From: Escherichia coli
Lineage (GTDB): Bacteria; Pseudomonadota; Gammaproteobacteria; Enterobacterales; Enterobacteriaceae
Assembly: GCF_036507355.1 (NCBI RefSeq)
Contig: NZ_AP027877.1
Direction: 5' to 3' (one strand)
Length of the DNA: 64,000 nucleotides
Shown here: piece after piece, positions 1 to 64,000 of the stretch
Position numbering within the stretch: position 1 is the first letter of the stretch
Layout of the letters: every line of letters starts with the position of its first letter
The notes under the pieces: generated by a model
What the model was told of the DNA's origin: nothing
The model's input: only the letters and a program-made list of their open reading frames with translations
Databases searched by the model: none
Position numbers and translations under genes: made by a program

Positions 1-1545
1 AACGGCTCGCCGCGTGCGCCGGTCGCGGGTGCGCTTCTTATCTGGGATAAAGGCGGTGAATTTAAAGACACTGGCCATGTCGCCATCATTACCCAATTAC
101 ATGGCAACAAAGTCCGTATTGCGGAACAGAACGTGATTCATTCCCCGTTGCCGCAAGGGCAACAGTGGACGCGCGAACTGGAGATGGTGGTCGAAAACGG
201 CTGCTATACCCTTAAAGATACTTTTGATGATACCACCATTCTGGGCTGGATGATCCAGACGGAAGATACTGAATACAGCTTACCGCAGCCGGAAATTGCA
301 GGCGAGCTGCTGAAAATCAGCGGAGCGCGCCTGGAAAACAAAGGCCAGTTTGACGGTAAATGGCTGGATGAAAAAGATCCGCTACAAAACGCCTATGTGC
401 AGGCCAACGGTCAGGTGATCAATCAGGATCCGTATCATTATTACACCATTACCGAGAGCGCCGAGCAGGAGCTGATTAAAGCCACCAACGAGCTGCACCT
501 GATGTATCTTCACGCAACCGACAAGGTGCTGAAAGATGACAACCTGCTGGCGCTGTTCGACATTCCGAAAATCCTCTGGCCACGTTTGCGTCTCTCCTGG
601 CAGCGTCGCCGTCACCATATGATCACCGGTCGTATGGATTTCTGCATGGATGAGCGTGGTCTGAAGGTTTACGAGTACAACGCCGACTCCGCCTCATGTC
701 ATACCGAAGCGGGCTTGATCCTCGAACGTTGGGCGGAGCAGGGCTATAAAGGCAACGGCTTCAATCCGGCGGAAGGGCTGATTAACGAACTGGCTGGTGC
801 CTGGAAACACAGTCGTGCACGTCCGTTTGTCCATATCATGCAGGACAAAGATATCGAGGAAAACTATCACGCGCAGTTTATGGAGCAGGCGCTGCACCAG
901 GCGGGCTTTGAAACGCGTATCTTGCGCGGGCTGGATGAACTGGGCTGGGATGCTGCCGGGCAACTGATTGATGGGGAAGGGCGACTGGTTAACTGCGTGT
1001 GGAAAACCTGGGCGTGGGAAACCGCGTTTGATCAGATTCGTGAAGTTAGCGACCGTGAGTTTGCTGCGGTGCCAATCCGTACCGGTCATCCGCAAAACGA
1101 AGTGCGTCTTATCGACGTATTGCTGCGCCCGGAAGTGCTGGTCTTTGAGCCGCTGTGGACGGTGATCCCCGGCAACAAAGCGATTCTGCCGATCCTCTGG
1201 TCGCTGTTCCCGCACCATCGTTACCTGCTGGATACCGATTTCACTGTTAATGATGAATTGGTGAAAACAGGTTACGCAGTGAAACCGATTGCCGGTCGCT
1301 GTGGTAGCAATATCGACCTGGTCAGCCATCATGAAGAGGTGCTGGACAAAACCAGCGGTAAATTTGCCGAGCAGAAAAACATCTATCAGCAACTGTGGTG
1401 TTTGCCGAAAGTGGACGGGAAATACATTCAGGTATGTACCTTCACCGTTGGCGGCAACTACGGTGGGACGTGTTTGCGCGGTGATGAATCACTGGTTATT
1501 AAAAAAGAGAGTGATATTGAACCGTTAATTGTGGTGAAAGAGTAA
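1..1545 (+). CDS. gss: Bifunctional glutathionylspermidine synthetase/amidase, 5'-partial (reading frame is open from nt 1; the ORF-track Met at 133 is internal)
   Basis: Frame 1 is open from position 1 and translates to ...GHVAIITQLHGNKVRIAEQNVIHSPLPQGQQW..., continuous with the 470-aa ORF. Matches recalled Gss sequence and the gss-pitB synteny. Confidence 0.9.
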   Translation, partial: NGSPRAPVAGALLIWDKGGEFKDTGHVAIITQLHGNKVRIAEQNVIHSPLPQGQQWTRELEMVVENGCYTLKDTFDDTTILGWMIQTEDTEYSLPQPEIAGELLKISGARLENKGQFDGKWLDEKDPLQNAYVQANGQVINQDPYHYYTITESAEQELIKATNELHLMYLHATDKVLKDDNLLALFDIPKILWPRLRLSWQRRRHHMITGRMDFCMDERGLKVYEYNADSASCHTEAGLILERWAEQGYKGNGFNPAEGLINELAGAWKHSRARPFVHIMQDKDIEENYHAQFMEQALHQAGFETRILRGLDELGWDAAGQLIDGEGRLVNCVWKTWAWETAFDQIREVSDREFAAVPIRTGHPQNEVRLIDVLLRPEVLVFEPLWTVIPGNKAILPILWSLFPHHRYLLDTDFTVNDELVKTGYAVKPIAGRCGSNIDLVSHHEEVLDKTSGKFAEQKNIYQQLWCLPKVDGKYIQVCTFTVGGNYGGTCLRGDESLVIKKESDIEPLIVVKE

Positions 1546-1558
1546 TACATGTTGTAGC

Positions 1559-1599
1559 AATCCCGTACTGATTATGAAGAATAGTCAGTACGGGGATTA
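1559..1599 (+). terminator. Inverted-repeat hairpin downstream of gss (possible terminator)
   Basis: cccgtactga (1562-1571) pairs with tcagtacggg (1585-1594); no clean T-run follows. Confidence 0.35.
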
Positions 1600-1836
1600 A
1601 TCAAAATATTCAATATTTATATATTCAAATATTTATTCATTTCATATGTGAATACATTAACCAGCAGAATGCCTGTGTTCTAATTATTTCTAAAGATTTT
1701 TAATGAATGCTTATTGTCTGATACACAAGAAATAACACTCTTTTTATCGTTAAAAAATGATATTTCACTTTGCCCACACCGTTAAAGTCACTGATAATGC
1801 GTCCGTTCGTAAATTCAAAATGGCGTAATCTAATAT

Positions 1837-3336
1837 ATGCTAAATTTATTTGTTGGCCTTGATATATACACAGGGCTTTTGTTATTACTTGCTCTGGCAT
1901 TTGTGTTGTTCTACGAAGCAATCAATGGTTTTCATGACACGGCGAATGCGGTGGCAACCGTTATTTATACTCGTGCCATGCAGCCACAGCTTGCCGTGGT
2001 GATGGCGGCATTTTTTAACTTTTTTGGCGTGTTATTGGGCGGACTTAGCGTTGCCTATGCCATTGTCCATATGTTGCCAACCGATTTGTTGCTGAATATG
2101 GGGTCAACCCACGGCCTGGCGATGGTCTTTTCCATGCTGCTGGCGGCGATTATCTGGAACCTGGGAACGTGGTTCTTCGGTTTACCGGCCTCCAGTTCGC
2201 ACACCTTGATTGGTGCGATTATCGGCATCGGTTTAACCAACGCGCTGTTAACCGGCTCATCGGTGATGGATGCGTTAAACCTGCGTGAAGTGACCAAAAT
2301 TTTCTCCTCGCTGATTGTTTCCCCTATCATCGGCCTGGTCATTGCGGGAGGCCTGATATTCCTGCTGCGCCGTTTCTGGAGCGGAACGAAAAAGCGTGAC
2401 CGTATTCACCGCATTCCGGAAGATCGCAAAAAGAAAAAAGGCAAACGTAAGCCGCCATTCTGGACGCGTATTGCGCTGATTGTTTCCGCTGCGGGCGTGG
2501 CGTTTTCGCACGGCGCTAACGACGGGCAGAAAGGGATCGGCCTGGTGATGCTGGTACTGGTGGGGATTGCCCCTGCTGGCTTCGTCGTCAATATGAACGC
2601 GTCCGGCTATGAAATTACCCGTACCCGCGATGCCGTTACCAACTTCGAACACTACCTGCAACAGCATCCTGAACTGCCGCAGAAGTTGATTGCGATGGAA
2701 CCTCCATTGCCTGCGGCATCGTCTGATGGCATGCAAGTAACGGAGTTTCACTGTCATCCGGCAAATACCTTTGATGCGATTGCGCGCGTTAAAACGATGC
2801 TGCCAGGCAATATGGAAAGTTACGAGCCGTTAAGCGTGAGTCAGCGCAGCCAGCTGCGCCGCATTATGCTGTGCATCTCTGATACCTCCGCGAAGCTGGC
2901 GAAACTGCCAGGCGTCAGTAAAGAAGACCAGAACCTGCTGAAAAAACTTCGCAGCGATATGTTAAGCACCATTGAGTACGCTCCGGTGTGGATCATCATG
3001 GCAGTAGCACTGGCGCTCGGCATTGGCACCATGATTGGCTGGCGTCGTGTTGCGATGACCATCGGTGAGAAGATTGGTAAGCGCGGCATGACGTATGCGC
3101 AAGGCATGGCGGCACAAATGACGGCGGCAGTGTCTATCGGTCTTGCCAGTTATATTGGGATGCCCGTCTCCACAACACACGTCCTCTCGTCTGCAGTTGC
3201 AGGGACGATGGTGGTGGACGGCGGTGGGTTACAGCGTAAAACGGTAACCAGCATCCTGATGGCGTGGGTATTTACTTTACCGGCGGCGATTTTTCTTTCT
3301 GGTGGGCTGTACTGGATAGCATTGCAGTTGATTTAA
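1837..3336 (+). CDS. pitB: Low-affinity inorganic phosphate transporter PitB
   Basis: 499-aa polytopic membrane protein, [17 protein letters not shown]... N-terminus; length and synteny next to gss match PitB. Confidence 0.9.
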
Positions 3337-3344
3337 CCTTCCTG

Positions 3345-3382
3345 AAAATGCCCGGTCCTGGCGATCGGGCATTTCCATTTTT
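3345..3382. terminator. Bidirectional rho-independent terminator between convergent pitB and yghT
   Basis: gaaaatgcccg ... cgggcatttcc stem followed by a T-run (ccattttt). Confidence 0.5.
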
Positions 3383-3384
3383 GG

Positions 3385-4077
3385 CTAGTGATAACCACGC
3401 GCGGTCATAAAATCCGTAATCGCTTTTTCTGCATCAACCAACACCTGTTCCAGTGGCTGATTGGCATCGATATCAACCAGTTGTGCACCACCAAAGGTTA
3501 ACTGTGGCGTTATGGCAATCTTCCTCGCCAGCGATTCCCGTTTATGGTCGGGTTTACGCATGCAGGCAACTTCAAGGTCAACATTGAGTTTGATGACCAG
3601 ATCAGGCTTATGGCTCGCCATCCAGTGAAACGCTTTACGTTCCTGGCTTGCCAGCCATGAGACAAAACGACCACCTTCAACGTTAGGTGGGAACACCGTA
3701 CCATCGTAAGCGCCAGGAATTTGGTCCTGAGGATAACGGTCGGTTAGAACAATTAACCCGCGACGACGACAGGCAAGCATATGACGAAAGCGCAGTAAGC
3801 GACGGGCGACAAACGCTGTAATTACCAGCGCCGGAACTGGTCCAGGCAATTTTTTTGCTGTTTTCACCTGATTTCGTTCAATTGTTTTATGTAAGGATTT
3901 TCCCATCAACGGTAATTTTGTCACTGCACGACCGACATTTCCGGCCTGTTTTCCTAAATGAACTCTTTCGGCAGCACCATATTTTTCGACAACGGTAATG
4001 AGATGTTCACACACCGTTGACTTGCCTGAACCATCGCTACCAATAACGGCAATTAATGGAGGTGTTATTGACTGCAT
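3385..4077 (-). CDS. yghT: P-loop ATP-binding protein YghT (predicted kinase-like)
   Basis: 230-aa ORF with Walker [12 protein letters not shown]; paralogous to the two following genes; K-12 synteny. Confidence 0.8.
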
Positions 4078-4250
4078 GAATATATCCTTTAATTTAAATA
4101 TCCATTAAAAATATTTATTTGGTTAATATGTTTTTATGAAAGCGTAATTCAGGTCAATGTCACAATTAACCATTGTCACAATAAGGTTGAACGGATATTC
4201 TGAGCACGGACCACGTAATATTCAATACATTATTTGCTGCCGGGTTTTTC

Positions 4251-4964
4251 GTGAATCAACGTAATATGTCAATAATTAATTCCACGCCAGTGCGTGTTAT
4301 TGCCATTGTAGGATGTGATGGTTCAGGTAAATCGACCCTCACGGCAAGCCTGGTAAATGAACTGGCAGCAAGAATACCAGCAGAACACATTTATCTCGGG
4401 CAATCGTCCGGGCGAATTGGCGAATGGATTTCACAGCTCCCTGTTATTGGCGCACCTTTTGGGCGTTATCTGCGAAGTAAAGCGGCACATGTGCACGAAA
4501 AGCCCTCAACACCGCCTGGCAATATTACTGCGCTGGTTATCTATCTGCTTTCCTGCTGGCGGGCGTACAAGTTTCGCAAAATGTTGTGTAGAAGCCAGCA
4601 AGGCCATCTGCTCATCACCGACCGCTACCCGCAGGTTGAAGTGCCGGGTTTTCGCTTTGATGGCCCGCAATTGGCAAAAACCACGGGCGGTAACGGTTGG
4701 ATAAAAATGTTAAGGCAGCGCGAGTTGAAGCTGTACCAATGGATGGCGTCTTATTTACCCGTATTGTTGATTCGTCTTGGCATTGATGAACAAACCGCGT
4801 TTGCGCGTAAACCTGACCACCAACTGGCAGCGTTACAGGAAAAAATCGCCGTTACGCCGCAACTGACATTCAATGGCGCAAAGATCCTTGAACTGGATGG
4901 TCGGCAACCAGCCGATGAAATTCTGCAAGCGTCACTACGCGCAATTCACGCCGCGCTTTCCTGA
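4251..4964 (+). CDS. yghS: P-loop ATP-binding protein YghS
   Basis: 237-aa ORF with Walker A IVGCDGSGKST and a shared ITDRYPQ motif. Confidence 0.8.
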   Translation: MNQRNMSIINSTPVRVIAIVGCDGSGKSTLTASLVNELAARIPAEHIYLGQSSGRIGEWISQLPVIGAPFGRYLRSKAAHVHEKPSTPPGNITALVIYLLSCWRAYKFRKMLCRSQQGHLLITDRYPQVEVPGFRFDGPQLAKTTGGNGWIKMLRQRELKLYQWMASYLPVLLIRLGIDEQTAFARKPDHQLAALQEKIAVTPQLTFNGAKILELDGRQPADEILQASLRAIHAALS

Positions 4965-4995
4965 TCACCAAAATGGATAGGGGATGATTTAACGA

Positions 4996-5754
4996 ATGGA
5001 TGCACTACAAACACAAACTGTTATTAGTACAACCGCGCCGCAGCCCAACTACATTCCGGGGCTGATTGCGGTGGTCGGGTGTGATGGCACCGGTAAATCC
5101 ACACTGACCACCGACCTGGTGAAATCGCTGCAACAACACTGGCAAACCGAGCGGCGCTATCTGGGGCTGCTCTCCGGCGAAGACGGCGACAAAATCAAAC
5201 GATTGCCGTTGGTTGGCGTCTGGCTGGAACGGCGACTGGCGGCCAAATCCTCGAAAACCCAAAGCATGAAAACCAAATCTCCGGCGCTATGGGCGGCGGT
5301 GATTATGTACTGCTTCTCGCTGCGAAGAATGGCGAATCTACGCAAGGTTCAGCGACTGGCGCAAAGTGGCGTTCTGGTGGTCAGCGATCGCTTCCCGCAG
5401 GCTGAAATTTCGGGCTTTTATTATGATGGACCGGGGATTGGCGTCGAACGTGCGACCGGGAAAATAAGCATGTTTCTGGCGCAGCGCGAACGGCGTTTAT
5501 ACCAACAAATGGCGCAATATCGCCCGGAATTAATTATTCGCTTGGGCATTGATATTGAGACTGCCATCTCCCGCAAGCCTGACCATGACTATGCCGAGCT
5601 GCAGGACAAAATCGGTGTTATGTCGACGATTGGCTATAACGGCACAAAAATTCTTGAGATTGATTCCAGAGCGCCCTACAGCGAAGTGCTGGAACAGGCA
5701 CAGAAGGCGGTTTCTCTGGTTGCCATCGTTTCTGACCGCCGAAGTTTAACTTAA
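4996..5754 (+). CDS. yghR: P-loop ATP-binding protein YghR
   Basis: 252-aa ORF with Walker A VVGCDGTGKST and a shared VSDRFPQ motif. Confidence 0.8.
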   Translation: MDALQTQTVISTTAPQPNYIPGLIAVVGCDGTGKSTLTTDLVKSLQQHWQTERRYLGLLSGEDGDKIKRLPLVGVWLERRLAAKSSKTQSMKTKSPALWAAVIMYCFSLRRMANLRKVQRLAQSGVLVVSDRFPQAEISGFYYDGPGIGVERATGKISMFLAQRERRLYQQMAQYRPELIIRLGIDIETAISRKPDHDYAELQDKIGVMSTIGYNGTKILEIDSRAPYSEVLEQAQKAVSLVAIVSDRRSLT

Positions 5755-5799
5755 GGCTGGCGGGATACTTTTTACTATCAACGATAAGGTCAGGCTGAA

Positions 5800-7149
5800 T
5801 TGGCGGGTTTTAACATCAAACATTGGTTTGCAGATGGCGCGTTTCGCACCATTATTCGCAATAGCGCCTGGTTAGGCTCCAGTAATGTCGTGAGCGCCTT
5901 GCTGGGTCTGTTGGCGCTCTCGTGTGCCGGTAAAGGGATGACGCCCGCCATGTTTGGCGTACTGGTGATTGTGCAATCGTACGCCAAGTCGATCAGCGAT
6001 TTTATTAAGTTTCAGACATGGCAGCTGGTGGTTCAGTACGGAACACCAGCATTAACCAACAATAATCCGCAGCAATTTCGCAATGTCGTCTCATTTTCCT
6101 TCTCGCTGGATATCGTCAGCGGCGCGGTGGCGATTGTCGGCGGCATTGCCTTACTGCCATTCCTTTCCCATTCATTAGGTCTGGATGACCAAAGCTTTTG
6201 GCTGGCGGCGCTGTATTGCACGTTCATTCCTTCAATGGCTTCCTCCACGCCGACCGGCATTCTGCGTGCGGTAGATCGCTTTGATTTGATTGCTGTACAG
6301 CAGGCGACGAAACCTTTTCTGCGCGCAGCGGGGAGCGTCGCAGCCTGGTATTTTGACTTTGGTTTTGCGGGTTTTGTTATTGCCTGGTACGTGTCGAATC
6401 TGGTTGGCGGCACCATGTACTGGTGGTTTGCCGCGCACGAATTACGCCGCAGAAATATCCATAACGCCTTCAAATTGAATCTGTTTGAGTCTGCCCGACA
6501 CATTAAAGGCGCGTGGAGTTTTGTCTGGTCAACCAACATTGCCCACTCCATCTGGTCGGCGCGTAACTCGTGCAGCACAGTGTTGGTGGGGATCGTGTTA
6601 GGACCCGCTGCCGCCGGGTTATTTAAAATCGCCATGACATTCTTCGATGCCGCCGGAACGCCAGCGGGTTTGCTGGGTAAAAGTTTTTACCCAGAGGTGA
6701 TGCGTTTAGATCCGCGCACCACCAGACCGTGGTTGTTAGGCGTGAAGTCCGGTTTACTGGCGGGCGGAATCGGTATTCTGGTGGCGCTCGCGGTGTTGAT
6801 CGTCGGCAAGCCGCTCATTTCGCTGGTGTTTGGCGTTAAGTATCTCGAAGCGTATGACCTGATTCAGGTGATGCTGGGCGCAATTGTGATCTCGATGCTG
6901 GGTTTCCCGCAGGAGTCATTGCTATTGATGGCGGGAAAACAGCGCGCTTTTCTCGTGGCGCAAACCATCGCCTCAATCGGCTACATCGTATTGCTGTTCA
7001 TGTTCTGTCATCTGTTTGGTGTGCTGGGAGCAGCGTTTGCTTACTTCGGTGGGCAATGTCTGGACGTGGCGCTCTCGTTAATTCCAACCTTAAAGGCATT
7101 TTTTCAGCGCCATTCCTTGCTTTATAACGCAGCCGGAGAGAAATCCTGA
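5800..7149 (+). CDS. yghQ: Putative polysaccharide/lipid flippase of the MOP superfamily (YghQ); start uncertain, the ORF-track start at 5800 is TTG and an internal ATG lies at about 5938
   Basis: Long multi-pass hydrophobic ORF in the position of yghQ. Confidence 0.7.
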   Translation: MAGFNIKHWFADGAFRTIIRNSAWLGSSNVVSALLGLLALSCAGKGMTPAMFGVLVIVQSYAKSISDFIKFQTWQLVVQYGTPALTNNNPQQFRNVVSFSFSLDIVSGAVAIVGGIALLPFLSHSLGLDDQSFWLAALYCTFIPSMASSTPTGILRAVDRFDLIAVQQATKPFLRAAGSVAAWYFDFGFAGFVIAWYVSNLVGGTMYWWFAAHELRRRNIHNAFKLNLFESARHIKGAWSFVWSTNIAHSIWSARNSCSTVLVGIVLGPAAAGLFKIAMTFFDAAGTPAGLLGKSFYPEVMRLDPRTTRPWLLGVKSGLLAGGIGILVALAVLIVGKPLISLVFGVKYLEAYDLIQVMLGAIVISMLGFPQESLLLMAGKQRAFLVAQTIASIGYIVLLFMFCHLFGVLGAAFAYFGGQCLDVALSLIPTLKAFFQRHSLLYNAAGEKS

Positions 7150-7973
7150 TGATGAGAAAATATTTCCCGCTTGAGGCGAGCGAGCATCTATTTGTTGCGA
7201 TTGAGGAAGATGATGTTGTTGATGCCCAGGTCAGTTTGCCGCCGACTATCGCACTAAGTTGTACCACCGAAATCATCCATGATAATTACGCGTTATGCCT
7301 GCAATTCTGGCTCAATGGCGTTGATCGTCAGGAATTACTTCGTTTAATTCGCAAACAAGCCAAAGGCGATGAGCTGACGACAGACGAGCGTAAACAGTTT
7401 AAATACATGCGAGCGCGCTACAAGCATCTACGTTTTGCACAACGGCTGTATTTAAAAAAGCATCAGGCCAGATTTTTATTCGGCAAAACGACCGTTTTTC
7501 TGGGACGTTTTCAGGACGGATTTCGTAACGGTAAGAAAAATATTGTGTCGTATTACGGCAACCTGTTACGAATTTATTTAAGCTCTCCGGTCTGGTCGTT
7601 GGTGAACTATTCATTACGCCATAGCCAGTTAGAAAGCGTAAGCGGTTTTATTGCCTATCGGCAAAAGCAAATGCATACCCTGAAAGAGATTATTGCCAAA
7701 CCGCGACTAACCGGCAGGGAATTTCATGATGTGCGAAAAATCATCAGCCAGCAGGTTTCTTATTACGACACCTTAAGATCGCTTGATCCTGAAAATAAAG
7801 AGGCGTTACAGATTTCCCGTTTCCTCGCCGCCATTAATGGCCTGATGGGGGATCAACACGACGACATGGTGGCGGATGATATGGAAAACCGCCAGTCGTA
7901 TGATGCACCGGTGGCGCTGGATAGCGATATTCGCCAGCGCTTAGAGCTGCTGATTTCGCGTTTTCCGCTATAA
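7149..7973 (+). CDS. Hypothetical protein (274 aa), translationally coupled to yghQ
   Basis: ATG overlaps the yghQ stop (tgATGatg); no family recognised. Confidence 0.55.
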   Translation: MMRKYFPLEASEHLFVAIEEDDVVDAQVSLPPTIALSCTTEIIHDNYALCLQFWLNGVDRQELLRLIRKQAKGDELTTDERKQFKYMRARYKHLRFAQRLYLKKHQARFLFGKTTVFLGRFQDGFRNGKKNIVSYYGNLLRIYLSSPVWSLVNYSLRHSQLESVSGFIAYRQKQMHTLKEIIAKPRLTGREFHDVRKIISQQVSYYDTLRSLDPENKEALQISRFLAAINGLMGDQHDDMVADDMENRQSYDAPVALDSDIRQRLELLISRFPL

Positions 7974-7981
7974 CCGGAGCA

Positions 7982-8545
7982 ATGATGTCATCTCGTTTGA
8001 TTATTGCGCTGATTATCATGCTCTTAGCCCCGGGTGTGCAGGCACACAATTTCGTCACTGGCAAAACGGTTACCCCTGTTTATATTCAGGAAGGCGGCGA
8101 GCTGCTTCTGAATAGCGACGACGAAATTCACTACCAAAAGTGGAACAGCACACAATTGGCGGGAAAAGTCCGAATTATCCAGTATATCGCCGGGCGTAAG
8201 TCGGCGAAGAAAAAGAACTCACTGTTAATTAAAGCGGTTGAAGCGGCAAACTTTCCGCAGGATCGTTTTCAGCCCACCACCATTGTGAACACCGATGATG
8301 CCATCTTTGGTACTGGCTATTTTGTTGTTGGCAAAATCGAAAAAAATAAACGCCACTATCCGTGGGCGCAATTCGTTATTGACGGCAATGGACAGGGACG
8401 CGTTGCCTGGCGCTTGCCGGAGCAGAGTTCAACCATTCTGGTGCTGAATAAAGCCGGGCAAATTCAGTGGGCAAAGGACGGCAGCCTGACGCCGGAAGAG
8501 GTAGATCATGTTATTGCGCTGGCGCAGAAACTGATCAATGAATAA
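7982..8545 (+). CDS. YtfJ-family periplasmic protein (signal peptide)
   Basis: N-terminal signal peptide MMSSRLIIALIIMLLAPGVQA; motifs WNSTQLAGKVRIIQYIAGR and TTIVNTDDAI resemble recalled YtfJ. Confidence 0.55.
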   Translation: MMSSRLIIALIIMLLAPGVQAHNFVTGKTVTPVYIQEGGELLLNSDDEIHYQKWNSTQLAGKVRIIQYIAGRKSAKKKNSLLIKAVEAANFPQDRFQPTTIVNTDDAIFGTGYFVVGKIEKNKRHYPWAQFVIDGNGQGRVAWRLPEQSSTILVLNKAGQIQWAKDGSLTPEEVDHVIALAQKLINE

Positions 8546-8575
8546 AAAATTCAAAGGATTGAGGGCGTTAGTGAG

Positions 8576-9646
8576 ATGAAGCTGGTTGAACACTACATCA
8601 TGCGTGGTACGCGCCGTCTGGTGCTGATTATCGTCGGTTTTCTGATCTTTATTTTCGCCAGCTACTCCGCACAGCGTTATCTGACCGAAGCGGCAAATGG
8701 GACATTAGCTCTTGATGTTGTGCTGGATATCGTTTTCTACAAAGTGCTGATTGCACTGGAGATGTTGTTACCTGTTGGTCTGTATGTGTCAGTTGGCGTG
8801 ACGCTAGGGCAGATGTATACCGACTCGGAAATTACCGCTATCTCTGCGGCGGGGGGCAGTCCGGGACGCTTGTACAAAGCCGTTCTTTATCTGGCGATAC
8901 CGCTAAGTATTTTTGTCACCCTTCTGTCGATGTATGGTCGTCCGTGGGCTTATGCGCAGATTTATCAACTGGAGCAGCAGTCGCAGTCGGAGCTGGATGT
9001 TCGCCAGTTGCGGGCAAAGAAATTTAACACTAACGATAACGGACGAATGATCCTTTCGCAGACGGTTGATCAGGATAATAATCGCCTGACTGACGCGCTG
9101 ATTTATACTTCTACTGCCAATCGAACCCGCATTTTCCGCGCCCGTTCGGTTGATGTGGTTGACCCATCACCCGAGAAACCGACCGTTATGTTGCACAACG
9201 GCACTGCCTATCTTCTCGATCATCAGGGGCGTGACGACAACGAACAGATCTACCGTAATCTGCAATTACATCTGAATCCGCTGGATCAAAGCCCTAACGT
9301 CAAACGCAAAGCGAAATCGGTCACGGAGCTGGCGCGCTCCGTCTTTCCAGCCGATCATGCCGAACTGCAATGGCGACAAAGCCGTGGCCTGACCGCATTG
9401 TTGATGGCGCTGCTGGCCATTTCATTAAGTCGGGTAAAACCGCGGCAAGGGCGATTTTCAACATTATTGCCACTGACGTTGCTGTTTATTGCCATTTTTT
9501 ATGGCGGCGACGTCTGCCGTACGCTGGTGGCTAACGGCGCGATTCCCCTCATTCCTGGTTTGTGGTTAGTACCCGGACTCATGCTAATGGGCCTGCTGAT
9601 GCTGGTCGCACGCGACTTCTCTTTGCTGCAGAAATTTTCCCGATGA
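8576..9646 (+). CDS. LptF/LptG-family (YjgP/YjgQ) permease paralog
   Basis: 356-aa membrane protein with the family's N-terminal pattern (HYIMRGTRRLVLIIVGFLIF) and a large periplasmic loop. Confidence 0.65.
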   Translation: MKLVEHYIMRGTRRLVLIIVGFLIFIFASYSAQRYLTEAANGTLALDVVLDIVFYKVLIALEMLLPVGLYVSVGVTLGQMYTDSEITAISAAGGSPGRLYKAVLYLAIPLSIFVTLLSMYGRPWAYAQIYQLEQQSQSELDVRQLRAKKFNTNDNGRMILSQTVDQDNNRLTDALIYTSTANRTRIFRARSVDVVDPSPEKPTVMLHNGTAYLLDHQGRDDNEQIYRNLQLHLNPLDQSPNVKRKAKSVTELARSVFPADHAELQWRQSRGLTALLMALLAISLSRVKPRQGRFSTLLPLTLLFIAIFYGGDVCRTLVANGAIPLIPGLWLVPGLMLMGLLMLVARDFSLLQKFSR

Positions 9647-10722
9647 ATGTTTTCAGTCGCTATTTAATCCGTCATCTCTTTCTCGGTTTTGCCGCCGCCG
9701 CAGGGCTATTGCTGCCGCTTTTTACCACCTTCAACCTGATTAACGAACTGGATGATGTCAGCCCGGGCGGTTATCGCTGGACTCAGGCGGTGCTGGTGGT
9801 GCTAATGACCTTACCGCGCACACTTGTCGAACTTTCGCCATTTATCGCCTTATTGGGAGGGATTGTCGGCCTGGGGCAGCTATCGAAAAACAGTGAGCTT
9901 ACCGCCATTCGCAGCACGGGGTTTTCTATCTTCCGTATTGCACTGGTGGCGCTGGTTGCCGGGATATTGTGGACTGTTTCGTTAGGCGCGATAGATGAGC
10001 GGGTAGCGTCGCCATTGCAGCAACAGGCGCTGCAAATCAAATCGACCGCCACCGCGTTGGGGGAGGACGATGACATTACCGGCAATATGCTGTGGGCCAG
10101 GCGCGGCAATGAATTTGTGACGGTGAAATCGCTGAATGAGCAGGGCCAGCCTGTGGGCGTGGAGATTTTTCATTATCGTGACGATCTCTCGCTCGAATCC
10201 TACATTTATGCACGCAGTGCCACCATTGAAGACGACAAAACGTGGATCCTGCATGGTGTGAATCATAAAAAATGGCTGAATGGCAAAGAAACGCTGGAAA
10301 CATTAGATAATCTTGCCTGGCAATCGGCCTTCACCAGTATGGATCTTGAAGAGCTATCGATGCCGGGGAATACTTTTTCTGTCCGTCAGCTTAATCATTA
10401 CATCCATTATTTGCAGGAAACCGGGCAACCCAGCAGCGAATACCGCCTTGCACTGTGGGAAAAACTGGGGCAACCCATCCTGACCCTGGCGATGATTTTG
10501 CTGGCTGTGCCGTTTACCTTTAGCGCCCCGCGCTCGCCAGGGATGGGTAGCCGTCTCGCTGTAGGCGTCATCGTTGGCTTACTCACCTGGATCAGCTATC
10601 AAATCATGGTCAATTTGGGATTGCTATTTGCGTTAAGCGCACCTGTTACCGCGCTCGGTTTACCGATAGCGTTTGTGCTGGTGGCGTTGAGCCTGGTGTA
10701 TTGGTATGACAGACAACATTAA
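9643..10722 (+). CDS. LptF/LptG-family (YjgP/YjgQ) permease paralog; start taken at MNVFSRYLIRHLF, overlapping the upstream stop by 4 nt
   Basis: N-terminus MNVFSRYLIRHLFLGF is typical of LptG-like proteins; ATGA overlap with the upstream gene. Confidence 0.65.
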   Translation: MNVFSRYLIRHLFLGFAAAAGLLLPLFTTFNLINELDDVSPGGYRWTQAVLVVLMTLPRTLVELSPFIALLGGIVGLGQLSKNSELTAIRSTGFSIFRIALVALVAGILWTVSLGAIDERVASPLQQQALQIKSTATALGEDDDITGNMLWARRGNEFVTVKSLNEQGQPVGVEIFHYRDDLSLESYIYARSATIEDDKTWILHGVNHKKWLNGKETLETLDNLAWQSAFTSMDLEELSMPGNTFSVRQLNHYIHYLQETGQPSSEYRLALWEKLGQPILTLAMILLAVPFTFSAPRSPGMGSRLAVGVIVGLLTWISYQIMVNLGLLFALSAPVTALGLPIAFVLVALSLVYWYDRQH

Positions 10723-10756
10723 ACCCGCCGTGGCGCAACACCACGGCGGGCTCACA

Positions 10757-11929
10757 TTACTGCTTCAGAGTAGCAAATGCCTGAATGATGGCATCGATTT
10801 GCTCACGACTGTGGGCAGCGTTTACGCTACAGCGCAGCAGCGTGATGCCTGCAGGCGCGGCAGGTGGCAGGATAAGATTCACATAAACGCCCAGCGAAAT
10901 AAGCTCGCGCCAGATGCGTAAACCTTCCTCTTTCGAACCGATTATTACCGGCACTACCGGACTAATATGTGAACTTAACTCATAACTCAGCTTTTGCAGC
11001 CCGTCATACAGATGGTTGGCATTATCCATCAGTTTTTGCCGCAACTCTGGTTGAGTGGCAATGGTTCTTAACGACGAGCGCACGGTTGCAATGCAGGAAG
11101 GAGAAGGGGAGGCGGTAAAAATATACGGACGACTGCCGTAGCGCAGCACTTCCATCGCTTCCGAACCCACGGCAAAACCACCAATAGAAGCCAGGCTTTT
11201 ACTGAAGGTGCCAACGATAATATCCACATCATCTTCAACGCCAACGGCTTCAACCAGCCCGCGCCCCGTTGCGCCTAACACGCCAAACGAGTGAGCTTCA
11301 TCGACAATTAAATATCCGCCGAGACGACGTTTGATATCAACAATTTCCGCCAGCGGCGCAACGTCACCGAGCATACTGTAGATGCCCTCAACGATGATAA
11401 TCGCCTCTTTCGCCCGTTCACCGAGGCGAACCATGCGCCGTTCCAGATCTTTAGCATCGTTATGGCGGAAACGAATAATTTCCGCGCCACCGAGAGAACA
11501 GGCGTCATAAATACTGGCGTGGCTGTCAGCATCCAGTAACACCACGGCGTTATGGTCGGCAAGTGCGCTGATGACGCCTAAATTAGCGGTATAACCGGTT
11601 GAAAAAACGATAGCGGTAGGGCGATTGAAAAACTCAGCAATCTCTTTCTCTAACGCCAGATGCGGCGCATAACTGCCGTTTGCCATACGAGAACCGGTGG
11701 TGCCGGTGCCTTGGGCCGCTAACGCTGCCTGACCTTCGGCGATGGCATCATGATTGAAGGTTAATCCGAGATAATTATTGGTCCCGGCCAGAATCACTTT
11801 TTTATTGCCGATCCGGCCTTCGGTGGCGGAATACACTTCATCAATACAGGTGCCAAACGGTGTTAACCCGTTGTCACTAAATTGCAGACGCTCGCCAGCA
11901 AGGCGCGCATATTTATCGTATAGCCCCAT
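10757..11929 (-). CDS. PLP-dependent alpha-oxoamine synthase family acyltransferase (AONS/KBL/serine-palmitoyltransferase-like)
   Basis: 390 aa; class-II aminotransferase fold motifs and PLP lysine context GTFSKSL. Confidence 0.8.
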   Translation of the reverse strand: MGLYDKYARLAGERLQFSDNGLTPFGTCIDEVYSATEGRIGNKKVILAGTNNYLGLTFNHDAIAEGQAALAAQGTGTTGSRMANGSYAPHLALEKEIAEFFNRPTAIVFSTGYTANLGVISALADHNAVVLLDADSHASIYDACSLGGAEIIRFRHNDAKDLERRMVRLGERAKEAIIIVEGIYSMLGDVAPLAEIVDIKRRLGGYLIVDEAHSFGVLGATGRGLVEAVGVEDDVDIIVGTFSKSLASIGGFAVGSEAMEVLRYGSRPYIFTASPSPSCIATVRSSLRTIATQPELRQKLMDNANHLYDGLQKLSYELSSHISPVVPVIIGSKEEGLRIWRELISLGVYVNLILPPAAPAGITLLRCSVNAAHSREQIDAIIQAFATLKQ

Positions 11930-12177
11930 TATTTATTCTCCAGCCATGGAAGTAGAGTTTCCATTAATTGCGCAGGGGTTTTGACATCCAGCAGAATATT
12001 AATAGGAATGGAAATATCGAATCTGTCTTCCAGCATCATTAAGAGATCCATCACTTTGATCGACTCCAGGCCAAGATCGTTGACGAGATCGCTGTCGGGC
12101 TTAATTTCCACACCGTTTTCGACCAAATCCTGTAAACAGGAAAGGATGTAATCCATTACTATTTCACGATTTACCAT
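11929..12177 (-). CDS. Acyl carrier protein
   Basis: 82-aa acidic protein with phosphopantetheine attachment motif DLGLESIKVMDL. Confidence 0.7.
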   Translation of the reverse strand: MVNREIVMDYILSCLQDLVENGVEIKPDSDLVNDLGLESIKVMDLLMMLEDRFDISIPINILLDVKTPAQLMETLLPWLENK

Positions 12178-12208
12178 AGAAACGTTAACACACCTTTAAA
12201 CAAGACAA

Positions 12209-13123
12209 TCAAAATAGCCCGTTGCGTAATGCGTGTTCCAGGCTAATCCCGGGAAACCAATTAATATCTTCAGAAATACGGTTATTACTTGCCGACCAGT
12301 CGGCGTGGGTTAATTCACGAATTTTCGAGCGGGTCAGCATAGGTTCTTTACCTGCCAGGCGACTCAACGCGGTACTGATATCCGCAAGGCAGGTGAGTAC
12401 CGGCAGAGGAATGCCAACCATTCGCACGGAACCACAACGGGCGTCGGCGGCAAGTTGCTGTACGCGTTGCCAGTCATAGCCGCCAGCGACGCCATCGCAT
12501 AATTCATAGGTTTGCGTCTGTACAGTTTCGGCGCTTAACCACTGACCCACTGCTTGCGCAAAATCGGTGACATGCAGGAAAGAGAGCTGTGTATCTGGTG
12601 CACCAAGTCGTGGCAGCAGGCCGCGCAGCATCCAGTCAAACAGCGGTTTTAACTCTTTATCGCCGGGACCATACACGGCTGTCGGGCGAAAAACGCCCAG
12701 CGTAATTTCGTCAGCCATTGCCGTCAGCCGTTGTTCGGCGACGTGTTTGGAATTTGCGTACCAGGAGAGCTCGGGATGGCGCGCCGCCAGCGAAGAGATA
12801 AACAGAAAACGTTGGCAAAAGCCGCTCTCTTTTGCTGCTTGCATCAGGCGCAGGCTGCCGTCAACGTTACAGTGGGTAAAAATCTCTTCTTTGTGTCCGC
12901 GCACTTGCCCGGCGCAATGGACCACCGCGCTGGCTCCGGCAACCAGTTCGCTAAGCGAATGTGTATCTTCCAGCGAACCGCGCACCCAAGTAAGATTATC
13001 ATTGACGTGAGCGCGGGCAGTACGCGTCAATGCGCGAACGTGAAAGCCGCGGGCGAGCAGGTTATCGATAATATATTTACCGATAAAACCGGTAGCGCCC
13101 GTCACCGCGACAGTTTGATTCAT
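12209..13123 (-). CDS. NAD(P)-dependent epimerase/dehydratase or reductase (extended SDR)
   Basis: N-terminal Rossmann motif VAVTGATGFIGKYI; 304 aa. Confidence 0.75.
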   Translation of the reverse strand: MNQTVAVTGATGFIGKYIIDNLLARGFHVRALTRTARAHVNDNLTWVRGSLEDTHSLSELVAGASAVVHCAGQVRGHKEEIFTHCNVDGSLRLMQAAKESGFCQRFLFISSLAARHPELSWYANSKHVAEQRLTAMADEITLGVFRPTAVYGPGDKELKPLFDWMLRGLLPRLGAPDTQLSFLHVTDFAQAVGQWLSAETVQTQTYELCDGVAGGYDWQRVQQLAADARCGSVRMVGIPLPVLTCLADISTALSRLAGKEPMLTRSKIRELTHADWSASNNRISEDINWFPGISLEHALRNGLF

Positions 13124-14844
13124 GCCAGGGATTCCTGCACATGAAGGCTTGCAGCATAAGCCTTCTGATAACGTTTTTTCGCTTCCGCACGGGCAGGCTT
13201 GCCGGAGGACGTTCGGGGAATGCTGTGGGGCGGCAACAGATCGATAGCCGCGGTCACGCCAAATTCGCTTTGGATCCGTGCTGCCAGCGCGTGGATAAGC
13301 TGCCCGCGACGTTCTTCATCGCTGATCCGACACTGGATCTGCAAAATGATTTTTTCCTGGACGGTAACAAAAGCAATCGCATCGCCAGAATGAATTTCCG
13401 GTTCCTGTTCCGCTATATATTCAATATCCTGCGGCCAGATATTACGGCCACGAATAATAATCAGATCTTTAATGCGTCCGGTGACATACAGATAACCATC
13501 CAGCAGATAACCGAGGTCGCCAGTGTCTAACCAGCCCGTCGCGGCAATCTCGTCTTGCGAAGCCTGGTCGCCAAAGTAACCGCTCATCAGACTGGGACCG
13601 GAGATGCAAATATGGCCTACCACACGTTCCGCGACCGGCATACCTGCTTGATTGCGGATTTCAATACCATGTTCCGGCAACGCTTTGCCGCAGTTGACGA
13701 AAGTCGATACGGCGCGTGTCTCTGCACCCGGCGCGACGGCTTTACCCTGATATTCGAGGATGTCGCGATCCACTTCGTTAACTACAACCCCGGAGGCTTC
13801 ATCAGAGAAGCTGACAGCCAGCGCATTTTCTGCCAGGCCGTAGCACGGCATGAAAGTTTTATCGTCAAAGTTAACCTGACGGAAACATTCAGCGAATTGA
13901 TGGAGTTGTTCTGCGGAGATGGGTTCTGCACCAATACCAGCGACGCGCCAGCAGGAAAGATCCAGTTCAGCGAGATCTTTTTCATTCACGCGGCGCTGGC
14001 ACAATTCATAGCCAAACGGCGGCGCAACGGAAACGGTGCCGCGATTTTTACTGATCAATTTAAGCCATTGCAGAGGACGCATGGCAAAATCCTGAGTGCG
14101 CAAATAATCTACTGAAAGTTGCGTGGCGACGGGGGTCAGGAGAAAGCCGACCAGTCCCATATCATGGTAGAAAGGCAGCCAGGAGACGCAGCGGTCGCCA
14201 GGGCGTAATTTAATGCCGTCGTGGCTTATAGCACGTAGATTAGCCATCACTTCGCGATGGGTGATAATGACGCCACGGGGAAAACGGGTGCTGCCGGAGG
14301 TGTACTGGAGGTAGGCGATATCGTTCGGAACTGGACGCTGGAGCGCAACATCGGCTTCCGGTAATGCCTTAAACCAGGCGTGGCTTAAAACATGTAATTC
14401 GGGGTTGTCATGCGTCGCGGCATTGACCAGTGGCAACCACTCATCACCAGTGATAATGGCTGCGGGCTGGCAACTTGTCAGTAAACCCTGCAATTTGGCG
14501 CTCCAGGAATCCCGCTGACCAACGCCCATTGGAATCGCCAACGGGACGGCGACTAAGCCGGCATACTGGCAGGCAAAAAAAGCCTCTACGAACCCGCTAC
14601 TTGTTTCGGCAATCAGTGCCACGCGATCGCCTTTTTTCAGGTTCAGCGATAACAACCGCTTCGCACCAGCTTCGGCACGCGCTTTTAACGTCTGATATTC
14701 CAGTTGATCTTCAAGTTGGCAACGTCTGTCATAAAAATTCATTCCAGCGCTACTCAGAGCGGCGTAGTCCAAAGCATCAACCAGCGTTGGAAAATCGGCA
14801 TAGCGTATAGGTAGGGAATGCGTAAAGATTTTATTAGACATATA
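13120..14844 (-). CDS. Fatty acyl-AMP ligase / acyl-CoA synthetase (AMP-binding superfamily); start taken at ATG MSNKIF
   Basis: AMP-binding motifs (YLQYTSGSTRFPRGV, GYG/ELC region); stop overlaps the start of the downstream epimerase gene. Confidence 0.8.
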   Translation of the reverse strand, partial: YMSNKIFTHSLPIRYADFPTLVDALDYAALSSAGMNFYDRRCQLEDQLEYQTLKARAEAGAKRLLSLNLKKGDRVALIAETSSGFVEAFFACQYAGLVAVPLAIPMGVGQRDSWSAKLQGLLTSCQPAAIITGDEWLPLVNAATHDNPELHVLSHAWFKALPEADVALQRPVPNDIAYLQYTSGSTRFPRGVIITHREVMANLRAISHDGIKLRPGDRCVSWLPFYHDMGLVGFLLTPVATQLSVDYLRTQDFAMRPLQWLKLISKNRGTVSVAPPFGYELCQRRVNEKDLAELDLSCWRVAGIGAEPISAEQLHQFAECFRQVNFDDKTFMPCYGLAENALAVSFSDEASGVVVNEVDRDILEYQGKAVAPGAETRAVSTFVNCGKALPEHGIEIRNQAGMPVAERVVGHICISGPSLMSGYFGDQASQDEIAATGWLDTGDLGYLLDGYLYVTGRIKDLIIIRGRNIWPQDIEYIAEQEPEIHSGDAIAFVTVQEKIILQIQCRISDEERRGQLIHALAARIQSEFGVTAAIDLLPPHSIPRTSSGKPARAEAKKRYQKAYAASLHVQESLA

Positions 14845-15211
14845 CACCACGAAAAAATTGGATATCCAAAATAAAATGACAATAATGCGGTGGATTATAT
14901 AGGCATAAAAGATAAATGAGATAGTATTTTCATCGGTGTGAAAATGAACATTGATTTAAATAATGAGTTTAAGTTTTTTGTTTTTATTGTGAATGATATT
15001 TAATTTATGAATATATTAAGAAGAAGCCTTGTCCGGTCGCCTTAAATCGACAAAAGGCATTGTGGCGCTTCTGCGTAGTCGCTGACCCTATCGTAATCAT
15101 TAATAAATACTATTTATTCGTCGTTTGTATTCATTGGGTTGATTATTAAGATGCCGTTCGTTGCTGTTGCAACCTGTTTTTCACCGTTAATTATTTGTTA
15201 TCCACAGAACT

Positions 15212-16354
15212 ATGGAATGCGATCTGCTGATGATCAAAATTGAAAAAGTAATTAATAAAAATGACCTTAAGGCATTTATTGCTTTTCCGTCATCACTTTA
15301 TCCCGATGATCCAAACTGGATACCCCCTTTATTCATTGAACGCAGCGAGCATTTGTCTGCGAAGAATCCGGGGACGGACCATATCATCTGGCAGGCGTGG
15401 GTGGCAAAAAAAGCGGGGCAGATAGTTGGGCGTATTACCGCGCAAATAGATACCTTACACCGCGAGTGTTACGGCGAAGATACCGGTCATTTCGGCATGA
15501 TTGACGCCATTGATGATCCGCAGGTTTTTGCCGCGTTGTTTGGCGCAGCGGAAGCGTGGTTGAAGTCACAAGGTGCAAGTAAGATCAGCGGGCCTTTCAG
15601 CCTGAATATCAATCAGGAAAGCGGATTACTGATTGAAGGTTTTGACACACCACCCTGTGCGATGATGCCACACGGCAAACCGTGGTATGCCGCGCATATT
15701 GAACAACTGGGTTATCACAAAGGCATTGATTTACTGGCGTGGTGGATGCAGCGAACCGATCTCACTTTCTCTCCGGCGCTAAAAAAACTGATGGTTCAGG
15801 TGCGCAAAAAGGTGACCATTCGCTGCATCAATCGCCAGCGGTTTGCCGAAGAGATGCAGATCCTGCGTGAGATTTTCAACTCTGGCTGGCAGCACAACTG
15901 GGGATTTGTGCCGTTTACCGAACATGAATTCGCGACCATGGGCGACCAACTTAAATATCTGGTGCCGGACGATATGATCTACATCGCTGAGATTGATTCT
16001 GCACCTTGCGCGTTTATTGTCGGCTTGCCAAACATCAACGAGGCGATTGCCGATCTGAACGGATCGCTCTTTCCCTTCGGCTGGGCAAAATTGCTGTGGC
16101 GTTTGAAAGTCAGCGGTGTGCGAACTGCGCGAGTACCGCTGATGGGCGTGCGCGACGAGTATCAGTTCAGCCGCATCGGCCCGGTGATTGCGCTGTTATT
16201 GATTGAAGCCTTACGCGATCCGTTTGCCCGCCGGAAGATCGATGCGCTGGAGATGTCATGGATCCTCGAAACCAATACAGGCATGAATAACATGCTGGAA
16301 CGCATTGGGGCGGAGCCGTACAAGCGTTACCGATTGTATGAAAAGCAGATTTAA
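15212..16354 (+). CDS. yghO: YghO-like protein (full length here)
   Basis: 380-aa ORF in the yghO position, divergent from the lipid cluster and adjacent to glcC. Confidence 0.6.
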   Translation: MECDLLMIKIEKVINKNDLKAFIAFPSSLYPDDPNWIPPLFIERSEHLSAKNPGTDHIIWQAWVAKKAGQIVGRITAQIDTLHRECYGEDTGHFGMIDAIDDPQVFAALFGAAEAWLKSQGASKISGPFSLNINQESGLLIEGFDTPPCAMMPHGKPWYAAHIEQLGYHKGIDLLAWWMQRTDLTFSPALKKLMVQVRKKVTIRCINRQRFAEEMQILREIFNSGWQHNWGFVPFTEHEFATMGDQLKYLVPDDMIYIAEIDSAPCAFIVGLPNINEAIADLNGSLFPFGWAKLLWRLKVSGVRTARVPLMGVRDEYQFSRIGPVIALLLIEALRDPFARRKIDALEMSWILETNTGMNNMLERIGAEPYKRYRLYEKQI

Positions 16355-16360
16355 TACCAG

Positions 16361-17125
16361 CTAACTCAGGTTCATCTCCAGCGGCACCGCCGAGCGAATC
16401 AAATGGTGGCCTTCCAGCTCGATATCGTGGAGATTCTTTTTCACGGTCCGCACATGATCGCGTGCTGCGCGCTGGGCGACGTGCGGCAGCCGCTGCAACA
16501 CCGCGTTGTAGATCCGCGCATGCTGGCGATCGATCTGCTTTTTTTGCTGTGGTCGATGGTAGAGATTATTTACGCTGGCAAACACTGAATTAAACATCAG
16601 ATCGGTCAATGATTGCAGCGTAAACACCAACACCTGATTGTGAGAAGCCTGACAAATGGCGAGATGGAAAGCGTGATCCAACTGCGCATGTTCGATCAGC
16701 GAAATCTCTTTGTTGTTCTCACTGGCGGCGAGCATTTTTTCATAACAGCGGGTTATCACAACAAAATCAGCCTGGGTTCCCAGCGTTGCCGCAAGCCTTG
16801 CCGATTCGCCCTCCAGCAATGCGCGAACGTCGAGCAGATCATACAGCGTTCGCGGCTGCGTACTGAACAGATGGATCAGCGGGCTGGTGTCCTGCACCCG
16901 ATTAAGCCGTGCGACACGAGAATCGCGACCCTGCGCCGTTTCAATAATCCCGCGCCCGCGCAGCACGGTCAGCCCTTCACGCAGTGCGGAGCGTGAGAAC
17001 CCGAGCTTTTCACACAGTCGACGTTCCGAGGGAAGCGGCTGACCGACCTTCAGTACGCCGTCGATAATTAACCGTTCGATACTCTCTGCAACCACTTCGC
17101 AAATAGGGCGACGTTCATCTTTCAT
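16361..17125 (-). CDS. glcC: GntR/FadR-family transcriptional activator of the glycolate operon, GlcC (start at MKDERRP)
   Basis: Matches recalled GlcC sequence and length (254 aa); divergent from glcD. Confidence 0.9.
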   Translation of the reverse strand: MKDERRPICEVVAESIERLIIDGVLKVGQPLPSERRLCEKLGFSRSALREGLTVLRGRGIIETAQGRDSRVARLNRVQDTSPLIHLFSTQPRTLYDLLDVRALLEGESARLAATLGTQADFVVITRCYEKMLAASENNKEISLIEHAQLDHAFHLAICQASHNQVLVFTLQSLTDLMFNSVFASVNNLYHRPQQKKQIDRQHARIYNAVLQRLPHVAQRAARDHVRTVKKNLHDIELEGHHLIRSAVPLEMNLS

Positions 17126-17375
17126 TCCCGGACCTCGTGCACAGGTAGGACCAATTTTTCTGTTCTTAACTCGCAAAACACGCACATCACGTAAGTGATT
17201 ATGTTACATCAATTTAACATTAAGTTAACCAAGACAAGGTCACAGAGCTGGAAAAAAAATGGTCTGACCGGTAGCTAAAGAGATAGACGAAAACGAAAAG
17301 CCCGCTTAATAACTGTTCACAGAAGCAGCGCGCAAAAATCAGCTGCCACACAACACAACAAAGCGAAGCCTACTC
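17126..17375. promoter_or_regulatory. Divergent glcC / glcDEFGBA promoter-operator region
   Basis: Intergenic region between divergent glcC and glcD; in K-12 it is known to carry the glc promoters and regulator sites; no motifs were mapped here. Confidence 0.4.
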
Positions 17376-18875
17376 ATGAGCATCTTGTACGAAGAGCGTC
17401 TTGATGGCGCTTTACCCGATGTCGACCGCACATCGGTACTGATGGCACTGCGTGAGCATGTCCCTGGACTTGAGATCCTGCATACCGATGAGGAGATCAT
17501 TCCTTACGAGTGTGACGGGTTGAGCGCGTATCGCACGCGTCCATTACTGGTTGTTCTGCCTAAGCAAATGGAACAGGTGACAGCGATTCTGGCTGTCTGC
17601 CATCGCCTGCGTGTACCGGTGGTGACCCGTGGTGCAGGCACCGGGCTTTCTGGTGGCGCGCTGCCGCTGGAAAAAGGTGTGTTGTTGGTGATGGCGCGCT
17701 TTAAAGAGATCCTCGACATTAATCCCGTTGGTCGCCGCGCGCGCGTGCAGCCAGGCGTGCGTAACCTGGCGATCTCCCAGGCCGTTGCACCGCATAATCT
17801 CTACTACGCACCGGATCCTTCCTCACAAATCGCCTGTTCCATTGGCGGCAACGTGGCGGAAAATGCCGGTGGCGTCCACTGCCTGAAATATGGTCTGACC
17901 GTACATAACCTGCTGAAAATTGAAGTGCAAACGCTGGATGGCGAGGCACTGACGCTGGGATCGGATGCGCTGGATTCGCCTGGTTTTGACCTGCTGGCGT
18001 TGTTCACCGGATCGGAAGGTATGCTCGGCGTGACCACCGAAGTGACGGTAAAACTGCTGCCGAAGCCGCCCGTGGCGCGGGTTCTGTTAGCAAGCTTTGA
18101 CTCGGTAGAAAAAGCCGGACTTGCGGTTGGTGACATCATCGCCAATGGCATTATCCCCGGCGGGCTGGAGATGATGGATAACCTGTCGATCCGCGCGGCG
18201 GAAGATTTTATTCATGCCGGTTATCCCGTCGACGCCGAAGCGATTTTGTTATGCGAGCTGGACGGCGTGGAGTCTGACGTACAGGAAGACTGCGAGCGGG
18301 TTAACGACATCTTGTTGAAAGCGGGCGCGACTGACGTCCGTCTGGCACAGGACGAAGCAGAGCGCGTACGTTTCTGGGCCGGTCGCAAAAATGCGTTCCC
18401 GGCGGTAGGACGTATCTCCCCGGATTACTACTGCATGGATGGCACCATCCCGCGTCGCGCCCTGCCTGGCGTACTGGAAGGCATTGCTCGTTTATCGCAG
18501 CAATATGATTTACGTGTTGCCAACGTCTTTCATGCCGGAGATGGCAACATGCACCCGTTAATCCTTTTCGATGCCAACGAACCCGGTGAATTTGCCCGCG
18601 CGGAAGAGCTGGGCGGGAAGATCCTCGAACTCTGCGTTGAAGTTGGCGGCAGCATCAGTGGGGAACATGGCATCGGGCGAGAAAAAATCAATCAAATGTG
18701 CGCCCAGTTCAATAGCGATGAAATCACGACCTTCCATGCGGTCAAGGCGGCGTTTGACCCCGATGGTTTGCTGAACCCTGGGAAAAACATTCCCACGCTA
18801 CACCGCTGTGCTGAATTTGGTGCCATGCATGTGCATCACGGTCATTTACCTTTTCCTGAACTGGAGCGCTTCTGA
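17376..18875 (+). CDS. glcD: Glycolate oxidase FAD-binding subunit GlcD
   Basis: 499 aa; FAD-binding PCMH-type domain motifs; operon context. Confidence 0.93.
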   Translation: MSILYEERLDGALPDVDRTSVLMALREHVPGLEILHTDEEIIPYECDGLSAYRTRPLLVVLPKQMEQVTAILAVCHRLRVPVVTRGAGTGLSGGALPLEKGVLLVMARFKEILDINPVGRRARVQPGVRNLAISQAVAPHNLYYAPDPSSQIACSIGGNVAENAGGVHCLKYGLTVHNLLKIEVQTLDGEALTLGSDALDSPGFDLLALFTGSEGMLGVTTEVTVKLLPKPPVARVLLASFDSVEKAGLAVGDIIANGIIPGGLEMMDNLSIRAAEDFIHAGYPVDAEAILLCELDGVESDVQEDCERVNDILLKAGATDVRLAQDEAERVRFWAGRKNAFPAVGRISPDYYCMDGTIPRRALPGVLEGIARLSQQYDLRVANVFHAGDGNMHPLILFDANEPGEFARAEELGGKILELCVEVGGSISGEHGIGREKINQMCAQFNSDEITTFHAVKAAFDPDGLLNPGKNIPTLHRCAEFGAMHVHHGHLPFPELERF

Positions 18876-19927
18876 TGCTACGCGAGTGTGATTACAGTCA
18901 GGCGCTGCTGGAGCAGGTGAATCAGGCAATTAGCGATAAAACGCCGCTGGTGATTCAGGGCAGCAATAGCAAAGCCTTTTTAGGTCGCCCAGTCACCGGG
19001 CAAACGCTGGATGTGCGTTGTCATCGCGGCATTGTTAATTACGACCCGACCGAGCTGGTGATAACCGCTCGTGCCGGAACGCCGCTGGTGGCGATTGAAG
19101 CGGCGCTGGAGAGCGCCGGGCAAATGCTTCCCTGCGAGCCGCCGCATTATGGTGAAGAAGCCACCTGGGGCGGGATGGTCGCCTGCGGGCTGGCGGGGCC
19201 GCGTCGCCCGTGGAGCGGTTCGGTCCGCGATTTTGTCCTCGGCACGCGCATCATTACCGGCGCTGGAAAACATCTGCGTTTTGGTGGTGAAGTGATGAAA
19301 AACGTTGCCGGATACGATCTCTCACGGTTAATGGCCGGAAGCTACGGTTGTCTTGGCGTGCTCACTGAAATCTCAATGAAAGTGTTACCGCGACCGCGCG
19401 CCTCCCTGAGCCTGCGTCGGGAAATCAGCCTGCAAGAAGCCATGAGTGAAATCGCCGAGTGGCAACTCCAGCCATTACCCATTAGTGGCTTATGTTACTT
19501 CGACAATGCGTTGTGGATCCGCCTTGAGGGCGGCGAAGGATCGGTAAAAGCAGCGCGTGAACTGCTGGGTGGCGAAGAGGTTGCGGGTCAGTTCTGGCAG
19601 CAATTGCGTGAACAACAACTGCCGTTCTTCTCGTTACCAGGTACCTTATGGCGCATTTCATTACCCAGCGATGCGCCGATGATGGATTTACCCGGCGAGC
19701 AACTGATCGACTGGGGCGGGGCGTTACGCTGGCTGAAATCGACAGCCGAGGACAATCAAATCCATCGCATCGCCCGCAACGCTGGCGGTCATGCGACCCG
19801 CTTTAGTGCCGGAGATGGTGGCTTTGCCCCGCTATCGGCTCCTTTATTCCGCTATCACCAGCAGCTTAAACAGCAGCTCGACCCTTGCGGCGTGTTTAAC
19901 CCCGGTCGCATGTACGCGGAACTTTGA
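18875..19927 (+). CDS. glcE: Glycolate oxidase subunit GlcE
   Basis: 350 aa; start overlaps the glcD stop. Confidence 0.92.
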   Translation: MLRECDYSQALLEQVNQAISDKTPLVIQGSNSKAFLGRPVTGQTLDVRCHRGIVNYDPTELVITARAGTPLVAIEAALESAGQMLPCEPPHYGEEATWGGMVACGLAGPRRPWSGSVRDFVLGTRIITGAGKHLRFGGEVMKNVAGYDLSRLMAGSYGCLGVLTEISMKVLPRPRASLSLRREISLQEAMSEIAEWQLQPLPISGLCYFDNALWIRLEGGEGSVKAARELLGGEEVAGQFWQQLREQQLPFFSLPGTLWRISLPSDAPMMDLPGEQLIDWGGALRWLKSTAEDNQIHRIARNAGGHATRFSAGDGGFAPLSAPLFRYHQQLKQQLDPCGVFNPGRMYAEL

Positions 19928-19937
19928 GGAGCAGGCT

Positions 19938-21161
19938 ATGCAAACCCAATTAACTGAAGAGATGCGGCAGAACGCGCGCGCGCTGGAAGCCGACAGCATC
20001 CTGCGCGCCTGTGTTCACTGCGGATTTTGTACCGCAACCTGCCCAACCTATCAGCTTCTGGGCGATGAACTGGACGGGCCGCGCGGGCGCATCTATCTGA
20101 TTAAACAGGTGCTGGAAGGCAACGAAGTCACGCTTAAAACACAGGAGCATCTCGATCGCTGCCTCACTTGCCGCAATTGTGAAACCACCTGTCCTTCTGG
20201 TGTGCGCTATCACAATTTGCTGGATATCGGGCGTGATATTGTCGAGCAGAAAGTGAAACGCCCACTGCCGGAGCGAATACTGCGCGAAGGATTGCGCCAG
20301 GTAGTGCCGCGTCCGGCGGTCTTCCGTGCGCTGACGCAGGTAGGGCTGGTGCTGCGACCGTTTTTACCGGAACAGGTCAGAGCAAAACTGCCTGCTGAAA
20401 CGGTGAAAGCTAAACCGCGTCCGCCGCTGCGCCATAAGCGTCGGGTTTTAATGCTGGAAGGCTGCGCCCAGCCTACGCTTTCGCCCAACACCAACGCGGC
20501 AACTGCGCGAGTGCTGGATCGTCTGGGGATCAGCGTCATGCCAGCTAACGAAGCAGGCTGTTGTGGCGCGGTAGACTATCACCTTAATGCGCAGGAGAAA
20601 GGGCTGGCACGGGCGCGCAATAATATTGATGCCTGGTGGCCCGCGATTGAAGCAGGTGCCGAGGCAATTTTGCAAACCGCCAGCGGTTGCGGCGCGTTTG
20701 TCAAAGAGTATGGGCAGATGCTGAAAAACGATGCGTTATATGCCGATAAAGCGCGTCAGGTCAGTGAACTGGCGGTCGATTTAGTCGAACTTCTGCGCAA
20801 GGAACCGCTGGAAAAACTGGCAATTCGCGGGGATAAAAAACTGGCCTTCCACTGCCCGTGTACCCTACAACATGCGCAAAAGCTGAACGGCGAAGTGGAA
20901 AAAGTGTTGCTTCGTCTTGGATTTACCTTAACGGACGTTCCCGACAGCCATCTGTGCTGCGGTTCAGCGGGAACATATGCGTTAACGCATCCCGATCTGG
21001 CACGCCAGCTGCGGGATAACAAAATGAATGCGCTGGAAAGCGGCAAACCGGAAATGATCGTCACCGCCAACATTGGTTGCCAGACGCATCTGGCGAGCGC
21101 CGGTCGTACCTCTGTGCGCCACTGGATTGAAATTGTAGAACAAGCCCTTGAAAAGGAATAA
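19938..21161 (+). CDS. glcF: Glycolate oxidase iron-sulfur subunit GlcF (start at MQTQLTEE)
   Basis: Two CxxCxxCxxxCP ferredoxin-type motifs (CVHCGFCTATCP, CLTCRNCETTCP); 407 aa. Confidence 0.9.
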   Translation: MQTQLTEEMRQNARALEADSILRACVHCGFCTATCPTYQLLGDELDGPRGRIYLIKQVLEGNEVTLKTQEHLDRCLTCRNCETTCPSGVRYHNLLDIGRDIVEQKVKRPLPERILREGLRQVVPRPAVFRALTQVGLVLRPFLPEQVRAKLPAETVKAKPRPPLRHKRRVLMLEGCAQPTLSPNTNAATARVLDRLGISVMPANEAGCCGAVDYHLNAQEKGLARARNNIDAWWPAIEAGAEAILQTASGCGAFVKEYGQMLKNDALYADKARQVSELAVDLVELLRKEPLEKLAIRGDKKLAFHCPCTLQHAQKLNGEVEKVLLRLGFTLTDVPDSHLCCGSAGTYALTHPDLARQLRDNKMNALESGKPEMIVTANIGCQTHLASAGRTSVRHWIEIVEQALEKE

Positions 21162-21165
21162 AAAA

Positions 21166-21570
21166 ATGAAAACTAAAGTCATTCTTAGCCAGCAAATGGC
21201 GAGTGCAATTATTGCCGCAGGTCAGGAAGAGGCGCAGAAAAATAACTGGTCTGTTTCCATTGCTGTTGCCGATGACGGCGGTCATCTGCTGGCGTTAAGT
21301 CGCATGGACGATTGCGCGCCGATTGCGGCTTACATCTCCCAGGAGAAAGCGCGTACCGCCGCGCTGGGGCGTCGTGAAACTAAGGGCTATGAAGAGATGG
21401 TGAACAACGGACGTACCGCGTTCGTGACTGCGCCGTTATTAACGTCGCTGGAAGGCGGCGTACCGGTTGTTGTTGATGGGCAAATTATTGGTGCCGTGGG
21501 CGTTTCTGGTTTAACCGGAGCACAGGATGCGCAGGTCGCGAAAGCGGCAGCAGCGGTGTTGGCGAAATAA
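21166..21570 (+). CDS. glcG: GlcG (heme-binding-like protein)
   Basis: 134 aa starting MKTKVILSQQ; operon position. Confidence 0.88.
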   Translation: MKTKVILSQQMASAIIAAGQEEAQKNNWSVSIAVADDGGHLLALSRMDDCAPIAAYISQEKARTAALGRRETKGYEEMVNNGRTAFVTAPLLTSLEGGVPVVVDGQIIGAVGVSGLTGAQDAQVAKAAAAVLAK

Positions 21571-21591
21571 GCGAAAACGAGGAGATAAACA

Positions 21592-23763
21592 ATGAGTCAA
21601 ACCATAACCCAGGGCCGTTTACGCATTGACGCCAATTTTAAACGTTTTGTGGATGAAGAAGTTTTGCCGGGAACAGGGCTGGACGCTGCGGCGTTCTGGC
21701 GCAATTTTGATGAGATCGTTCACGATCTGGCGCCAGAAAATCGTCAATTACTGGCAGAACGCGATCGCATTCAGGCGGCGCTGGACGATTGGCATCGCAG
21801 CAATCCGGGTCCGGTAAAAGACAAAGCGGCCTATAAATCTTTCCTGCGTGAACTGGGCTACCTGGTGCCGCAACCGGAGCGCGTGACGGTGGAAACCACG
21901 GGCATTGACAGCGAAATCACCAGTCAGGCGGGGCCACAGCTGGTGGTTCCGGCAATGAACGCCCGCTACGCGCTGAACGCGGCGAACGCTCGCTGGGGCT
22001 CACTGTACGATGCGTTATACGGCAGCGACATCATTCCGCAGGAAGGGGCGATGGTCAGCGGCTACGATCCGCAGCGCGGTGAGCAGGTTATCGCCTGGGT
22101 TCGGCGTTTCCTCGATGAATCACTACCGCTGGAAAACGGCAGCTATCAGGATGTGGTGGCGTTTAAGGTAGTTGATAAACAATTACGCATCCAGTTGAAA
22201 AATGGTAAAGAAACCACGTTACGTACCCCGGCGCAGTTTGTCGGTTACCGTGGCAATGCCGCTGCGCCGTCCTGCATTTTGCTGAAAAATAACGGCCTGC
22301 ATATTGAGCTGCAAATCGATGCCAACGGGCGGATTGGCAAAGACGATCCGGCGCACATCAACGATGTTATCGTCGAAGCGGCCATCAGTACCATTCTCGA
22401 CTGCGAAGATTCGGTCGCGGCGGTTGATGCGGAAGATAAAATCCTGCTGTACCGCAATCTGCTGGGCCTGATGCAGGGGACTCTGCAAGAGAAAATGGAG
22501 AAAAACGGTCGACAAATCGTGCGTAAACTGAATGACGATCGTCATTACACCGCCGCCGATGGCTCTGAAATTTCTCTGCACGGACGCTCGCTGCTGTTTA
22601 TCCGCAACGTGGGTCATTTGATGACCATTCCTGTGATTTGGGACAGCGAAGGCAATGAAATCCCGGAAGGCATTCTTGATGGCGTCATGACTGGCGCGAT
22701 TGCCCTCTATGATTTAAAAGTGCAGAAAAACTCGCGCACTGGCAGCGTCTATATTGTGAAACCGAAAATGCACGGTCCGCAGGAAGTGGCGTTCGCCAAC
22801 AAACTGTTTACCCGCATTGAGACAATGCTCGGTATGGCACCGAATACCCTGAAAATGGGCATTATGGATGAAGAACGTCGGACCTCGCTGAACTTGCGTA
22901 GCTGTATCGCTCAGGCGCGCAACCGCGTGGCGTTCATCAATACAGGTTTCCTCGACCGTACCGGCGATGAAATGCATTCGGTGATGGAAGCTGGCCCGAT
23001 GCTGCGTAAAAAACAGATGAAATCGACGCCGTGGATCAAAGCCTACGAGCGCAATAACGTGCTTTCCGGTCTGTTCTGTGGGCTGCGCGGTAAAGCGCAA
23101 ATCGGCAAAGGCATGTGGGCAATGCCGGATCTGATGGCGGACATGTACAGCCAGAAGGGCGATCAGTTGCGTGCCGGGGCGAACACGGCCTGGGTTCCGT
23201 CACCAACCGCCGCCACGCTGCATGCGCTGCATTACCACCAAACCAACGTACAGAGCGTGCAAGCTAACATTGCTCAGACCGAGTTCAATGCTGAATTTGA
23301 ACCGCTGCTGGACGATCTGCTGACCATTCCGGTTGCTGAAAACGCTAACTGGTCGGCGCAAGAGATCCAACAAGAGCTGGATAACAACGTGCAGGGGATT
23401 CTGGGTTACGTAGTGCGTTGGGTAGAGCAGGGGATTGGTTGTTCAAAAGTGCCGGACATTCACAACGTGGCGCTGATGGAAGACCGCGCAACGCTGCGCA
23501 TCTCCAGCCAGCATATCGCCAACTGGTTACGCCACGGCATTCTGACCAAAGAACAGGTGCAGGCATCGCTGGAGAACATGGCGAAAGTGGTTGATCAGCA
23601 AAACGCTGGCGATCCGGCTTATCGTCCAATGGTGGGGAATTTCGCTAACTCGTGTGCCTTTAAAGCTGCCAGTGATTTAATCTTCCTCGGTGTGAAACAG
23701 CCAAACGGCTATACCGAACCGTTATTACACGCCTGGCGTTTACGCGAAAAAGAAAGTCATTAA
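21592..23763 (+). CDS. glcB: Malate synthase G
   Basis: 723 aa; N-terminus [31 protein letters not shown] matches recalled GlcB. Confidence 0.95.
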
Positions 23764-23769
23764 TAGCGT

Positions 23770-23810
23770 CAAAAAAAGCCCCGGCAAGTTTTATTGTCGG
23801 GGCTATTATA
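23770..23810 (+). terminator. Putative rho-independent terminator after glcB
   Basis: agccccg ... cggggct hairpin flanked by A/T runs. Confidence 0.45.
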
Positions 23811-24118
23811 GTAACTGCGGTAGTACATTTATCCCGGAAATAACCGGAGCGATTATCAGGGTTTAACAATATTAAATACCCGTAGCGCATCACTAGCGGG
23901 ATTAAAACAATAATATGGACATCTTAACGATACTCTGCGCCTGCGTGTGCGGAACAGAAACCCTTACCCGATATACTTGTTATGCCAAAGGTAGCAATTG
24001 CGTTAGCAGCGTACTGTTGCTGTAAAGTATAACGCCTATATTTTACAGTTCAGTCCTCTTTTGCTTATTACAACCTTAATCATATCAAGCATATAAAGAT
24101 AATAAGAGACTGAACAAT

Positions 24119-25801
24119 ATGGTTACCTGGACCCAAATGTATATGCCGATGGGAGGACTGGGGCTATCCGCTCTGGTTGCCCTGATCCCAATAATATTCT
24201 TCTTCGTTGCACTTGCGGTATTACGTCTGAAAGGACATGTCGCCGGAGCGATAACCCTTATATTATCTATCCTGATTGCGATATTCGCCTTTAAAATGCC
24301 GATTGATATGGCATTTGCTGCTGCGGGCTATGGCTTTATTTATGGTTTATGGCCAATTGCGTGGATTATTGTCGCGGCGGTGTTCCTGTATAAATTAACC
24401 GTTGCCAGCGGACAGTTCGATATTATCCGCAGCTCGGTTATCTCCATCACCGACGATCAGCGTTTGCAGGTGTTACTGATTGGTTTCTCCTTTGGTGCGT
24501 TGCTGGAAGGAGCGGCTGGCTTTGGTGCGCCGGTGGCGATTACCGGTGCGCTGCTGGTGGGCCTGGGCTTCAAACCGTTATACGCGGCGGGGCTGTGTCT
24601 GATTGCCAATACTGCGCCGGTGGCGTTTGGTGCGTTGGGCGTGCCGATTCTGGTCGCCGGTCAGGTAACGGGAATCGATCCGTTCCACATTGGCGCAATG
24701 GCGGGACGTCAGTTACCGTTCCTGTCGGTTCTTGTGCCGTTCTGGCTGGTAGCAATGATGGACGGCTGGAAAGGGGTGAAAGAGACGTGGCCAGCGGCGC
24801 TGGTTGCTGGGGGAAGCTTCGCTGTCACTCAGTTCTTTACCTCTAATTATATTGGTCCGGAACTGCCGGATATTACTTCGGCGCTGGTGAGTATCGTCTC
24901 ACTCGCTTTATTCCTTAAAGTCTGGCGGCCGAAAAATACCGAAACGGCAATCAGCATGGGACAATCCGCAGGTGCGATGGTGGTAAATAAGCCATCTTCT
25001 GGCGGTCCCGTACCTTCAGAATATAGTCTGGGGCAAATCATTCGAGCGTGGTCACCGTTTTTAATCTTAACGGTGCTGGTCACCATCTGGACCATGAAGC
25101 CGTTTAAAGCGTTATTTGCTCCGGGCGGCGTGTTTTATTCACTGGTGATTAATTTCCAGATCCCTCATTTGCATCAACAAGTGTTGAAAGCGGCACCCAT
25201 TGTCGCCCAACCAACGCCAATGGATGCGGTGTTTAAATTCGACCCCCTCTCGGCTGGCGGCACCGCTATTTTTATTGCGGCGATTATCTCTATCTTCATC
25301 CTCGGCGTGGGCATCAAGAAAGGGATTGGCGTCTTTGCCGAAACGCTAATTAGTCTGAAGTGGCCGATATTGTCGATTGGCATGGTGCTGGCGTTCGCCT
25401 TCGTCACCAACTATTCCGGCATGTCCACCACGCTGGCGCTGGTACTGGCAGGTACAGGCGTGATGTTCCCGTTCTTCTCACCGTTCCTCGGTTGGCTGGG
25501 GGTATTCCTTACCGGCTCGGACACTTCTTCAAACGCCCTGTTTGGTTCACTGCAATCGACCACGGCGCAGCAAATCAACGTCTCTGACACTCTGCTGGTG
25601 GCAGCAAATACCAGCGGCGGCGTAACTGGCAAGATGATCTCCCCGCAATCTATCGCCGTGGCCTGCGCCGCGACGGGCATGGTGGGCCGAGAATCTGAAC
25701 TGTTCCGCTACACCGTGAAGCACAGTCTGATTTTTGCCAGCGTTATCGGCATTATCACGCTGCTGCAGGCGTATGTGTTTACTGGAATGTTAGTCTCGTA
25801 A
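24119..25801 (+). CDS. glcA: Glycolate/lactate permease GlcA
   Basis: 560-aa LctP-family transporter; operon context. Confidence 0.92.
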
Positions 25802-25810
25802 GTCAATAAT

Positions 25811-25850
25811 GCCGGATGAAGGTAAATATCATCCGGCTTTCCATTTGTTT
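25811..25850 (+). terminator. Hairpin plus T-rich tract after glcA
   Basis: gccggatga ... tcatccggc stem followed by tttccatttgttt. Confidence 0.4.
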
Positions 25851-26176
25851 GTCGTTTATCTCGCCAGGGAACCGTTTTTACGATTGGCTTCTTAATACAT
25901 AGTCTCCGTTTTACAATGCAAATTGTTTAATATTTATACGTCTGAGCTTCTGTGCTGGTTATAAAGCACCCACTTTCATGAGATCAATTTTAGTATGTTA
26001 TTACATTGCTACGTCTGTTCTTTTCATGACGAATGGCGTTTTTTCTCTTGTTTGTATTTTTCACGAGAGCAATGAGCAGATCAAAATTCCCAAAAACATA
26101 AGATTATTCGCAATGAATCGCCACGGGTTTAACAGACACCTCAGAGTCATTTAAGATGGCTTAAAGAGAGGTGCCC

Positions 26177-26455
26177 ATGAGCGGTAAGCGTTATCCCGAA
26201 GAGTTTAAAATTGAAGCAGTCAAACAGGTTGTTGATCGCGGTTATTCTGTTGCCAGCGTTGCAACACGTCTCGATATCACCACCCACAGCCTTTACGCCT
26301 GGATAAAGAAGTACGGTCCGGATTCTTCCGCTAATAAAGAACAGTCAGATGCTCAGGCCGAGATCCGCCGTCTCCAGAAAGAGCTGAAGCGGGTTACCGA
26401 CGAACGGGACATATTAAAAAAAGCCGCGGCGTACTTCGCAAAGCTGTCCGACTGA
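26177..26455 (+). CDS. IS3-family transposase OrfA (HTH)
   Basis: MSGKRYPEEFKIEAVKQV... HTH and leucine-zipper-like region ending ...KKAAAYFAK, typical of IS3 OrfA. Confidence 0.8.
   Translation: MSGKRYPEEFKIEAVKQVVDRGYSVASVATRLDITTHSLYAWIKKYGPDSSANKEQSDAQAEIRRLQKELKRVTDERDILKKAAAYFAKLSD
26413..26421 (+). promoter_or_regulatory. Candidate programmed -1 ribosomal frameshift site (A-run) for an OrfAB fusion
   Basis: ttaaaaaaag near the end of orfA; orfB lies in the -1 frame relative to orfA. Confidence 0.5.
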
Positions 26456-26511
26456 GGTACGCCTTTATCCGTGACAACACCTGTTGCTGGCCTGTTCGCC
26501 TGCTCTGTCGG

Positions 26512-27324
26512 GTGCTGGATGTTCATCCCAGTGGTTTTTACGCCTGGCTTCAGCAGCCGCATTCACAACGCCATCAGGCAGACCTGAGGCTGACAGGGCA
26601 GATTAAACAGTTCTGGCTGGAATCGGGATGCGTCTATGGTTATCGCAAAATCCATCTGGATCTGCGGGACAGCGGGCAACAGTGCGGAGTGAACAGAGTC
26701 TGGCGACTGATGAAACGTGTCGGGATAAAGGCTCAGGTCGGATACCGGAGCCCGCGGGCACGTAAAGGCGAGGCCAGTATCGTGTCGCCCAACAGGCTCC
26801 AGCGACAGTTCAATCCGGATGCTCCGGATAAGCGTTGGGTAACGGACATAACCTACATCAGGACCCACGAAGGCTGGCTGTATCTTGCCGTGGTTGTTGA
26901 TCTGTTCTCACGCAAAATTATCGGCTGGTCCATGCAATCCCGGATGACAAAGGACATTGTCCTGAACGCACTGCTGATGGCTGTATGGCGCCGTAATCCC
27001 CAAAAACAGGTGCTGGTTCATTCGGATCAGGGCAGTCAGTACACAAGCCATGAGTGGCAGTCGTTCCTGAAATCACACGGCCTGGAGGGCAGCATGAGCC
27101 GTCGCGGTAACTGCCATGATAATGCGGTTGCAGAAAGCTTTTTCCAGTTGTTGAAACGCGAACGGATAAAGAAAAAGATCTACGGAACGCGGGAAGAAGC
27201 CCGCAGCGATATTTTTGATTACATCGAAATGTTTTATAACAGTAAGCGTCGGCATGGTTCCAGCGATCAGATGTCACCGACAGAATATGAAAACCAGTAT
27301 TATCAACGGCTCGGAAGTGTCTAG
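26512..27324 (+). CDS. IS3-family transposase OrfB (DDE/RNase-H-fold integrase core); probably made as an OrfAB fusion starting upstream
   Basis: DDE-type motifs (WVTDITYI..., HSDQGSQYTS, NCHDNAVAESFF). Confidence 0.8.
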   Translation: MLDVHPSGFYAWLQQPHSQRHQADLRLTGQIKQFWLESGCVYGYRKIHLDLRDSGQQCGVNRVWRLMKRVGIKAQVGYRSPRARKGEASIVSPNRLQRQFNPDAPDKRWVTDITYIRTHEGWLYLAVVVDLFSRKIIGWSMQSRMTKDIVLNALLMAVWRRNPQKQVLVHSDQGSQYTSHEWQSFLKSHGLEGSMSRRGNCHDNAVAESFFQLLKRERIKKKIYGTREEARSDIFDYIEMFYNSKRRHGSSDQMSPTEYENQYYQRLGSV

Positions 27325-27342
27325 ATTACCCGTGGCGATTCA

Positions 27343-27555
27343 GTCATCAGTAATTACGCTGTCATCCAGTTTCGCATAACAGATACTGTCATCACCGGCT
27401 TCAATATAGCTGGAAAAATTCTCACTGATGAAGCGGTAGAAAAGGGCACCGAGTACATACTGTTTAAAATCCCATCCATCTACGGAGCCTCTGACATCAT
27501 TGGCAATGGCCCAGATTTGGCGGTGTAGCTCTGCACGCTGCTGAAGGCTTGTCAT
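27343..27555 (-). pseudogene. hsdM: Type I restriction-modification methyltransferase HsdM (type IC, EcoR124I-like), N-terminal 71 codons only, truncated by the IS3-family element
   Basis: MTSLQQRAELHRQIWAIANDVRGSVDGWDFKQYVLGALFYRFISENFSSYIEAGDDSICYAKLDDSVITDD is near-identical to the recalled EcoR124I HsdM N-terminus; the ORF's stop is the terminal TGA/TCA of the IS inverted repeat. Confidence 0.75.
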
Positions 27556-27758
27556 TTTGTATCCTGTTGTATGATTCTTAAGTACTGTTATTGGCCCGAT
27601 TTTATCGTAATTTCATATTGATGACAGGCTTTGTATGTCATACGTTGCACTGAGAGTTCGTTTGCCCGGTTGTGTAGGCAGCGCTCTTTCAGCCAGGTCA
27701 GTAGAAACGTTGCGCTGACGATAAATACTGAAGCCCCAATACCATCGGGGCTGAACGT

Positions 27759-29636
27759 TCAGTCGGTGAGAATTTCTTCATCCGTATCCATTGTGGATGG
27801 TGATGAATCTATTTTTGTTGTAAGAAATACCCGATTCAGTAGTCTTTGCTTCAGGGCGTTTCTTCGCTCATTGTAGAACTCCGGGAAGCGACTGAACTCA
27901 ATATTTTCATCTGAAACTAACAGCATTGATGGCGAATAGTTGTTTGATGGCTGAGATAGCCATTGTTTCAGGGAAGTATCCTGTTTACTTATATTCTGAG
28001 AGTGATTCAGTAAATGAAGATTAGGTATGGTGTCCCAGTGCTCCGGATTTTCATAAAAGCTGAGGTTCTCTGGTGTATTCGCAACATAATCTAATTTTTC
28101 AAGATATTTCTTTGAAAAATGATTTCTTGGGTGAAGGTGATCAATATGAAACACCTCGGTCGGATTCATTTCAGGGAACAGAAGATGCAATAGTGCGCGG
28201 CAACGACCTTCGCCATATCTGATATTGAGAAGGCTTTCGATGTATTCGTCGTCAAATCTGAGGTCTTTATTCGAGCCTTTATATCTGTCAATAATCTTCT
28301 CAAGAGGAAAGTGAATATCTGAAAGACTATTTTTCATTACATCTCTGATACTCGTGAGTAGCGCATCTGCCTGGCTTCCAAAGATCCCTTTCAGAAGTAC
28401 CATGTAAAACCACTGGCTAATTACTGAGCGTTCATTGTGGTTTTTATTCAGGAGATTAATCGTTGTATATAATGGATGTCCACTGGTTTGCTTTTTGTAA
28501 AGCCAGTAGACCACAGGAATGACTGCATTTTTAGATATCAAAGACTGTGGATTGATGCCGAATCGCCTGATAAGAATAAAGGTCTCCTTGATACAGGATT
28601 TTATTTCAGACCATTGTTGTTGTATCTTACCGACCTCCTCTGAAGTGAAGTTTTTTACTTTGAACCGGACGTCAGAGTCAATAAGCATCAGGCTGGTTTT
28701 TAAGAACCAGTCTCTTTCAATATAAAAACCCATTTCATTATTCTGATAAATGTTTTTTGTCAGTTCATCCAGTTCTTTTCTGAAATCACCCTGCCAGTGC
28801 GCTACCGCTATTGACATCAGTAAGTCTGAAAACTCAAGTTTTGTCCCCCCGCTGTTCGTGCGGATGAAAACATCCAGCACATGATCAATGTCCTGACTGC
28901 TCTCATTGAAGTAGTGGATAAGATTCTCAGTTCTTATCTTGGTATAAAGTTTAAGCAGAGTTTTTCTGGAAAATTCACTGGAAATGAGATCTCTTTTTTC
29001 AAGTTCTGGTACGACAACGTTAAATAAAATATCATCAGGCGAATCATGTTGCTCGTATTTGAATATTTCGTGCAGGCAGAACCAGTGATGTTTGTTATCG
29101 GCAAGTGAATCAGTATATTGCTTCTCGGTCAGGAACCTGAAGTTATACTTCATCATGAGCTCATCGTCTGACTTAAGTGGCGCGGTTAAATCGACGTAAA
29201 GCTTTCTGGGTGGCAGGATGCGATCATCCTGTGCCGAAGGCCACCACATCCGGGGCTGTTTATACGCATACGTTCCACACAATCCAATATATAATGATGT
29301 GAGACGCTGCTGACCATCAATCACGGCCTTGAAATCATGAAACCCAGCATTTGTTGCTACGCAGGGGTTTTCTTCATTAAATCGCTGACAGTATTCTTTC
29401 AGGAACTCATAGAATTTGTAATCATTTTTAATACTGGCACTACGGATATCCCACATCATGAAAGAGTTTATCGGGTAGTCTCGCATGATGGAATCAAACA
29501 GCAAACATATCTGACTGCTGCTCCAGACGAACTTCCTCTGAATTGCAGGCAGAAGATAGTGGCGTAAATTAATTGAATCTATCGCTTGTTTTATCGTTAT
29601 TGCTTTTTCATACTGGCCAGCCATCATAAACCTCAT
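27759..29636 (-). CDS. GmrSD-family DUF262 (ParB-like, DGQQR motif) / DUF1524 (His-Me finger) protein; putative type IV modification-dependent restriction endonuclease
   Basis: N-terminal IKQAIDSI...YLLPAIQRKFVWS and IDGQQRLTSL motifs (DUF262); C-terminal FHIDHLHPRNH (DUF1524-like HNH); 625 aa; AT-rich. Confidence 0.75.
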   Translation of the reverse strand: MRFMMAGQYEKAITIKQAIDSINLRHYLLPAIQRKFVWSSSQICLLFDSIMRDYPINSFMMWDIRSASIKNDYKFYEFLKEYCQRFNEENPCVATNAGFHDFKAVIDGQQRLTSLYIGLCGTYAYKQPRMWWPSAQDDRILPPRKLYVDLTAPLKSDDELMMKYNFRFLTEKQYTDSLADNKHHWFCLHEIFKYEQHDSPDDILFNVVVPELEKRDLISSEFSRKTLLKLYTKIRTENLIHYFNESSQDIDHVLDVFIRTNSGGTKLEFSDLLMSIAVAHWQGDFRKELDELTKNIYQNNEMGFYIERDWFLKTSLMLIDSDVRFKVKNFTSEEVGKIQQQWSEIKSCIKETFILIRRFGINPQSLISKNAVIPVVYWLYKKQTSGHPLYTTINLLNKNHNERSVISQWFYMVLLKGIFGSQADALLTSIRDVMKNSLSDIHFPLEKIIDRYKGSNKDLRFDDEYIESLLNIRYGEGRCRALLHLLFPEMNPTEVFHIDHLHPRNHFSKKYLEKLDYVANTPENLSFYENPEHWDTIPNLHLLNHSQNISKQDTSLKQWLSQPSNNYSPSMLLVSDENIEFSRFPEFYNERRNALKQRLLNRVFLTTKIDSSPSTMDTDEEILTD

Positions 29637-29697
29637 ATGTTATATTAGCTGGCCTATTTTAATTTATTGCGTGTCGGTAGTACAGTCTTTGCACAAA

Positions 29698-30027
29698 CTA
29701 ATTTATGCAATGGAAAAGCTGACGGCTCGGTTTGTGTTTTTCATTCGGGTAGACTCGCATTGCGGATGCACAAAGTGATGAAACCTGTCTTGCTATATTT
29801 TTACCGAAGTTAACAAGTAGGCCGTGCTTTATTTTTTCACCCTCTGCCCTGATGCTGATGACAAAGCTGAACTGATATACGATTACCTCAATGAGGTCAT
29901 TGCCAAATGTTATGATGGCGGCGTTGTTTATTTCATATTCATAATCCCTCAGGTCAGTGTTAAGTCTTGCTGTTGCATTTACAAGTGCGTATTCTTTATC
30001 GATAATCATAACTTTCTCACTTATCAT
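29698..30027 (-). CDS. Hypothetical protein (109 aa) immediately upstream of the GmrSD-like gene
   Basis: ATG-initiated ORF on the same strand, 61 bp upstream of the DUF262 gene; no family recognised. Confidence 0.4.
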   Translation of the reverse strand: MISEKVMIIDKEYALVNATARLNTDLRDYEYEINNAAIITFGNDLIEVIVYQFSFVISIRAEGEKIKHGLLVNFGKNIARQVSSLCASAMRVYPNEKHKPSRQLFHCIN

Positions 30028-30067
30028 GTTAATGTGATTTAATCATCACTAATAATATGTTGTGATT

Positions 30068-30781
30068 TTAATTACGATTATTCGTCTGTTTACTCCCGTA
30101 ATGCATTATCTGATGAATAATGTTCATGTGGGGTAAGGCTTCCATAAAGTCAGACTGTTCAATCAGCGAAATGAGTGTGTTATCGATCTCAAACGTTGTA
30201 TCCGGTAATACCTCAACCAGCCTGATTCGGGACAGGGAAATAACGAACACGCCCGATGACGTACATCCGGCAAGAAACCACTCCGCATGGCTGCAAAGCA
30301 GACGATAGGGATGAACGGTATGGCTGACGTTTTCGTCGGTTCTGATACGCACCTTGGTCTGGTTAAGTATGGCGAGCGTTAGTCTGCTGAAATCACCGAA
30401 CAGCGTGGGTTTCTGGCGCGGCTCCGGGAGCATAATCCGGTAGGGTGAAGGGTGCTCCCCGTCAAGCAGAAGGCTCAGCAGTTTGGCATCCATCGCGGGT
30501 AACAGACGGTCAAGATGCAGCAGTCTCGCCAGTATCTTCATATCTCGTTCCGTGCGGCGACGAAAGTAATGTGAGGCAAGCTGATACACGCCGTTGCTCT
30601 GTTCAATATCAAGGTAGGTCAGACGGACGTTGAAATCCCGCCGCAGCGTTCGCGTTGTCACTCCAAATTCTTCTGCCAGCGTCCCGATATGCAGCTTTTC
30701 ACCCTGAAACAAACGGCTCAGGATGATGGAAAGGCGGGTTGCCAGTCTGTCATGTTCGTTTTCTTGTGTTATCAGCGTCAT
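30068..30781 (-). CDS. HTH plus WYL-like domain transcriptional regulator (BrxR/CapW-like candidate)
   Basis: N-terminal HTH_11-like segment (RLSIILSRLFQGEKLHIGTLAEEFGVTTRTLRRDF) followed by a ligand-binding-like domain; sits upstream of a defence gene. Confidence 0.6.
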   Translation of the reverse strand: MTLITQENEHDRLATRLSIILSRLFQGEKLHIGTLAEEFGVTTRTLRRDFNVRLTYLDIEQSNGVYQLASHYFRRRTERDMKILARLLHLDRLLPAMDAKLLSLLLDGEHPSPYRIMLPEPRQKPTLFGDFSRLTLAILNQTKVRIRTDENVSHTVHPYRLLCSHAEWFLAGCTSSGVFVISLSRIRLVEVLPDTTFEIDNTLISLIEQSDFMEALPHMNIIHQIMHYGSKQTNNRN

Positions 30782-30883
30782 ACATCATTTCCGAATTTAG
30801 CCGGGAAATGATGCCAGCAGTAGCGGACAGGATTTGTCCACCCTCTGAAGTTTTTTAAAGTCTGAATACCTTAAATGTAAGTG

Positions 30884-31633
30884 CTAAACGTCAGTATTCT
30901 CAGGTGAATAAAGATGCTTCTGGCGCATGTAGGCAATAAAAATGCAGGATGGTAGCGTCACCCGGTATGCGGGACCGGCTAAATCAATCAGCAGCCAGAG
31001 AGAACTGAGCACCCAGCCCACAGGACCGGCAAAAGCGCCCATGGTACGCGTCAGCATGGCATTTCCTGCAACGGTCAGCCCTCTGCCTAACAGGGCTTTC
31101 GCCACACCATTTGTGACAACAAGTGCCATCTGATAGGCCGCAAACCCGGATGTTTTTATCCCCGCCTGGATTGCCATGGTCAGCAACTCCGGCGTGGGGT
31201 TGCTGTAGCCTGTCTGCAATTCTTCCGCCACGGTCTTTAACTGATCGGGCGTCATCTTCTCAAGGCTTTTCTCCAGGATCTTCATCAGCAGATTCATTTC
31301 AATGGTTTCAACACTGGATTTGTTGTTGTAGTTCACCTTCATTTTATCGCAGGCATCGGTGAGAATTTCCCGGTACGGCACCCCTTTACCCCAGCGGAGC
31401 AGCGTGGCAAAGCTGTTCGCCCCAAACGTCTGAACCTCGGCGGCAATGGCATCCCAGTAGCGCGGGTGGTTGGGCTTGTGTTTTTTATACTGAGGATCAT
31501 AGGTCAGCGTTTCCGTGATGCGTGCCAGTCCGTCTTTCGGATCGCAGATAAGCACAGAAACCAGTAAATCCAGATCGTCACGATGGCAGTGGCGCAGAAA
31601 CTCAAGGTCGGGGTCGTGTCGGTAGGTAGCCAT
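30884..31633 (-). CDS. YaaW-like (UPF0174/DUF3944) protein
   Basis: Resembles recalled YaaW (LEFLRHC..DLDLLV, GPVGWVLSSLWLLIDLAGPAYRVT); 249 aa. Confidence 0.5.
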   Translation of the reverse strand: MATYRHDPDLEFLRHCHRDDLDLLVSVLICDPKDGLARITETLTYDPQYKKHKPNHPRYWDAIAAEVQTFGANSFATLLRWGKGVPYREILTDACDKMKVNYNNKSSVETIEMNLLMKILEKSLEKMTPDQLKTVAEELQTGYSNPTPELLTMAIQAGIKTSGFAAYQMALVVTNGVAKALLGRGLTVAGNAMLTRTMGAFAGPVGWVLSSLWLLIDLAGPAYRVTLPSCIFIAYMRQKHLYSPENTDV

Positions 31634-31774
31634 ATTTCACCTCATTGCAGATATTGGACCTGACAGTTTAAGGAAGCCACCGGACAGGGCTTGTCCGCCT
31701 GAAAAACAAAAAAGTAAAAAAAACCTGCCGAAAGCAGGTTTCTGTTCACCGGATGGAGGTATAACGCGTCGGGA

Positions 31775-32161
31775 TTACTTTCCGCGCCATTCCTTTTCCA
31801 CTTTATCCGCAAAAGCATCGCACTGCCGGGCATATTCCGGGTTATAGAGCAGCTCCGACTGCGAAAGCTGCATGGCGGTCATGCTGCCGTTACGGGCATT
31901 TGATTCGAGCCAGGTTCTGCCATAGGTTTTGTTCATCACCTGAAGTACCCGGTTGAATACCGGTCCGTTGAAGCGGGCATTGAGATTAACGCCTTTTACC
32001 TGAAGGCCGCTGTCACTGGTCTGGGTCAGGCGGGTGGAGTACATCGCGCAGAAGGTCGAGTTGGTTATCATCTGAGCGTCAGCCTGCTCGTCGGCGAACG
32101 CGCTGTGGCTGAAGGCGGAAAGCAGAATTGTGGCGGTTAACAGTTTTAAAATTTTCATCAT
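31775..32161 (-). CDS. Exported hypothetical protein (signal peptide)
   Basis: N-terminal MMKILKLLTATILLSAFSHSAFA signal peptide; 128 aa. Confidence 0.5.
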   Translation of the reverse strand: MMKILKLLTATILLSAFSHSAFADEQADAQMITNSTFCAMYSTRLTQTSDSGLQVKGVNLNARFNGPVFNRVLQVMNKTYGRTWLESNARNGSMTAMQLSQSELLYNPEYARQCDAFADKVEKEWRGK

Positions 32162-32235
32162 GTTCCCTTATGGATTGAAAAGCGGAGACAGCCTGCCATA
32201 CAGGGTGGTCAGGAGATGTCCGGCAGAGAAAAAAG

Positions 32236-32475
32236 TCAGGGTTTCAGCGAGGGAGCCAGTCGCCAGCGGTGAGGGCCAGCAGATTCGAGCACAAAGGCCA
32301 GTTGAGCGAGGTCCCGTCTTGCGGTCCGGGGAGATACGTCAAACTGCCGGATGATGTAGCGAACAGATATTGTCTGACCGTAAAACAGCACCATGGTCAG
32401 CCGGATGAGCCGTTCTCCCTGTCCGGTAGCGTGTTGCCTGCGACGATTAACGTTCATCGTTGCCATACGCGCCAT
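32236..32475 (-). pseudogene. Short HTH-only ORF resembling the N-terminal domain of a DeoR/WYL-type regulator (possible remnant)
   Basis: GERLIRLTMVLFYGQTISVRYIIRQFDVSPRTARRDLAQL is HTH_11-like; only 79 aa and overlaps the 3' end of the neighbouring gene. Confidence 0.35.
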
Positions 32476-32918
32476 CGGTCCCCTTTCTGAAAAGAATCGA
32501 GGTGTCTGGCAAGCCAGATATCAGGGCATGAATTGCCGGTAACGCAGCGGGCAGTAAACCGGTGGCAGTTAAAGTCGAGCAGGCTGTAGGGATAGCGCTG
32601 ACCCACTGCCGCCTTTGCCCGTTCAGCGGCCTGCGCACAACCCTGAGGCGTCAAATCCATACAATCGGTATACACCGAGATAGCGGAGTTCCAGCCATCG
32701 AGCCGGTCAAGAAACCCTTTAGCCTTACTTTTGATAACGGTTCCATCGCCATCAAGATGAACAATATCGCCGTTACCCACATAGATACCGCTGTGTGCGG
32801 CAAGGCCAAAAAGCAGTTCGCACTGCACGATACCACCGTAAGCCGGTTCATCGACGCAGGAGAGAATGCAGTTATCGATAAATGAATCCACGAAGTTCAG
32901 CAGCAGAAGCCGGTACAT
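32454..32918 (-). CDS. LRAT/NlpC-P60-superfamily protein (start at MYRLLLL)
   Basis: His-containing HSGIYVGNGDIVH followed by a C-terminal NCHRF motif resembling the LRAT catalytic-Cys NCEHF box. Confidence 0.5.
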   Translation of the reverse strand: MYRLLLLNFVDSFIDNCILSCVDEPAYGGIVQCELLFGLAAHSGIYVGNGDIVHLDGDGTVIKSKAKGFLDRLDGWNSAISVYTDCMDLTPQGCAQAAERAKAAVGQRYPYSLLDFNCHRFTARCVTGNSCPDIWLARHLDSFQKGDRWRVWQR

Positions 32919-32976
32919 AACATTCAGTTCCTTACTACGGGGGAGAGGGGGGATGCGGGGGAAACGTAGTGAACAC

Positions 32977-33405
32977 TCAGCTTTCCCACAACGTACGGAC
33001 CGTGAAAACCCCCATATCGTGGTAAGCCATAAAGTTACTTTCCCATAGCGACCAGAACTCACGGGCGTCGACATGAGAGATATCGCCACAACGGGAAAGC
33101 CACGTGTATTGTTGCGTCCAGCTCACATCGACATCTTTTTCAAGCTCAGGCCATGGATGCCCTGCATAATGAAAATCGGTGACGTAATCGAGCTGCCAGT
33201 CTTCTCCGGCAGGGATGAGGCGTATTTCGACCGGATGCCAGCCGCCCTTTTCCGGTGAGTATTCAGGGTCACGGAAGTTAATGGTTAATCCGGTGATGGG
33301 GTGACGATGAGGCGGTTTTTGCGCGAGGATATCCAGAAGCAGTTGGGTGAACGACCGGGAGAGAGGCAGCACATAGCCGCCCTGCAATATTACGGGTGAT
33401 GACAT
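32977..33405 (-). CDS. Hypothetical protein (142 aa)
   Basis: ATG ORF, same strand and closely spaced with neighbours; no family recognised. Confidence 0.45.
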   Translation of the reverse strand: MSSPVILQGGYVLPLSRSFTQLLLDILAQKPPHRHPITGLTINFRDPEYSPEKGGWHPVEIRLIPAGEDWQLDYVTDFHYAGHPWPELEKDVDVSWTQQYTWLSRCGDISHVDAREFWSLWESNFMAYHDMGVFTVRTLWES

Positions 33406-33451
33406 AGTGAATTTCCTGATTTTTGGTTAACAGAACACAGAAAAAGCGGGG

Positions 33452-33883
33452 TTAGTCCTGGCTGAGCGTAGCAAGCTGCGTCATACGATGCTGCCAGTCG
33501 GCATAGCAGCGGTGCATAAAGAGTCTGCTGCTGTCCGCTTCGATAAGGCAGATATCCGGACTTCTGAGTACGGCGGCAAGAAACCCGGCGTTGTTGGTGC
33601 TGCCCTGACCAAATAGTGGTCGAAACACACGCGACGGAAAGCTGTCCTGCTGCTGTTCAAGAATGGCGTGAATCGCATCAAGCGTTATCCATTCACGGGA
33701 GAACAGGCCTCCTTCGCCATTGGCGGTTAAGCGCAGGGCGAGGCTTCCGGTTTCATCCTCCTTACCCAGCTCATACGTCAGCAGTCCCTTACTGTGTGGA
33801 CTGATTTTCTCGGCTTCACCCCTGTAGAACACGGTATAGCTTTCGGTGACGGCGGCTTCGGTAGCGACTTTTTTCTTACTCAT
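33452..33883 (-). CDS. Hypothetical protein (143 aa)
   Basis: ORF whose start overlaps the stop of the upstream gene by 8 nt. Confidence 0.45.
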   Translation of the reverse strand: MSKKKVATEAAVTESYTVFYRGEAEKISPHSKGLLTYELGKEDETGSLALRLTANGEGGLFSREWITLDAIHAILEQQQDSFPSRVFRPLFGQGSTNNAGFLAAVLRSPDICLIEADSSRLFMHRCYADWQHRMTQLATLSQD

Positions 33884-34247
33884 GGTTCAGCGCCTCAATC
33901 AGGTTCTGGAGTTGAGTGATAACGGTCGTGTCCGGGAACACCAGATAGATACCCTGTCCGTTATCGCAGACGATACCGAGCAGGAGATACCAGCCATCAT
34001 CAAGTGCGGTGACGTATTCCGGGTTAGCCAGTGCCACTGCCAGCAGCGGGTCTTCGGGGAGGGTGTCATCGTGGTTGAGATGCCAGAGCAGGGTTCTTGT
34101 TTCTTTCCAGAAAGCAGTAAACAGGTCGATATCATCTACGGGGCCAAGAATTTCATTGCTGAGGGCTTCCAGCGCGGAGGCTGGCAGGTTGAGAAGGGAA
34201 ATACTGGTAGGGGTTGTGAGTTTGTACATAGTTATCTCCATCATCAA
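33876..34247 (-). CDS. Hypothetical protein (123 aa)
   Basis: First gene of a four-gene minus-strand cluster; no family recognised. Confidence 0.4.
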   Translation of the reverse strand: MMMEITMYKLTTPTSISLLNLPASALEALSNEILGPVDDIDLFTAFWKETRTLLWHLNHDDTLPEDPLLAVALANPEYVTALDDGWYLLLGIVCDNGQGIYLVFPDTTVITQLQNLIEALNHE

Positions 34248-34457
34248 TCGAATATCATGGAAATAATATGTGTCCGTTTTAAGGGCTATTACAGGCTTGG
34301 TGTGTTGGATTTGTTTTTCTTATTACGAACAAATAGCGACTGGCTCAGGCCGGGATTGTTTAGAGACAGATTCAGCATAGATTCGTAAAAATAAAAACTA
34401 TTAGCGCGAGATCCTCTGTTTATGCCGTGACAGTTAACTGATAGGAGGCTTGTTGGT

Positions 34458-35163
34458 TGGATTTGCCCCTATATTTCCAGACACCTGTTATCACTTAACC
34501 CATTACTGGCCCGCTGCCGCAGATATTCCCGTGGCGAGCGATAACCCAGCGCACTATGCGGATGCCATTCGTTATAATGCTCGAACGCCTCTGCAAGGTT
34601 CTTTGCTGCCGTTAACCCGTCTGGTTTGGGCATGATACTTATGTAGTCACGCTTTATCGTTTTCACGAAGCTCTCTGCTATTCCGTTACTCTCCGGACTC
34701 CGCACTGCCGTGTTCTTCGGTTCAAGTCCCAACATCCTGGCGAACTGACGTGTTTCATTCGCCCGGTAGCATGAACCATTATCCGTCAGCCACTCCACTG
34801 GAGACGCCGGAAGCTCGCTGCCAAAGCGGCGTTCCACTGCTCCCAGCATGACGTCCTGTACTGTTTCACTGTCGAAGCCACCCGTTGTGACCCCCCAGTG
34901 CAGTGCCTCACGGTCACAGCAGTCCAACGCGAACGTGACCCGCAGTTTTTCTCCGTTATCACAGCGGAACTCAAACCCGTCAGAGCACCATCGCTGATTA
35001 CTTTCTTTCACAGCCACTCTGCCGGTATGTGCCCGTTTCGATGGCGGTACAGCGGGTTTTCGCTCAAGCAACAGCGCATTCTGGCGCATGATCCGGTAAA
35101 CACGTTTGGCATTGATCGCAGGCATACCATCAAGTTCTGTTTGTCTGCGAAGCAGCGCCCATA
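34458..35163 (-). mobile_element. IS2 fragment (right-hand about 0.7 kb: 3' part of insD plus the right inverted repeat); the left half is missing
   Basis: tggatttgcccctatatttccagacacctgttatcacttaa at 34458-34498 matches the recalled IS2 right IR; the adjacent ORF matches InsD from [10 protein letters not shown] to ...NRCLEI. Confidence 0.85.
34469..35125 (-). pseudogene. insD: IS2 transposase InsD, C-terminal about 218 codons only
   Basis: Translation matches the recalled InsD C-terminal two-thirds; homology extends upstream to about 35163 ([12 protein letters not shown]) and then stops. Confidence 0.85.
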
Positions 35164-35636
35164 ACGCAGCCCTTGCCTTACTGGTGTTTCTGGCCCTGAC
35201 CGGATTACGCCTTGGTGAAACCCGTTATCTTCTGCTTGAGGATATCGACTGGTCCCGTCAGACCATCACTTTGCGAGAAACTAAAAACGGTAAGCTTCGC
35301 TGTGTGCCAGTGGGTGATAAGGCCTTTGTTCTTCTGACTGAGCAGCGCCAGCACTTGGGCGATAAAGGCTGGGTTTTCCCCGGCTATAACACAACTAATC
35401 CGGTTGCAGAACCACGCCGTCTGCAAAAGCGTATATGTGAGAAAGCCGGTATTTCACCATTCACTATTCATGAGATGCGACACACTTTCGCCACGAAACT
35501 TATCGAGAGTGGGGCTGACATCCATACCATCAAAGATTTACTGGGCCACAGCACCATAAAGGTTACCGAGAGGTACCTACATGGCAGCCCGGTGCGCTAC
35601 CACGAGGCCATTAACAAGGCGATGGATACGTTCTAG
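35160..35636 (+). pseudogene. Tyrosine recombinase (phage-type integrase), C-terminal catalytic domain only, N-terminus replaced by the IS2 fragment
   Basis: [17 protein letters not shown] (box I), HEMRHTFAT and LLGHSTIKVTERYLH (box II with catalytic Tyr) motifs; abuts the IS2 fragment. Confidence 0.7.
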
Positions 35637-35717
35637 GTATAAGCATAACTATCCACAGGCAGGTTAGTTCCTTTTTCCCTGCACGCGATTTATCTGTTTT
35701 TAATTGAGGATTAGATA

Positions 35718-37643
35718 ATGAATAACATAGTGACACCCGCCCCCTTAACGACAATGGCGCGTTTTGCCTGTTCGAAACTGAATGGATTTCTGGCTCGTCG
35801 GGCTTTGCATCAGGCAAATGCGAAGAAAATCCTTAAAAAGGCAATTGCAATCAGCATTGCGGTCGATGAGATTTCGGCAAAAGGGGGGCGTGATGGTCTG
35901 CCTGATGGGTTTGTTAACTCACCGCATGGGCTTTTTTATGATGATGGCAAAAAAGTGTTTCAGCTCAGTTCTACTGCTATTGTTCCCGTCAGCAGGCATT
36001 ATTCAGCGTGTAAGAAGCGCAATATGGGTGTCGAACTCATGACCATTAATCATGCGGGTCAGTATGTCTGCGCTGAAATTTCACTGAGCAACGTTACGCT
36101 AAACCCCGATAGTGTGATTGGCTCCCTGACAGCGCAAGGTTTCGGTATCCCTATGACGGTAAAGACGAAAGAGCTGTTGGCGCAGTTCTTACAGACATGT
36201 ATGAAGCAAGCGCTGGCTCTCCCTACCTACCTTGTCGCTGATTCAATGGGATTTGTACCCGGCAAGAAAGCGTTCTTACATGGCAATATGCCTTTAGCAC
36301 AGAACATCCCTGGGTTTGATTACCTTATTTCCGTTCAGCGTACACCCGCAGGGATCGTTGAGTCCGGCACGCTGGATGCGTGGAAGGCTCTGGTGAAAAA
36401 GAATGTCCATGGATGGCCACAGATTTTTGCATTGTGTTCTGCCTTTGCGTCCATGCTGGTTGCATTGTGTAAAATGGATGTGGCGATGTTTCACTTCTAT
36501 GGTGGGTCAACGACTGGAAAAACGATCCTTCTCCAGCTTGCGATGTCAGTTCATGGTCATGGCGGGGAGCCGGGAAGTGGAAAGCTTGTCAATGTTCTTC
36601 GCTGGAATACCACGGTGAATGCGCTAGAGAAGCGACTGAGTCAGTTCTCAGGCCTGCTGGCATGTGTGGATGAGTTGGGGGCTTATAAACAAAAGGACTT
36701 CGCTTCGCTCCTGTACAACATTACCGCCGGTCAGGGTAAAAGCAGAATGGACAAGAATCTGGATATACGTGAGCTTTATACATGGGAAATGTTAATTCTC
36801 TCCGCAGGTGAAATGTCCATTTCTGAGAAGCTAGCGACGGAAAAAGAACATCTTCAGGGTGGACAGGAACATCGCGCCATTAGCCTCAATGTTTTGCCTG
36901 AAGATGCCCGTAAAGACGGCGAATCATCAGAAAGGGTACGCTGCCGCGCTGATAGTCTGAAAAATGGCCTGAGTGAAGTTTATGGTACGGCGGGTAAGGA
37001 ATTTATTGCTAATTTGCTGGCACTGGATAATGACGATGATGAACCGCAGTCCTGGGATGAAATGTGCCTGTCTATTCAGGGGGCAGTAGAAGAACAACGT
37101 GACAGTCTTGTCGGTGAGCTGCAGGAAGAAGGTTATGCACTTAGTGACATTCAGCTGCGTGCATTAAAACGATTTTCCCTATGTTTGTGTGCCGGAATCC
37201 TGGCAGCATCATGGAATATCCTTCCGTTCAGTGAAGATATTATTAAGGGTGCGGTAATGAGCGCGGCTCGTCGCTGGCTGGATGATAAACCAAACCAGTA
37301 TAGCCCACTAAAGCAGGTGCTTACGGCTATCCAGCACGATCTTCTCACAACCAGAGCGTCCCATTTAATGCCGTTGCTTGATGAGGATGCGCATACCCCA
37401 TACAACCACTGGGGGTACACGGATAAGAACGATAACATGATGATTTTCGCTCCTGTTTTTGAAGGCTGGTGTGCCAAAAAAGGCATTAAACCTGCTGATG
37501 TGGCGAAAGCATTGGCAAAAAAAAATCACCTCAAACCAGAAAGTCAGGGCCACTACAAAAAACGTCCTCAGAAGGGAGTTCAGCAACCTTTTTATCTGGT
37601 TATGAATACATTTCTTGGCTGTAACATTGGCGCTGACTTTTAA
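35718..37643 (+). CDS. DUF927-like P-loop protein (putative primase/helicase-associated replication protein of an integrative element)
   Basis: Central P-loop FYGGSTTGKTILLQ and Walker-B-like LLACVDELG; 641 aa; sits next to integrase genes. Confidence 0.6.
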   Translation: MNNIVTPAPLTTMARFACSKLNGFLARRALHQANAKKILKKAIAISIAVDEISAKGGRDGLPDGFVNSPHGLFYDDGKKVFQLSSTAIVPVSRHYSACKKRNMGVELMTINHAGQYVCAEISLSNVTLNPDSVIGSLTAQGFGIPMTVKTKELLAQFLQTCMKQALALPTYLVADSMGFVPGKKAFLHGNMPLAQNIPGFDYLISVQRTPAGIVESGTLDAWKALVKKNVHGWPQIFALCSAFASMLVALCKMDVAMFHFYGGSTTGKTILLQLAMSVHGHGGEPGSGKLVNVLRWNTTVNALEKRLSQFSGLLACVDELGAYKQKDFASLLYNITAGQGKSRMDKNLDIRELYTWEMLILSAGEMSISEKLATEKEHLQGGQEHRAISLNVLPEDARKDGESSERVRCRADSLKNGLSEVYGTAGKEFIANLLALDNDDDEPQSWDEMCLSIQGAVEEQRDSLVGELQEEGYALSDIQLRALKRFSLCLCAGILAASWNILPFSEDIIKGAVMSAARRWLDDKPNQYSPLKQVLTAIQHDLLTTRASHLMPLLDEDAHTPYNHWGYTDKNDNMMIFAPVFEGWCAKKGIKPADVAKALAKKNHLKPESQGHYKKRPQKGVQQPFYLVMNTFLGCNIGADF

Positions 37644-37818
37644 GAGGGAGCAGGAATAGAGATTAAATAATATAAGGTTAATTAAGATTTTCCGTGCCGT
37701 AATTTAAATTGTAGGATCCGGAAATATAATCTGAATGCTCAGAGGGCAGGTTGTGCACAAAATGGGCATTTAATTTTTTAATTATTCAACATATATATCA
37801 ACTAAAGGTAATTTTAAA

Positions 37819-38238
37819 ATGTATCATACAACTCCTGATGAATGTCCTGAGTTTCCACAGGCGATTAGTTCCGAAAATGTGGGGAAAGTAAAATTTACAC
37901 GTTACAGGCTCTTAATGACACAGGCTCAATGCAATTTTTATGGTATTCAACGAGAGATTTTTGATGGCGAATTTCCTGCTCTTAGAGCAATTGTTAAAGG
38001 TGATTTTCAAATCGAATTTTTTGTGAAATATAAGTGTAGAGGGCTGGATTACTATGGTTCTCTTGGTGATTGGCCTCATATGACAATTAGTGATGCAAAA
38101 GAAATCGCAGAGGGAGTTTTCAATAACTGCGATGACTCCCACCGTAATAACTGGGAGGGTGAAAATGATAGCGATAGTATCGAAGAAGACATGATGAGCT
38201 ATTTTGAAAATGGTATTCCATTCGGCAATAATTCATAG
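37819..38238 (+). CDS. Hypothetical protein (139 aa)
   Basis: AT-rich ATG ORF followed by a strong terminator hairpin. Confidence 0.4.
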   Translation: MYHTTPDECPEFPQAISSENVGKVKFTRYRLLMTQAQCNFYGIQREIFDGEFPALRAIVKGDFQIEFFVKYKCRGLDYYGSLGDWPHMTISDAKEIAEGVFNNCDDSHRNNWEGENDSDSIEEDMMSYFENGIPFGNNS

Positions 38239-38336
38239 GTTTATACTGGATTTTCACGTCAGTAACGAAATCGAAATTCGCACATGAAAACATCTATATC
38301 TATGAGGTAGTTACTTATCGATAAACGACTGTGAAA

Positions 38337-38364
38337 GCAGAGGGGCGGCCCCTCTGCTTTTTTT
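38337..38364. terminator. Bidirectional rho-independent terminator
   Basis: gcagagggg-cggc-cccctctgc stem-loop followed by a T7 run, between a plus-strand ORF and the convergent integrase gene. Confidence 0.55.
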
Positions 38365-38365
38365 G

Positions 38366-39553
38366 CTACAACGTATCGGGTAACTGAGCGCGGATACGTT
38401 CCGCCAGTAACTGACTGGTGTTCTGTAAGCGCTGAGGATGAAGATGTGCATAACGCTGTGAAGACTGACTGCTACGGTGCCCCAGTTGAGCCTGAACGTC
38501 ATATAGCGTACCGCCGTAGGACACGATGAGGGCGGCAACCGAATGGCGGCAGGTATGGATACACACTTCCTTGTCGAAAATTCCCGCCCGACGCACGATA
38601 CGCTGAAAGGCTTTAACCGGGTTACTCAGCGGCATTCCCTGTTTTTTACCAATAAACAACCACGGATTTCCCCGCTGCGTTGGCAGCGTTCTGATTACGT
38701 CCATCGCCAGTGAGTTAAGGTGAACAATCCGTCCATAGCCATTCTTGGTTTCAGGGAGCCACAGGGTGCGTTTAACCGGGTCAACATGCTCCCACTTTGC
38801 CAGACGCAGCTCATCGCGGCGAAGGCCGGTCAATAACAGCAGTTTGACATAGCGGGCAGCTACAGGGCTGGTATCGTTATCGGCGGAGAGAAAAATACGA
38901 CGAATTTCGTCCTCGGTAAAATAACGCTGTCGGGCGTTGTTCTCCCTGAGTAGCTGTACCACCCTTGCCGGATGAACAGAGGTCATGCTTTGCCTTCCGG
39001 CCCATGTAAAGACGGCTTTAATGAGTACGATGACACGGTTACAGGTAGCCGCTGACAGGGAAGTACTTAACGTCTGCTGAAGGCGCAGAATGCTCGCTGG
39101 TGTGATATCGCTCAGCAGCCTCTGACCAATGGCGGGACGGATATGATCGCGGTAGCGCTGAACATCCTTTCCCCAACTGCGTTTAGCGGATTTTGCCCAT
39201 GGCAGATAATGCTGATTAAAGAGTTCATCGAACGTCAGCTCCATTCTCTTGTTTTCACGCTCCTGCTTAGGGTCAGTGCCGGTGGCAAGGGAACGTTTGT
39301 GTTCTATGGCAATCTGACGGGCAAGATTGACGTCCACTTCAGGCCAGTGACCAATGGCGATGGCGCGTTTTCGTCCATGATAGAGGTAGCGGAGCAAAAA
39401 CTTTTTACGACCTTCTTTTCTGCTGACCAGACACTTGAGGCCGGAAATCTCGGTGTCGCTGTATTCGGCATCGGTGCTGCGTGCATCTGATGTGTTAGGG
39501 GGCAGTGATTTAATGAGCTGATTAGTAAAACGGAAGCGTTTGGGAGTGGACAT
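38366..39553 (-). CDS. int: P4-type tyrosine integrase (DUF4102 arm-binding N-domain plus catalytic domain), apparently intact
   Basis: N-terminal ...LKCLVSRKEGRKKFLLRYLYHGRKRAIAIGHWPEVDVNLARQ (DUF4102-like); C-terminal HTCRHSVA...LGHRSSQSSQRYAH catalytic motifs; strong SD (aggagg) before the ATG. Confidence 0.85.
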   Translation of the reverse strand: MSTPKRFRFTNQLIKSLPPNTSDARSTDAEYSDTEISGLKCLVSRKEGRKKFLLRYLYHGRKRAIAIGHWPEVDVNLARQIAIEHKRSLATGTDPKQERENKRMELTFDELFNQHYLPWAKSAKRSWGKDVQRYRDHIRPAIGQRLLSDITPASILRLQQTLSTSLSAATCNRVIVLIKAVFTWAGRQSMTSVHPARVVQLLRENNARQRYFTEDEIRRIFLSADNDTSPVAARYVKLLLLTGLRRDELRLAKWEHVDPVKRTLWLPETKNGYGRIVHLNSLAMDVIRTLPTQRGNPWLFIGKKQGMPLSNPVKAFQRIVRRAGIFDKEVCIHTCRHSVAALIVSYGGTLYDVQAQLGHRSSQSSQRYAHLHPQRLQNTSQLLAERIRAQLPDTL

Positions 39554-40066
39554 ATAACCTCCTGTGACTGGTGTAAAGAACGTCAGGGTTGACCCATCCC
39601 CGGCACGGCGTTGTTAATGGCTAAGTTGATTTTCTGGCATGGCGAAGGGAATGCTGGTGCCACATGGTATGAATTAAGACGGGAAATGCAGAAAGAGCAG
39701 GCTTTACGGTCTGATTCTGGTCTTAAGGGAAAAGATTGCCGTTGGGGAAGAGTTCACAGAAATAATATGTGTTTCAGTCTAGAACAATTACATGCCATGA
39801 GGATCAAGAGAGTTGCCCGTATATGGCAGGTATCAAAGTTGGTTATGGATGTTGCCAAAACATAGTGGGGATGGATGTTGAAGTGCTAACTTGATGTTTT
39901 TAATGGGAAAGTGTAAATTGCGTGATGCGTTGCACTCATGTAGATAACACCATTGAAAGTATCAAATTGTTTGAAAAAAAATCATCTTTGATCAACCTTA
40001 AGATTGTTTCTAGATGGTAAAATCTTCATATGGGAAAGAGCTCACTGGTAAGGAAGACAAATCCTG

Positions 40067-41119
40067 ATGGGGATCATCGTACGAATTCTTAAAGCTAACC
40101 ATGGCGATTGCATTTTGGTGAGCCATGAAAGCGGTTCAGGCACTCTCAACTTGCTCATTGATGGGGGACCTGCGACGACATTCAGGTATGGCATTAGGCA
40201 GCGCTATTCTGGAGCATTGAGTAACGCTCTCGATGATCTGAAAGGAAAGGGGCAAAACATTGATCTGGCTATCCTGACCCACATTGATGATGATCACATA
40301 AATGGTTTTATCAAGGCATTCGAAAGTCCAAACTATCTGCGTCAGCTGGTTAAATCGATCTGGTTCAATTCTTCGAGGTTAATCACACATCATTTTAATG
40401 TGCCTGAAATTTGTGAAAATAATATTTTCTTGCAGGAAGTTTCCCCTGAAACTAGCGTTAAACAGGGGCAAGAACTTGAGGCATTACTTGATGAAATCGG
40501 ATGTGTGCGAGCACCGCTCATTATGGCAGGGCAAATCTACAAAGTAGGCCCGATTACTTTAACAGCACTTTCACCTGAACGAAGACAACTCGAACAGCTT
40601 TTGCATAAGTGGCCAACGGAAGTAAGTTCAGCTGACACTTCTTCATATGAGAATGATTATCACCGTTCATTGGACGAAATTTGGGCAGATGATAGATTTG
40701 AATCTGACTCATCTATTTATAATGGAAGCTCAATTGCATTTTTACTGGAAACAGATGACAAAAAAATGCTTTTTTTAGGAGACGCCAATGACCAAGTTGT
40801 TACAAAAAATTTAAGAGCATTGGGCTATAGCGAAACAAACAAGTTGAAGCTGGATCTGGTTAAAGTTTCGCATCATGGTAGTCAATACAACACAAGCAAC
40901 GAATTTCTTTCAATACTAGATTCTCCATGCTTTGTTATTTCAACCAATGGTTCGAAGCATGGTCTTCCTAATAAAAGGACTATTGCAAGGATCTTAAAGG
41001 AAACAGATGGTGATATTTATTTTAATTACAGCAATGTAATTACTCCGCTGCTTTTAGCGCATGAAGCTGAGAGCTATTCTTCTCGTCTAAAAGTGCTAGG
41101 TGATGAGATTAAATTCTAA
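40067..41119 (+). CDS. Metallo-beta-lactamase-fold hydrolase (candidate nuclease/effector); gene 1 of the candidate defence operon
   Basis: MBL motifs HGDC, THIDDDH, SHHGS; 350 aa; AT-rich. Confidence 0.7.
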   Translation: MGIIVRILKANHGDCILVSHESGSGTLNLLIDGGPATTFRYGIRQRYSGALSNALDDLKGKGQNIDLAILTHIDDDHINGFIKAFESPNYLRQLVKSIWFNSSRLITHHFNVPEICENNIFLQEVSPETSVKQGQELEALLDEIGCVRAPLIMAGQIYKVGPITLTALSPERRQLEQLLHKWPTEVSSADTSSYENDYHRSLDEIWADDRFESDSSIYNGSSIAFLLETDDKKMLFLGDANDQVVTKNLRALGYSETNKLKLDLVKVSHHGSQYNTSNEFLSILDSPCFVISTNGSKHGLPNKRTIARILKETDGDIYFNYSNVITPLLLAHEAESYSSRLKVLGDEIKF

Positions 41120-48187: not shown

Positions 48188-50323
48188 ATGAAATCAATGA
48201 ATATTGCCGCCAGTAGTGAACTGGTATCCCGACTTTCTACTCATCGCCGCGTGGTGGCGTTGGGAGATACTGATTTTACGGACGTCGCGGCAGTCGTCAT
48301 TACCGCTGCGGATAGTCGCAGTGGCATTCTTACGTTGCTTAAGCGCACCGGTTTTCATCTACCGGTGTTTTTGTATTCCGAACATGCTGTTGAATTACCT
48401 GCGGGCGTTACGGCGGTAATCAACGGCAACGAGCAGCATTGGCTGGAGCTGGAATCCGCAGCCTGTCAGTATGAAGAGAATTTGCTGCCACCGTTTTATG
48501 ACACGCTGACACAGTACGTTGAGATGGGCAACAGCACCTTTGCTTGCCCTGGGCATCAACATGGTGCGTTTTTTAAAAAGCATCCTGCCGGACGCCATTT
48601 TTACGATTTCTTTGGTAAGAACGTCTTTCGCGCCGATATGTGTAATGCTGACGTAAAATTGGGCGATCTGCTTATTCATGAAGGATCGGCGAAAGATGCG
48701 CAGAAATTCGCAGCCAAAGTCTTTCATGCCGATAAAACCTATTTTGTGCTGAACGGCACATCGGCAGCGAATAAAGTGGTGACGAATGCGCTGTTAACGC
48801 GTGGCGATCTGGTGCTCTTCGACCGTAACAACCATAAGTCGAATCATCACGGCGCGTTGATTCAGGCGGGGGCGACGCCGGTCTATCTGGAAGCTTCACG
48901 TAACCCGTTTGGTTTCATTGGCGGTATTGATGCGCACTGTTTTAATGAAGAGTATCTGCGCCAGCAAATTCGCGACGTTGCGCCAGAAAAAGCCGACCTG
49001 CCGCGCCCGTTTCGCCTGGCGATTATTCAGCTGGGAACCTATGACGGCACTGTCTATAACGCCCGTCAGGTGATCGATACCATTGGGCATCTGTGTGATT
49101 ACATTCTGTTTGATTCCGCGTGGGTCGGTTATGAACAATTTATCCCGATGATGGCAGATAGCTCGCCGCTGCTGTTAGAACTTAACGAAAACGATCCGGG
49201 GATTTTTGTGACCCAGTCGGTGCACAAACAGCAGGCTGGACTCTCACAGACGTCGCAGATCCATAAAAAAGATAACCATATCCGCGGACAGGCGCGTTTT
49301 TGCCCGCATAAGCGGTTGAATAACGCCTTTATGCTCCATGCTTCTACCAGCCCTTTCTATCCGCTGTTTGCTGCACTGGATGTTAACGCCAAAATTCATG
49401 AAGGGGAGAGTGGGCGTCGGCTGTGGGCTGAGTGCGTTGAGTTGGGTATTGAGTCGCGCAAGGCTATTCTTGCGCGCTGTAAGCTGTTCCGCCCGTTTAT
49501 CCCGCCCGTTGTTGATGGCAAATTGTGGCAGGATTATCCGACATCAGTGTTAGCCAGCGACCGCCGTTTTTTCAGTTTTGAGCCGGGGGCGAAGTGGCAC
49601 GGCTTTGAAGGATATGCCGCGGATCAGTATTTTGTTGATCCGTGCAAGCTGTTACTCACTACACCAGGTATCGATGCCGAAACCGGCGAATATAGCGACT
49701 TTGGCGTTCCGGCGACGATTCTGGCGCACTATCTGCGTGAGAACGGCATTGTGCCGGAGAAGTGCGATCTCAACTCCATTCTGTTCTTATTAACTCCGGC
49801 GGAAAGCCACGAGAAGCTGGCACAACTGGTGGCGATGCTGGCGCAATTTGAACAGCATATTGAGGATGACTCGCCGCTGGTTGAGGTGTTGCCGAGCGTT
49901 TATAACAAATATCCGGTGCGCTATCGCGACTACACCCTGCGCCAGTTGTGTCAGGAGATGCACGATCTGTATGTCAGTTTCGACGTCAAAGACCTACAAA
50001 AAGCGATGTTCCGCCAGCAGAGTTTCCCGTCAGTGGTGATGAACCCCCAGGATGCGCATAGCGCTTATATTCGCGGTGACGTGGAGTTGGTGCGGATTCG
50101 TGATGCCGAAGGGCGAATTGCGGCAGAAGGGGCGTTGCCTTATCCACCTGGCGTGCTTTGCGTGGTACCCGGGGAAGTCTGGGGTGGGGCGGTTCAACGT
50201 TATTTCCTTGCGCTGGAAGAAGGGGTGAATTTGTTGCCGGGATTTTCGCCGGAGCTGCAAGGTGTTTATAGCGAAACCGATGCGGATGGCATGAAACGGT
50301 TGTACGGTTATGTGTTGAAGTAA
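48188..50323 (+). CDS. speC: Ornithine decarboxylase, constitutive (start at MKSMNIAASS)
   Basis: 711 aa; matches recalled SpeC sequence; synteny with nupG. Confidence 0.93.
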   Translation: MKSMNIAASSELVSRLSTHRRVVALGDTDFTDVAAVVITAADSRSGILTLLKRTGFHLPVFLYSEHAVELPAGVTAVINGNEQHWLELESAACQYEENLLPPFYDTLTQYVEMGNSTFACPGHQHGAFFKKHPAGRHFYDFFGKNVFRADMCNADVKLGDLLIHEGSAKDAQKFAAKVFHADKTYFVLNGTSAANKVVTNALLTRGDLVLFDRNNHKSNHHGALIQAGATPVYLEASRNPFGFIGGIDAHCFNEEYLRQQIRDVAPEKADLPRPFRLAIIQLGTYDGTVYNARQVIDTIGHLCDYILFDSAWVGYEQFIPMMADSSPLLLELNENDPGIFVTQSVHKQQAGLSQTSQIHKKDNHIRGQARFCPHKRLNNAFMLHASTSPFYPLFAALDVNAKIHEGESGRRLWAECVELGIESRKAILARCKLFRPFIPPVVDGKLWQDYPTSVLASDRRFFSFEPGAKWHGFEGYAADQYFVDPCKLLLTTPGIDAETGEYSDFGVPATILAHYLRENGIVPEKCDLNSILFLLTPAESHEKLAQLVAMLAQFEQHIEDDSPLVEVLPSVYNKYPVRYRDYTLRQLCQEMHDLYVSFDVKDLQKAMFRQQSFPSVVMNPQDAHSAYIRGDVELVRIRDAEGRIAAEGALPYPPGVLCVVPGEVWGGAVQRYFLALEEGVNLLPGFSPELQGVYSETDADGMKRLYGYVLK

Positions 50324-50326
50324 GAA

Positions 50327-50366
50327 TAAAAAAAACGGGTCACCTTCTGGCGACCCGTTTTTCTTT
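50327..50366. terminator. Bidirectional rho-independent terminator between convergent speC and nupG
   Basis: A-run, acgggtc-...-gacccgt stem, then T-run. Confidence 0.55.
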
Positions 50367-50372
50367 GCGTAA

Positions 50373-51629
50373 TTAGTGGCTAACCGTCTGTGTACCTGTC
50401 GGGACACGAACGTGTTTATATTTGAACATCGCCATGAACGCGAAGGCCAGAACCACGGAGTAACCAGCGAAAATCAACCATACGGTCTGCCAGTCGGTAA
50501 TGCCGTTTTGGGTGTACATCTCAACCACTTTACCGCTCACGATGCCCCCGAGGATACAGCCGAAGCCGTTGGTCATCATCAGGAACATCCCTTGCGCACT
50601 GGCGCGAATAGCCGGGCTAACTTCTTTTTCGACAAACACCGAACCAGAGATGTTGAAGAAGTCGAACGCACAGCCGTAAACAATCATCGACAGAACCAGC
50701 AGTACGGTGCCGAACGGAGTCGGGTCGCCGTAAGCAAACAGCGCAAAACGCAGGATCCACGCCACGATACTGATCATCATTACGTTCTTAATGCCGTAGC
50801 GGCTTAAGAAGAACGGGATGGTCAGAATGAACAGGGTTTCAGAGATCTGCGAAATCGACATGATGATTGACGCATGCTGCACAATAAAGCTGCTGGCAAA
50901 CATCGGATCTTTGTCGAAGCTGTGCAGGAAGGTATTACCGAACATGTTGGTAATCTGCAGTTCCGCGCCCAGCAGCATTGAGAAGATGAAGAAGATTGCC
51001 ATACGCTTGTTTTTAAACAGCGCGAATGCATCGAGGCCCAGTAGGGTTGTCCAGCTCTGATTCGCTTGCTGTTTAGCAACAGGAATATGCGGCAGAGTCA
51101 GGGTAAACAGAACCAGAATGGCGGAAAGTGCTGCGCCAATATACAGCTGCATGTGGCTTAATTCGAAGCCAGACAGGCTCACCACCCACATTGCCATGAT
51201 AAAGCCGATGGTGCCCCAGATACGGATTGGCGGGAAGTCAGTAACGATATCCATCCCGGCATTTTGCAGGCGATAGTAAGAGATGGTGTTGATTAACCCA
51301 AGCGTTGGCATATAAGCAAACGAGTTAATCAATATCACAAGGAACATCGCTTCCGGCGTCGTGACCTGTGCCGCCATGAACAGCGTGATAGCGCCAATGG
51401 TGTGGCAAATGGCATATACCCATTTCGCACTTAACCATTTGTCGGCCACAATCCCCAGCAGCGCAGGCATAAAGACCGCGGCGATACCCAGTGAACTATA
51501 AACTGCGCCAATAGAAGCACCGTCAAACTTCAGGGTAACAAACATATAGGAGCCGAGGGTCGTCAGCCAACTTCCCCACAGACAGAACTGCAGAAAAGAG
51601 AGGATTTTCAGCTGCAGCTTAAGATTCAT
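50373..51629 (-). CDS. nupG: Nucleoside permease NupG (MFS), start at MNLKLQLKIL
   Basis: 418-aa MFS transporter matching recalled NupG. Confidence 0.92.
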   Translation of the reverse strand: MNLKLQLKILSFLQFCLWGSWLTTLGSYMFVTLKFDGASIGAVYSSLGIAAVFMPALLGIVADKWLSAKWVYAICHTIGAITLFMAAQVTTPEAMFLVILINSFAYMPTLGLINTISYYRLQNAGMDIVTDFPPIRIWGTIGFIMAMWVVSLSGFELSHMQLYIGAALSAILVLFTLTLPHIPVAKQQANQSWTTLLGLDAFALFKNKRMAIFFIFSMLLGAELQITNMFGNTFLHSFDKDPMFASSFIVQHASIIMSISQISETLFILTIPFFLSRYGIKNVMMISIVAWILRFALFAYGDPTPFGTVLLVLSMIVYGCAFDFFNISGSVFVEKEVSPAIRASAQGMFLMMTNGFGCILGGIVSGKVVEMYTQNGITDWQTVWLIFAGYSVVLAFAFMAMFKYKHVRVPTGTQTVSH

Positions 51630-51830
51630 GTTAATTTCCTCACATCGTGATGCGGATGAGTGTTTGAAAAAGCACATTTGACCGTGCGAGATGATGGGAT
51701 TCTATCAACTTCGCGGACTGGTTTTTTGTTACCTGTGGCAAATAATTGCAAACATTCCTAATTTGCAAAACGAAATTGTGATATGGATAACATTTTTGCC
51801 CCTGAGCATCGTCAGGGGCGGTTAGTGGAA

Positions 51831-52937
<1,107 letters not shown>

Positions 52938-52974
52938 TTATGCAAGCTGCCGGAGGCGTGCTCCGGCACTGTTT

Positions 52975-53253
<279 letters not shown>

Positions 53254-53277
53254 TCATCCTCTTTATCGACTCACGCG

Positions 53278-54330
53278 CTAAACCGGCGCGCCAGTGCGTA
53301 ACTGCTGTAACAAACGCTCCACGGGAGCCGCCAGGCCAACTGACGGCGGTTGCGCTAAGTTATACCAGAGCGCATTGCTTTCATCCATGCAGCCGGTGAA
53401 TGACGACACGGGAAGCCACATAGGCACAATATCTAAGTGGAAATGGCTGAAGGTATGCCGAAACGCGGTCAGCTGCGTCAGGTTATCGGCAGCAATCTGC
53501 CGTTGCGCCAGCCACTGCCGCAAACTTTCTTCGTCGGCAAACTGCGGGAAACAGTATAAACCGCCCCACAATCCGCTCGGCGGACGCTGCGCCAGCAATA
53601 CTTCATCTTCGTGCTGTAACAGGAGAAAGTAGCCGGTGCGCTCCGGCAGCGTCTGTTTCGGTTTTTTGCCCGGATAAAGCGACCAGCTATTGTTGGTGGC
53701 GGCAATACACCCGTTTTGTAGCGGACAGAGCGAACATTTCGGCTTCGAACGCGTGCAAATCATCGCACCCAAATCCATCATCGCCTGATTAAACCGTTCC
53801 ACGCCGACTGCGGGCGTCACCTGCTCGCTTAAACTCCATAATTTATTCTCGACCTCTTTTTTCCCAGGCCAGCCGCTTACAGCATAGCAGCGCGCCAGCA
53901 CCCGTTTGACGTTACCGTCGAGAATCGGAAAGTGCTTACCCAGAGAAAGCGAGAGAATCGCGCCTGCGGTGGAACGCCCGACGCCCGGCAGTGCTGCAAC
54001 TTCCTCAAAGGTTTCCGGGAATTTACCGCCGTGTAAGGTCGCCACTTGTTGTGCCGCTTTATGCAGATTGCGCGCGCGGGCGTAATAGCCAAGCCCGGTC
54101 CACAAGTGGAGAACTTCGTCGAGCGGCGCATTGGCGAGATCGGTCACCGTCGGGAAGCGCGCCATAAAGCGTTCAAAATAGGGGATAACGGTCGCAACCT
54201 GAGTTTGTTGCAACATCACTTCTGAGAGCCATACTTTGTAGGGCGTCTTGTCAATTTGCCAGGGCAGAGTTTTTCGCCCGTATTTATCGTACCAGTCCAG
54301 AACCTGGGCTGAAAATTGCGACGCTTGCAT
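53278..54330 (-). CDS. mutY: Adenine DNA glycosylase MutY (start at [14 protein letters not shown])
   Basis: HhH-GPD motifs and a C-terminal Cys cluster ([17 protein letters not shown]); 350 aa. Confidence 0.9.
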
Positions 54331-54490
54331 GGTCACCGAATTCACTGTTGTTGGGGGCAAGATTGCAGCACAGCGACGGCAGGGTGTAAACCGGAACTTT
54401 CCGCAGCCACGGCCTTATCATGCTTGCATCCGGCAACTAACTTTGGATAATGCCCGTTTTCAGAACACTTTCACAAGCGACTAAATCTTT

Positions 54491-55210
54491 ATGAAAAACG
54501 ACGTCATTTCACCGGAATTTGATGAAAACGGCCGCCCACTGCGCCGTATCCGTAGTTTTGTGCGCCGCCAGGGGCGACTGACCAAAGGCCAGGAACATGC
54601 GCTGGAAAACTACTGGCCGGTGATGGGCGTTGAGTTCAGCGAAGATATGCTGGATTTCCCCGCGCTTTTTGGCCGTGAAGCGCCGGTGACGCTTGAGATT
54701 GGTTTTGGCATGGGGGCGTCGCTGGTGGCAATGGCTAAAGATCGCCCCGAGCAGGACTTCCTCGGCATTGAAGTGCATTCACCGGGCGTTGGTGCGTGCC
54801 TGGCTTCTGCGCATGAAGAGGGCTTAAGCAACCTGCGCGTGATGTGTCACGATGCGGTTGAAGTGCTGCATAAAATGATTCCTGACAATTCATTGCGCAT
54901 GGTGCAGCTCTTTTTCCCTGACCCGTGGCACAAAGCGCGCCATAATAAACGCCGTATCGTTCAGGTGCCGTTTGCCGAACTGGTAAAAAGCAAACTGCAG
55001 CTGGGGGGCGTATTCCATATGGCGACCGACTGGGAACCTTATGCGGAACATATGCTTGAAGTGATGTCTTCTATTGACGGTTATAAAAACCTGTCAGAGA
55101 GCAATGATTACGTACCGCGTCCGGCATCACGTCCGGTGACGAAATTTGAACAACGTGGTCATCGTCTTGGTCACGGAGTATGGGACTTAATGTTCGAGAG
55201 GGTGAAATAA
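54491..55210 (+). CDS. trmB: tRNA (guanine46-N7)-methyltransferase TrmB
   Basis: 239 aa; SAM-MTase motifs (LEIGFGMG); synteny. Confidence 0.92.
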
Positions 55211-55536
55211 TGGCAAAGAACCGTAGCCGTCGTCTGCGTAAAAAAATGCACATCGACGAATTCCAGGAATTAGGATTTTCGGTGGCATGGCGATTCCCGG
55301 AAGGTACATCGGAAGAACAGATTGATAAAACCGTTGATGATTTTATTAACGAGGTTATCGAACCGAACAAACTGGCCTTTGACGGCAGCGGTTATCTGGC
55401 CTGGGAAGGTCTGATCTGCATGCAGGAAATCGGCAAATGCACCGAAGAACATCAGGCGATTGTGCGTAAGTGGCTGGAAGAGCGCAAACTGGATGAGGTA
55501 CGCACCAGCGAACTTTTCGACGTTTGGTGGGACTAA
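55210..55536 (+). CDS. yggL: DUF469 protein YggL (start at [12 protein letters not shown])
   Basis: 108 aa; overlaps the trmB stop. Confidence 0.88.
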   Translation: MAKNRSRRLRKKMHIDEFQELGFSVAWRFPEGTSEEQIDKTVDDFINEVIEPNKLAFDGSGYLAWEGLICMQEIGKCTEEHQAIVRKWLEERKLDEVRTSELFDVWWD

Positions 55537-55564
55537 GAAAGCATACGGGCGATGACAAATGCAA

Positions 55565-55650
55565 AACTGCCTGATGCGCTACGCTTATCAGGCCTACAAA
55601 GATGCACGATCGAGTAGGCGGGATAAGGCGTTTACGCCGCATCCGGCATG
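55565..55650. repeat. REP/BIME palindromic elements
   Basis: gcctgatgcgctacgcttatcaggcctac and gtaggcgggataaggcgtttacgccgcatccggca are typical E. coli REP sequences. Confidence 0.6.
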
Positions 55651-55719
55651 GAAAACGCGTACTTTGTTATCAATCTGGGGCCAGCAAATGCTGGCCTGAT
55701 TTGTTCTTGAGGGAAGACT

Positions 55720-56439
55720 ATGATGCGCAAAATGCTGCTGGCGGCAGCACTTTCAGTGACGGCAATTACCGCTCACGCCGACTACCAGTGCAGCGTCACG
55801 CCGCGTGACGATGTGATTGTCAGCCCGCAAACCGTGCAGGTGAAGGGCGAAAACGGCAATCTGGTGATCACGCCAGACGGCAACGTGATGTATAACGGTA
55901 AGCAATATTCCCTGAATGCTGCCCAGCGCGAGCAGGCGAAGGATTATCAGGCTGAACTACGCAGCACGCTGCCGTGGATTGATGAAGGCGCGAAAAGCCG
56001 CGTCGAAAAAGCCCGTATTGCTCTGGATAAAATTATCGTTCAGGAGATGGGCGAAAGCAGCAAAATGCGCAGCCGTCTGACCAAACTTGATGCGCAGCTG
56101 AAAGAGCAGATGAACCGCATTATCGAAACGCGCAGCGATGGCCTGACGTTCCACTATAAAGCCATTGATCAAGTTCGCGCTGAAGGCCAGCAATTAGTGA
56201 ATCAGGCAATGGGCGGAATTTTACAGGACAGCATTAATGAAATGGGCGCGAAAGCGGTGCTGAAAAGCGGCGGCAACCCATTACAGAATGTGCTGGGAAG
56301 TCTGGGCGGTCTGCAATCCTCAATCCAAACCGAGTGGAAAAAGCAGGAAAAAGATTTCCAGCAGTTTGGCAAAGATGTTTGTAGCCGCGTTGTGACTCTG
56401 GAAGATAGCCGCAAAGCCCTGGTCGGGAATTTAAAATAA
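55720..56439 (+). CDS. yggN: DUF2884 periplasmic protein YggN
   Basis: 239 aa with signal peptide; synteny between yggL and ansB. Confidence 0.85.
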   Translation: MMRKMLLAAALSVTAITAHADYQCSVTPRDDVIVSPQTVQVKGENGNLVITPDGNVMYNGKQYSLNAAQREQAKDYQAELRSTLPWIDEGAKSRVEKARIALDKIIVQEMGESSKMRSRLTKLDAQLKEQMNRIIETRSDGLTFHYKAIDQVRAEGQQLVNQAMGGILQDSINEMGAKAVLKSGGNPLQNVLGSLGGLQSSIQTEWKKQEKDFQQFGKDVCSRVVTLEDSRKALVGNLK

Positions 56440-56614
56440 TCCTCTATTTTAAGACGGCATAATACTTTTTTATGCCGTTTAATTCTTCGTTTTGTTACCT
56501 GCCTCTAACTTTGTAGATCTCCAAAATATATTCACGTTGTAAATTGTTTAACGTCAAATTTCCCATACAAAGCTAATGGATAATACGTAGCGTTCACGTA
56601 ACTGGAGGAATGAA

Positions 56615-57661
56615 ATGGAGTTTTTCAAAAAGACGGCACTTGCCGCACTGGTTATGGGTTTTAGTGGTGCAGCATTGGCATTACCCAATATCACCATTTT
56701 AGCAACCGGCGGGACCATTGCCGGTGGTGGTGACTCCGCAACCAAATCTAACTACACAGCGGGTAAAGTTGGCGTAGAAAATCTGGTTAATGCGGTGCCG
56801 CAACTGAAGGACATTGCGAACGTTAAAGGCGAGCAGGTAGTGAATATCGGCTCCCAGGACATGAACGATGATGTCTGGCTGACACTGGCGAAAAAAATTA
56901 ACACCGACTGCGATAAAACCGACGGCTTCGTCATTACTCACGGTACCGACACGATGGAAGAAACCGCTTACTTCCTCGACCTGACGGTGAAATGCGACAA
57001 ACCGGTGGTGATGGTCGGCGCAATGCGCCCGTCCACGTCCATGAGCGCAGACGGTCCATTCAACCTGTATAACGCGGTAGTGACCGCAGCTGATAAAGCC
57101 TCCGCTAATCGTGGCGTGCTGGTGGTGATGAACGACACCGTACTGGACGGTCGCGATGTCACCAAAACCAACACCACCGACGTAGCGACCTTCAAGTCTG
57201 TTAACTACGGTCCTCTGGGTTACATTCACAACGGTAAGATTGACTACCAACGTACCCCGACACGTAAGCACACCAGCGACACGCCGTTCGATGTCTCTAA
57301 GCTGAATGAACTGCCGAAAGTCGGCATTGTTTATAACTACGCTAACGCATCCGATCTTCCGGCTAAAGCACTGGTAGATGCGGGCTATGATGGCATCGTT
57401 AGCGCTGGTGTGGGTAACGGCAACCTGTATAAAACCGTATTTGACACTCTGGCGACCGCCGCGAAAAACGGCACTGCAGTCGTGCGTTCTTCCCGCGTAC
57501 CGACGGGCGCTACCACTCAGGATGCCGAAGTGGATGATGCGAAATACGGTTTTATTGCCTCTGGTACGTTGAACCCGCAAAAAGCGCGCGTCCTGCTGCA
57601 ACTGGCTCTGACGCAAACCAAAGATCCGCAGCAGATCCAGCAGATCTTCAATCAGTACTAA
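56615..57661 (+). CDS. ansB: L-asparaginase II (periplasmic)
   Basis: 348 aa; signal peptide and TGGTIAG active-site motif. Confidence 0.95.
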   Translation: MEFFKKTALAALVMGFSGAALALPNITILATGGTIAGGGDSATKSNYTAGKVGVENLVNAVPQLKDIANVKGEQVVNIGSQDMNDDVWLTLAKKINTDCDKTDGFVITHGTDTMEETAYFLDLTVKCDKPVVMVGAMRPSTSMSADGPFNLYNAVVTAADKASANRGVLVVMNDTVLDGRDVTKTNTTDVATFKSVNYGPLGYIHNGKIDYQRTPTRKHTSDTPFDVSKLNELPKVGIVYNYANASDLPAKALVDAGYDGIVSAGVGNGNLYKTVFDTLATAAKNGTAVVRSSRVPTGATTQDAEVDDAKYGFIASGTLNPQKARVLLQLALTQTKDPQQIQQIFNQY

Positions 57662-57666
57662 TTACC

Positions 57667-57696
57667 TCGCCCCGGTATCGTGCCGGGGCTTTTTCA
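57667..57696 (+). terminator. Rho-independent terminator after ansB
   Basis: gccccgg...ccggggc stem followed by ttttt. Confidence 0.6.
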
Positions 57697-57777
57697 CTTC
57701 AGACTTACGTCCATTGCCAATTTTCATTACCCTGATGATAATCACCGGAATAAATTATTCCGCGCGAGGGTTTTCGG

Positions 57778-58785
57778 GTGAAAAAGCAATGGATTGTTGG
57801 CACGGCGCTGCTTGTGTTGATGACTGGTAATGTCTGGGCAGATGGCGAACCGCCAACTGAAAATATCTTAAAAGATCAATTCAAAAAGCAGTATCACGGC
57901 ATTCTCAAGCTTGATGCCATCACCTTAAAAAATCTTGATGCTAAGGGTAATCAGGCCACCTGGTCAGCGGAAGGCGATGTCTCTTCCAGTGACGATCTCT
58001 ATACCTGGGTCGGTCAGTTGGCAGATTACGAACTGCTCGAACAGACCTGGACGAAAGATAAACCGGTAAAATTCTCGGCGATGTTAACCAGTAAAGGAAC
58101 GCCCGCGTCTGGCTGGTCGGTGAACTTTTACTCTTTTCAGGCGGCAGCCAGCGATCGTGGGCGGGTGGTCGACGATATCAAAACGAATAATAAATATCTG
58201 ATCGTGAATAGCGAAGATTTCAATTATCGCTTTAGTCAGCTTGAGACTGCGTTGAATACCCAGAAGAACTCGATTCCTGCGCTGGAAAAGGAAGTGAAAG
58301 CGCTTGATAAGCAAATGGTGGCGGCGCAGAAAGCAGCGGATGCATATTGGGGAAAAGATGCAAATGGTAAGCAAATGACCCGCGAAGACGCCTTTAAAAA
58401 AATTCACCAACAGCGTGATGAGTTTAATAAACAGAACGATAGCGAGGCGTTCGCGGTTAAATATGACAAAGAGGTTTATCAACCGGCGATTGCGGCATGT
58501 CATAAACAGAGTGAAGAGTGTTATGAAGTGCCGATTCAGCAGAAACGAGATTTCGATATCAACGAACAACGGCGACAGACTTTTCTGCAATCACAAAAAC
58601 TTAGCCGTAAATTGCAGGATGACTGGGTAACGCTCGAAAAAGGGCAATATCCATTAACGATGAAAGTTTCAGAAATAAACAGTAAAAAAGTCGCGATTTT
58701 GATGAAGATTGACGATATCAACCAGGCTAATGAACGCTGGAAAAAAGATACCGAACAACTGCGTAGCAATGGGGTGATTAAGTAA
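57778..58785 (+). CDS. yggM: DUF1202 periplasmic protein YggM
   Basis: 335 aa with signal peptide; synteny. Confidence 0.85.
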   Translation: MKKQWIVGTALLVLMTGNVWADGEPPTENILKDQFKKQYHGILKLDAITLKNLDAKGNQATWSAEGDVSSSDDLYTWVGQLADYELLEQTWTKDKPVKFSAMLTSKGTPASGWSVNFYSFQAAASDRGRVVDDIKTNNKYLIVNSEDFNYRFSQLETALNTQKNSIPALEKEVKALDKQMVAAQKAADAYWGKDANGKQMTREDAFKKIHQQRDEFNKQNDSEAFAVKYDKEVYQPAIAACHKQSEECYEVPIQQKRDFDINEQRRQTFLQSQKLSRKLQDDWVTLEKGQYPLTMKVSEINSKKVAILMKIDDINQANERWKKDTEQLRSNGVIK

Positions 58786-58808
58786 TTTTTGCGATAACGC
58801 ATGAGTTG

Positions 58809-58845
58809 TGGCCGGATGCTGCGTACACGCACGCCGCATCCGGCA
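58809..58845. repeat. REP-like palindrome
   Basis: ggccggatgc...gcatccggc palindrome between convergent yggM and hemW. Confidence 0.45.
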
Positions 58846-58853
58846 ATACAAGT

Positions 58854-59990
58854 TTACTCAGCCAGAAAAAGCTCCAGCAGCGAATTTAAAAACAGCTTCC
58901 CATGTTCCGTTATCTGCCAGTAATCCGCACACTCAGTGAGATAACCCTGAGCGATAGCCTCTTCTAACTGTGGGCGAATAACTTCTTCAGAAAGGCCAGT
59001 ATACTGGCTAAACTCCATGCGCGGCGCGGCCTCCAGCAGACGGAAGCGATTCATAAAGAACTCAAACGGCTTATCTGCGGCTTCGACATCACGCTGGCTT
59101 TCCAGATACCTTCCTTGCATAAAACCACGCGGATGACGCGTTTTGGTGGTACGCAGAATGCGCCCATCCGGGAAGGTCACTTTGCCGTGCGCGCCGCAGC
59201 CAATACCGATGTAGTCACCAAAGCGCCAGTAGTTGAGATTGTGCTGGCACTGATAACCGGGTTTGGCGTAAGCGGAAGTTTCATATTGCTGATAACCCGC
59301 TGCGGTTAATAACTGATGCCCCTGTTCGAATATATCCCACAACGCGTCATCGTCCGGCAGTACAGGAGGGCGCGAGCCAAACAGCGTATTGGGTTCGATG
59401 GTCAGTTGATACCAGGAAAGATGCGGCGGATTCAGTTCAATGGCCTGGCGTAGATCGCCAAGCGCCTCTTCCAGTGATTGATCCGGCAGCCCATGCATCA
59501 AATCAAGGTTAAAGCTACGTAACCCTAAACCGCTCGCCAGCTTCGCCGCGCGTTTCGCTTCTTGCGGGCCATGAATACGCCCAAGTCGTTTCAGCTTTTC
59601 TTCGCTAAAACTCTGCACACCAATAGAGATGCGGTTCACACCGGCACGCTGATAATCAACAAAGCGATCCGCTTCTACCGTACCGGGGTTCGCTTCCATG
59701 GTAATTTCTGCATCCGCTGCCAGCGGCAAACGCGCACGCACGCCGTCCAGCAGCGTTTGCATCGCCGGGCCGGAAAGCAGGCTCGGCGTACCACCGCCAA
59801 TAAAGATTGTCTTTACTTCACGGCCCTGAGCGTAAGCCACATCGTTGTCCAGATCGTTAAGCAGATGCTGAACATAATCGTCGTGCGGCACTTCTCCTTT
59901 CAACGCGTGAGAGTTGAAATCGCAGTACGGGCATTTCTGCACACACCACGGGATGTGAATGTAGAGACTCAGCGGCGGTAATTTAACCAT
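58854..59990 (-). CDS. hemW: Heme chaperone HemW (radical-SAM family, formerly YggW)
   Basis: CxxxCxxC radical-SAM motif ([10 protein letters not shown]) near the N-terminus; 378 aa. Confidence 0.9.
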
Positions 59991-60576
59991 TACGTAAAGC
60001 GTCCAGCAGCAGTTTCAATGCCTGACCACGGTGGGAAATGGCGCTCTTTTCTTCGCGGGTCAGTTCGGCAGCGGTTTTCCCTTCGGAAGGTACGAAGAAG
60101 ATTGGATCATAACCAAAGCCGCCAGTACCCGCTGGTTCACGAGTAATCATGCCCGGCCAACTACCGTGGCACACGAGCGGAGTCGGATCTTCCGCGTGAC
60201 GCAGATATACCAGCACGCAGTGGAAACGCGCCTGACGTTGGTCGTCCGGTACGTCTTTCAGTGTTTCCAGCAGTTTTTGCAGATTCTTTTGATCGGTCGC
60301 GTCTTCACCGGAATAACGCGCGGAGTAAATCCCCGGTGCACCGCCAAGTACATCTACCGCCAGACCGGAGTCGTCGGCAATTGCCGGTAAACCGGTCACT
60401 TTTGCCGCATGGCGCGCTTTCAGAATCGCGTTTTCGATAAAGGTCAGGCCGGTTTCTTCAGCGGAATCTACGCCGAGGTCTGTTTGGGCCACGATATCAA
60501 GACCGAAGTCGCTAAGCAGCGACGCCAGCTCACGCACTTTACCGGCATTGCCGGTTGCGAGGACAACTTTTTGCAT
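59983..60576 (-). CDS. rdgB: dITP/XTP pyrophosphatase RdgB
   Basis: 197 aa, [16 protein letters not shown]... Ham1-family motifs; overlaps the hemW start. Confidence 0.92.
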
Positions 60577-60583
60577 AGGATAC

Positions 60584-60874
60584 CTAATTAATTAACGCCG
60601 CGATTTCTGGCGGGATTTGTTGCGGATTAATGATTTTAATTTGTTTGTGGCGGCCAAGTTCGCCTTTTTCAATCACCACCTGGCTTTTGGCAACCCGGAA
60701 TTGCTTACCGAGAAACTTCACCAGATGGCTGTTGGCCTGACCGTCAACCGGCGGCGCGGTAATGGCGACTTTTACCTCGTCGCCATGTAAACCGACAATA
60801 GAATCACGGCTGGCTTTCGGCTGAATATAGAGCCGTAAAACCAGACCGTCATCGTTAACTGTTACGGCACTCAT
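60584..60874 (-). CDS. yggU: DUF167 protein YggU (start at [10 protein letters not shown])
   Basis: About 96 aa; synteny yggS-yggT-yggU-rdgB. Confidence 0.85.
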
Positions 60875-61437
60875 AACGCCATCCACAGCCCCGGCAGCAG
60901 CATATTTCCGGTCGCCTGTAATACTTCTGCGACACCCATATTGATGACATACAGCAGCAGAACGAGGATCATCGGCGAGAAATCAATCCCACCCATTGCC
61001 GGTAGCAGGCGGCGAATCGGGCGCAGCAGCGGATCGGCCAGCTGAATCAGCACGTATTCAATCGGGCTACGACCCTGGCTTACCCAGCTCATAATCGCCA
61101 TCACCAGCAGGACCCAGAAAATCAGCAGGCCGATGGTTTTCAGCAGAATCAGTAAACCGGCAATCCAGATGATTGGCAGGAAGGTCACCACTTTAAACAG
61201 CACGATGGCTTTGATAAAACTGAGAATATAGGCAACCAGCAGCGAGGCGCTATCAATGGGTCCCATTGCCGGAATAACGCGGCGCAGTGGCCCGATAATT
61301 GGCTGTGTTACCTTCACTACAAACTGTGAGAAGGGGTTGTAAAAATCACAATGAGCCCACTGCATCCAGATGCGTAATAACAGCACCATGGTATACAGCT
61401 CAATGACCGTTGAAAGCAGGAAAGTCAACGTATTCAT
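60871..61437 (-). CDS. yggT: YggT-family integral membrane protein
   Basis: 188-aa hydrophobic protein; overlaps the yggU start. Confidence 0.88.
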
Positions 61438-61454
61438 GGCGTTCCTTTAATTCC

Positions 61455-62159
61455 TTATTTTTTAGAGTAATCACGCGCACCAAAAATTGCAGTGCCGATA
61501 CGAACCATCGTGCTACCTGCCGCAATGGCGGCTTCCATATCGTCCGACATTCCCAGAGAGAGCGTGTCGATATGCGGGTAGCGCGTTTTCAGTCCGGCAA
61601 ATGCTACAGCCATTTGGCGTGCAACTTCAAACTGCCTTACATATTCTGACTCAGGCGCAGGGATTGCCATCAGCCCGCGCAGACGTAAACGCGGTAGTTC
61701 AGCGACCGCAGCTGCCAGCTCGTCCAGTTCTGCCAGTTGAATCCCGGACTTACTGTTTTCATCACTAATATTAATTTGAATCAGTACGTTAAGAGGGGGA
61801 AGTTCTGCCGGGCGCTGATCGTTGAGGCGGGTAGCAATGCGCAAACGGTCGATGGTATGACACCAGTCGAAATGCTCTGCCACCAGGCGGCTTTTATTAG
61901 ACTGCAACGGGCCAATAAAATGCCATTCTAATCCTGTTACGCCCAGTTCCTGAAAGTGGCGAATTTTATCTACCCCTTCCTGAACGTAGTTTTCACCAAA
62001 TTGACGCTGCCCGGCATCAATGGCTTCTGCGATGGCGCTCGCAGGTTTTGTTTTACTGACTGCAAGCAGCGTAATTTCTTCTGGAGAACGGCCGCAACGC
62101 GTTGCAGCCGCTGAGATTTTGTCCCGGACCTGTGCCAGGTTATGCGCAATATCGTTCAT
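61455..62159 (-). CDS. yggS: PLP homeostasis protein YggS (COG0325)
   Basis: 234 aa; TIM-barrel PLP-binding family motifs (LLAVSKTKP). Confidence 0.9.
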   Translation of the reverse strand: MNDIAHNLAQVRDKISAAATRCGRSPEEITLLAVSKTKPASAIAEAIDAGQRQFGENYVQEGVDKIRHFQELGVTGLEWHFIGPLQSNKSRLVAEHFDWCHTIDRLRIATRLNDQRPAELPPLNVLIQINISDENSKSGIQLAELDELAAAVAELPRLRLRGLMAIPAPESEYVRQFEVARQMAVAFAGLKTRYPHIDTLSLGMSDDMEAAIAAGSTMVRIGTAIFGARDYSKK

Positions 62160-62176
62160 TTTCCGAGGATCTTAGT

Positions 62177-63157
62177 ATGAATATGGAAGAAATTGTGGCC
62201 CTTAGTGTAAAGCATAACGTCTCGGATCTACACCTGTGCAGCGCCTGGCCCGCACGATGGCGCATTCGCGGGCTAATGGAAGCTGCACCGTTTGATGCGC
62301 CGGACGTCGAAGAGCTACTGCGGGAGTGGCTGGATGACGATCAGCGGGCAATATTGCTGGAGAATGGTCAGCTGGATTTTGCCGTGTCGCTGGCGGAAAA
62401 CCAGCGATTGCGCGGCAGTGCGTTCGCACAACGGCAAGGTATTTCTCTGGCGTTACGGTTGTTACCTTCGTGCTGCCCGCAGCTCGAACAGCTTGGCGCA
62501 CCACCGGTATTGCCGGAATTACTCAAGAGCGAGAATGGCCTGATTCTGGTGACGGGGGCGACGGGGAGTGGTAAATCCACCACGCTGGCGGCAATGGTTG
62601 GCTATCTCAATCAACATGCCGATGCGCATATTCTGACGCTGGAAGATCCTGTTGAATATCTCTATGCCAGCCAGCGATGTTTGATCCAGCAGCGGGAAAT
62701 CGGTTTGAATTGTATGACGTTCGCATCGGGATTGCGGGCTGCATTGCGGGAAGATCCTGATGTGATTTTGCTCGGAGAGCTGCGTGACAGCGAGACAATC
62801 CGTCTGGCGCTGACGGCGGCAGAAACCGGGCATTTGGTGCTGGCAACATTACATACGCGTGGTGCGGCGCAGGCAGTTGAGCGACTTGTGGATTCATTTC
62901 CGGCGCAGGAAAAAGACCCCGTGCGTAATCAACTGGCAGGTAGTTTACGGGCAGTGCTGTCACAAAAGCTGGAAGTGGATAAACAGGAAGGACGCGTGGC
63001 GCTATTTGAATTGCTGATTAACACACCCGCGGTGGGGAATTTGATTCGCGAAGGGAAAACCCACCAGTTACCGCATGTTATTCAAACCGGGCAGCAGGTG
63101 GGGATGATAACGTTTCAGCAGAGTTATCAGCAGCGGGTGGGGGAAGGGCGTTTGTGA
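62177..63157 (+). CDS. yggR: PilT-like type IV pilus retraction ATPase homolog YggR (start at MNMEEIVAL)
   Basis: Walker A GATGSGKST and PilT motifs; about 326 aa. Confidence 0.85.
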   Translation: MNMEEIVALSVKHNVSDLHLCSAWPARWRIRGLMEAAPFDAPDVEELLREWLDDDQRAILLENGQLDFAVSLAENQRLRGSAFAQRQGISLALRLLPSCCPQLEQLGAPPVLPELLKSENGLILVTGATGSGKSTTLAAMVGYLNQHADAHILTLEDPVEYLYASQRCLIQQREIGLNCMTFASGLRAALREDPDVILLGELRDSETIRLALTAAETGHLVLATLHTRGAAQAVERLVDSFPAQEKDPVRNQLAGSLRAVLSQKLEVDKQEGRVALFELLINTPAVGNLIREGKTHQLPHVIQTGQQVGMITFQQSYQQRVGEGRL

Positions 63158-63165
63158 CGTTGCCA

Positions 63166-63291
63166 TGCCCGATGTGCAAGCTTATCGGGCCTACAAAGGC
63201 AATAAACGTCTGATGCGACGCTTGCGCGTCTTATCAGACCTAAAATCGCTGCCACATGTAGGCCGGATAAGGCGTTCACGCCGCATCCGGC
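63166..63291. repeat. Cluster of three REP elements (BIME)
   Basis: tgcccgatgtgcaagcttatcgggcctac; cgtctgatgcgacgcttgcgcgtcttatcagacc; tgtaggccggataaggcgttcacgccgcatccggca. Confidence 0.6.
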
Positions 63292-63347
63292 AATAAGGAG
63301 TAAGGCGCGATGATATTATTTATACTCCAGCAGGCGTTTAAATCGCC

Positions 63348-63764
63348 TTAATATCCCTGCTCGAAATAGCTTTCGAGAATAATAACCGCAGAGGCAGAGT
63401 CGACTTTGCCTTTGTTGAGCGCCCGATAGCCGCCCTGTTCAAACAGACCGGAACGGGCTTCCACGGTGCTAAGACGTTCGTCATGGAGCTTTACTTCAAC
63501 ACCGAAACGACCATGAATACGGTTGGCAAATTTACGCGCTCTGGCAGTCAATGGTTGCTCGGTACCGTCCATATTCAGCGGCAAACCGACGATGATTTCG
63601 TCCGGCTGCCACTCTTTCAGTAAACGTTCGATGAGGTTCCAGTCCGGCGTACCGTCCTGTGCTTTAATTGCAGGCAAAGGGCGAGCGGTGCCGGTAATGC
63701 GTTGGCCGACCGCTACGCCAATGCTTTTGGTGCCGAAGTCGAAGGCGAGTAAGGTTCCACTCAT
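63348..63764 (-). CDS. ruvX: Holliday-junction-resolvase-like pre-16S rRNA nuclease RuvX/YqgF (start at [11 protein letters not shown])
   Basis: 138 aa; RNase-H-fold YqgF motifs. Confidence 0.9.
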
Positions 63765-64000
63765 CAGGCGTGTCCTGCCACACCAGGTATGGTGAGAATA
63801 TCCACACCAATCAGTTTTGCCGCCTCGCGCCAGCGGTCGGCAATCGGCGTTTTGAACAGAATATTCAGATCTGCCGGGGCGGTTAGCCACGCGTTATCGA
63901 GAATTTCTTGTTCCAGTTGACCTTTATCCCAGGAGGCATAGCCCAGAGCCACCAATACGTCAGACGGTTGTTTATCGGTGCCGAGCGTTTCCAGCACATC
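63764..64000 (-). CDS. yqgE: YqgE (UPF0301), 3' portion only; the start lies beyond the window
   Basis: C-terminal 77 codons; stop overlaps the ruvX start. Confidence 0.8.

Follow-up and report, generated by a model that had tools for sequence, protein, structure and literature searches.

JukA-family protein in a mobile island of E. coli

The 249-aa protein encoded at positions 30884..31633 (minus strand) of a 64,000-nucleotide stretch of Escherichia coli DNA, referred to here as the window, belongs by its profile and alignment matches to the JukA family; it is accessory and horizontally transferred. JukA, formerly known as YaaW, is the cytoplasmic sensor of Juk (jumbo phage killer) in Pseudomonas aeruginosa PA14, a system that recognizes nucleus-forming jumbo phages early in infection (Li et al. 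2022, bioRxiv 10.1101/2022.09.17.508391). We hold with moderate confidence that this JukA works without JukB but with a helix-turn-helix (HTH)-WYL regulator as an operator-controlled defense module within a tRNA-Phe island, and that a neighboring 128-aa exported protein forms a separate, co-regulated unit. A first-pass annotation of the same DNA had described the two proteins as a possible mobile pair of unknown function; the “unknown function” part is now outdated since YaaW has become JukA, a characterized anti-phage sensor. A 2026 review ranks JukA among the most abundant immune proteins of bacteria and calls its action without JukB unclear.

The gene for the 128-aa protein lies at 31775..32161, also on the minus strand, so that it comes first on the coding strand and jukA second, with 141 nt between the two. 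The annotation had placed the exported protein after the 249-aa protein, an order that holds only in plus-strand coordinates; the signal peptide that it reported is present.

Two Pfam families matched the 249-aa protein, namely, DUF3944 at residues 4-38 (2e-9; 37.5 bits for a cutoff of 24) and Ubiq_cyt_C_chap (PF03981, Cbp3-like) at residues 58-228 (2e-8; 34.7 bits for a cutoff of 21.5). A DUF3944 domain followed by a Cbp3-like domain within about 240 to 250 aa is the architecture of YaaW, and the PA14 JukA protein shares this architecture and the family assignment. The island protein matches the PADLOC JukA models over its full length; model PDLC04113 aligned residues 3-241 to model positions 4-239 of 245 (6e-72; 240 bits), and PDLC04111 also matched (8e-70). 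As a control, K-12 YaaW matched the same models with 193 bits, i.e., below the score of the 249-aa protein. The resemblance to K-12 YaaW that was initially noticed is borne out by BLASTP, in which the two proteins align over their full length with 27% identity (E value of 8e-24; residues 3-238 versus 4-230). The protein nonetheless scored 89.8 bits with the NCBIfam yaaW equivalog model, far under its cutoff of 395 bits, and is therefore a paralog within the YaaW family rather than a yaaW ortholog. It is 99% identical to WP_064670466.1, an entry among the JukA homologs in Supplementary Table 3 of Li et al. The jukA gene evolves with a dN/dS of 0.045-0.12, and its product is better conserved than those of its neighbors in the block.

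PA14 JukA (PA14_03360) is inactivated by mutating NS66-67, R73/K74, Y79, or E104 (Li et al. supplement, bioRxiv 10.1101/2022.09.17.508391). By motif spacing, rather than by direct alignment with the PA14 protein, NS66-67, R73, Y79, and E104 would correspond approximately to N73/S74, R80, Y87, and E112 of the 249-aa protein. R80, Y87, and E112 are invariant in our JukA alignment (A5), while N73/S74 vary slightly, with S or T among element copies and D instead of N in K-12 YaaW.

None of the island ORFs scanned gave a PADLOC match to JukB, the effector of the canonical two-gene JukAB system. Two proteins of about 270 aa encoded after JukA at other loci (L028 and L029) were considered as JukB candidates and rejected. 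The island thus differs from PA14 Juk in having no JukB and an HTH-WYL regulator as the partner of JukA. Some JukAs are known to protect without JukB, i.e., those from Escherichia and Janthinobacterium, in which jukA is accompanied by an Xre regulator, and a Vibrio JukA (Li et al.). In the JukB-less systems tested in that study, JukA alone arrested infection and the phage DNA was not degraded. The JukA protein of the island is likewise paired with a transcription factor and no effector, although this factor is of the HTH-WYL type and not of the Xre type found in the Escherichia system (whose JukA is WP_121372120.1) and the Janthinobacterium system.

The Ubiq_cyt_C_chap match and the EcoGene-style annotation of K-12 YaaW as a “putative enzyme-specific chaperone” could also be taken to mean that the 249-aa protein has no role in phage defense and instead helps to assemble a membrane or respiratory protein as a Cbp3-like chaperone. 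We consider this highly improbable, given that no candidate client gene is found nearby, that the gene is accessory and resides in a defense island with a defense-type WYL regulator as its partner, and that experiments on the family demonstrate anti-phage sensing.

The 128-aa exported protein is not a YaaI paralog

The K-12 yaaW gene indeed neighbors a gene for a small exported protein, as the first-pass annotation stated. This gene, yaaI, encodes 134 aa with a DUF2541 domain and an N-terminal signal-like sequence; it shares the strand of yaaW and ends 25 nt before it. The arrangement in the island is similar, since here, too, a small (~130 aa) signal-peptide protein is encoded immediately upstream of a JukA-family gene in the same orientation. 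However, yaaI-yaaW is a core locus with a 25-nt gap and no WYL gene, whereas the island locus is accessory and its 141-nt gap contains a terminator and an operator-like site. The proposal that the island genes form a paralogous pair held for the 249-aa protein, which is a YaaW paralog, and failed for the 128-aa protein. No alignment with YaaI was obtained by BLASTP at an E value of up to 100, the 128-aa protein has no Pfam match to DUF2541 (PF10807), and hhalign returned a probability of 0.45% with the signal peptides alone aligned. In addition, an exhaustive profile search of 1.84 billion representative proteins with the 128-aa family returned no DUF2541 protein. The predicted folds also differ, as the AF2 model of the 128-aa protein is all-alpha, a predicted four-helix bundle (pLDDT of 87), while the predicted YaaI fold is all-beta (pLDDT of 77). 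Homology to YaaI is therefore ruled out by BLASTP, Pfam, hhalign, profile search, and predicted fold class alike, and in view of this lack of sequence or profile similarity and of the different folds, the 128-aa gene and jukA are not a duplicated yaaI-yaaW pair.

The 128-aa protein is nevertheless a real exported protein. It carries a typical Sec signal peptide (MMKILKLLTATILLSAFSHSAFA, followed by DEQ in the mature protein) that is kept in its homologs, two Cys residues are invariant in the alignment of these homologs (A1), and a dN/dS of 0.10-0.22 indicates purifying selection on its gene. The family is small, comprising only 15 representative clusters in the exhaustive profile search, and the protein had no match in Pfam, NCBIfam, PADLOC, or PHROG.

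An HTH-WYL regulator is the conserved partner of JukA

The gene directly downstream of jukA (30068..30781, minus strand) encodes a 237-aa protein matching Pfam HTH_DeoR (2e-6; 27.7 bits) and, marginally, Pfam WYL (1.8e-4; 21.9 bits for a cutoff of 21.8). The PADLOC WYL model PDLC01457 covers residues 12-230 (4e-15). The gene has a dN/dS of 0.06-0.10. WYL genes, along with parts of restriction-modification systems, are the most frequent defense-associated neighbors of jukA according to the literature. Rouxiella and Yersinia likewise have a WYL gene immediately 3′ of jukA; their WYL protein is 41-42% identical and their JukA 63-64% identical to the island proteins, and the remaining block is absent there. 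On this evidence of gene neighborhood, the evolutionarily stable partner of JukA is the downstream HTH-WYL regulator and not the exported protein. An ORF of 109 aa located 3′ of the WYL gene (29698..30027, minus strand) is conserved with 47-100% identity in element-type loci that reach past the WYL gene and is absent from Rouxiella and Yersinia; its product has no signal peptide and matched no family in Pfam, NCBIfam, PADLOC, or PHROG.

On the other side of the 128-aa gene, a 79-aa stand-alone HTH protein (32236..32475, minus strand; HTH_DeoR, 6e-6) is a truncated paralog of the DNA-binding domain of the WYL regulator. It matches the N-terminal 40 positions of the PADLOC WYL and PHROG models that are also matched by the 237-aa regulator and cross-matches the start of WYL genes in tblastn with 36-43% identity.

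Two known WYL repressors, CapW and BrxR, bind as dimers to palindromes or inverted repeats at defense promoters; BrxR has two sites within one island, and CapW is released by single-stranded DNA. Like them, the island regulator combines HTH and WYL domains and is encoded beside a defense gene. Operator-like palindromes lie where such a regulator would be expected to bind, before jukA, its putative target, and before the regulator gene itself. The regulator is, however, shorter than CapW and BrxR, and a search of the PDB gave no sequence relative at an E value of 0.01 or lower. The analogy is thus a loose one because of this short length, the marginal Pfam WYL match, and the missing PDB relative.

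Three operator-like sites suggest a regulon

The palindrome GGACA-N5-TGTCC occurs exactly twice in the 64-kb window, compared to 0.04 occurrences expected. One copy is located 48 nt upstream of the jukA start codon (31682..31696) and the other 43 nt upstream of the WYL-regulator gene (30825..30839). A single further site with one mismatch or fewer exists in the window, the variant GGACA-N5-TGACC, 45 nt upstream of the start of the 128-aa gene (32207..32221), and the chance of finding such a variant at this offset is about 3e-4. Every element lineage, and also Rouxiella, keeps the jukA site at 48-51 nt; its half-sites are invariant and its spacer varies. The WYL site is kept at 43-46 nt in all element lineages. 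The site upstream of the 128-aa gene is kept at 45-50 nt in all 13 loci examined and has at most one mismatch in 11 of them; the exceptions are L005, with two mismatches, and L009, with the symmetric variant TGACA-N5-TGTCA. Taken together, the three positions are kept across nearly every element-type lineage, with half-sites one or two mismatches from the consensus and variable spacers. The start of the upstream operon and the regions preceding the other block genes yielded no further operator-like site. Our scan called no sigma-70 promoter beside the three sites, and -10 and -35 candidates picked by hand were weak.

Palindromes at similar spacing before the 128-aa gene, jukA, and the WYL gene suggest that the three genes form one regulon. 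In principle, the 79-aa HTH protein could be what recognizes the palindrome, or the palindrome could function as a hairpin in RNA. Rouxiella retains the jukA site without having the 79-aa HTH gene, however, which makes the WYL protein the probable binder.

The 128-aa gene and jukA are probably separate transcription units

An intrinsic-terminator-like hairpin is located between the 128-aa gene and jukA (31709..31743, minus strand). The terminator scan describes it as an 11-bp stem with a 3-nt loop and a U-run, and folding of the 81-nt region gives it in the minimum free energy structure (-17.8 kcal/mol) as well as in the centroid structure (-14.8 kcal/mol). The stem and T-run are kept in four lineages. 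In Edwardsiella, an extra lipoprotein gene is inserted between the 128-aa gene and jukA, and the equivalent hairpin is found 3′ of the lipoprotein gene. On the basis of the conserved terminator and the Edwardsiella insertion, we rejected a simple two-gene operon. The two genes are probably separate units that are co-regulated, the latter reading being drawn from the third operator-like site, upstream of the 128-aa gene. The idea of a conserved pair thus survives in part. The two genes are adjacent in all element copies sampled, yet Rouxiella and Yersinia lack the 128-aa gene; what stands of the weaker claim is the sharing of operator-like sites and the apparent co-regulation of the exported-protein gene with jukA.

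A stronger link can be envisioned, in which the 128-aa protein as an envelope-side partner and JukA as the cytoplasmic sensor function together as a genuine pair, an analog of YaaI-YaaW that arose by nonhomologous replacement. The position of the gene, upstream and co-oriented as in yaaI-yaaW, the adjacency in every element copy, and the common operator family at equal spacing all fit such a pair. Mutually unrelated small exported proteins also occur at other Enterobacterales JukA loci, i.e., the extra lipoprotein in Edwardsiella and, in Rouxiella and Yersinia, differing signal-peptide proteins whose genes immediately follow the WYL gene. Operon Jo20 of Li et al. also appears to start with a gene for a signal-peptide protein, according to our own reading of the printed DNA. 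Nonetheless, we regard a functional pair as unlikely. A conserved terminator divides the two genes, an extra gene may intervene between them, Rouxiella and Yersinia hold JukA and the WYL regulator without the 128-aa family, and six JukA loci outside Enterobacterales have no exported neighbor. Moreover, the two proteins would reside in different compartments, signal-peptide proteins are common enough that adjacency in a small sample examined post hoc could be due to chance, and neither Jo20 nor the DUF2541;jukA operon of Li et al. was active against PhiKZ, the latter giving no protection in P. aeruginosa. An even more doubtful extension is that JukA sensors in Enterobacterales are recurrently co-expressed with mutually unrelated small exported proteins that serve as interchangeable envelope-side partners, with core-genome YaaI, the 128-aa helical bundle, the Edwardsiella lipoprotein, and the signal-peptide proteins of Rouxiella and Yersinia as examples. 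These proteins would, speculatively, act from the periplasm or from within a membrane-derived early-infection vesicle, with JukA acting from the cytoplasmic face, and the link in the island would be the three-promoter regulon under the WYL protein.

The module belongs to the backbone of a horizontally mobile island

As the annotation proposed, the gene pair is located within an island, whose limits, set by comparison with E. coli genomes, are 27343..46975, at tRNA-Phe (pheV; 46900-46975). Two Arm-DNA-bind_3 integrases, one of them disrupted by an IS fragment, flank a DUF927 protein. The defense cargo comprises HEC-05 (27759-29636) and a Lamassu-type system (40067-46063), and the only ORF of at least 800 aa in the island encodes an LmuB-like ATPase. 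Horizontal mobility, also part of the initial proposal, is supported by the distribution of the gene. A jukA-type gene of this kind is carried by 133 of 5,426 E. coli genomes, compared to 5,424 of 5,426 for the core yaaW-yaaI locus; strains G3/10 and 1916D18 are among the carriers, and the 249-aa protein is 98-100% identical in four other genera (Buttiauxella, Pseudocitrobacter, Enterobacter, and Silvania). A phage or satellite origin of the block was rejected, as 50,697 phage records gave no match beyond a 247-bp piece. Only two JukA loci, both distant, were found in viral contigs.

The JukA-WYL module is part of the conserved element backbone and adjoins the variable cargo. Defense genes are not usually placed in this way, so that the module might also serve the biology of the element itself. 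The backbone genes upstream (32454..34247, minus strand) encode 123-aa and 143-aa ORFs, a DUF2787 protein (Pfam, 1e-32), and an LRAT/NlpC-P60-like protein (Pfam LRAT, 1e-10), and their order is identical in all element copies.

The element can be likened, by domain content only, to gammaproteobacterial pipolins. Both are bimodular tRNA islands with two tyrosine recombinases, a core of DUF2787, WYL, and orphan proteins, and variable defense cargo. A WYL protein, DUF2787, and “orphan proteins” are listed as core genes of related bimodular islands by Mateo-Caceres et al. (2024, PMC11551731), who mention “piPolB-less, pipolin-like islands” in passing. In contrast to pipolins, the present island lacks piPolB, with DUF927 as the only large gene between the integrases, both of its integrases are of the Arm-DNA-bind_3 type, and its target is tRNA-Phe instead of tRNA-Leu. 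No diverged copies of the block were found in E. coli, e.g., in canonical pipolins, by sensitive blastn.

The JukA-WYL module may alternatively be a core function of the mobile element, such as sensing of phage or DNA damage for the control of element genes or transfer, instead of host defense. Its location in the backbone outside the variable cargo, the WYL-DUF2787-orphan core of related bimodular islands (PMC11551731), and the higher conservation of JukA than of its neighbors are compatible with that role. We consider it very unlikely, however, as Rouxiella and Yersinia carry the module in an island of another type, close relatives of this JukA occur in unrelated contexts across phyla, which is a cargo-like behavior, and experiments on the JukA family indicate defense.

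Proposed model of an inducible JukB-less defense module

In the operator-controlled defense module that we favor, a dimer of the WYL regulator would bind GGACA-N5-TGTCC upstream of jukA and of its own gene and GGACA-N5-TGACC upstream of the 128-aa gene. On the pattern of CapW and BrxR, it would keep the three promoters repressed, and a nucleic-acid signal arising from infection or DNA damage would release it. PA14 jukAB is reported to be constitutively expressed, whereas the operator-like sites of the island suggest inducible control. JukA, as a putative sensor of phage infection, would then act alone, gather at the infection site, and arrest the infection, as in the JukB-less JukAs from Escherichia, Janthinobacterium, and Vibrio. 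The 128-aa protein would be a periplasmic helical bundle expressed from its own transcription unit, which is closed by the conserved terminator, and would probably be co-regulated with jukA without being its obligatory partner.

The locus is thus a compact, E. coli-borne JukB-less JukA from an already-known defense family, in an architecture (jukA plus WYL) absent from the set of 17 operons that Li et al. assayed. With regard to annotation, “YaaW family / DUF3944” proteins in islands are best read as JukA homologs, and the neighboring exported protein should not be labeled YaaI-like. The locus also bridges two bodies of literature without mutual citation on this matter, in that the “WYL protein plus orphan genes” in pipolin-like cores may include a JukA module. 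For the JukA family, the conserved WYL regulator and the three conserved operator-like sites provide a testable model for how JukB-less systems may be switched on.

The island-borne YaaW-like protein belongs to the JukA family

Both open reading frames (ORFs) reported by the first-pass annotation were recovered at the same coordinates and lie on the minus strand, so that the coding order is the 128-aa gene (31775..32161), a gap of 141 nt, and the 249-aa gene (30884..31633), here called jukA. The proposed resemblance of the 249-aa protein to K-12 YaaW extends over the entire sequence, as the two proteins align end to end (27% identity, E 8e-24) and share the Pfam architecture DUF3944 plus Ubiq_cyt_C_chap. 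A housekeeping role as a Cbp3-like chaperone seems highly improbable. The PADLOC JukA model PDLC04113 matches the whole 249-aa protein (6e-72, 240 bits), and since K-12 YaaW matches the same PADLOC JukA models (193 bits), YaaW and JukA constitute one family.

Li et al. (bioRxiv 10.1101/2022.09.17.508391) gave YaaW the new name JukA. In their "jumbo phage killer" system JukA serves as the sensor: it travels to where PhiKZ infects and recruits the effector JukB. According to a 2026 review, the early phage proteins sensed by JukA are located on the early-infection vesicle, in which JukB forms pores, and the mode of action of JukA without JukB is called unclear. Li et al. described many alternative partners for JukA homologs, the commonest defense-associated neighbors being WYL-domain genes and R-M components, and reported protection by JukA alone for Escherichia and Janthinobacterium (with Xre regulators) and Vibrio; the jukA-WYL architecture lies outside the 17 operons that they assayed. 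Their homolog table includes WP_064670466.1, which is identical to our 249-aa protein at 246 of 249 residues (99%) and is encoded by the copy of this island that E. coli 1916D18 carries at the same locus. The family assignment is therefore already in print, as are the JukA family, this very protein, and the wider association of JukA with WYL genes. In the literature consulted, we found no description of how the operators and the terminator are arranged, of a three-promoter regulon, or of the place of the module in a pipolin-like island backbone.

Island jukA is an accessory paralog of yaaW, in line with the horizontal mobility that had been suggested. Of 5426 complete E. coli genomes, 133 contain its region and 5424 the core yaaW-yaaI locus, and the protein scores far under the NCBIfam equivalog cutoff (89.8 versus 395 bits). 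It belongs to a widely transferred clade, with homologs that are 98 to 100% identical in Buttiauxella, Pseudocitrobacter, Enterobacter, and Silvania and still 53 to 62% identical in Clostridium, Azohydromonas, and Gilliamella; K-12 YaaW (27 to 32% identity) is the divergent branch. A JukA homolog with 40% identity and a proline-rich C-terminal tail was also found in a high-GC viral contig (L023:4971-5840), between a gene for a large protein that by eye resembles a primase and genes that resemble terminase subunits; JukA genes may thus also travel on prophages or satellites. In E. coli GPEC1189, a 1-bp deletion shifts the jukA frame near residue 212 (L002:20888-21633), so this copy, annotated by RefSeq as a shortened "YaaW family protein," is probably inactive. 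NCBIfam NF007593 (237 positions) is named "acidic protein MsyB" yet matches YaaW-family proteins, and RefSeq labels the yaaW locus of many E. coli genomes "msyB: acidic protein MsyB," whereas NC_000913 says YaaW (K-12 locus L001:1644-2357). True MsyB is another protein, of 124 aa, and the label looks like a propagated naming error.

The exported neighbor is a real gene unrelated to yaaI

Three features mark the 128-aa ORF as a genuine gene, namely a Sec-type signal peptide (…SAFA|DEQ) kept across homologs, two invariant cysteines, and a dN/dS of 0.10 to 0.22. The family is a tiny orphan: the count is 24 hits, or 15 representative clusters when 1.84 billion proteins are considered; all homologs with an organism name are from Enterobacterales, and no match was found in Pfam, NCBIfam, PADLOC, or PHROG. 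In K-12, the small exported yaaI does adjoin yaaW, as the first-pass annotation noted (same strand, 25 nt upstream); it encodes a 134-aa DUF2541 protein with a signal-like N-terminal sequence, and Li et al. listed putative operons of jukA with DUF2541. The parallel drawn with a paralogous yaaW/yaaI pair nevertheless fails on its second member. BLASTP gave no alignment between the 128-aa protein and YaaI at E<=100, hhalign of the two family alignments gave 0.45% probability with only the signal peptides aligning, and AlphaFold predicted an all-alpha bundle for the 128-aa protein (pLDDT 87) versus an all-beta fold for YaaI (pLDDT 77), which together rule out the relationship.

The WYL regulator is the stable partner of jukA

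The pairing of the 128-aa gene with jukA is conserved, but as part of a larger unit. A co-oriented block recurs in Citrobacter, Hafnia, Edwardsiella, and other lineages in which the 128-aa protein is only 48 to 85% identical. It comprises, in order, a 117- to 123-aa ORF, a ~143-aa ORF, a DUF2787 gene (missing in one lineage), an LRAT-like gene, a 79-aa helix-turn-helix (HTH) gene, the 128-aa gene, jukA, the HTH-WYL regulator gene, and a ~105-aa ORF. An integrase, a DUF927 gene, and a second integrase lie next to the block, with variable cargo after it. The first five genes (123-aa ORF, 143-aa ORF, DUF2787, LRAT/NlpC-P60-like, and 79-aa HTH; 32454-34247, minus strand, and equivalents in L003-L016) form a tight, partly overlapping operon, and these upstream genes match PHROG families of unknown function.

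Adjacency of the 128-aa gene and jukA thus recurs within the block, but the two are set apart by a strong, conserved terminator-like hairpin (11-bp stem plus U-run; −17.8 kcal/mol for the MFE fold and −14.8 kcal/mol for the centroid fold of the 81-nt region) and, in Edwardsiella, by an additional lipoprotein gene with the terminator after it. The Rouxiella and Yersinia JukA proteins, 63 to 64% identical and from the most distant JukA loci, are encoded without the 128-aa gene or the whole upstream block, in place of which EcsC-like and DUF932-like genes were recognized by eye. The WYL regulator gene (41 to 42% identity) directly follows jukA there, and because it is kept where the 128-aa gene is gone, it is the stable partner of jukA. 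At five further JukA loci from other phyla, neither a WYL gene nor an exported neighbor was found.

The EcsC-like protein (~200 aa) is encoded two genes upstream of jukA (L019:5437-6060 in Rouxiella and L020:5244-5849 in Yersinia), and the one from Rouxiella hits PADLOC candidate PDC-S29 (2e-56); EcsC-like proteins are among the putative JukA operon partners mentioned by Li et al. In two other metagenome or genome loci (L028:5001-7628 and L029:5001-7626), a full JukA is followed by a ~270-aa protein with a weak PDC-S50 match, a second protein with a JukA-like C-terminal half, and HigB, a layout that resembles the "jukA;jukA;NA" class tested by Li et al.

Three consecutive transcription units share a putative operator

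Only two exact copies of the palindrome GGACA-N5-TGTCC are present in the 64-kb window (0.04 expected), one 48 nt upstream of jukA (31682..31696) and the other 43 nt upstream of the WYL gene (30825..30839). Every element lineage keeps both positions; the spacers vary, but the half-sites hardly do, with a single mismatch in one L005 copy. Rouxiella retains one site, 51 nt upstream of jukA, and Yersinia has a site with one mismatch 61 nt upstream. A search tolerant of one mismatch yields a single additional site, GGACA-N5-TGACC (32207..32221), which precedes the 128-aa gene by 45 nt; the chance of a site at this offset is ~3e-4. This position is occupied in 13 of the 13 loci examined, with at most one mismatch in 11; the L005 lineage has two mismatches and the L009 lineage the symmetric variant TGACA-N5-TGTCA. 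The other block genes have no such site. One operator family with one spacing thus seems common to three consecutive transcription units.

Judging from gene content, the WYL protein is more likely to bind these sites than the 79-aa HTH protein, because Rouxiella keeps the site without the 79-aa HTH gene. The 79-aa protein, a truncated paralog of the HTH domain of the WYL regulator, might be a competitor at this site. A precedent for such putative binding comes from CapW and BrxR, WYL repressors that act as dimers on palindromes or inverted repeats in defense promoters; BrxR has two sites within a single island, and CapW is released by ssDNA. A sigma-70 promoter scan called none at the operator-like sites. 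In the alignment, a second short conserved motif, G[TC]CAGG, lies ~15 to 22 nt downstream of the sites before jukA and the 128-aa gene (31650-31665 and 32180-32195); it may belong to the promoter or extend the binding site.

The operator shared by the 128-aa gene and jukA, along with the recurrence of unrelated small exported proteins at Enterobacterales JukA loci, would fit a true envelope-side partner of JukA. We consider this role unlikely, given the intervening terminator, the lack of the 128-aa gene at other JukA loci, the different compartments of the two proteins, and the small, post hoc sample of exported neighbors.

jukA resides in a pipolin-like defense island

The island spans ~27,343 to 46,975 and ends at tRNA-Phe. 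A 625-aa GmrSD_N/DUF262 protein (27759-29636, minus strand) matches the PADLOC candidate defense family HEC-05 (GmrSD-like; 5e-231); this variable cargo directly follows the conserved block and is also present in the Pseudocitrobacter and Enterobacter copies. Between the integrase and tRNA-Phe lies a four-gene Lamassu-type system (ABC-three-component; 40067-46063, plus strand) encoding an MBL-fold LmuA-like protein (426 bits), a trypsin-CTD4 LmuA-like protein (474 bits), LmuC/MComp1 (169 bits), and a 1043-aa LmuB-like SMC ATPase (1037 bits). No match to JukB was found among the island ORFs.

Two Arm-DNA-bind_3 integrases flank the DUF927 protein, one being broken by an IS fragment: within 34469-35636, a 176-aa C-terminal integrase fragment (35106-35636, plus strand) abuts an IS3-family transposase fragment (34469-35125, minus strand), while the second integrase is intact in other genera (390 to 427 aa). 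By domain content, the island backbone resembles the conserved core reported for gammaproteobacterial pipolins (two recombinases, DUF2787, a WYL protein, and orphan genes, with variable defense cargo), but it lacks the defining piPolB gene. That the JukA-WYL module serves the mobile element itself strikes us as quite improbable.

The island occupies at least two chromosomal sites, since in GPEC1189 much of this composite island (76% of a 25-kb query, 99.7% identity) is inserted inside frvX, between frvR and frvB, versus tRNA-Phe (pheV) in the window and strain 1916D18. In the window, an IS3-family transposase (26512-27324) comes directly after glcA and is itself followed by the island (24119-27343 for this stretch), whereas 1916D18 carries the sslE-gsp-yghD region between glcA and the island, which points to a deletion associated with the IS in the strain of the window.

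A JukA sensor that may act alone

The reading we favor, with some reserve and from comparative sequence evidence, is that of a JukA sensor that lacks JukB and would be controlled by the WYL regulator. This JukA would act on its own, as do the Escherichia, Janthinobacterium, and Vibrio JukAs that have been assayed, and the 128-aa periplasmic protein would be a co-regulated, yet separable, neighbor.

Follow-up and report, generated by a model that had tools for sequence, protein, structure and literature searches.

The proteins most closely comparable to the one described here are BrxR and CapW. BrxR is a dimeric DNA-binding repressor that acts on inverted repeats; an arginine in its first helix, R17, is essential, and dimerization takes place via a cross-over helix and the C-terminal domain (PMC9122601). 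The element most closely comparable to the surrounding genomic locus is the pipolin, the gammaproteobacterial core of which is composed of IntSXT, IntP2, DUF2787, WYL, orphan genes, and piPolB (PMC11551731). In the same work, "piPolB-less, pipolin-like islands" receive no more than a passing mention, and the small HTH gene is not described. An enrichment of WYL and HTH genes has been reported for the genomic neighborhoods of jukA (bioRxiv 10.1101/2022.09.17.508391).

We examined an open reading frame (ORF) of 79 amino acids, hereafter HTH79, that is encoded in an island of Escherichia coli within an analyzed stretch of 64,000 nucleotides, which we refer to as the window. The first-pass annotation had proposed that this orphan ORF may be the remnant of a second WYL/DeoR-type regulator whose partner module had been lost. 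The analysis reported here corrects that reading, from a pseudogene-like remnant to a conserved core gene of an integrated-island family in enteric bacteria, and, in the core of piPolB-less, pipolin-like defense islands at pheV, gives one of the otherwise "orphan" genes a name.

Genomic neighborhood of HTH79

The following features outline the genomic neighborhood in which HTH79 is encoded.

26512-27324, plus strand: IS3-family transposase at the cargo end
27759-29636, minus strand: gene for a DUF262 protein (PADLOC candidate HEC-05, E 5e-231)
30068..30781, minus strand: HTH-WYL regulator, 237 aa (Pfam HTH_DeoR and WYL; PADLOC WYL, E 4e-15)
30783..30813, no strand assigned: CATCATTTCC-N11-GGAAATGATG, a perfect inverted repeat of 10 bp immediately in front of the WYL regulator gene and a candidate operator
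30884..31633, minus strand: JukA/YaaW-like gene with DUF3944 and a Cbp3-like domain (PADLOC JukA, E 6e-72; Pfam)
34469-35125, minus strand, and 35106-35636, plus strand: IS3-family fragment and second tyrosine recombinase region
40067-46063, plus strand: ABC-3C conflict system of four genes (MBL-fold protein, trypsin-CTD4 effector, MComp1, and SMC-like ABC ATPase)
46900-46975, minus strand: tRNA-Phe

The host element is best called a piPolB-less, pipolin-like defense island, with the glc operon on one side and the pheV region on the other. It has in common with the pipolin core two tyrosine recombinases, DUF2787, a WYL regulator, orphan genes, and variable defense cargo, and its DUF2787 gene, WYL regulator, and two recombinases are found near the integration site, as in the published definition of pipolins (PMC11551731). 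Pipolins carry piPolB, whereas none was found among the assigned ORFs of this island, which encodes a DUF927 primase-helicase-like protein instead. All ORFs of at least 150 amino acids between 25.9 and 39.6 kb are otherwise assigned (IS3, HEC-05, the WYL regulator, the JukA-like gene, LRAT, integrases, and DUF927), with the exception of a single antisense ORF (33846..34388, plus strand, 180 aa) that overlaps two genes of the core operon, h143 and h123. Upstream of the core operon we found an IS3-disrupted integrase, the DUF927 gene, and a second integrase. The cargo is variable within the island family: HEC-05 is the only defense cargo of the island in the strain of the window; type I R-M, methyltransferases, or PDC-M40 occupy the corresponding position in related islands. 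In the strain of the window the island is probably immobilized and its cargo shortened. The second tyrosine recombinase is truncated by the IS3-family fragment, which also takes the place of most of the sequence upstream of the core operon.

The 237-aa HTH-WYL regulator is the "first" regulator to which the first-pass annotation alludes. The arrangement of the JukA-like gene and this regulator fits the published association of jukA with WYL genes, and the JukA-like block downstream travels with HTH79 in some loci; no match to JukB was found beside the JukA-like gene. The inverted repeat in front of the WYL regulator has no second exact copy in the window.

A scan of 25.8-47.2 kb against Rfam returned only the tRNA-Phe. 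The ABC-3C system is encoded between the island integrase and this tRNA gene, so that at least two defense elements stand in tandem in the pheV region. A serine palmitoyltransferase-like gene, which matches an NCBIfam equivalog with 595 bits (cut-off 500), is found upstream of the glc operon together with a fatty acyl-AMP ligase gene (10757-14850, minus strand); the two look like a small lipid-biosynthesis cluster.

Domain composition and predicted structure of HTH79

The HTH79 gene can be divided into a tail and a domain.

32236..32475, minus strand: HTH79 gene, 79 aa, with an ATG start and its stop codon at 32236-32238 (ORF list)
32425..32475, minus strand: codons 1-17, disordered, basic, and fast-evolving N-terminal tail (pLDDT, pN/pS)
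32239..32424, minus strand: codons 18-79, complete winged helix (DSSP on the AlphaFold model, pN/pS)

In the Pfam scan, HTH79 matched HTH_DeoR above the gathering cut-off of 21 (26.4 bits, E 5.7e-6, residues 26-60) and, over the same stretch, HTH_11 below its cut-off of 25 (20.7 bits); no other domain was found, in agreement with the initial description of the ORF as one bearing an HTH alone. No WYL domain was detected by Pfam at E values up to 1, and the WCX dimerization domain is absent according to both Pfam and tblastn. The DeoRC effector domain likewise gave no Pfam match, and 79 amino acids leave no room for it. A weak match to the N-terminus of UlaR was observed in NCBIfam (21.5 bits against a cut-off of 244), and the PADLOC WYL-regulator model matches HTH79 over model positions 4-42 only.

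The type of the HTH bears on the proposal that HTH79 is a recombination directionality factor (excisionase) for the tyrosine recombinases of the island. A small basic winged-helix protein encoded in an integrative island with two integrases would suit such a role, but the HTH is of the DeoR/HTH_11 type, and Xis, AlpA, and MerR-type (HTH_17) models gave no match to HTH79 at E values up to 1; the only MerR-family match in the Pfam scan belongs to the 237-aa regulator. Moreover, HTH79 is located approximately 2.6 kb from the nearest integrase fragment, adjoins neither integrase, and is part of a cargo-side operon, and in one locus (L008) its homolog is encoded beside BREX on a contig, albeit a short one, from which an integrase is absent. 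We regard a role as excisionase as extremely unlikely.

The AlphaFold model of HTH79, based on an alignment of 22 sequences, has a mean pLDDT of 84, with values of approximately 95 over residues 20-70 and below 50 for residues 1-12. DSSP assigns helix 1 to residues 19-31 of this model, helix 2 to residues 38-45, the recognition helix (helix 3) to residues 49-58, and the beta-hairpin wing to residues 63-73; the arginine-rich tail is disordered in the model, and the protein ends six residues past the wing. R22 in helix 1 and R50, T51, and R54 in the recognition helix are invariant across short and full-length relatives. The top TM-scores in a search of PDB structures were obtained for CapW (0.66) and BrxR (0.63-0.65); the E-values of all Foldseek matches are weak (best 4.7e-3), which a domain of 60 residues would lead one to expect. 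A sequence search of the PDB with the family profile produced no significant match (best E 0.1).

The resemblance to the N-terminus of WYL regulators that was seen at the outset is borne out both by these structural matches and by longer homologs. Four full-length relatives of 293-300 aa (P0045, P0046, P0050, and P0060) have the HTH-WYL-WCX architecture and match HTH79 with 35-40% identity in the HTH alone; they align from helix 1 to the last post-wing residue of HTH79 and then run on. When these four proteins were compared by tblastn with positions 30000-32480 of the window, only their residues 1-73 matched HTH79, again with 35-40% identity, and their HTH and WYL parts matched the separate 237-aa regulator at 30068..30781. 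Nothing similar to WYL or WCX was found in any frame between HTH79 and this regulator, and the decayed WYL domain for which a check of the downstream frames had been suggested did not emerge.

Full-length HTH-WYL-WCX relatives are encoded directly upstream of the operons of PADLOC candidates PDC-M40 and PDC-M09, which supports an affinity of this HTH clade with defense islands. The loci headed by a full-length relative (PADLOC, PDC-M40B / PDC-M09A) are as follows.

L017, 333-4172
L009, 8317-11436
L021, 439-2954

L017 also contains, after PDC-M40B, a distinct gene of 204 aa with an LRAT domain, and enzymes of the LRAT type are thus recurrent neighbors of the HTH clade to which HTH79 belongs.

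Occurrence, selection, and conservation of length and position

Of 5426 complete E. coli genomes, 113 contain an ungapped full-length match to the 240-nt gene, with identity of 90.4-99.6%. RefSeq reports a "DeoR family transcriptional regulator" at this position in all 40 sampled E. coli records, with starts that differ: the model has 79 aa in E. coli strain 54 (L022 601-840) and 52 aa in E. coli G3/10 (L001 9539-9697). The residues upstream of Met28, the start of the 52-aa model, are invariant in the family (G20-E-R-L-I-R-L) while their codons vary synonymously, and Met28 itself is replaced by Ile in L009 and missing from L008; therefore, translation must begin upstream of helix 1. Judged from these sequences, the 52-aa model starts too late and cannot be right: its start deletes helix 1 of the domain. 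Possible alternative starts within the tail are M1, M4, and M7, and the start codon differs among loci.

Ratios of substitutions indicate that the winged-helix core is under purifying selection. When ten close loci were pooled, pN/pS was 0.12 for the core (codons 18-79) and 0.46 for tail codons 8-17; against diverged loci, dN/dS of HTH79 is 0.15-0.32, with dS near or past saturation. The tail occurs in two allelic forms, NVNRRRQHA and KASRCRQRV.

A word-indexed search returned 38 clusters of homologs from Escherichia, Enterobacter, and Citrobacter, most of them exactly 79 aa long. In a profile search against 1.84 billion representatives, the nearest families are short as well (72, 76, 81, and 76 aa, all with E <=2.5e-8), and at E values of approximately 1e-6 to 1e-4 proteins of 293-300 aa are mixed with short ones of 71-100 aa. 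The length of homologs remains at 71-81 aa down to approximately 32-36% identity, and the genera represented are Escherichia, Enterobacter, Citrobacter, Kluyvera, Buttiauxella, Pseudocitrobacter, and Yersinia. A tblastn comparison with plasmids gave no match. A chance ORF was considered as well and rejected on the basis of the occurrence in 113 of the 5426 genomes, the annotation, the homologs of 71-81 aa elsewhere, the purifying selection, and the confidently predicted fold.

The position of the gene is conserved along with its length. The order h117/123, h143, DUF2787, LRAT, HTH is found in metagenomic contigs L002, L005, L006, and L009 and in seven species-representative genomes of Enterobacter, Kluyvera, Pseudocitrobacter, and Buttiauxella, and the order DUF2787, LRAT, HTH is kept in L002, L005, L006, L009-L016, and the Yersinia loci L023 and L024. 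(A conservation-based locus search with a narrow alignment gave seven loci, all of them close relatives.) The Yersinia homolog has 71 aa and approximately 34-36% identity to HTH79, and its LRAT-HTH junction is TAATG (L023); L007 keeps an overlap of 22 nt with LRAT at 44% identity of the HTH. A position after DUF2787, mostly with overlap of LRAT, is kept in all examined loci but one. L008 encodes, in this order, brxL, HTH76, a JukA-like gene, and an HTH regulator, and no LRAT. In L025 the HTH gene follows DUF2787 after a gap of 295 nt that contains no LRAT remnant.

In six of the 38 homolog clusters (P0028, P0031-P0034, and P0036), which have between one and five members each, the gene is frame-shifted after codon 49 at a CCCC run; intact clusters, by contrast, have 214, 204, 61, and 29 members. 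The frame-shifted clusters could be cases of occasional inactivation or of homopolymer assembly error at the CCCC run, which falls in the region of the recognition helix, and they are not the norm. If the frame-shifts are real, some hosts can do without the HTH79 gene at no obvious cost.

These data bear directly on the reading of HTH79 as a decayed second WYL-type regulator that lost its WYL and WCX domains together with a partner defense module and is non-functional or on its way out. It is true that the nearest longer relatives are HTH-WYL-WCX regulators, that HTH79 stops exactly where the wHTH domain ends, and that a few frame-shifted variants exist. This reading is contradicted by a length of 71-81 aa held as far as Yersinia at approximately 34-36% identity, by the core pN/pS of 0.12, by the absence of WYL/WCX similarity from every downstream frame, by a distance of merely 74 nt to the next conserved gene, and by a fixed place in the island core. 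The remnant reading is thus largely refuted, and we find it scarcely credible. The original interpretation stands in that HTH79 is HTH-only and has HTH-WYL-WCX regulators as its nearest longer kin; the words "orphan" and "remnant" with a lost partner have to be given up, since what we found is an intact small regulator conserved at the same length. The gene may have arisen long ago by loss of WYL and WCX from a BrxR-like ancestor, and such an ancient domain loss would not make the present gene a remnant. We are highly confident that HTH79 is an intact, selected, stand-alone wHTH gene. It is predicted to be an ordinary small winged-helix regulator, already annotated in RefSeq.

Operon organization

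HTH79 is the fifth of six same-strand genes, h123, h143, DUF2787, LRAT, HTH79, and SP127, and the relevant features of this run, listed by position, are given below.

31719..31743, minus strand: intrinsic-terminator-like hairpin with an 11-bp stem and a T run, ending the run from h123 to SP127 (also picked up by the inverted-repeat scan)
31775..32161, minus strand: SP127, 128 aa, 74 nt past the end of HTH79 and final gene ahead of the terminator-like hairpin (ORF list)
32454..32475, minus strand: overlap of LRAT and HTH79, 22 nt, in which the LRAT stop TGA at 32454-32456 overlaps the codon-7 ATG as ATGA (sequence)
32454..32918, minus strand: LRAT/NlpC-P60-like gene, 154 aa from the PGAP start, with the longest ORF extending to 33089 (Pfam LRAT, E 1e-10; RefSeq)
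32479..32486, minus strand: AAAGGGGA, a Shine-Dalgarno-like motif within the coding sequence of LRAT, with 3 nt between it and the first ATG (sequence)
32977..33405, minus strand: DUF2787 gene, part of the conserved core of the island family (Pfam DUF2787, E 1.4e-32; synteny)
33452..33883, minus strand: h143, 143 aa (ORF list, conserved synteny)
33876..34247, minus strand: h123, 117-123 aa, the first gene of the same-strand run (ORF list, conserved synteny)

A promoter-proximal block of approximately 55 nt is conserved upstream of h123, and no terminator-like site was found between LRAT and SP127. The overlap of the ORF with the end of the LRAT-like gene, reported in the first-pass annotation, is confirmed, and both the ribosome-binding site and the start codon of HTH79 are located inside the 3' end of LRAT. 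Overlaps of 13-22 nt between LRAT and the HTH gene are found in L002, L005, L006, L007, and L009, with TAATG in L023, and the Shine-Dalgarno-like motif is kept as AAAGGAGA or AAAGGGGA in L002, L005, L006, and L009. Because of the anatomy of the gene run, the Shine-Dalgarno-like motif, and the overlap of start and stop, we infer that HTH79 is co-transcribed with LRAT in the island core operon and is probably also translationally coupled with it.

The last gene of the run, SP127, encodes an N-terminal hydrophobic segment that resembles a signal peptide (MMKILKLLTATILLSAFSHSAFA). It is syntenic in most loci and evolves fast, with 50-51% identity in L002 and L009 versus 88-89% for LRAT. With Pfam, NCBIfam, and PADLOC, neither SP127 nor h143 nor h123 was placed in a family, and LRAT matched nothing besides its Pfam domain.

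Relation of HTH79 to LRAT and to the JukA-like block

The overlap with LRAT permits the interpretation that HTH79 neutralizes or gates the LRAT acyltransferase/hydrolase and auto-represses the pair, in a toxin-antitoxin-like or immunity-like manner. The overlap is kept, from 22 nt to TAATG, across divergence of LRAT to 53-59% identity, and the catalytic motifs of LRAT appear intact, with NCHRF and His motifs visible in its translation. However, LRAT adjoins the HTH gene in most loci only and is absent in L008 and L025, which is at odds with the obligate adjacency to a toxin gene; HTH79 has no extension past the wHTH for toxin binding; and none of the toxin-antitoxin or other system models of PADLOC is matched, only the generic WYL-regulator model matching HTH79. 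The histories of the two genes also seem to differ. Between the window and L002, dS is 0.63 for LRAT but has reached saturation in HTH79 and in the genes downstream of it (SP127, the JukA-like gene, and the WYL regulator), and the HTH79 tail just past the LRAT junction is a local peak of divergence. This step at the junction (32454) suggests a recombination breakpoint inside the island core, and LRAT and HTH79 are thus without one common history. HTH79 is located at a mosaic boundary and tied to no single partner, which argues against an obligate pairing of the toxin-antitoxin type with LRAT. On balance, we consider a partnership of this kind unlikely.

HTH79 may instead be the first gene of a downstream unit comprising HTH79, SP127, the JukA-like gene, and the WYL regulator, and regulate the JukA-like/WYL part rather than DUF2787 and LRAT. 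L008 keeps HTH76, the JukA-like gene, and the HTH regulator beside BREX brxL without LRAT, the divergence of HTH79 is high like that of the downstream genes and unlike that of LRAT, and the published enrichment of WYL/HTH genes around jukA (bioRxiv 10.1101/2022.09.17.508391) points in the same direction. On the other hand, L009, L023/L024, and L007 (a contig of only 2.1 kb) carry the HTH gene with no JukA-like gene nearby, and in the window the terminator-like hairpin stands between SP127 and the JukA-like gene. Regulation of this block, which we regard as doubtful, is a variant of the best explanation given below: the activity is the same and the target is another.

Predicted function

The best explanation, in which we place moderate confidence, is that HTH79 is an intact stand-alone wHTH protein gene encoding a ligand-independent transcription factor for island genes; for the function as transcription factor for island genes, taken by itself, the balance is slightly better than even. 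A regulatory role is supported by the fact that relatives act as regulators: BrxR is a repressor, and full-length kin are encoded upstream of PDC-M40 and PDC-M09. The protein is composed of two parts, a basic disordered N-terminal arm and a complete wHTH ending just past the wing, the latter a homolog of the BrxR/CapW DNA-binding domain. It is predicted to bind DNA as BrxR does, with the recognition helix (R50, T51, and R54) and the helix-1 arginine R22 as contacts, and to do so without ligand sensing and without dimerization in the manner of BrxR. Such a protein could act as a constitutive, dosage-dependent regulator with a level set by the LRAT operon, possibly with help from the basic arm. 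Most likely it would be a repressor, either of the island core genes or of the adjoining block of the JukA-like gene and WYL regulator.

A point against this explanation is that HTH79 is without every dimerization element known in the BrxR family (PMC9122601), which makes the recognition of a site with useful affinity a difficulty. An inverted-repeat scan of the region for an operator of HTH79 gave only the site before the WYL regulator (30783-30813), and footprinting upstream of the operon showed conservation of only the promoter-proximal block of approximately 55 nt, with no consistent dyad.

A more specific proposal is that HTH79 is a sensor-less BrxR-type paralog, retained in the conserved island core, that acts on the operators of the full-length WYL regulators of the cargo. 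As such it could be a constitutive co-repressor, or a competitor that sets the basal expression or the de-repression threshold of the plugged-in defense system, and if this were true HTH79 would be a universal regulatory adaptor for exchangeable defense cargo. We consider this proposal very unlikely. For HTH79 as a transcription factor of island genes in general, its target, if found, could show how the island controls the LRAT/DUF2787 operon or the JukA-like/WYL block with no regulator that senses a ligand. In practical terms, the findings are of modest value.

Comparison with known regulator families

HTH79 resembles HTH-type type II antitoxins in its small size, its DNA-binding domain, and the overlap of its gene with the gene for a potentially harmful enzyme. 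In contrast to them, it has no toxin-binding extension, its partner is dispensable in some loci, and it is encoded in a run of six genes.

With DeoR-family regulators HTH79 has in common the HTH_DeoR domain (26.4 bits, cut-off 21). These regulators have a DeoRC sugar-phosphate sensor, whereas HTH79 is without one and has a quarter of the usual length. The RefSeq name "DeoR family" reflects the HTH sub-type only, and HTH79 is not a canonical DeoR-family regulator.

The closest resemblance is to BrxR and CapW (PDB 7QFZ, 7TB5, and 7TB6; PMC9122601). The wHTH fold is the same (TM 0.63-0.66), the HTH is 35-40% identical to that of uncharacterized family-type proteins of 293-300 aa, and both BrxR/CapW and HTH79 are encoded in defense islands. 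An arginine is present at the start of helix 1 in both, R17 in BrxR and R22 in HTH79, and the two are probably equivalent, a correspondence drawn from their place in the helix rather than from an alignment. [quoted passage not shown] In addition, HTH79 is the fifth gene within the operon that it possibly controls and is not encoded upstream of it. HTH79 possesses the N-terminal winged HTH of the BrxR/CapW family and is not a member of it, because WYL and WCX are absent; it is best described as a sensor-less, stand-alone version of the BrxR/CapW-type DNA-binding domain.

Follow-up and report, generated by a model that had tools for sequence, protein, structure and literature searches.

An IS2 remnant abutting a 5'-truncated integrase gene is very probably a two-step mutational scar within one pheV-borne genomic island of Escherichia coli

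The junction of a partial IS2 with a partial tyrosine recombinase gene (int2) at positions 34458-35636 of the 64-kb stretch of E. coli DNA analyzed here (the window) is very probably a two-step mutational scar within one pheV-borne genomic island, and neither a working feature nor the edge of an element. It is an ordinary IS-associated decay scar in a decaying defence island. Comparison with undamaged versions of the same locus and with a complete IS2 places the break to within 3 bp and accounts for the DNA that is missing on both sides.

The junction and its two truncated partners

Five features describe the scar and its immediate surroundings.

34453-34457, no strand: TTGGT, the presumed 5-bp target site of IS2 in its one remaining copy (5403-5407 in progenitor L001)
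34458-35163, minus strand: IS2 remnant, nt 626-1331 of 1331 (blastn against full IS2, Pfam rve/rve_3)
35106-35636, plus strand: chimeric 176-codon ORF, 19 codons of antisense IS2 from a TTG start followed by the int2 fragment (ORF list)
35161-35163, no strand: deletion junction with the 3-bp microhomology ATA (three-way alignment of window, progenitor and IS2)
35164-35636, plus strand: 3' fragment of the int2 tyrosine recombinase, codons 236-392 plus stop (Pfam Phage_integrase, progenitor alignment)

Using as reference a complete 1331-bp IS2 with its 5-bp target duplication from E. coli FDAARGOS_1299, blastn aligned 706/706 bp with 4 mismatches and no gaps (99.4% identity). The match is the right-hand 706 bp of the element and carries the terminal inverted repeat at the transposase-stop end, with its outer tip at 34458 (TGGATTTGCCCC...). 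The 3' 695 nt of the insD transposase gene are kept on the minus strand down to the stop codon at 34469-34471, and the 218-codon minus-strand ORF matches the Pfam rve (E=1.5e-19) and rve_3 integrase-core domains. Identity over 706 bp, terminal repeat and DDE (rve) region are shared with IS2 (IS3 family), and the closest known parallels to the junction are IS-adjacent deletion scars in Escherichia and Shigella genomes. The transposase is nevertheless incomplete, as orfA and the first part of orfB are gone, the rve region is kept and there is no native start. The 64-kb window has no further piece of IS2, and nt 1-625 are missing together with the other end of the element; in place of two terminal repeats and a flanking 5-bp duplication there is a single end, at 34458. 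The IS2 sequence at 34458-35163 is a remnant rather than an element, and it is unable to move because it has one end only and no complete transposase. IS2 is multicopy in E. coli. The 34458-35163 stretch is matched in 4,451 of 5,426 complete E. coli genomes, with a median of 3 matching places per genome that has any match, and in the copies examined the match ends at 35163.

On the other side of the junction, the fragment of int2 matches Pfam Phage_integrase (PF00589, E=1.6e-29) over profile positions 24-168 of 172 and shows zero mismatches to the progenitor gene across 35161-35999. The signature residues R251, K279, H338, R341, H364 and Y373 (full int2 numbering), placed by alignment to the XerC-like structure 4a8e and by motif positions, all lie downstream of the break and are kept. 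Full-length int2 has 392 codons with weak arm-binding, central and catalytic domains, the N-terminal ones at residues 22-198. This is the three-domain layout of P4-type tyrosine integrases of tRNA-associated islands, and int2 is 29% identical to the P4-type integrase that neighbours it. With residues 1-235 deleted, both the arm-binding and the core-binding domains are gone.

The break leaves an open frame that runs from antisense IS2 into int2, and this chimeric ORF is probably not expressed as a working enzyme. A scan of 34150-35800 for sigma-70-like promoters found 0 sites against 1.5 expected. Public E. coli records (BED20969.1, WP_338388377.1) annotate a shorter protein of 150 aa, beginning at a GTG codon at 35184. 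In an exact-protein look-up this was the only product found; the 176-aa chimera and four of five other alternative starts are not on record. Having lost its DNA-binding domains and its promoter region, the truncated int2 would almost certainly be dead and is best regarded as a pseudogene.

These alignments bear out most of what a sequence-only reading had proposed for the junction. It had placed the end of IS2 homology (the 3' part of insD and the right inverted repeat) near 35163, which is exact, as are the start at 34458 and the end at 35636, the integrase stop. It had also held that both elements were truncated at one point by a deletion that took the left half of IS2 and the N-terminal half of the integrase, and the junction alignment and the intact progenitor agree. 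Its claim would have failed on a full-length IS2 or a complete integrase ORF; the first 625 nt of IS2 are nowhere in the window and the integrase fragment falls short of the intact 392 codons. The description of the junction as head-on has to be corrected, as the two genes point away from the junction, the transposase gene to the left and the integrase gene to the right, so that their 5'-truncated ends abut and the arrangement is divergent.

Intact progenitors and the order of events

The same reading had called for a search for an intact progenitor, and the undamaged locus is present in four complete E. coli genomes, GPEC1189, YZ22MPE54, BKQWHE and AREA_C483. To the right of the junction these four are 98.8-99.9% identical to the window, and the DNA to the left of it is also present in all of them. 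Between the two flanks each carries 2,590 bp that the window lacks, made up of the first 234 codons of int2, spacer DNA and a 398-codon gene. None of this DNA was found elsewhere in the 64-kb window. The 398-codon gene, of which a reading of the window sequence could give no hint, has no Pfam or NCBIfam match. GPEC1189 is the closest progenitor, with 0 mismatches over 33000-34457. From 35161 on the window is 99.95% identical to the int2 region of both GPEC1189 and YZ22MPE54. Farther to the left, the window differs from GPEC1189 (L004) by 33 mismatches in the single kilobase 32000-33000, around the LRAT-like and DeoR genes. Adjacent kilobases show 0-1, and the cluster looks like a small recombination patch.

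Both edges of the IS2 remnant are sharply defined by this comparison. Progenitor homology in the left flank stops exactly at 34457, after TTGGT, and IS2 starts at 34458. On the right, IS2 homology extends to 35163 and progenitor homology begins at 35161, the overlapping ATA being common to the interior of IS2 and to int2 codons 235/236. Compared with a progenitor carrying a complete IS2, the total loss is about 3,220 bp (~3.2 kb). From the insertion it takes IS2 nt 1-625 together with the second target copy, and from the island the 398-codon gene, 551 bp of spacer and the first 234 codons of int2.

We propose that two events would produce this arrangement. In the first, a complete IS2 would have landed at TTGGT, with its transposase-stop end to the left, in the spacer that separates a leftward gene block from a rightward operon of the 398-codon gene, int2, the DUF927 helicase gene and a small ORF. 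TTGGT would have been duplicated on insertion and its second copy later deleted. In the second, one illegitimate deletion of ~3,220 bp would have joined IS2 nt 626 to int2 codon 235/236 over ATA. A complete IS2 must have come first because a one-ended partial IS2 cannot transpose. We infer the order of events because no intermediate was found, a complete IS2 at TTGGT being present in none of 5,426 complete E. coli genomes and in neither GTDB representative genomes nor JGI metagenomes.

The position of the second breakpoint bears on how the deletion arose. It lies inside IS2 and not at its tip, therefore the deletion was not made by the transposase. Like many IS-rich enterobacterial islands, the window has its IS2 remnant next to a deleted stretch. 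Unlike in a transposase-made adjacent deletion, however, the endpoint falls within the element (nt 625/626) and the IS itself is damaged. A transposase-mediated adjacent deletion was thus ruled out, as was direct insertion of IS2 into int2, since no IS terminus adjoins int2. Judging from the sequence of the join, the deletion probably arose by replication slippage or end joining; the 3-bp microhomology is short and could be chance.

The left junction of the scar is spanned by 0 of 5,426 complete E. coli genomes, and a search with its 24-mer found no match in GTDB representative genomes or in JGI metagenomes; the right-junction 24-mer likewise has no match among GTDB representatives. None of the 5,426 complete genomes carries the scar, and the core flanks of the window are at most 99.0% identical to any of them.

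One island with two integrases

The scar lies within an island whose main features in the window are as follows.

26114-46899, no strand: genomic island of ~20.8 kb, from the glcA side of the core genome to pheV, containing the scar (core homology and tRNA)
26114-27342, plus strand: complete IS3-family IS (1,229 bp), at the island's far end (matching terminal repeats TGAATCGCCACGGG, Pfam rve and HTH_21)
27343-27555, minus strand: hsdM remnant (type I restriction-modification), first 71 codons (homology to GPEC1189)
35718-37643, plus strand: intact DUF927 gene, Cch/SaPI-Rep-like P-loop putative replicative helicase (Pfam DUF927, PDB matches)
37819-38238, plus strand: intact small ORF of 139 codons, ortholog of an 'Arm DNA-binding domain' protein in another island subtype
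38366-39553, minus strand: intact P4-type integrase, 395 codons, convergent with the int2-DUF927 operon (Pfam)
46900-46975, minus strand: tRNA-Phe (pheV), probable attachment site of the island, beside yqgA-speC (ARAGORN)

Core homology to ~3,900 E. coli genomes stops at 26113, and the island is collinear with those of YZ22MPE54, BKQWHE and GPEC1189. Its leftward block contains genes for DUF262, a WYL/HTH regulator, DUF3944, DeoR, LRAT-like and DUF2787 proteins and two hypotheticals, the latter with no Pfam or NCBIfam match, and occurs in 114 complete E. coli genomes. In every relative inspected the block is followed by int2, the DUF927 gene, the small ORF and the convergent P4-type integrase, in this order, and beyond the P4-type integrase by variable cargo and then tRNA-Phe (pheU or pheV).

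The DUF927 protein matches Pfam PF06048 (E=4.5e-34) and has the same length as the product of the progenitor gene. Searches against the PDB returned 5dgk (SCCmec Cch, E=1e-12), aligned across the Walker A motif GGSTTGKT, and 8tch (a staphylococcal pathogenicity-island protein, E=1.2e-10). Against the NCBIfam model Cch1 it scored 74.6 bits where the cut-off is 700, and the protein appears to be only a distant relative of SCCmec Cch1. DUF927 proteins have been grouped with Cch and the SaPIbov1 Rep helicase (PMC7581432). As in the elements carrying those two proteins, the window has a DUF927 P-loop gene by recombination genes in an island with restriction/defence cargo (PMC7581432), but the similarity of its protein to Cch and SaPI Rep is limited to the ATPase core. 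The small ORF itself has no Pfam or NCBIfam match. It is 48% identical (E=1e-30) to L006 19910-20266, which shows a weak Arm-DNA-bind_3 match, and by its position it could encode a directionality factor. The P4-type integrase matches Arm-DNA-bind_3, Phage_int_M and Phage_integrase in Pfam and is identical in length to that of the progenitor.

Islands that IncC plasmids and SXT/R391 elements mobilise have a conserved DUF927-xis operon (PMC7449626, PMC4588540). The arrangement of a DUF927 gene and a small ORF that the window shares with MGIVchHai6, MGIVmi1 and MGIVflInd1 is a resemblance and not membership (PMC7449626, PMC4588540), and the gene upstream of DUF927 is a tyrosine recombinase in the window, not the HTH regulator of those islands. 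The window also departs from the classical GI-pheV, in which intP4 is reported to lie directly beside pheV (PMC11537424). In the window 7.3 kb that include a defence system separate the intact integrase from the tRNA, and a second integrase, int2, heads the helicase operon.

The cargo slot between the P4-type integrase and the tRNA spans 39554-46899 in the window, 21521-26901 in L003, 20321-25127 in L006 and 20318-23149 in L007. In the window it holds a Lamassu-like system and a gene of the metallo-beta-lactamase fold; in G3/10 a restriction endonuclease, an alcohol dehydrogenase and a LysR regulator; and in ET151 a hypothetical gene and IS903. PADLOC matches on the tRNA side of the window are LmuA, LmuC and LmuB (40067-46063), and those on the 27759-33405 side are HEC-05 (DUF262/GmrSD-like, 27759-29636), JukA (30884-31633) and a WYL regulator (30068-30781).

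The limits of the island are best seen in relatives that retain both attachment sites. G3/10, ET151 and MRY15-117 each have a perfect 25-bp copy of the tRNA-Phe 3' end at a distance of ~23 kb from the proximal attachment site. In G3/10 and ET151 the proximal site is the tRNA gene, and in MRY15-117 it is a further repeat (23/25 nt). In all three intact relatives the repeats enclose a single unit with the two integrases, the DUF927 gene and the small ORF, and no such repeat separates these genes from one another. The pheV-proximal end is present in the window, but the distal repeat seen in the relatives L003, L006 and L007 is missing; pattern searches found no second copy of the tRNA-Phe 3' end in the window at up to 5 mismatches in 25 nt.

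The distal repeat was evidently lost together with the hsd region at the IS3-family element, as its surroundings suggest. This 1,229-bp element, full-length copies of which occur in 179 genomes, adjoins the core at 26113 on one side and hsdM codon 71 on the other and has no target duplication. Homology to GPEC1189 at the hsdM remnant begins at L004 10345, inside the hsdM CDS (9001-10557). Most of hsdM, together with hsdS, hsdR, the genes beyond and the distal tRNA-Phe repeat, are gone in comparison with GPEC1189 and G3/10. The element marks a second IS-linked deletion in the island. Because one integrase is almost certainly dead and one attachment site is gone, this copy of the island is probably immobile and fixed in the chromosome.

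We take int2, the DUF927 gene and the small ORF to be the conserved backbone of one element, and not a relic beside the integrase of another, because the attachment repeats enclose them all, the triad is orthologous and its order is kept, and it is widespread. Between island subtypes amino acid identity is 63% for int2, 45% for the DUF927 protein and 48% for the small ORF. The segment of int2, DUF927 gene and small ORF is found in its ET151-type version in at least 133 E. coli genomes. Intact int2 of the window type occurs in Escherichia, Enterobacter and Citrobacter, its commonest sequence alone on at least 178 contigs. A blastn search of plasmids in distant mode with the int2-DUF927 segment gave no match. 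The RefSeq int2 of G3/10 (L003 17751-19061) is annotated with 282 aa, yet its open frame extends up to 436 codons; the short annotation reflects a start-codon call, not a truncation, and the likely start gives ~390.

This arrangement runs counter to the second part of the sequence-only reading, in which the truncated integrase, the DUF927 gene and the small ORF were the remains of an older, separate element next to the P4-type integrase and the IS2 junction was its decayed boundary. Some observations would suit such a cassette. The segment carries its own recombinase, and from the spacer to the small ORF it is the most divergent part between subtypes, with no megablast match between the GPEC1189 and ET151 types, while the flanks of the divergent segment are 96-97% identical; a mosaic of this kind would fit a swappable unit. 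We nevertheless consider a separate older element very unlikely. No attachment repeat lies between int2 and the P4-type integrase in intact relatives, where a single pair encloses everything, and progenitors are collinear with the window as one island on both sides of the deleted stretch. The triad keeps its orthologous content and order in both subtypes, and the abundance of intact int2 across several genera fits a relic poorly. A nested element would be expected to show its own attachment repeats or presence and absence independent of its surroundings; the triad has the same flanks in every case, and an 'empty site', with the left block fused straight to the P4 integrase, occurs in no examined genome.

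Less likely still is that the junction marks one end of an inverted or translocated segment, or a misjoin of the assembly at a repeated IS, instead of a deletion. IS copies do drive inversions and misassemblies, IS2 is among the multicopy ones, and the 64 kb in view are one part of a genome in which the missing pieces could lie elsewhere. Against this, the break is inside IS2 and joins it to unique sequence over 3 bp; it is neither at an IS end nor between two IS copies, the places where inversions and misassemblies originate. Neither missing piece is in the window, and synteny of the flanks is otherwise intact. Insertion of IS2 followed by one deletion within a single island therefore stays the preferred reading.

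Recurrent truncation of int2 and its meaning

The window is not the only place where int2 has lost its 5' part. An exact-protein look-up found 14 distinct C-terminal int2 fragments in public data, although several 'partial' entries are merely cut by contig ends. The 150-aa record was considered as the same scar elsewhere, and this was ruled out; it led instead to an event in the draft genome GCA_958302845.1 (L008 1-92), where an IS1203 end adjoins int2 8 bp downstream of the position of the window junction. In GCA_027279245.1 and relatives (L009-L011, ~4917-5001) the leftward block has been fused to int2 near codon 198 by a deletion that involves no IS, with a microhomology of 8/9 bp (GCTGTyCGC). 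There are thus at least three independent 5' truncations of int2, by IS2 and deletion (residue 236), by IS1203 (~238) and by an IS-free deletion (~198).

Such recurrence raises the question of whether truncation of int2 is selected, either locking a useful defence island in place or removing a harmful activity. The independent truncations, the number of distinct fragments and the Lamassu-like, HEC-05 and JukA defence genes held by the island would all be compatible with selection. We regard it as unlikely, since the truncated forms are few, 14 sequences against an intact cluster of 49 in addition to the contig count of its commonest member, and contig-end cuts account for several of them. Genes of mobile elements are, moreover, commonly pseudogenised. 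Neutral decay is the default because intact int2 copies far outnumber truncated ones.

Annotation should treat the locus as an IS2 remnant and a 5'-truncated integrase pseudogene, and neither as a functional 150-aa 'recombinase', the label in a public record of this sequence, nor as the boundary of an element. Beyond this the junction is of little import. The island itself, with two integrases, a Cch-like helicase and defence genes on both sides of the recombination module, may merit a look of its own that is independent of the junction. Taken together, the scar, the truncation at the second IS and the loss of the distal attachment repeat point to a copy of the island that is probably immobile. 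There is a slim chance that the int2 of a widespread and apparently undescribed family of two-integrase tRNA-Phe defence islands is repeatedly knocked out, its loss fixing the island in the host; if so, the junction would be a snapshot of a mobile defence island under domestication.
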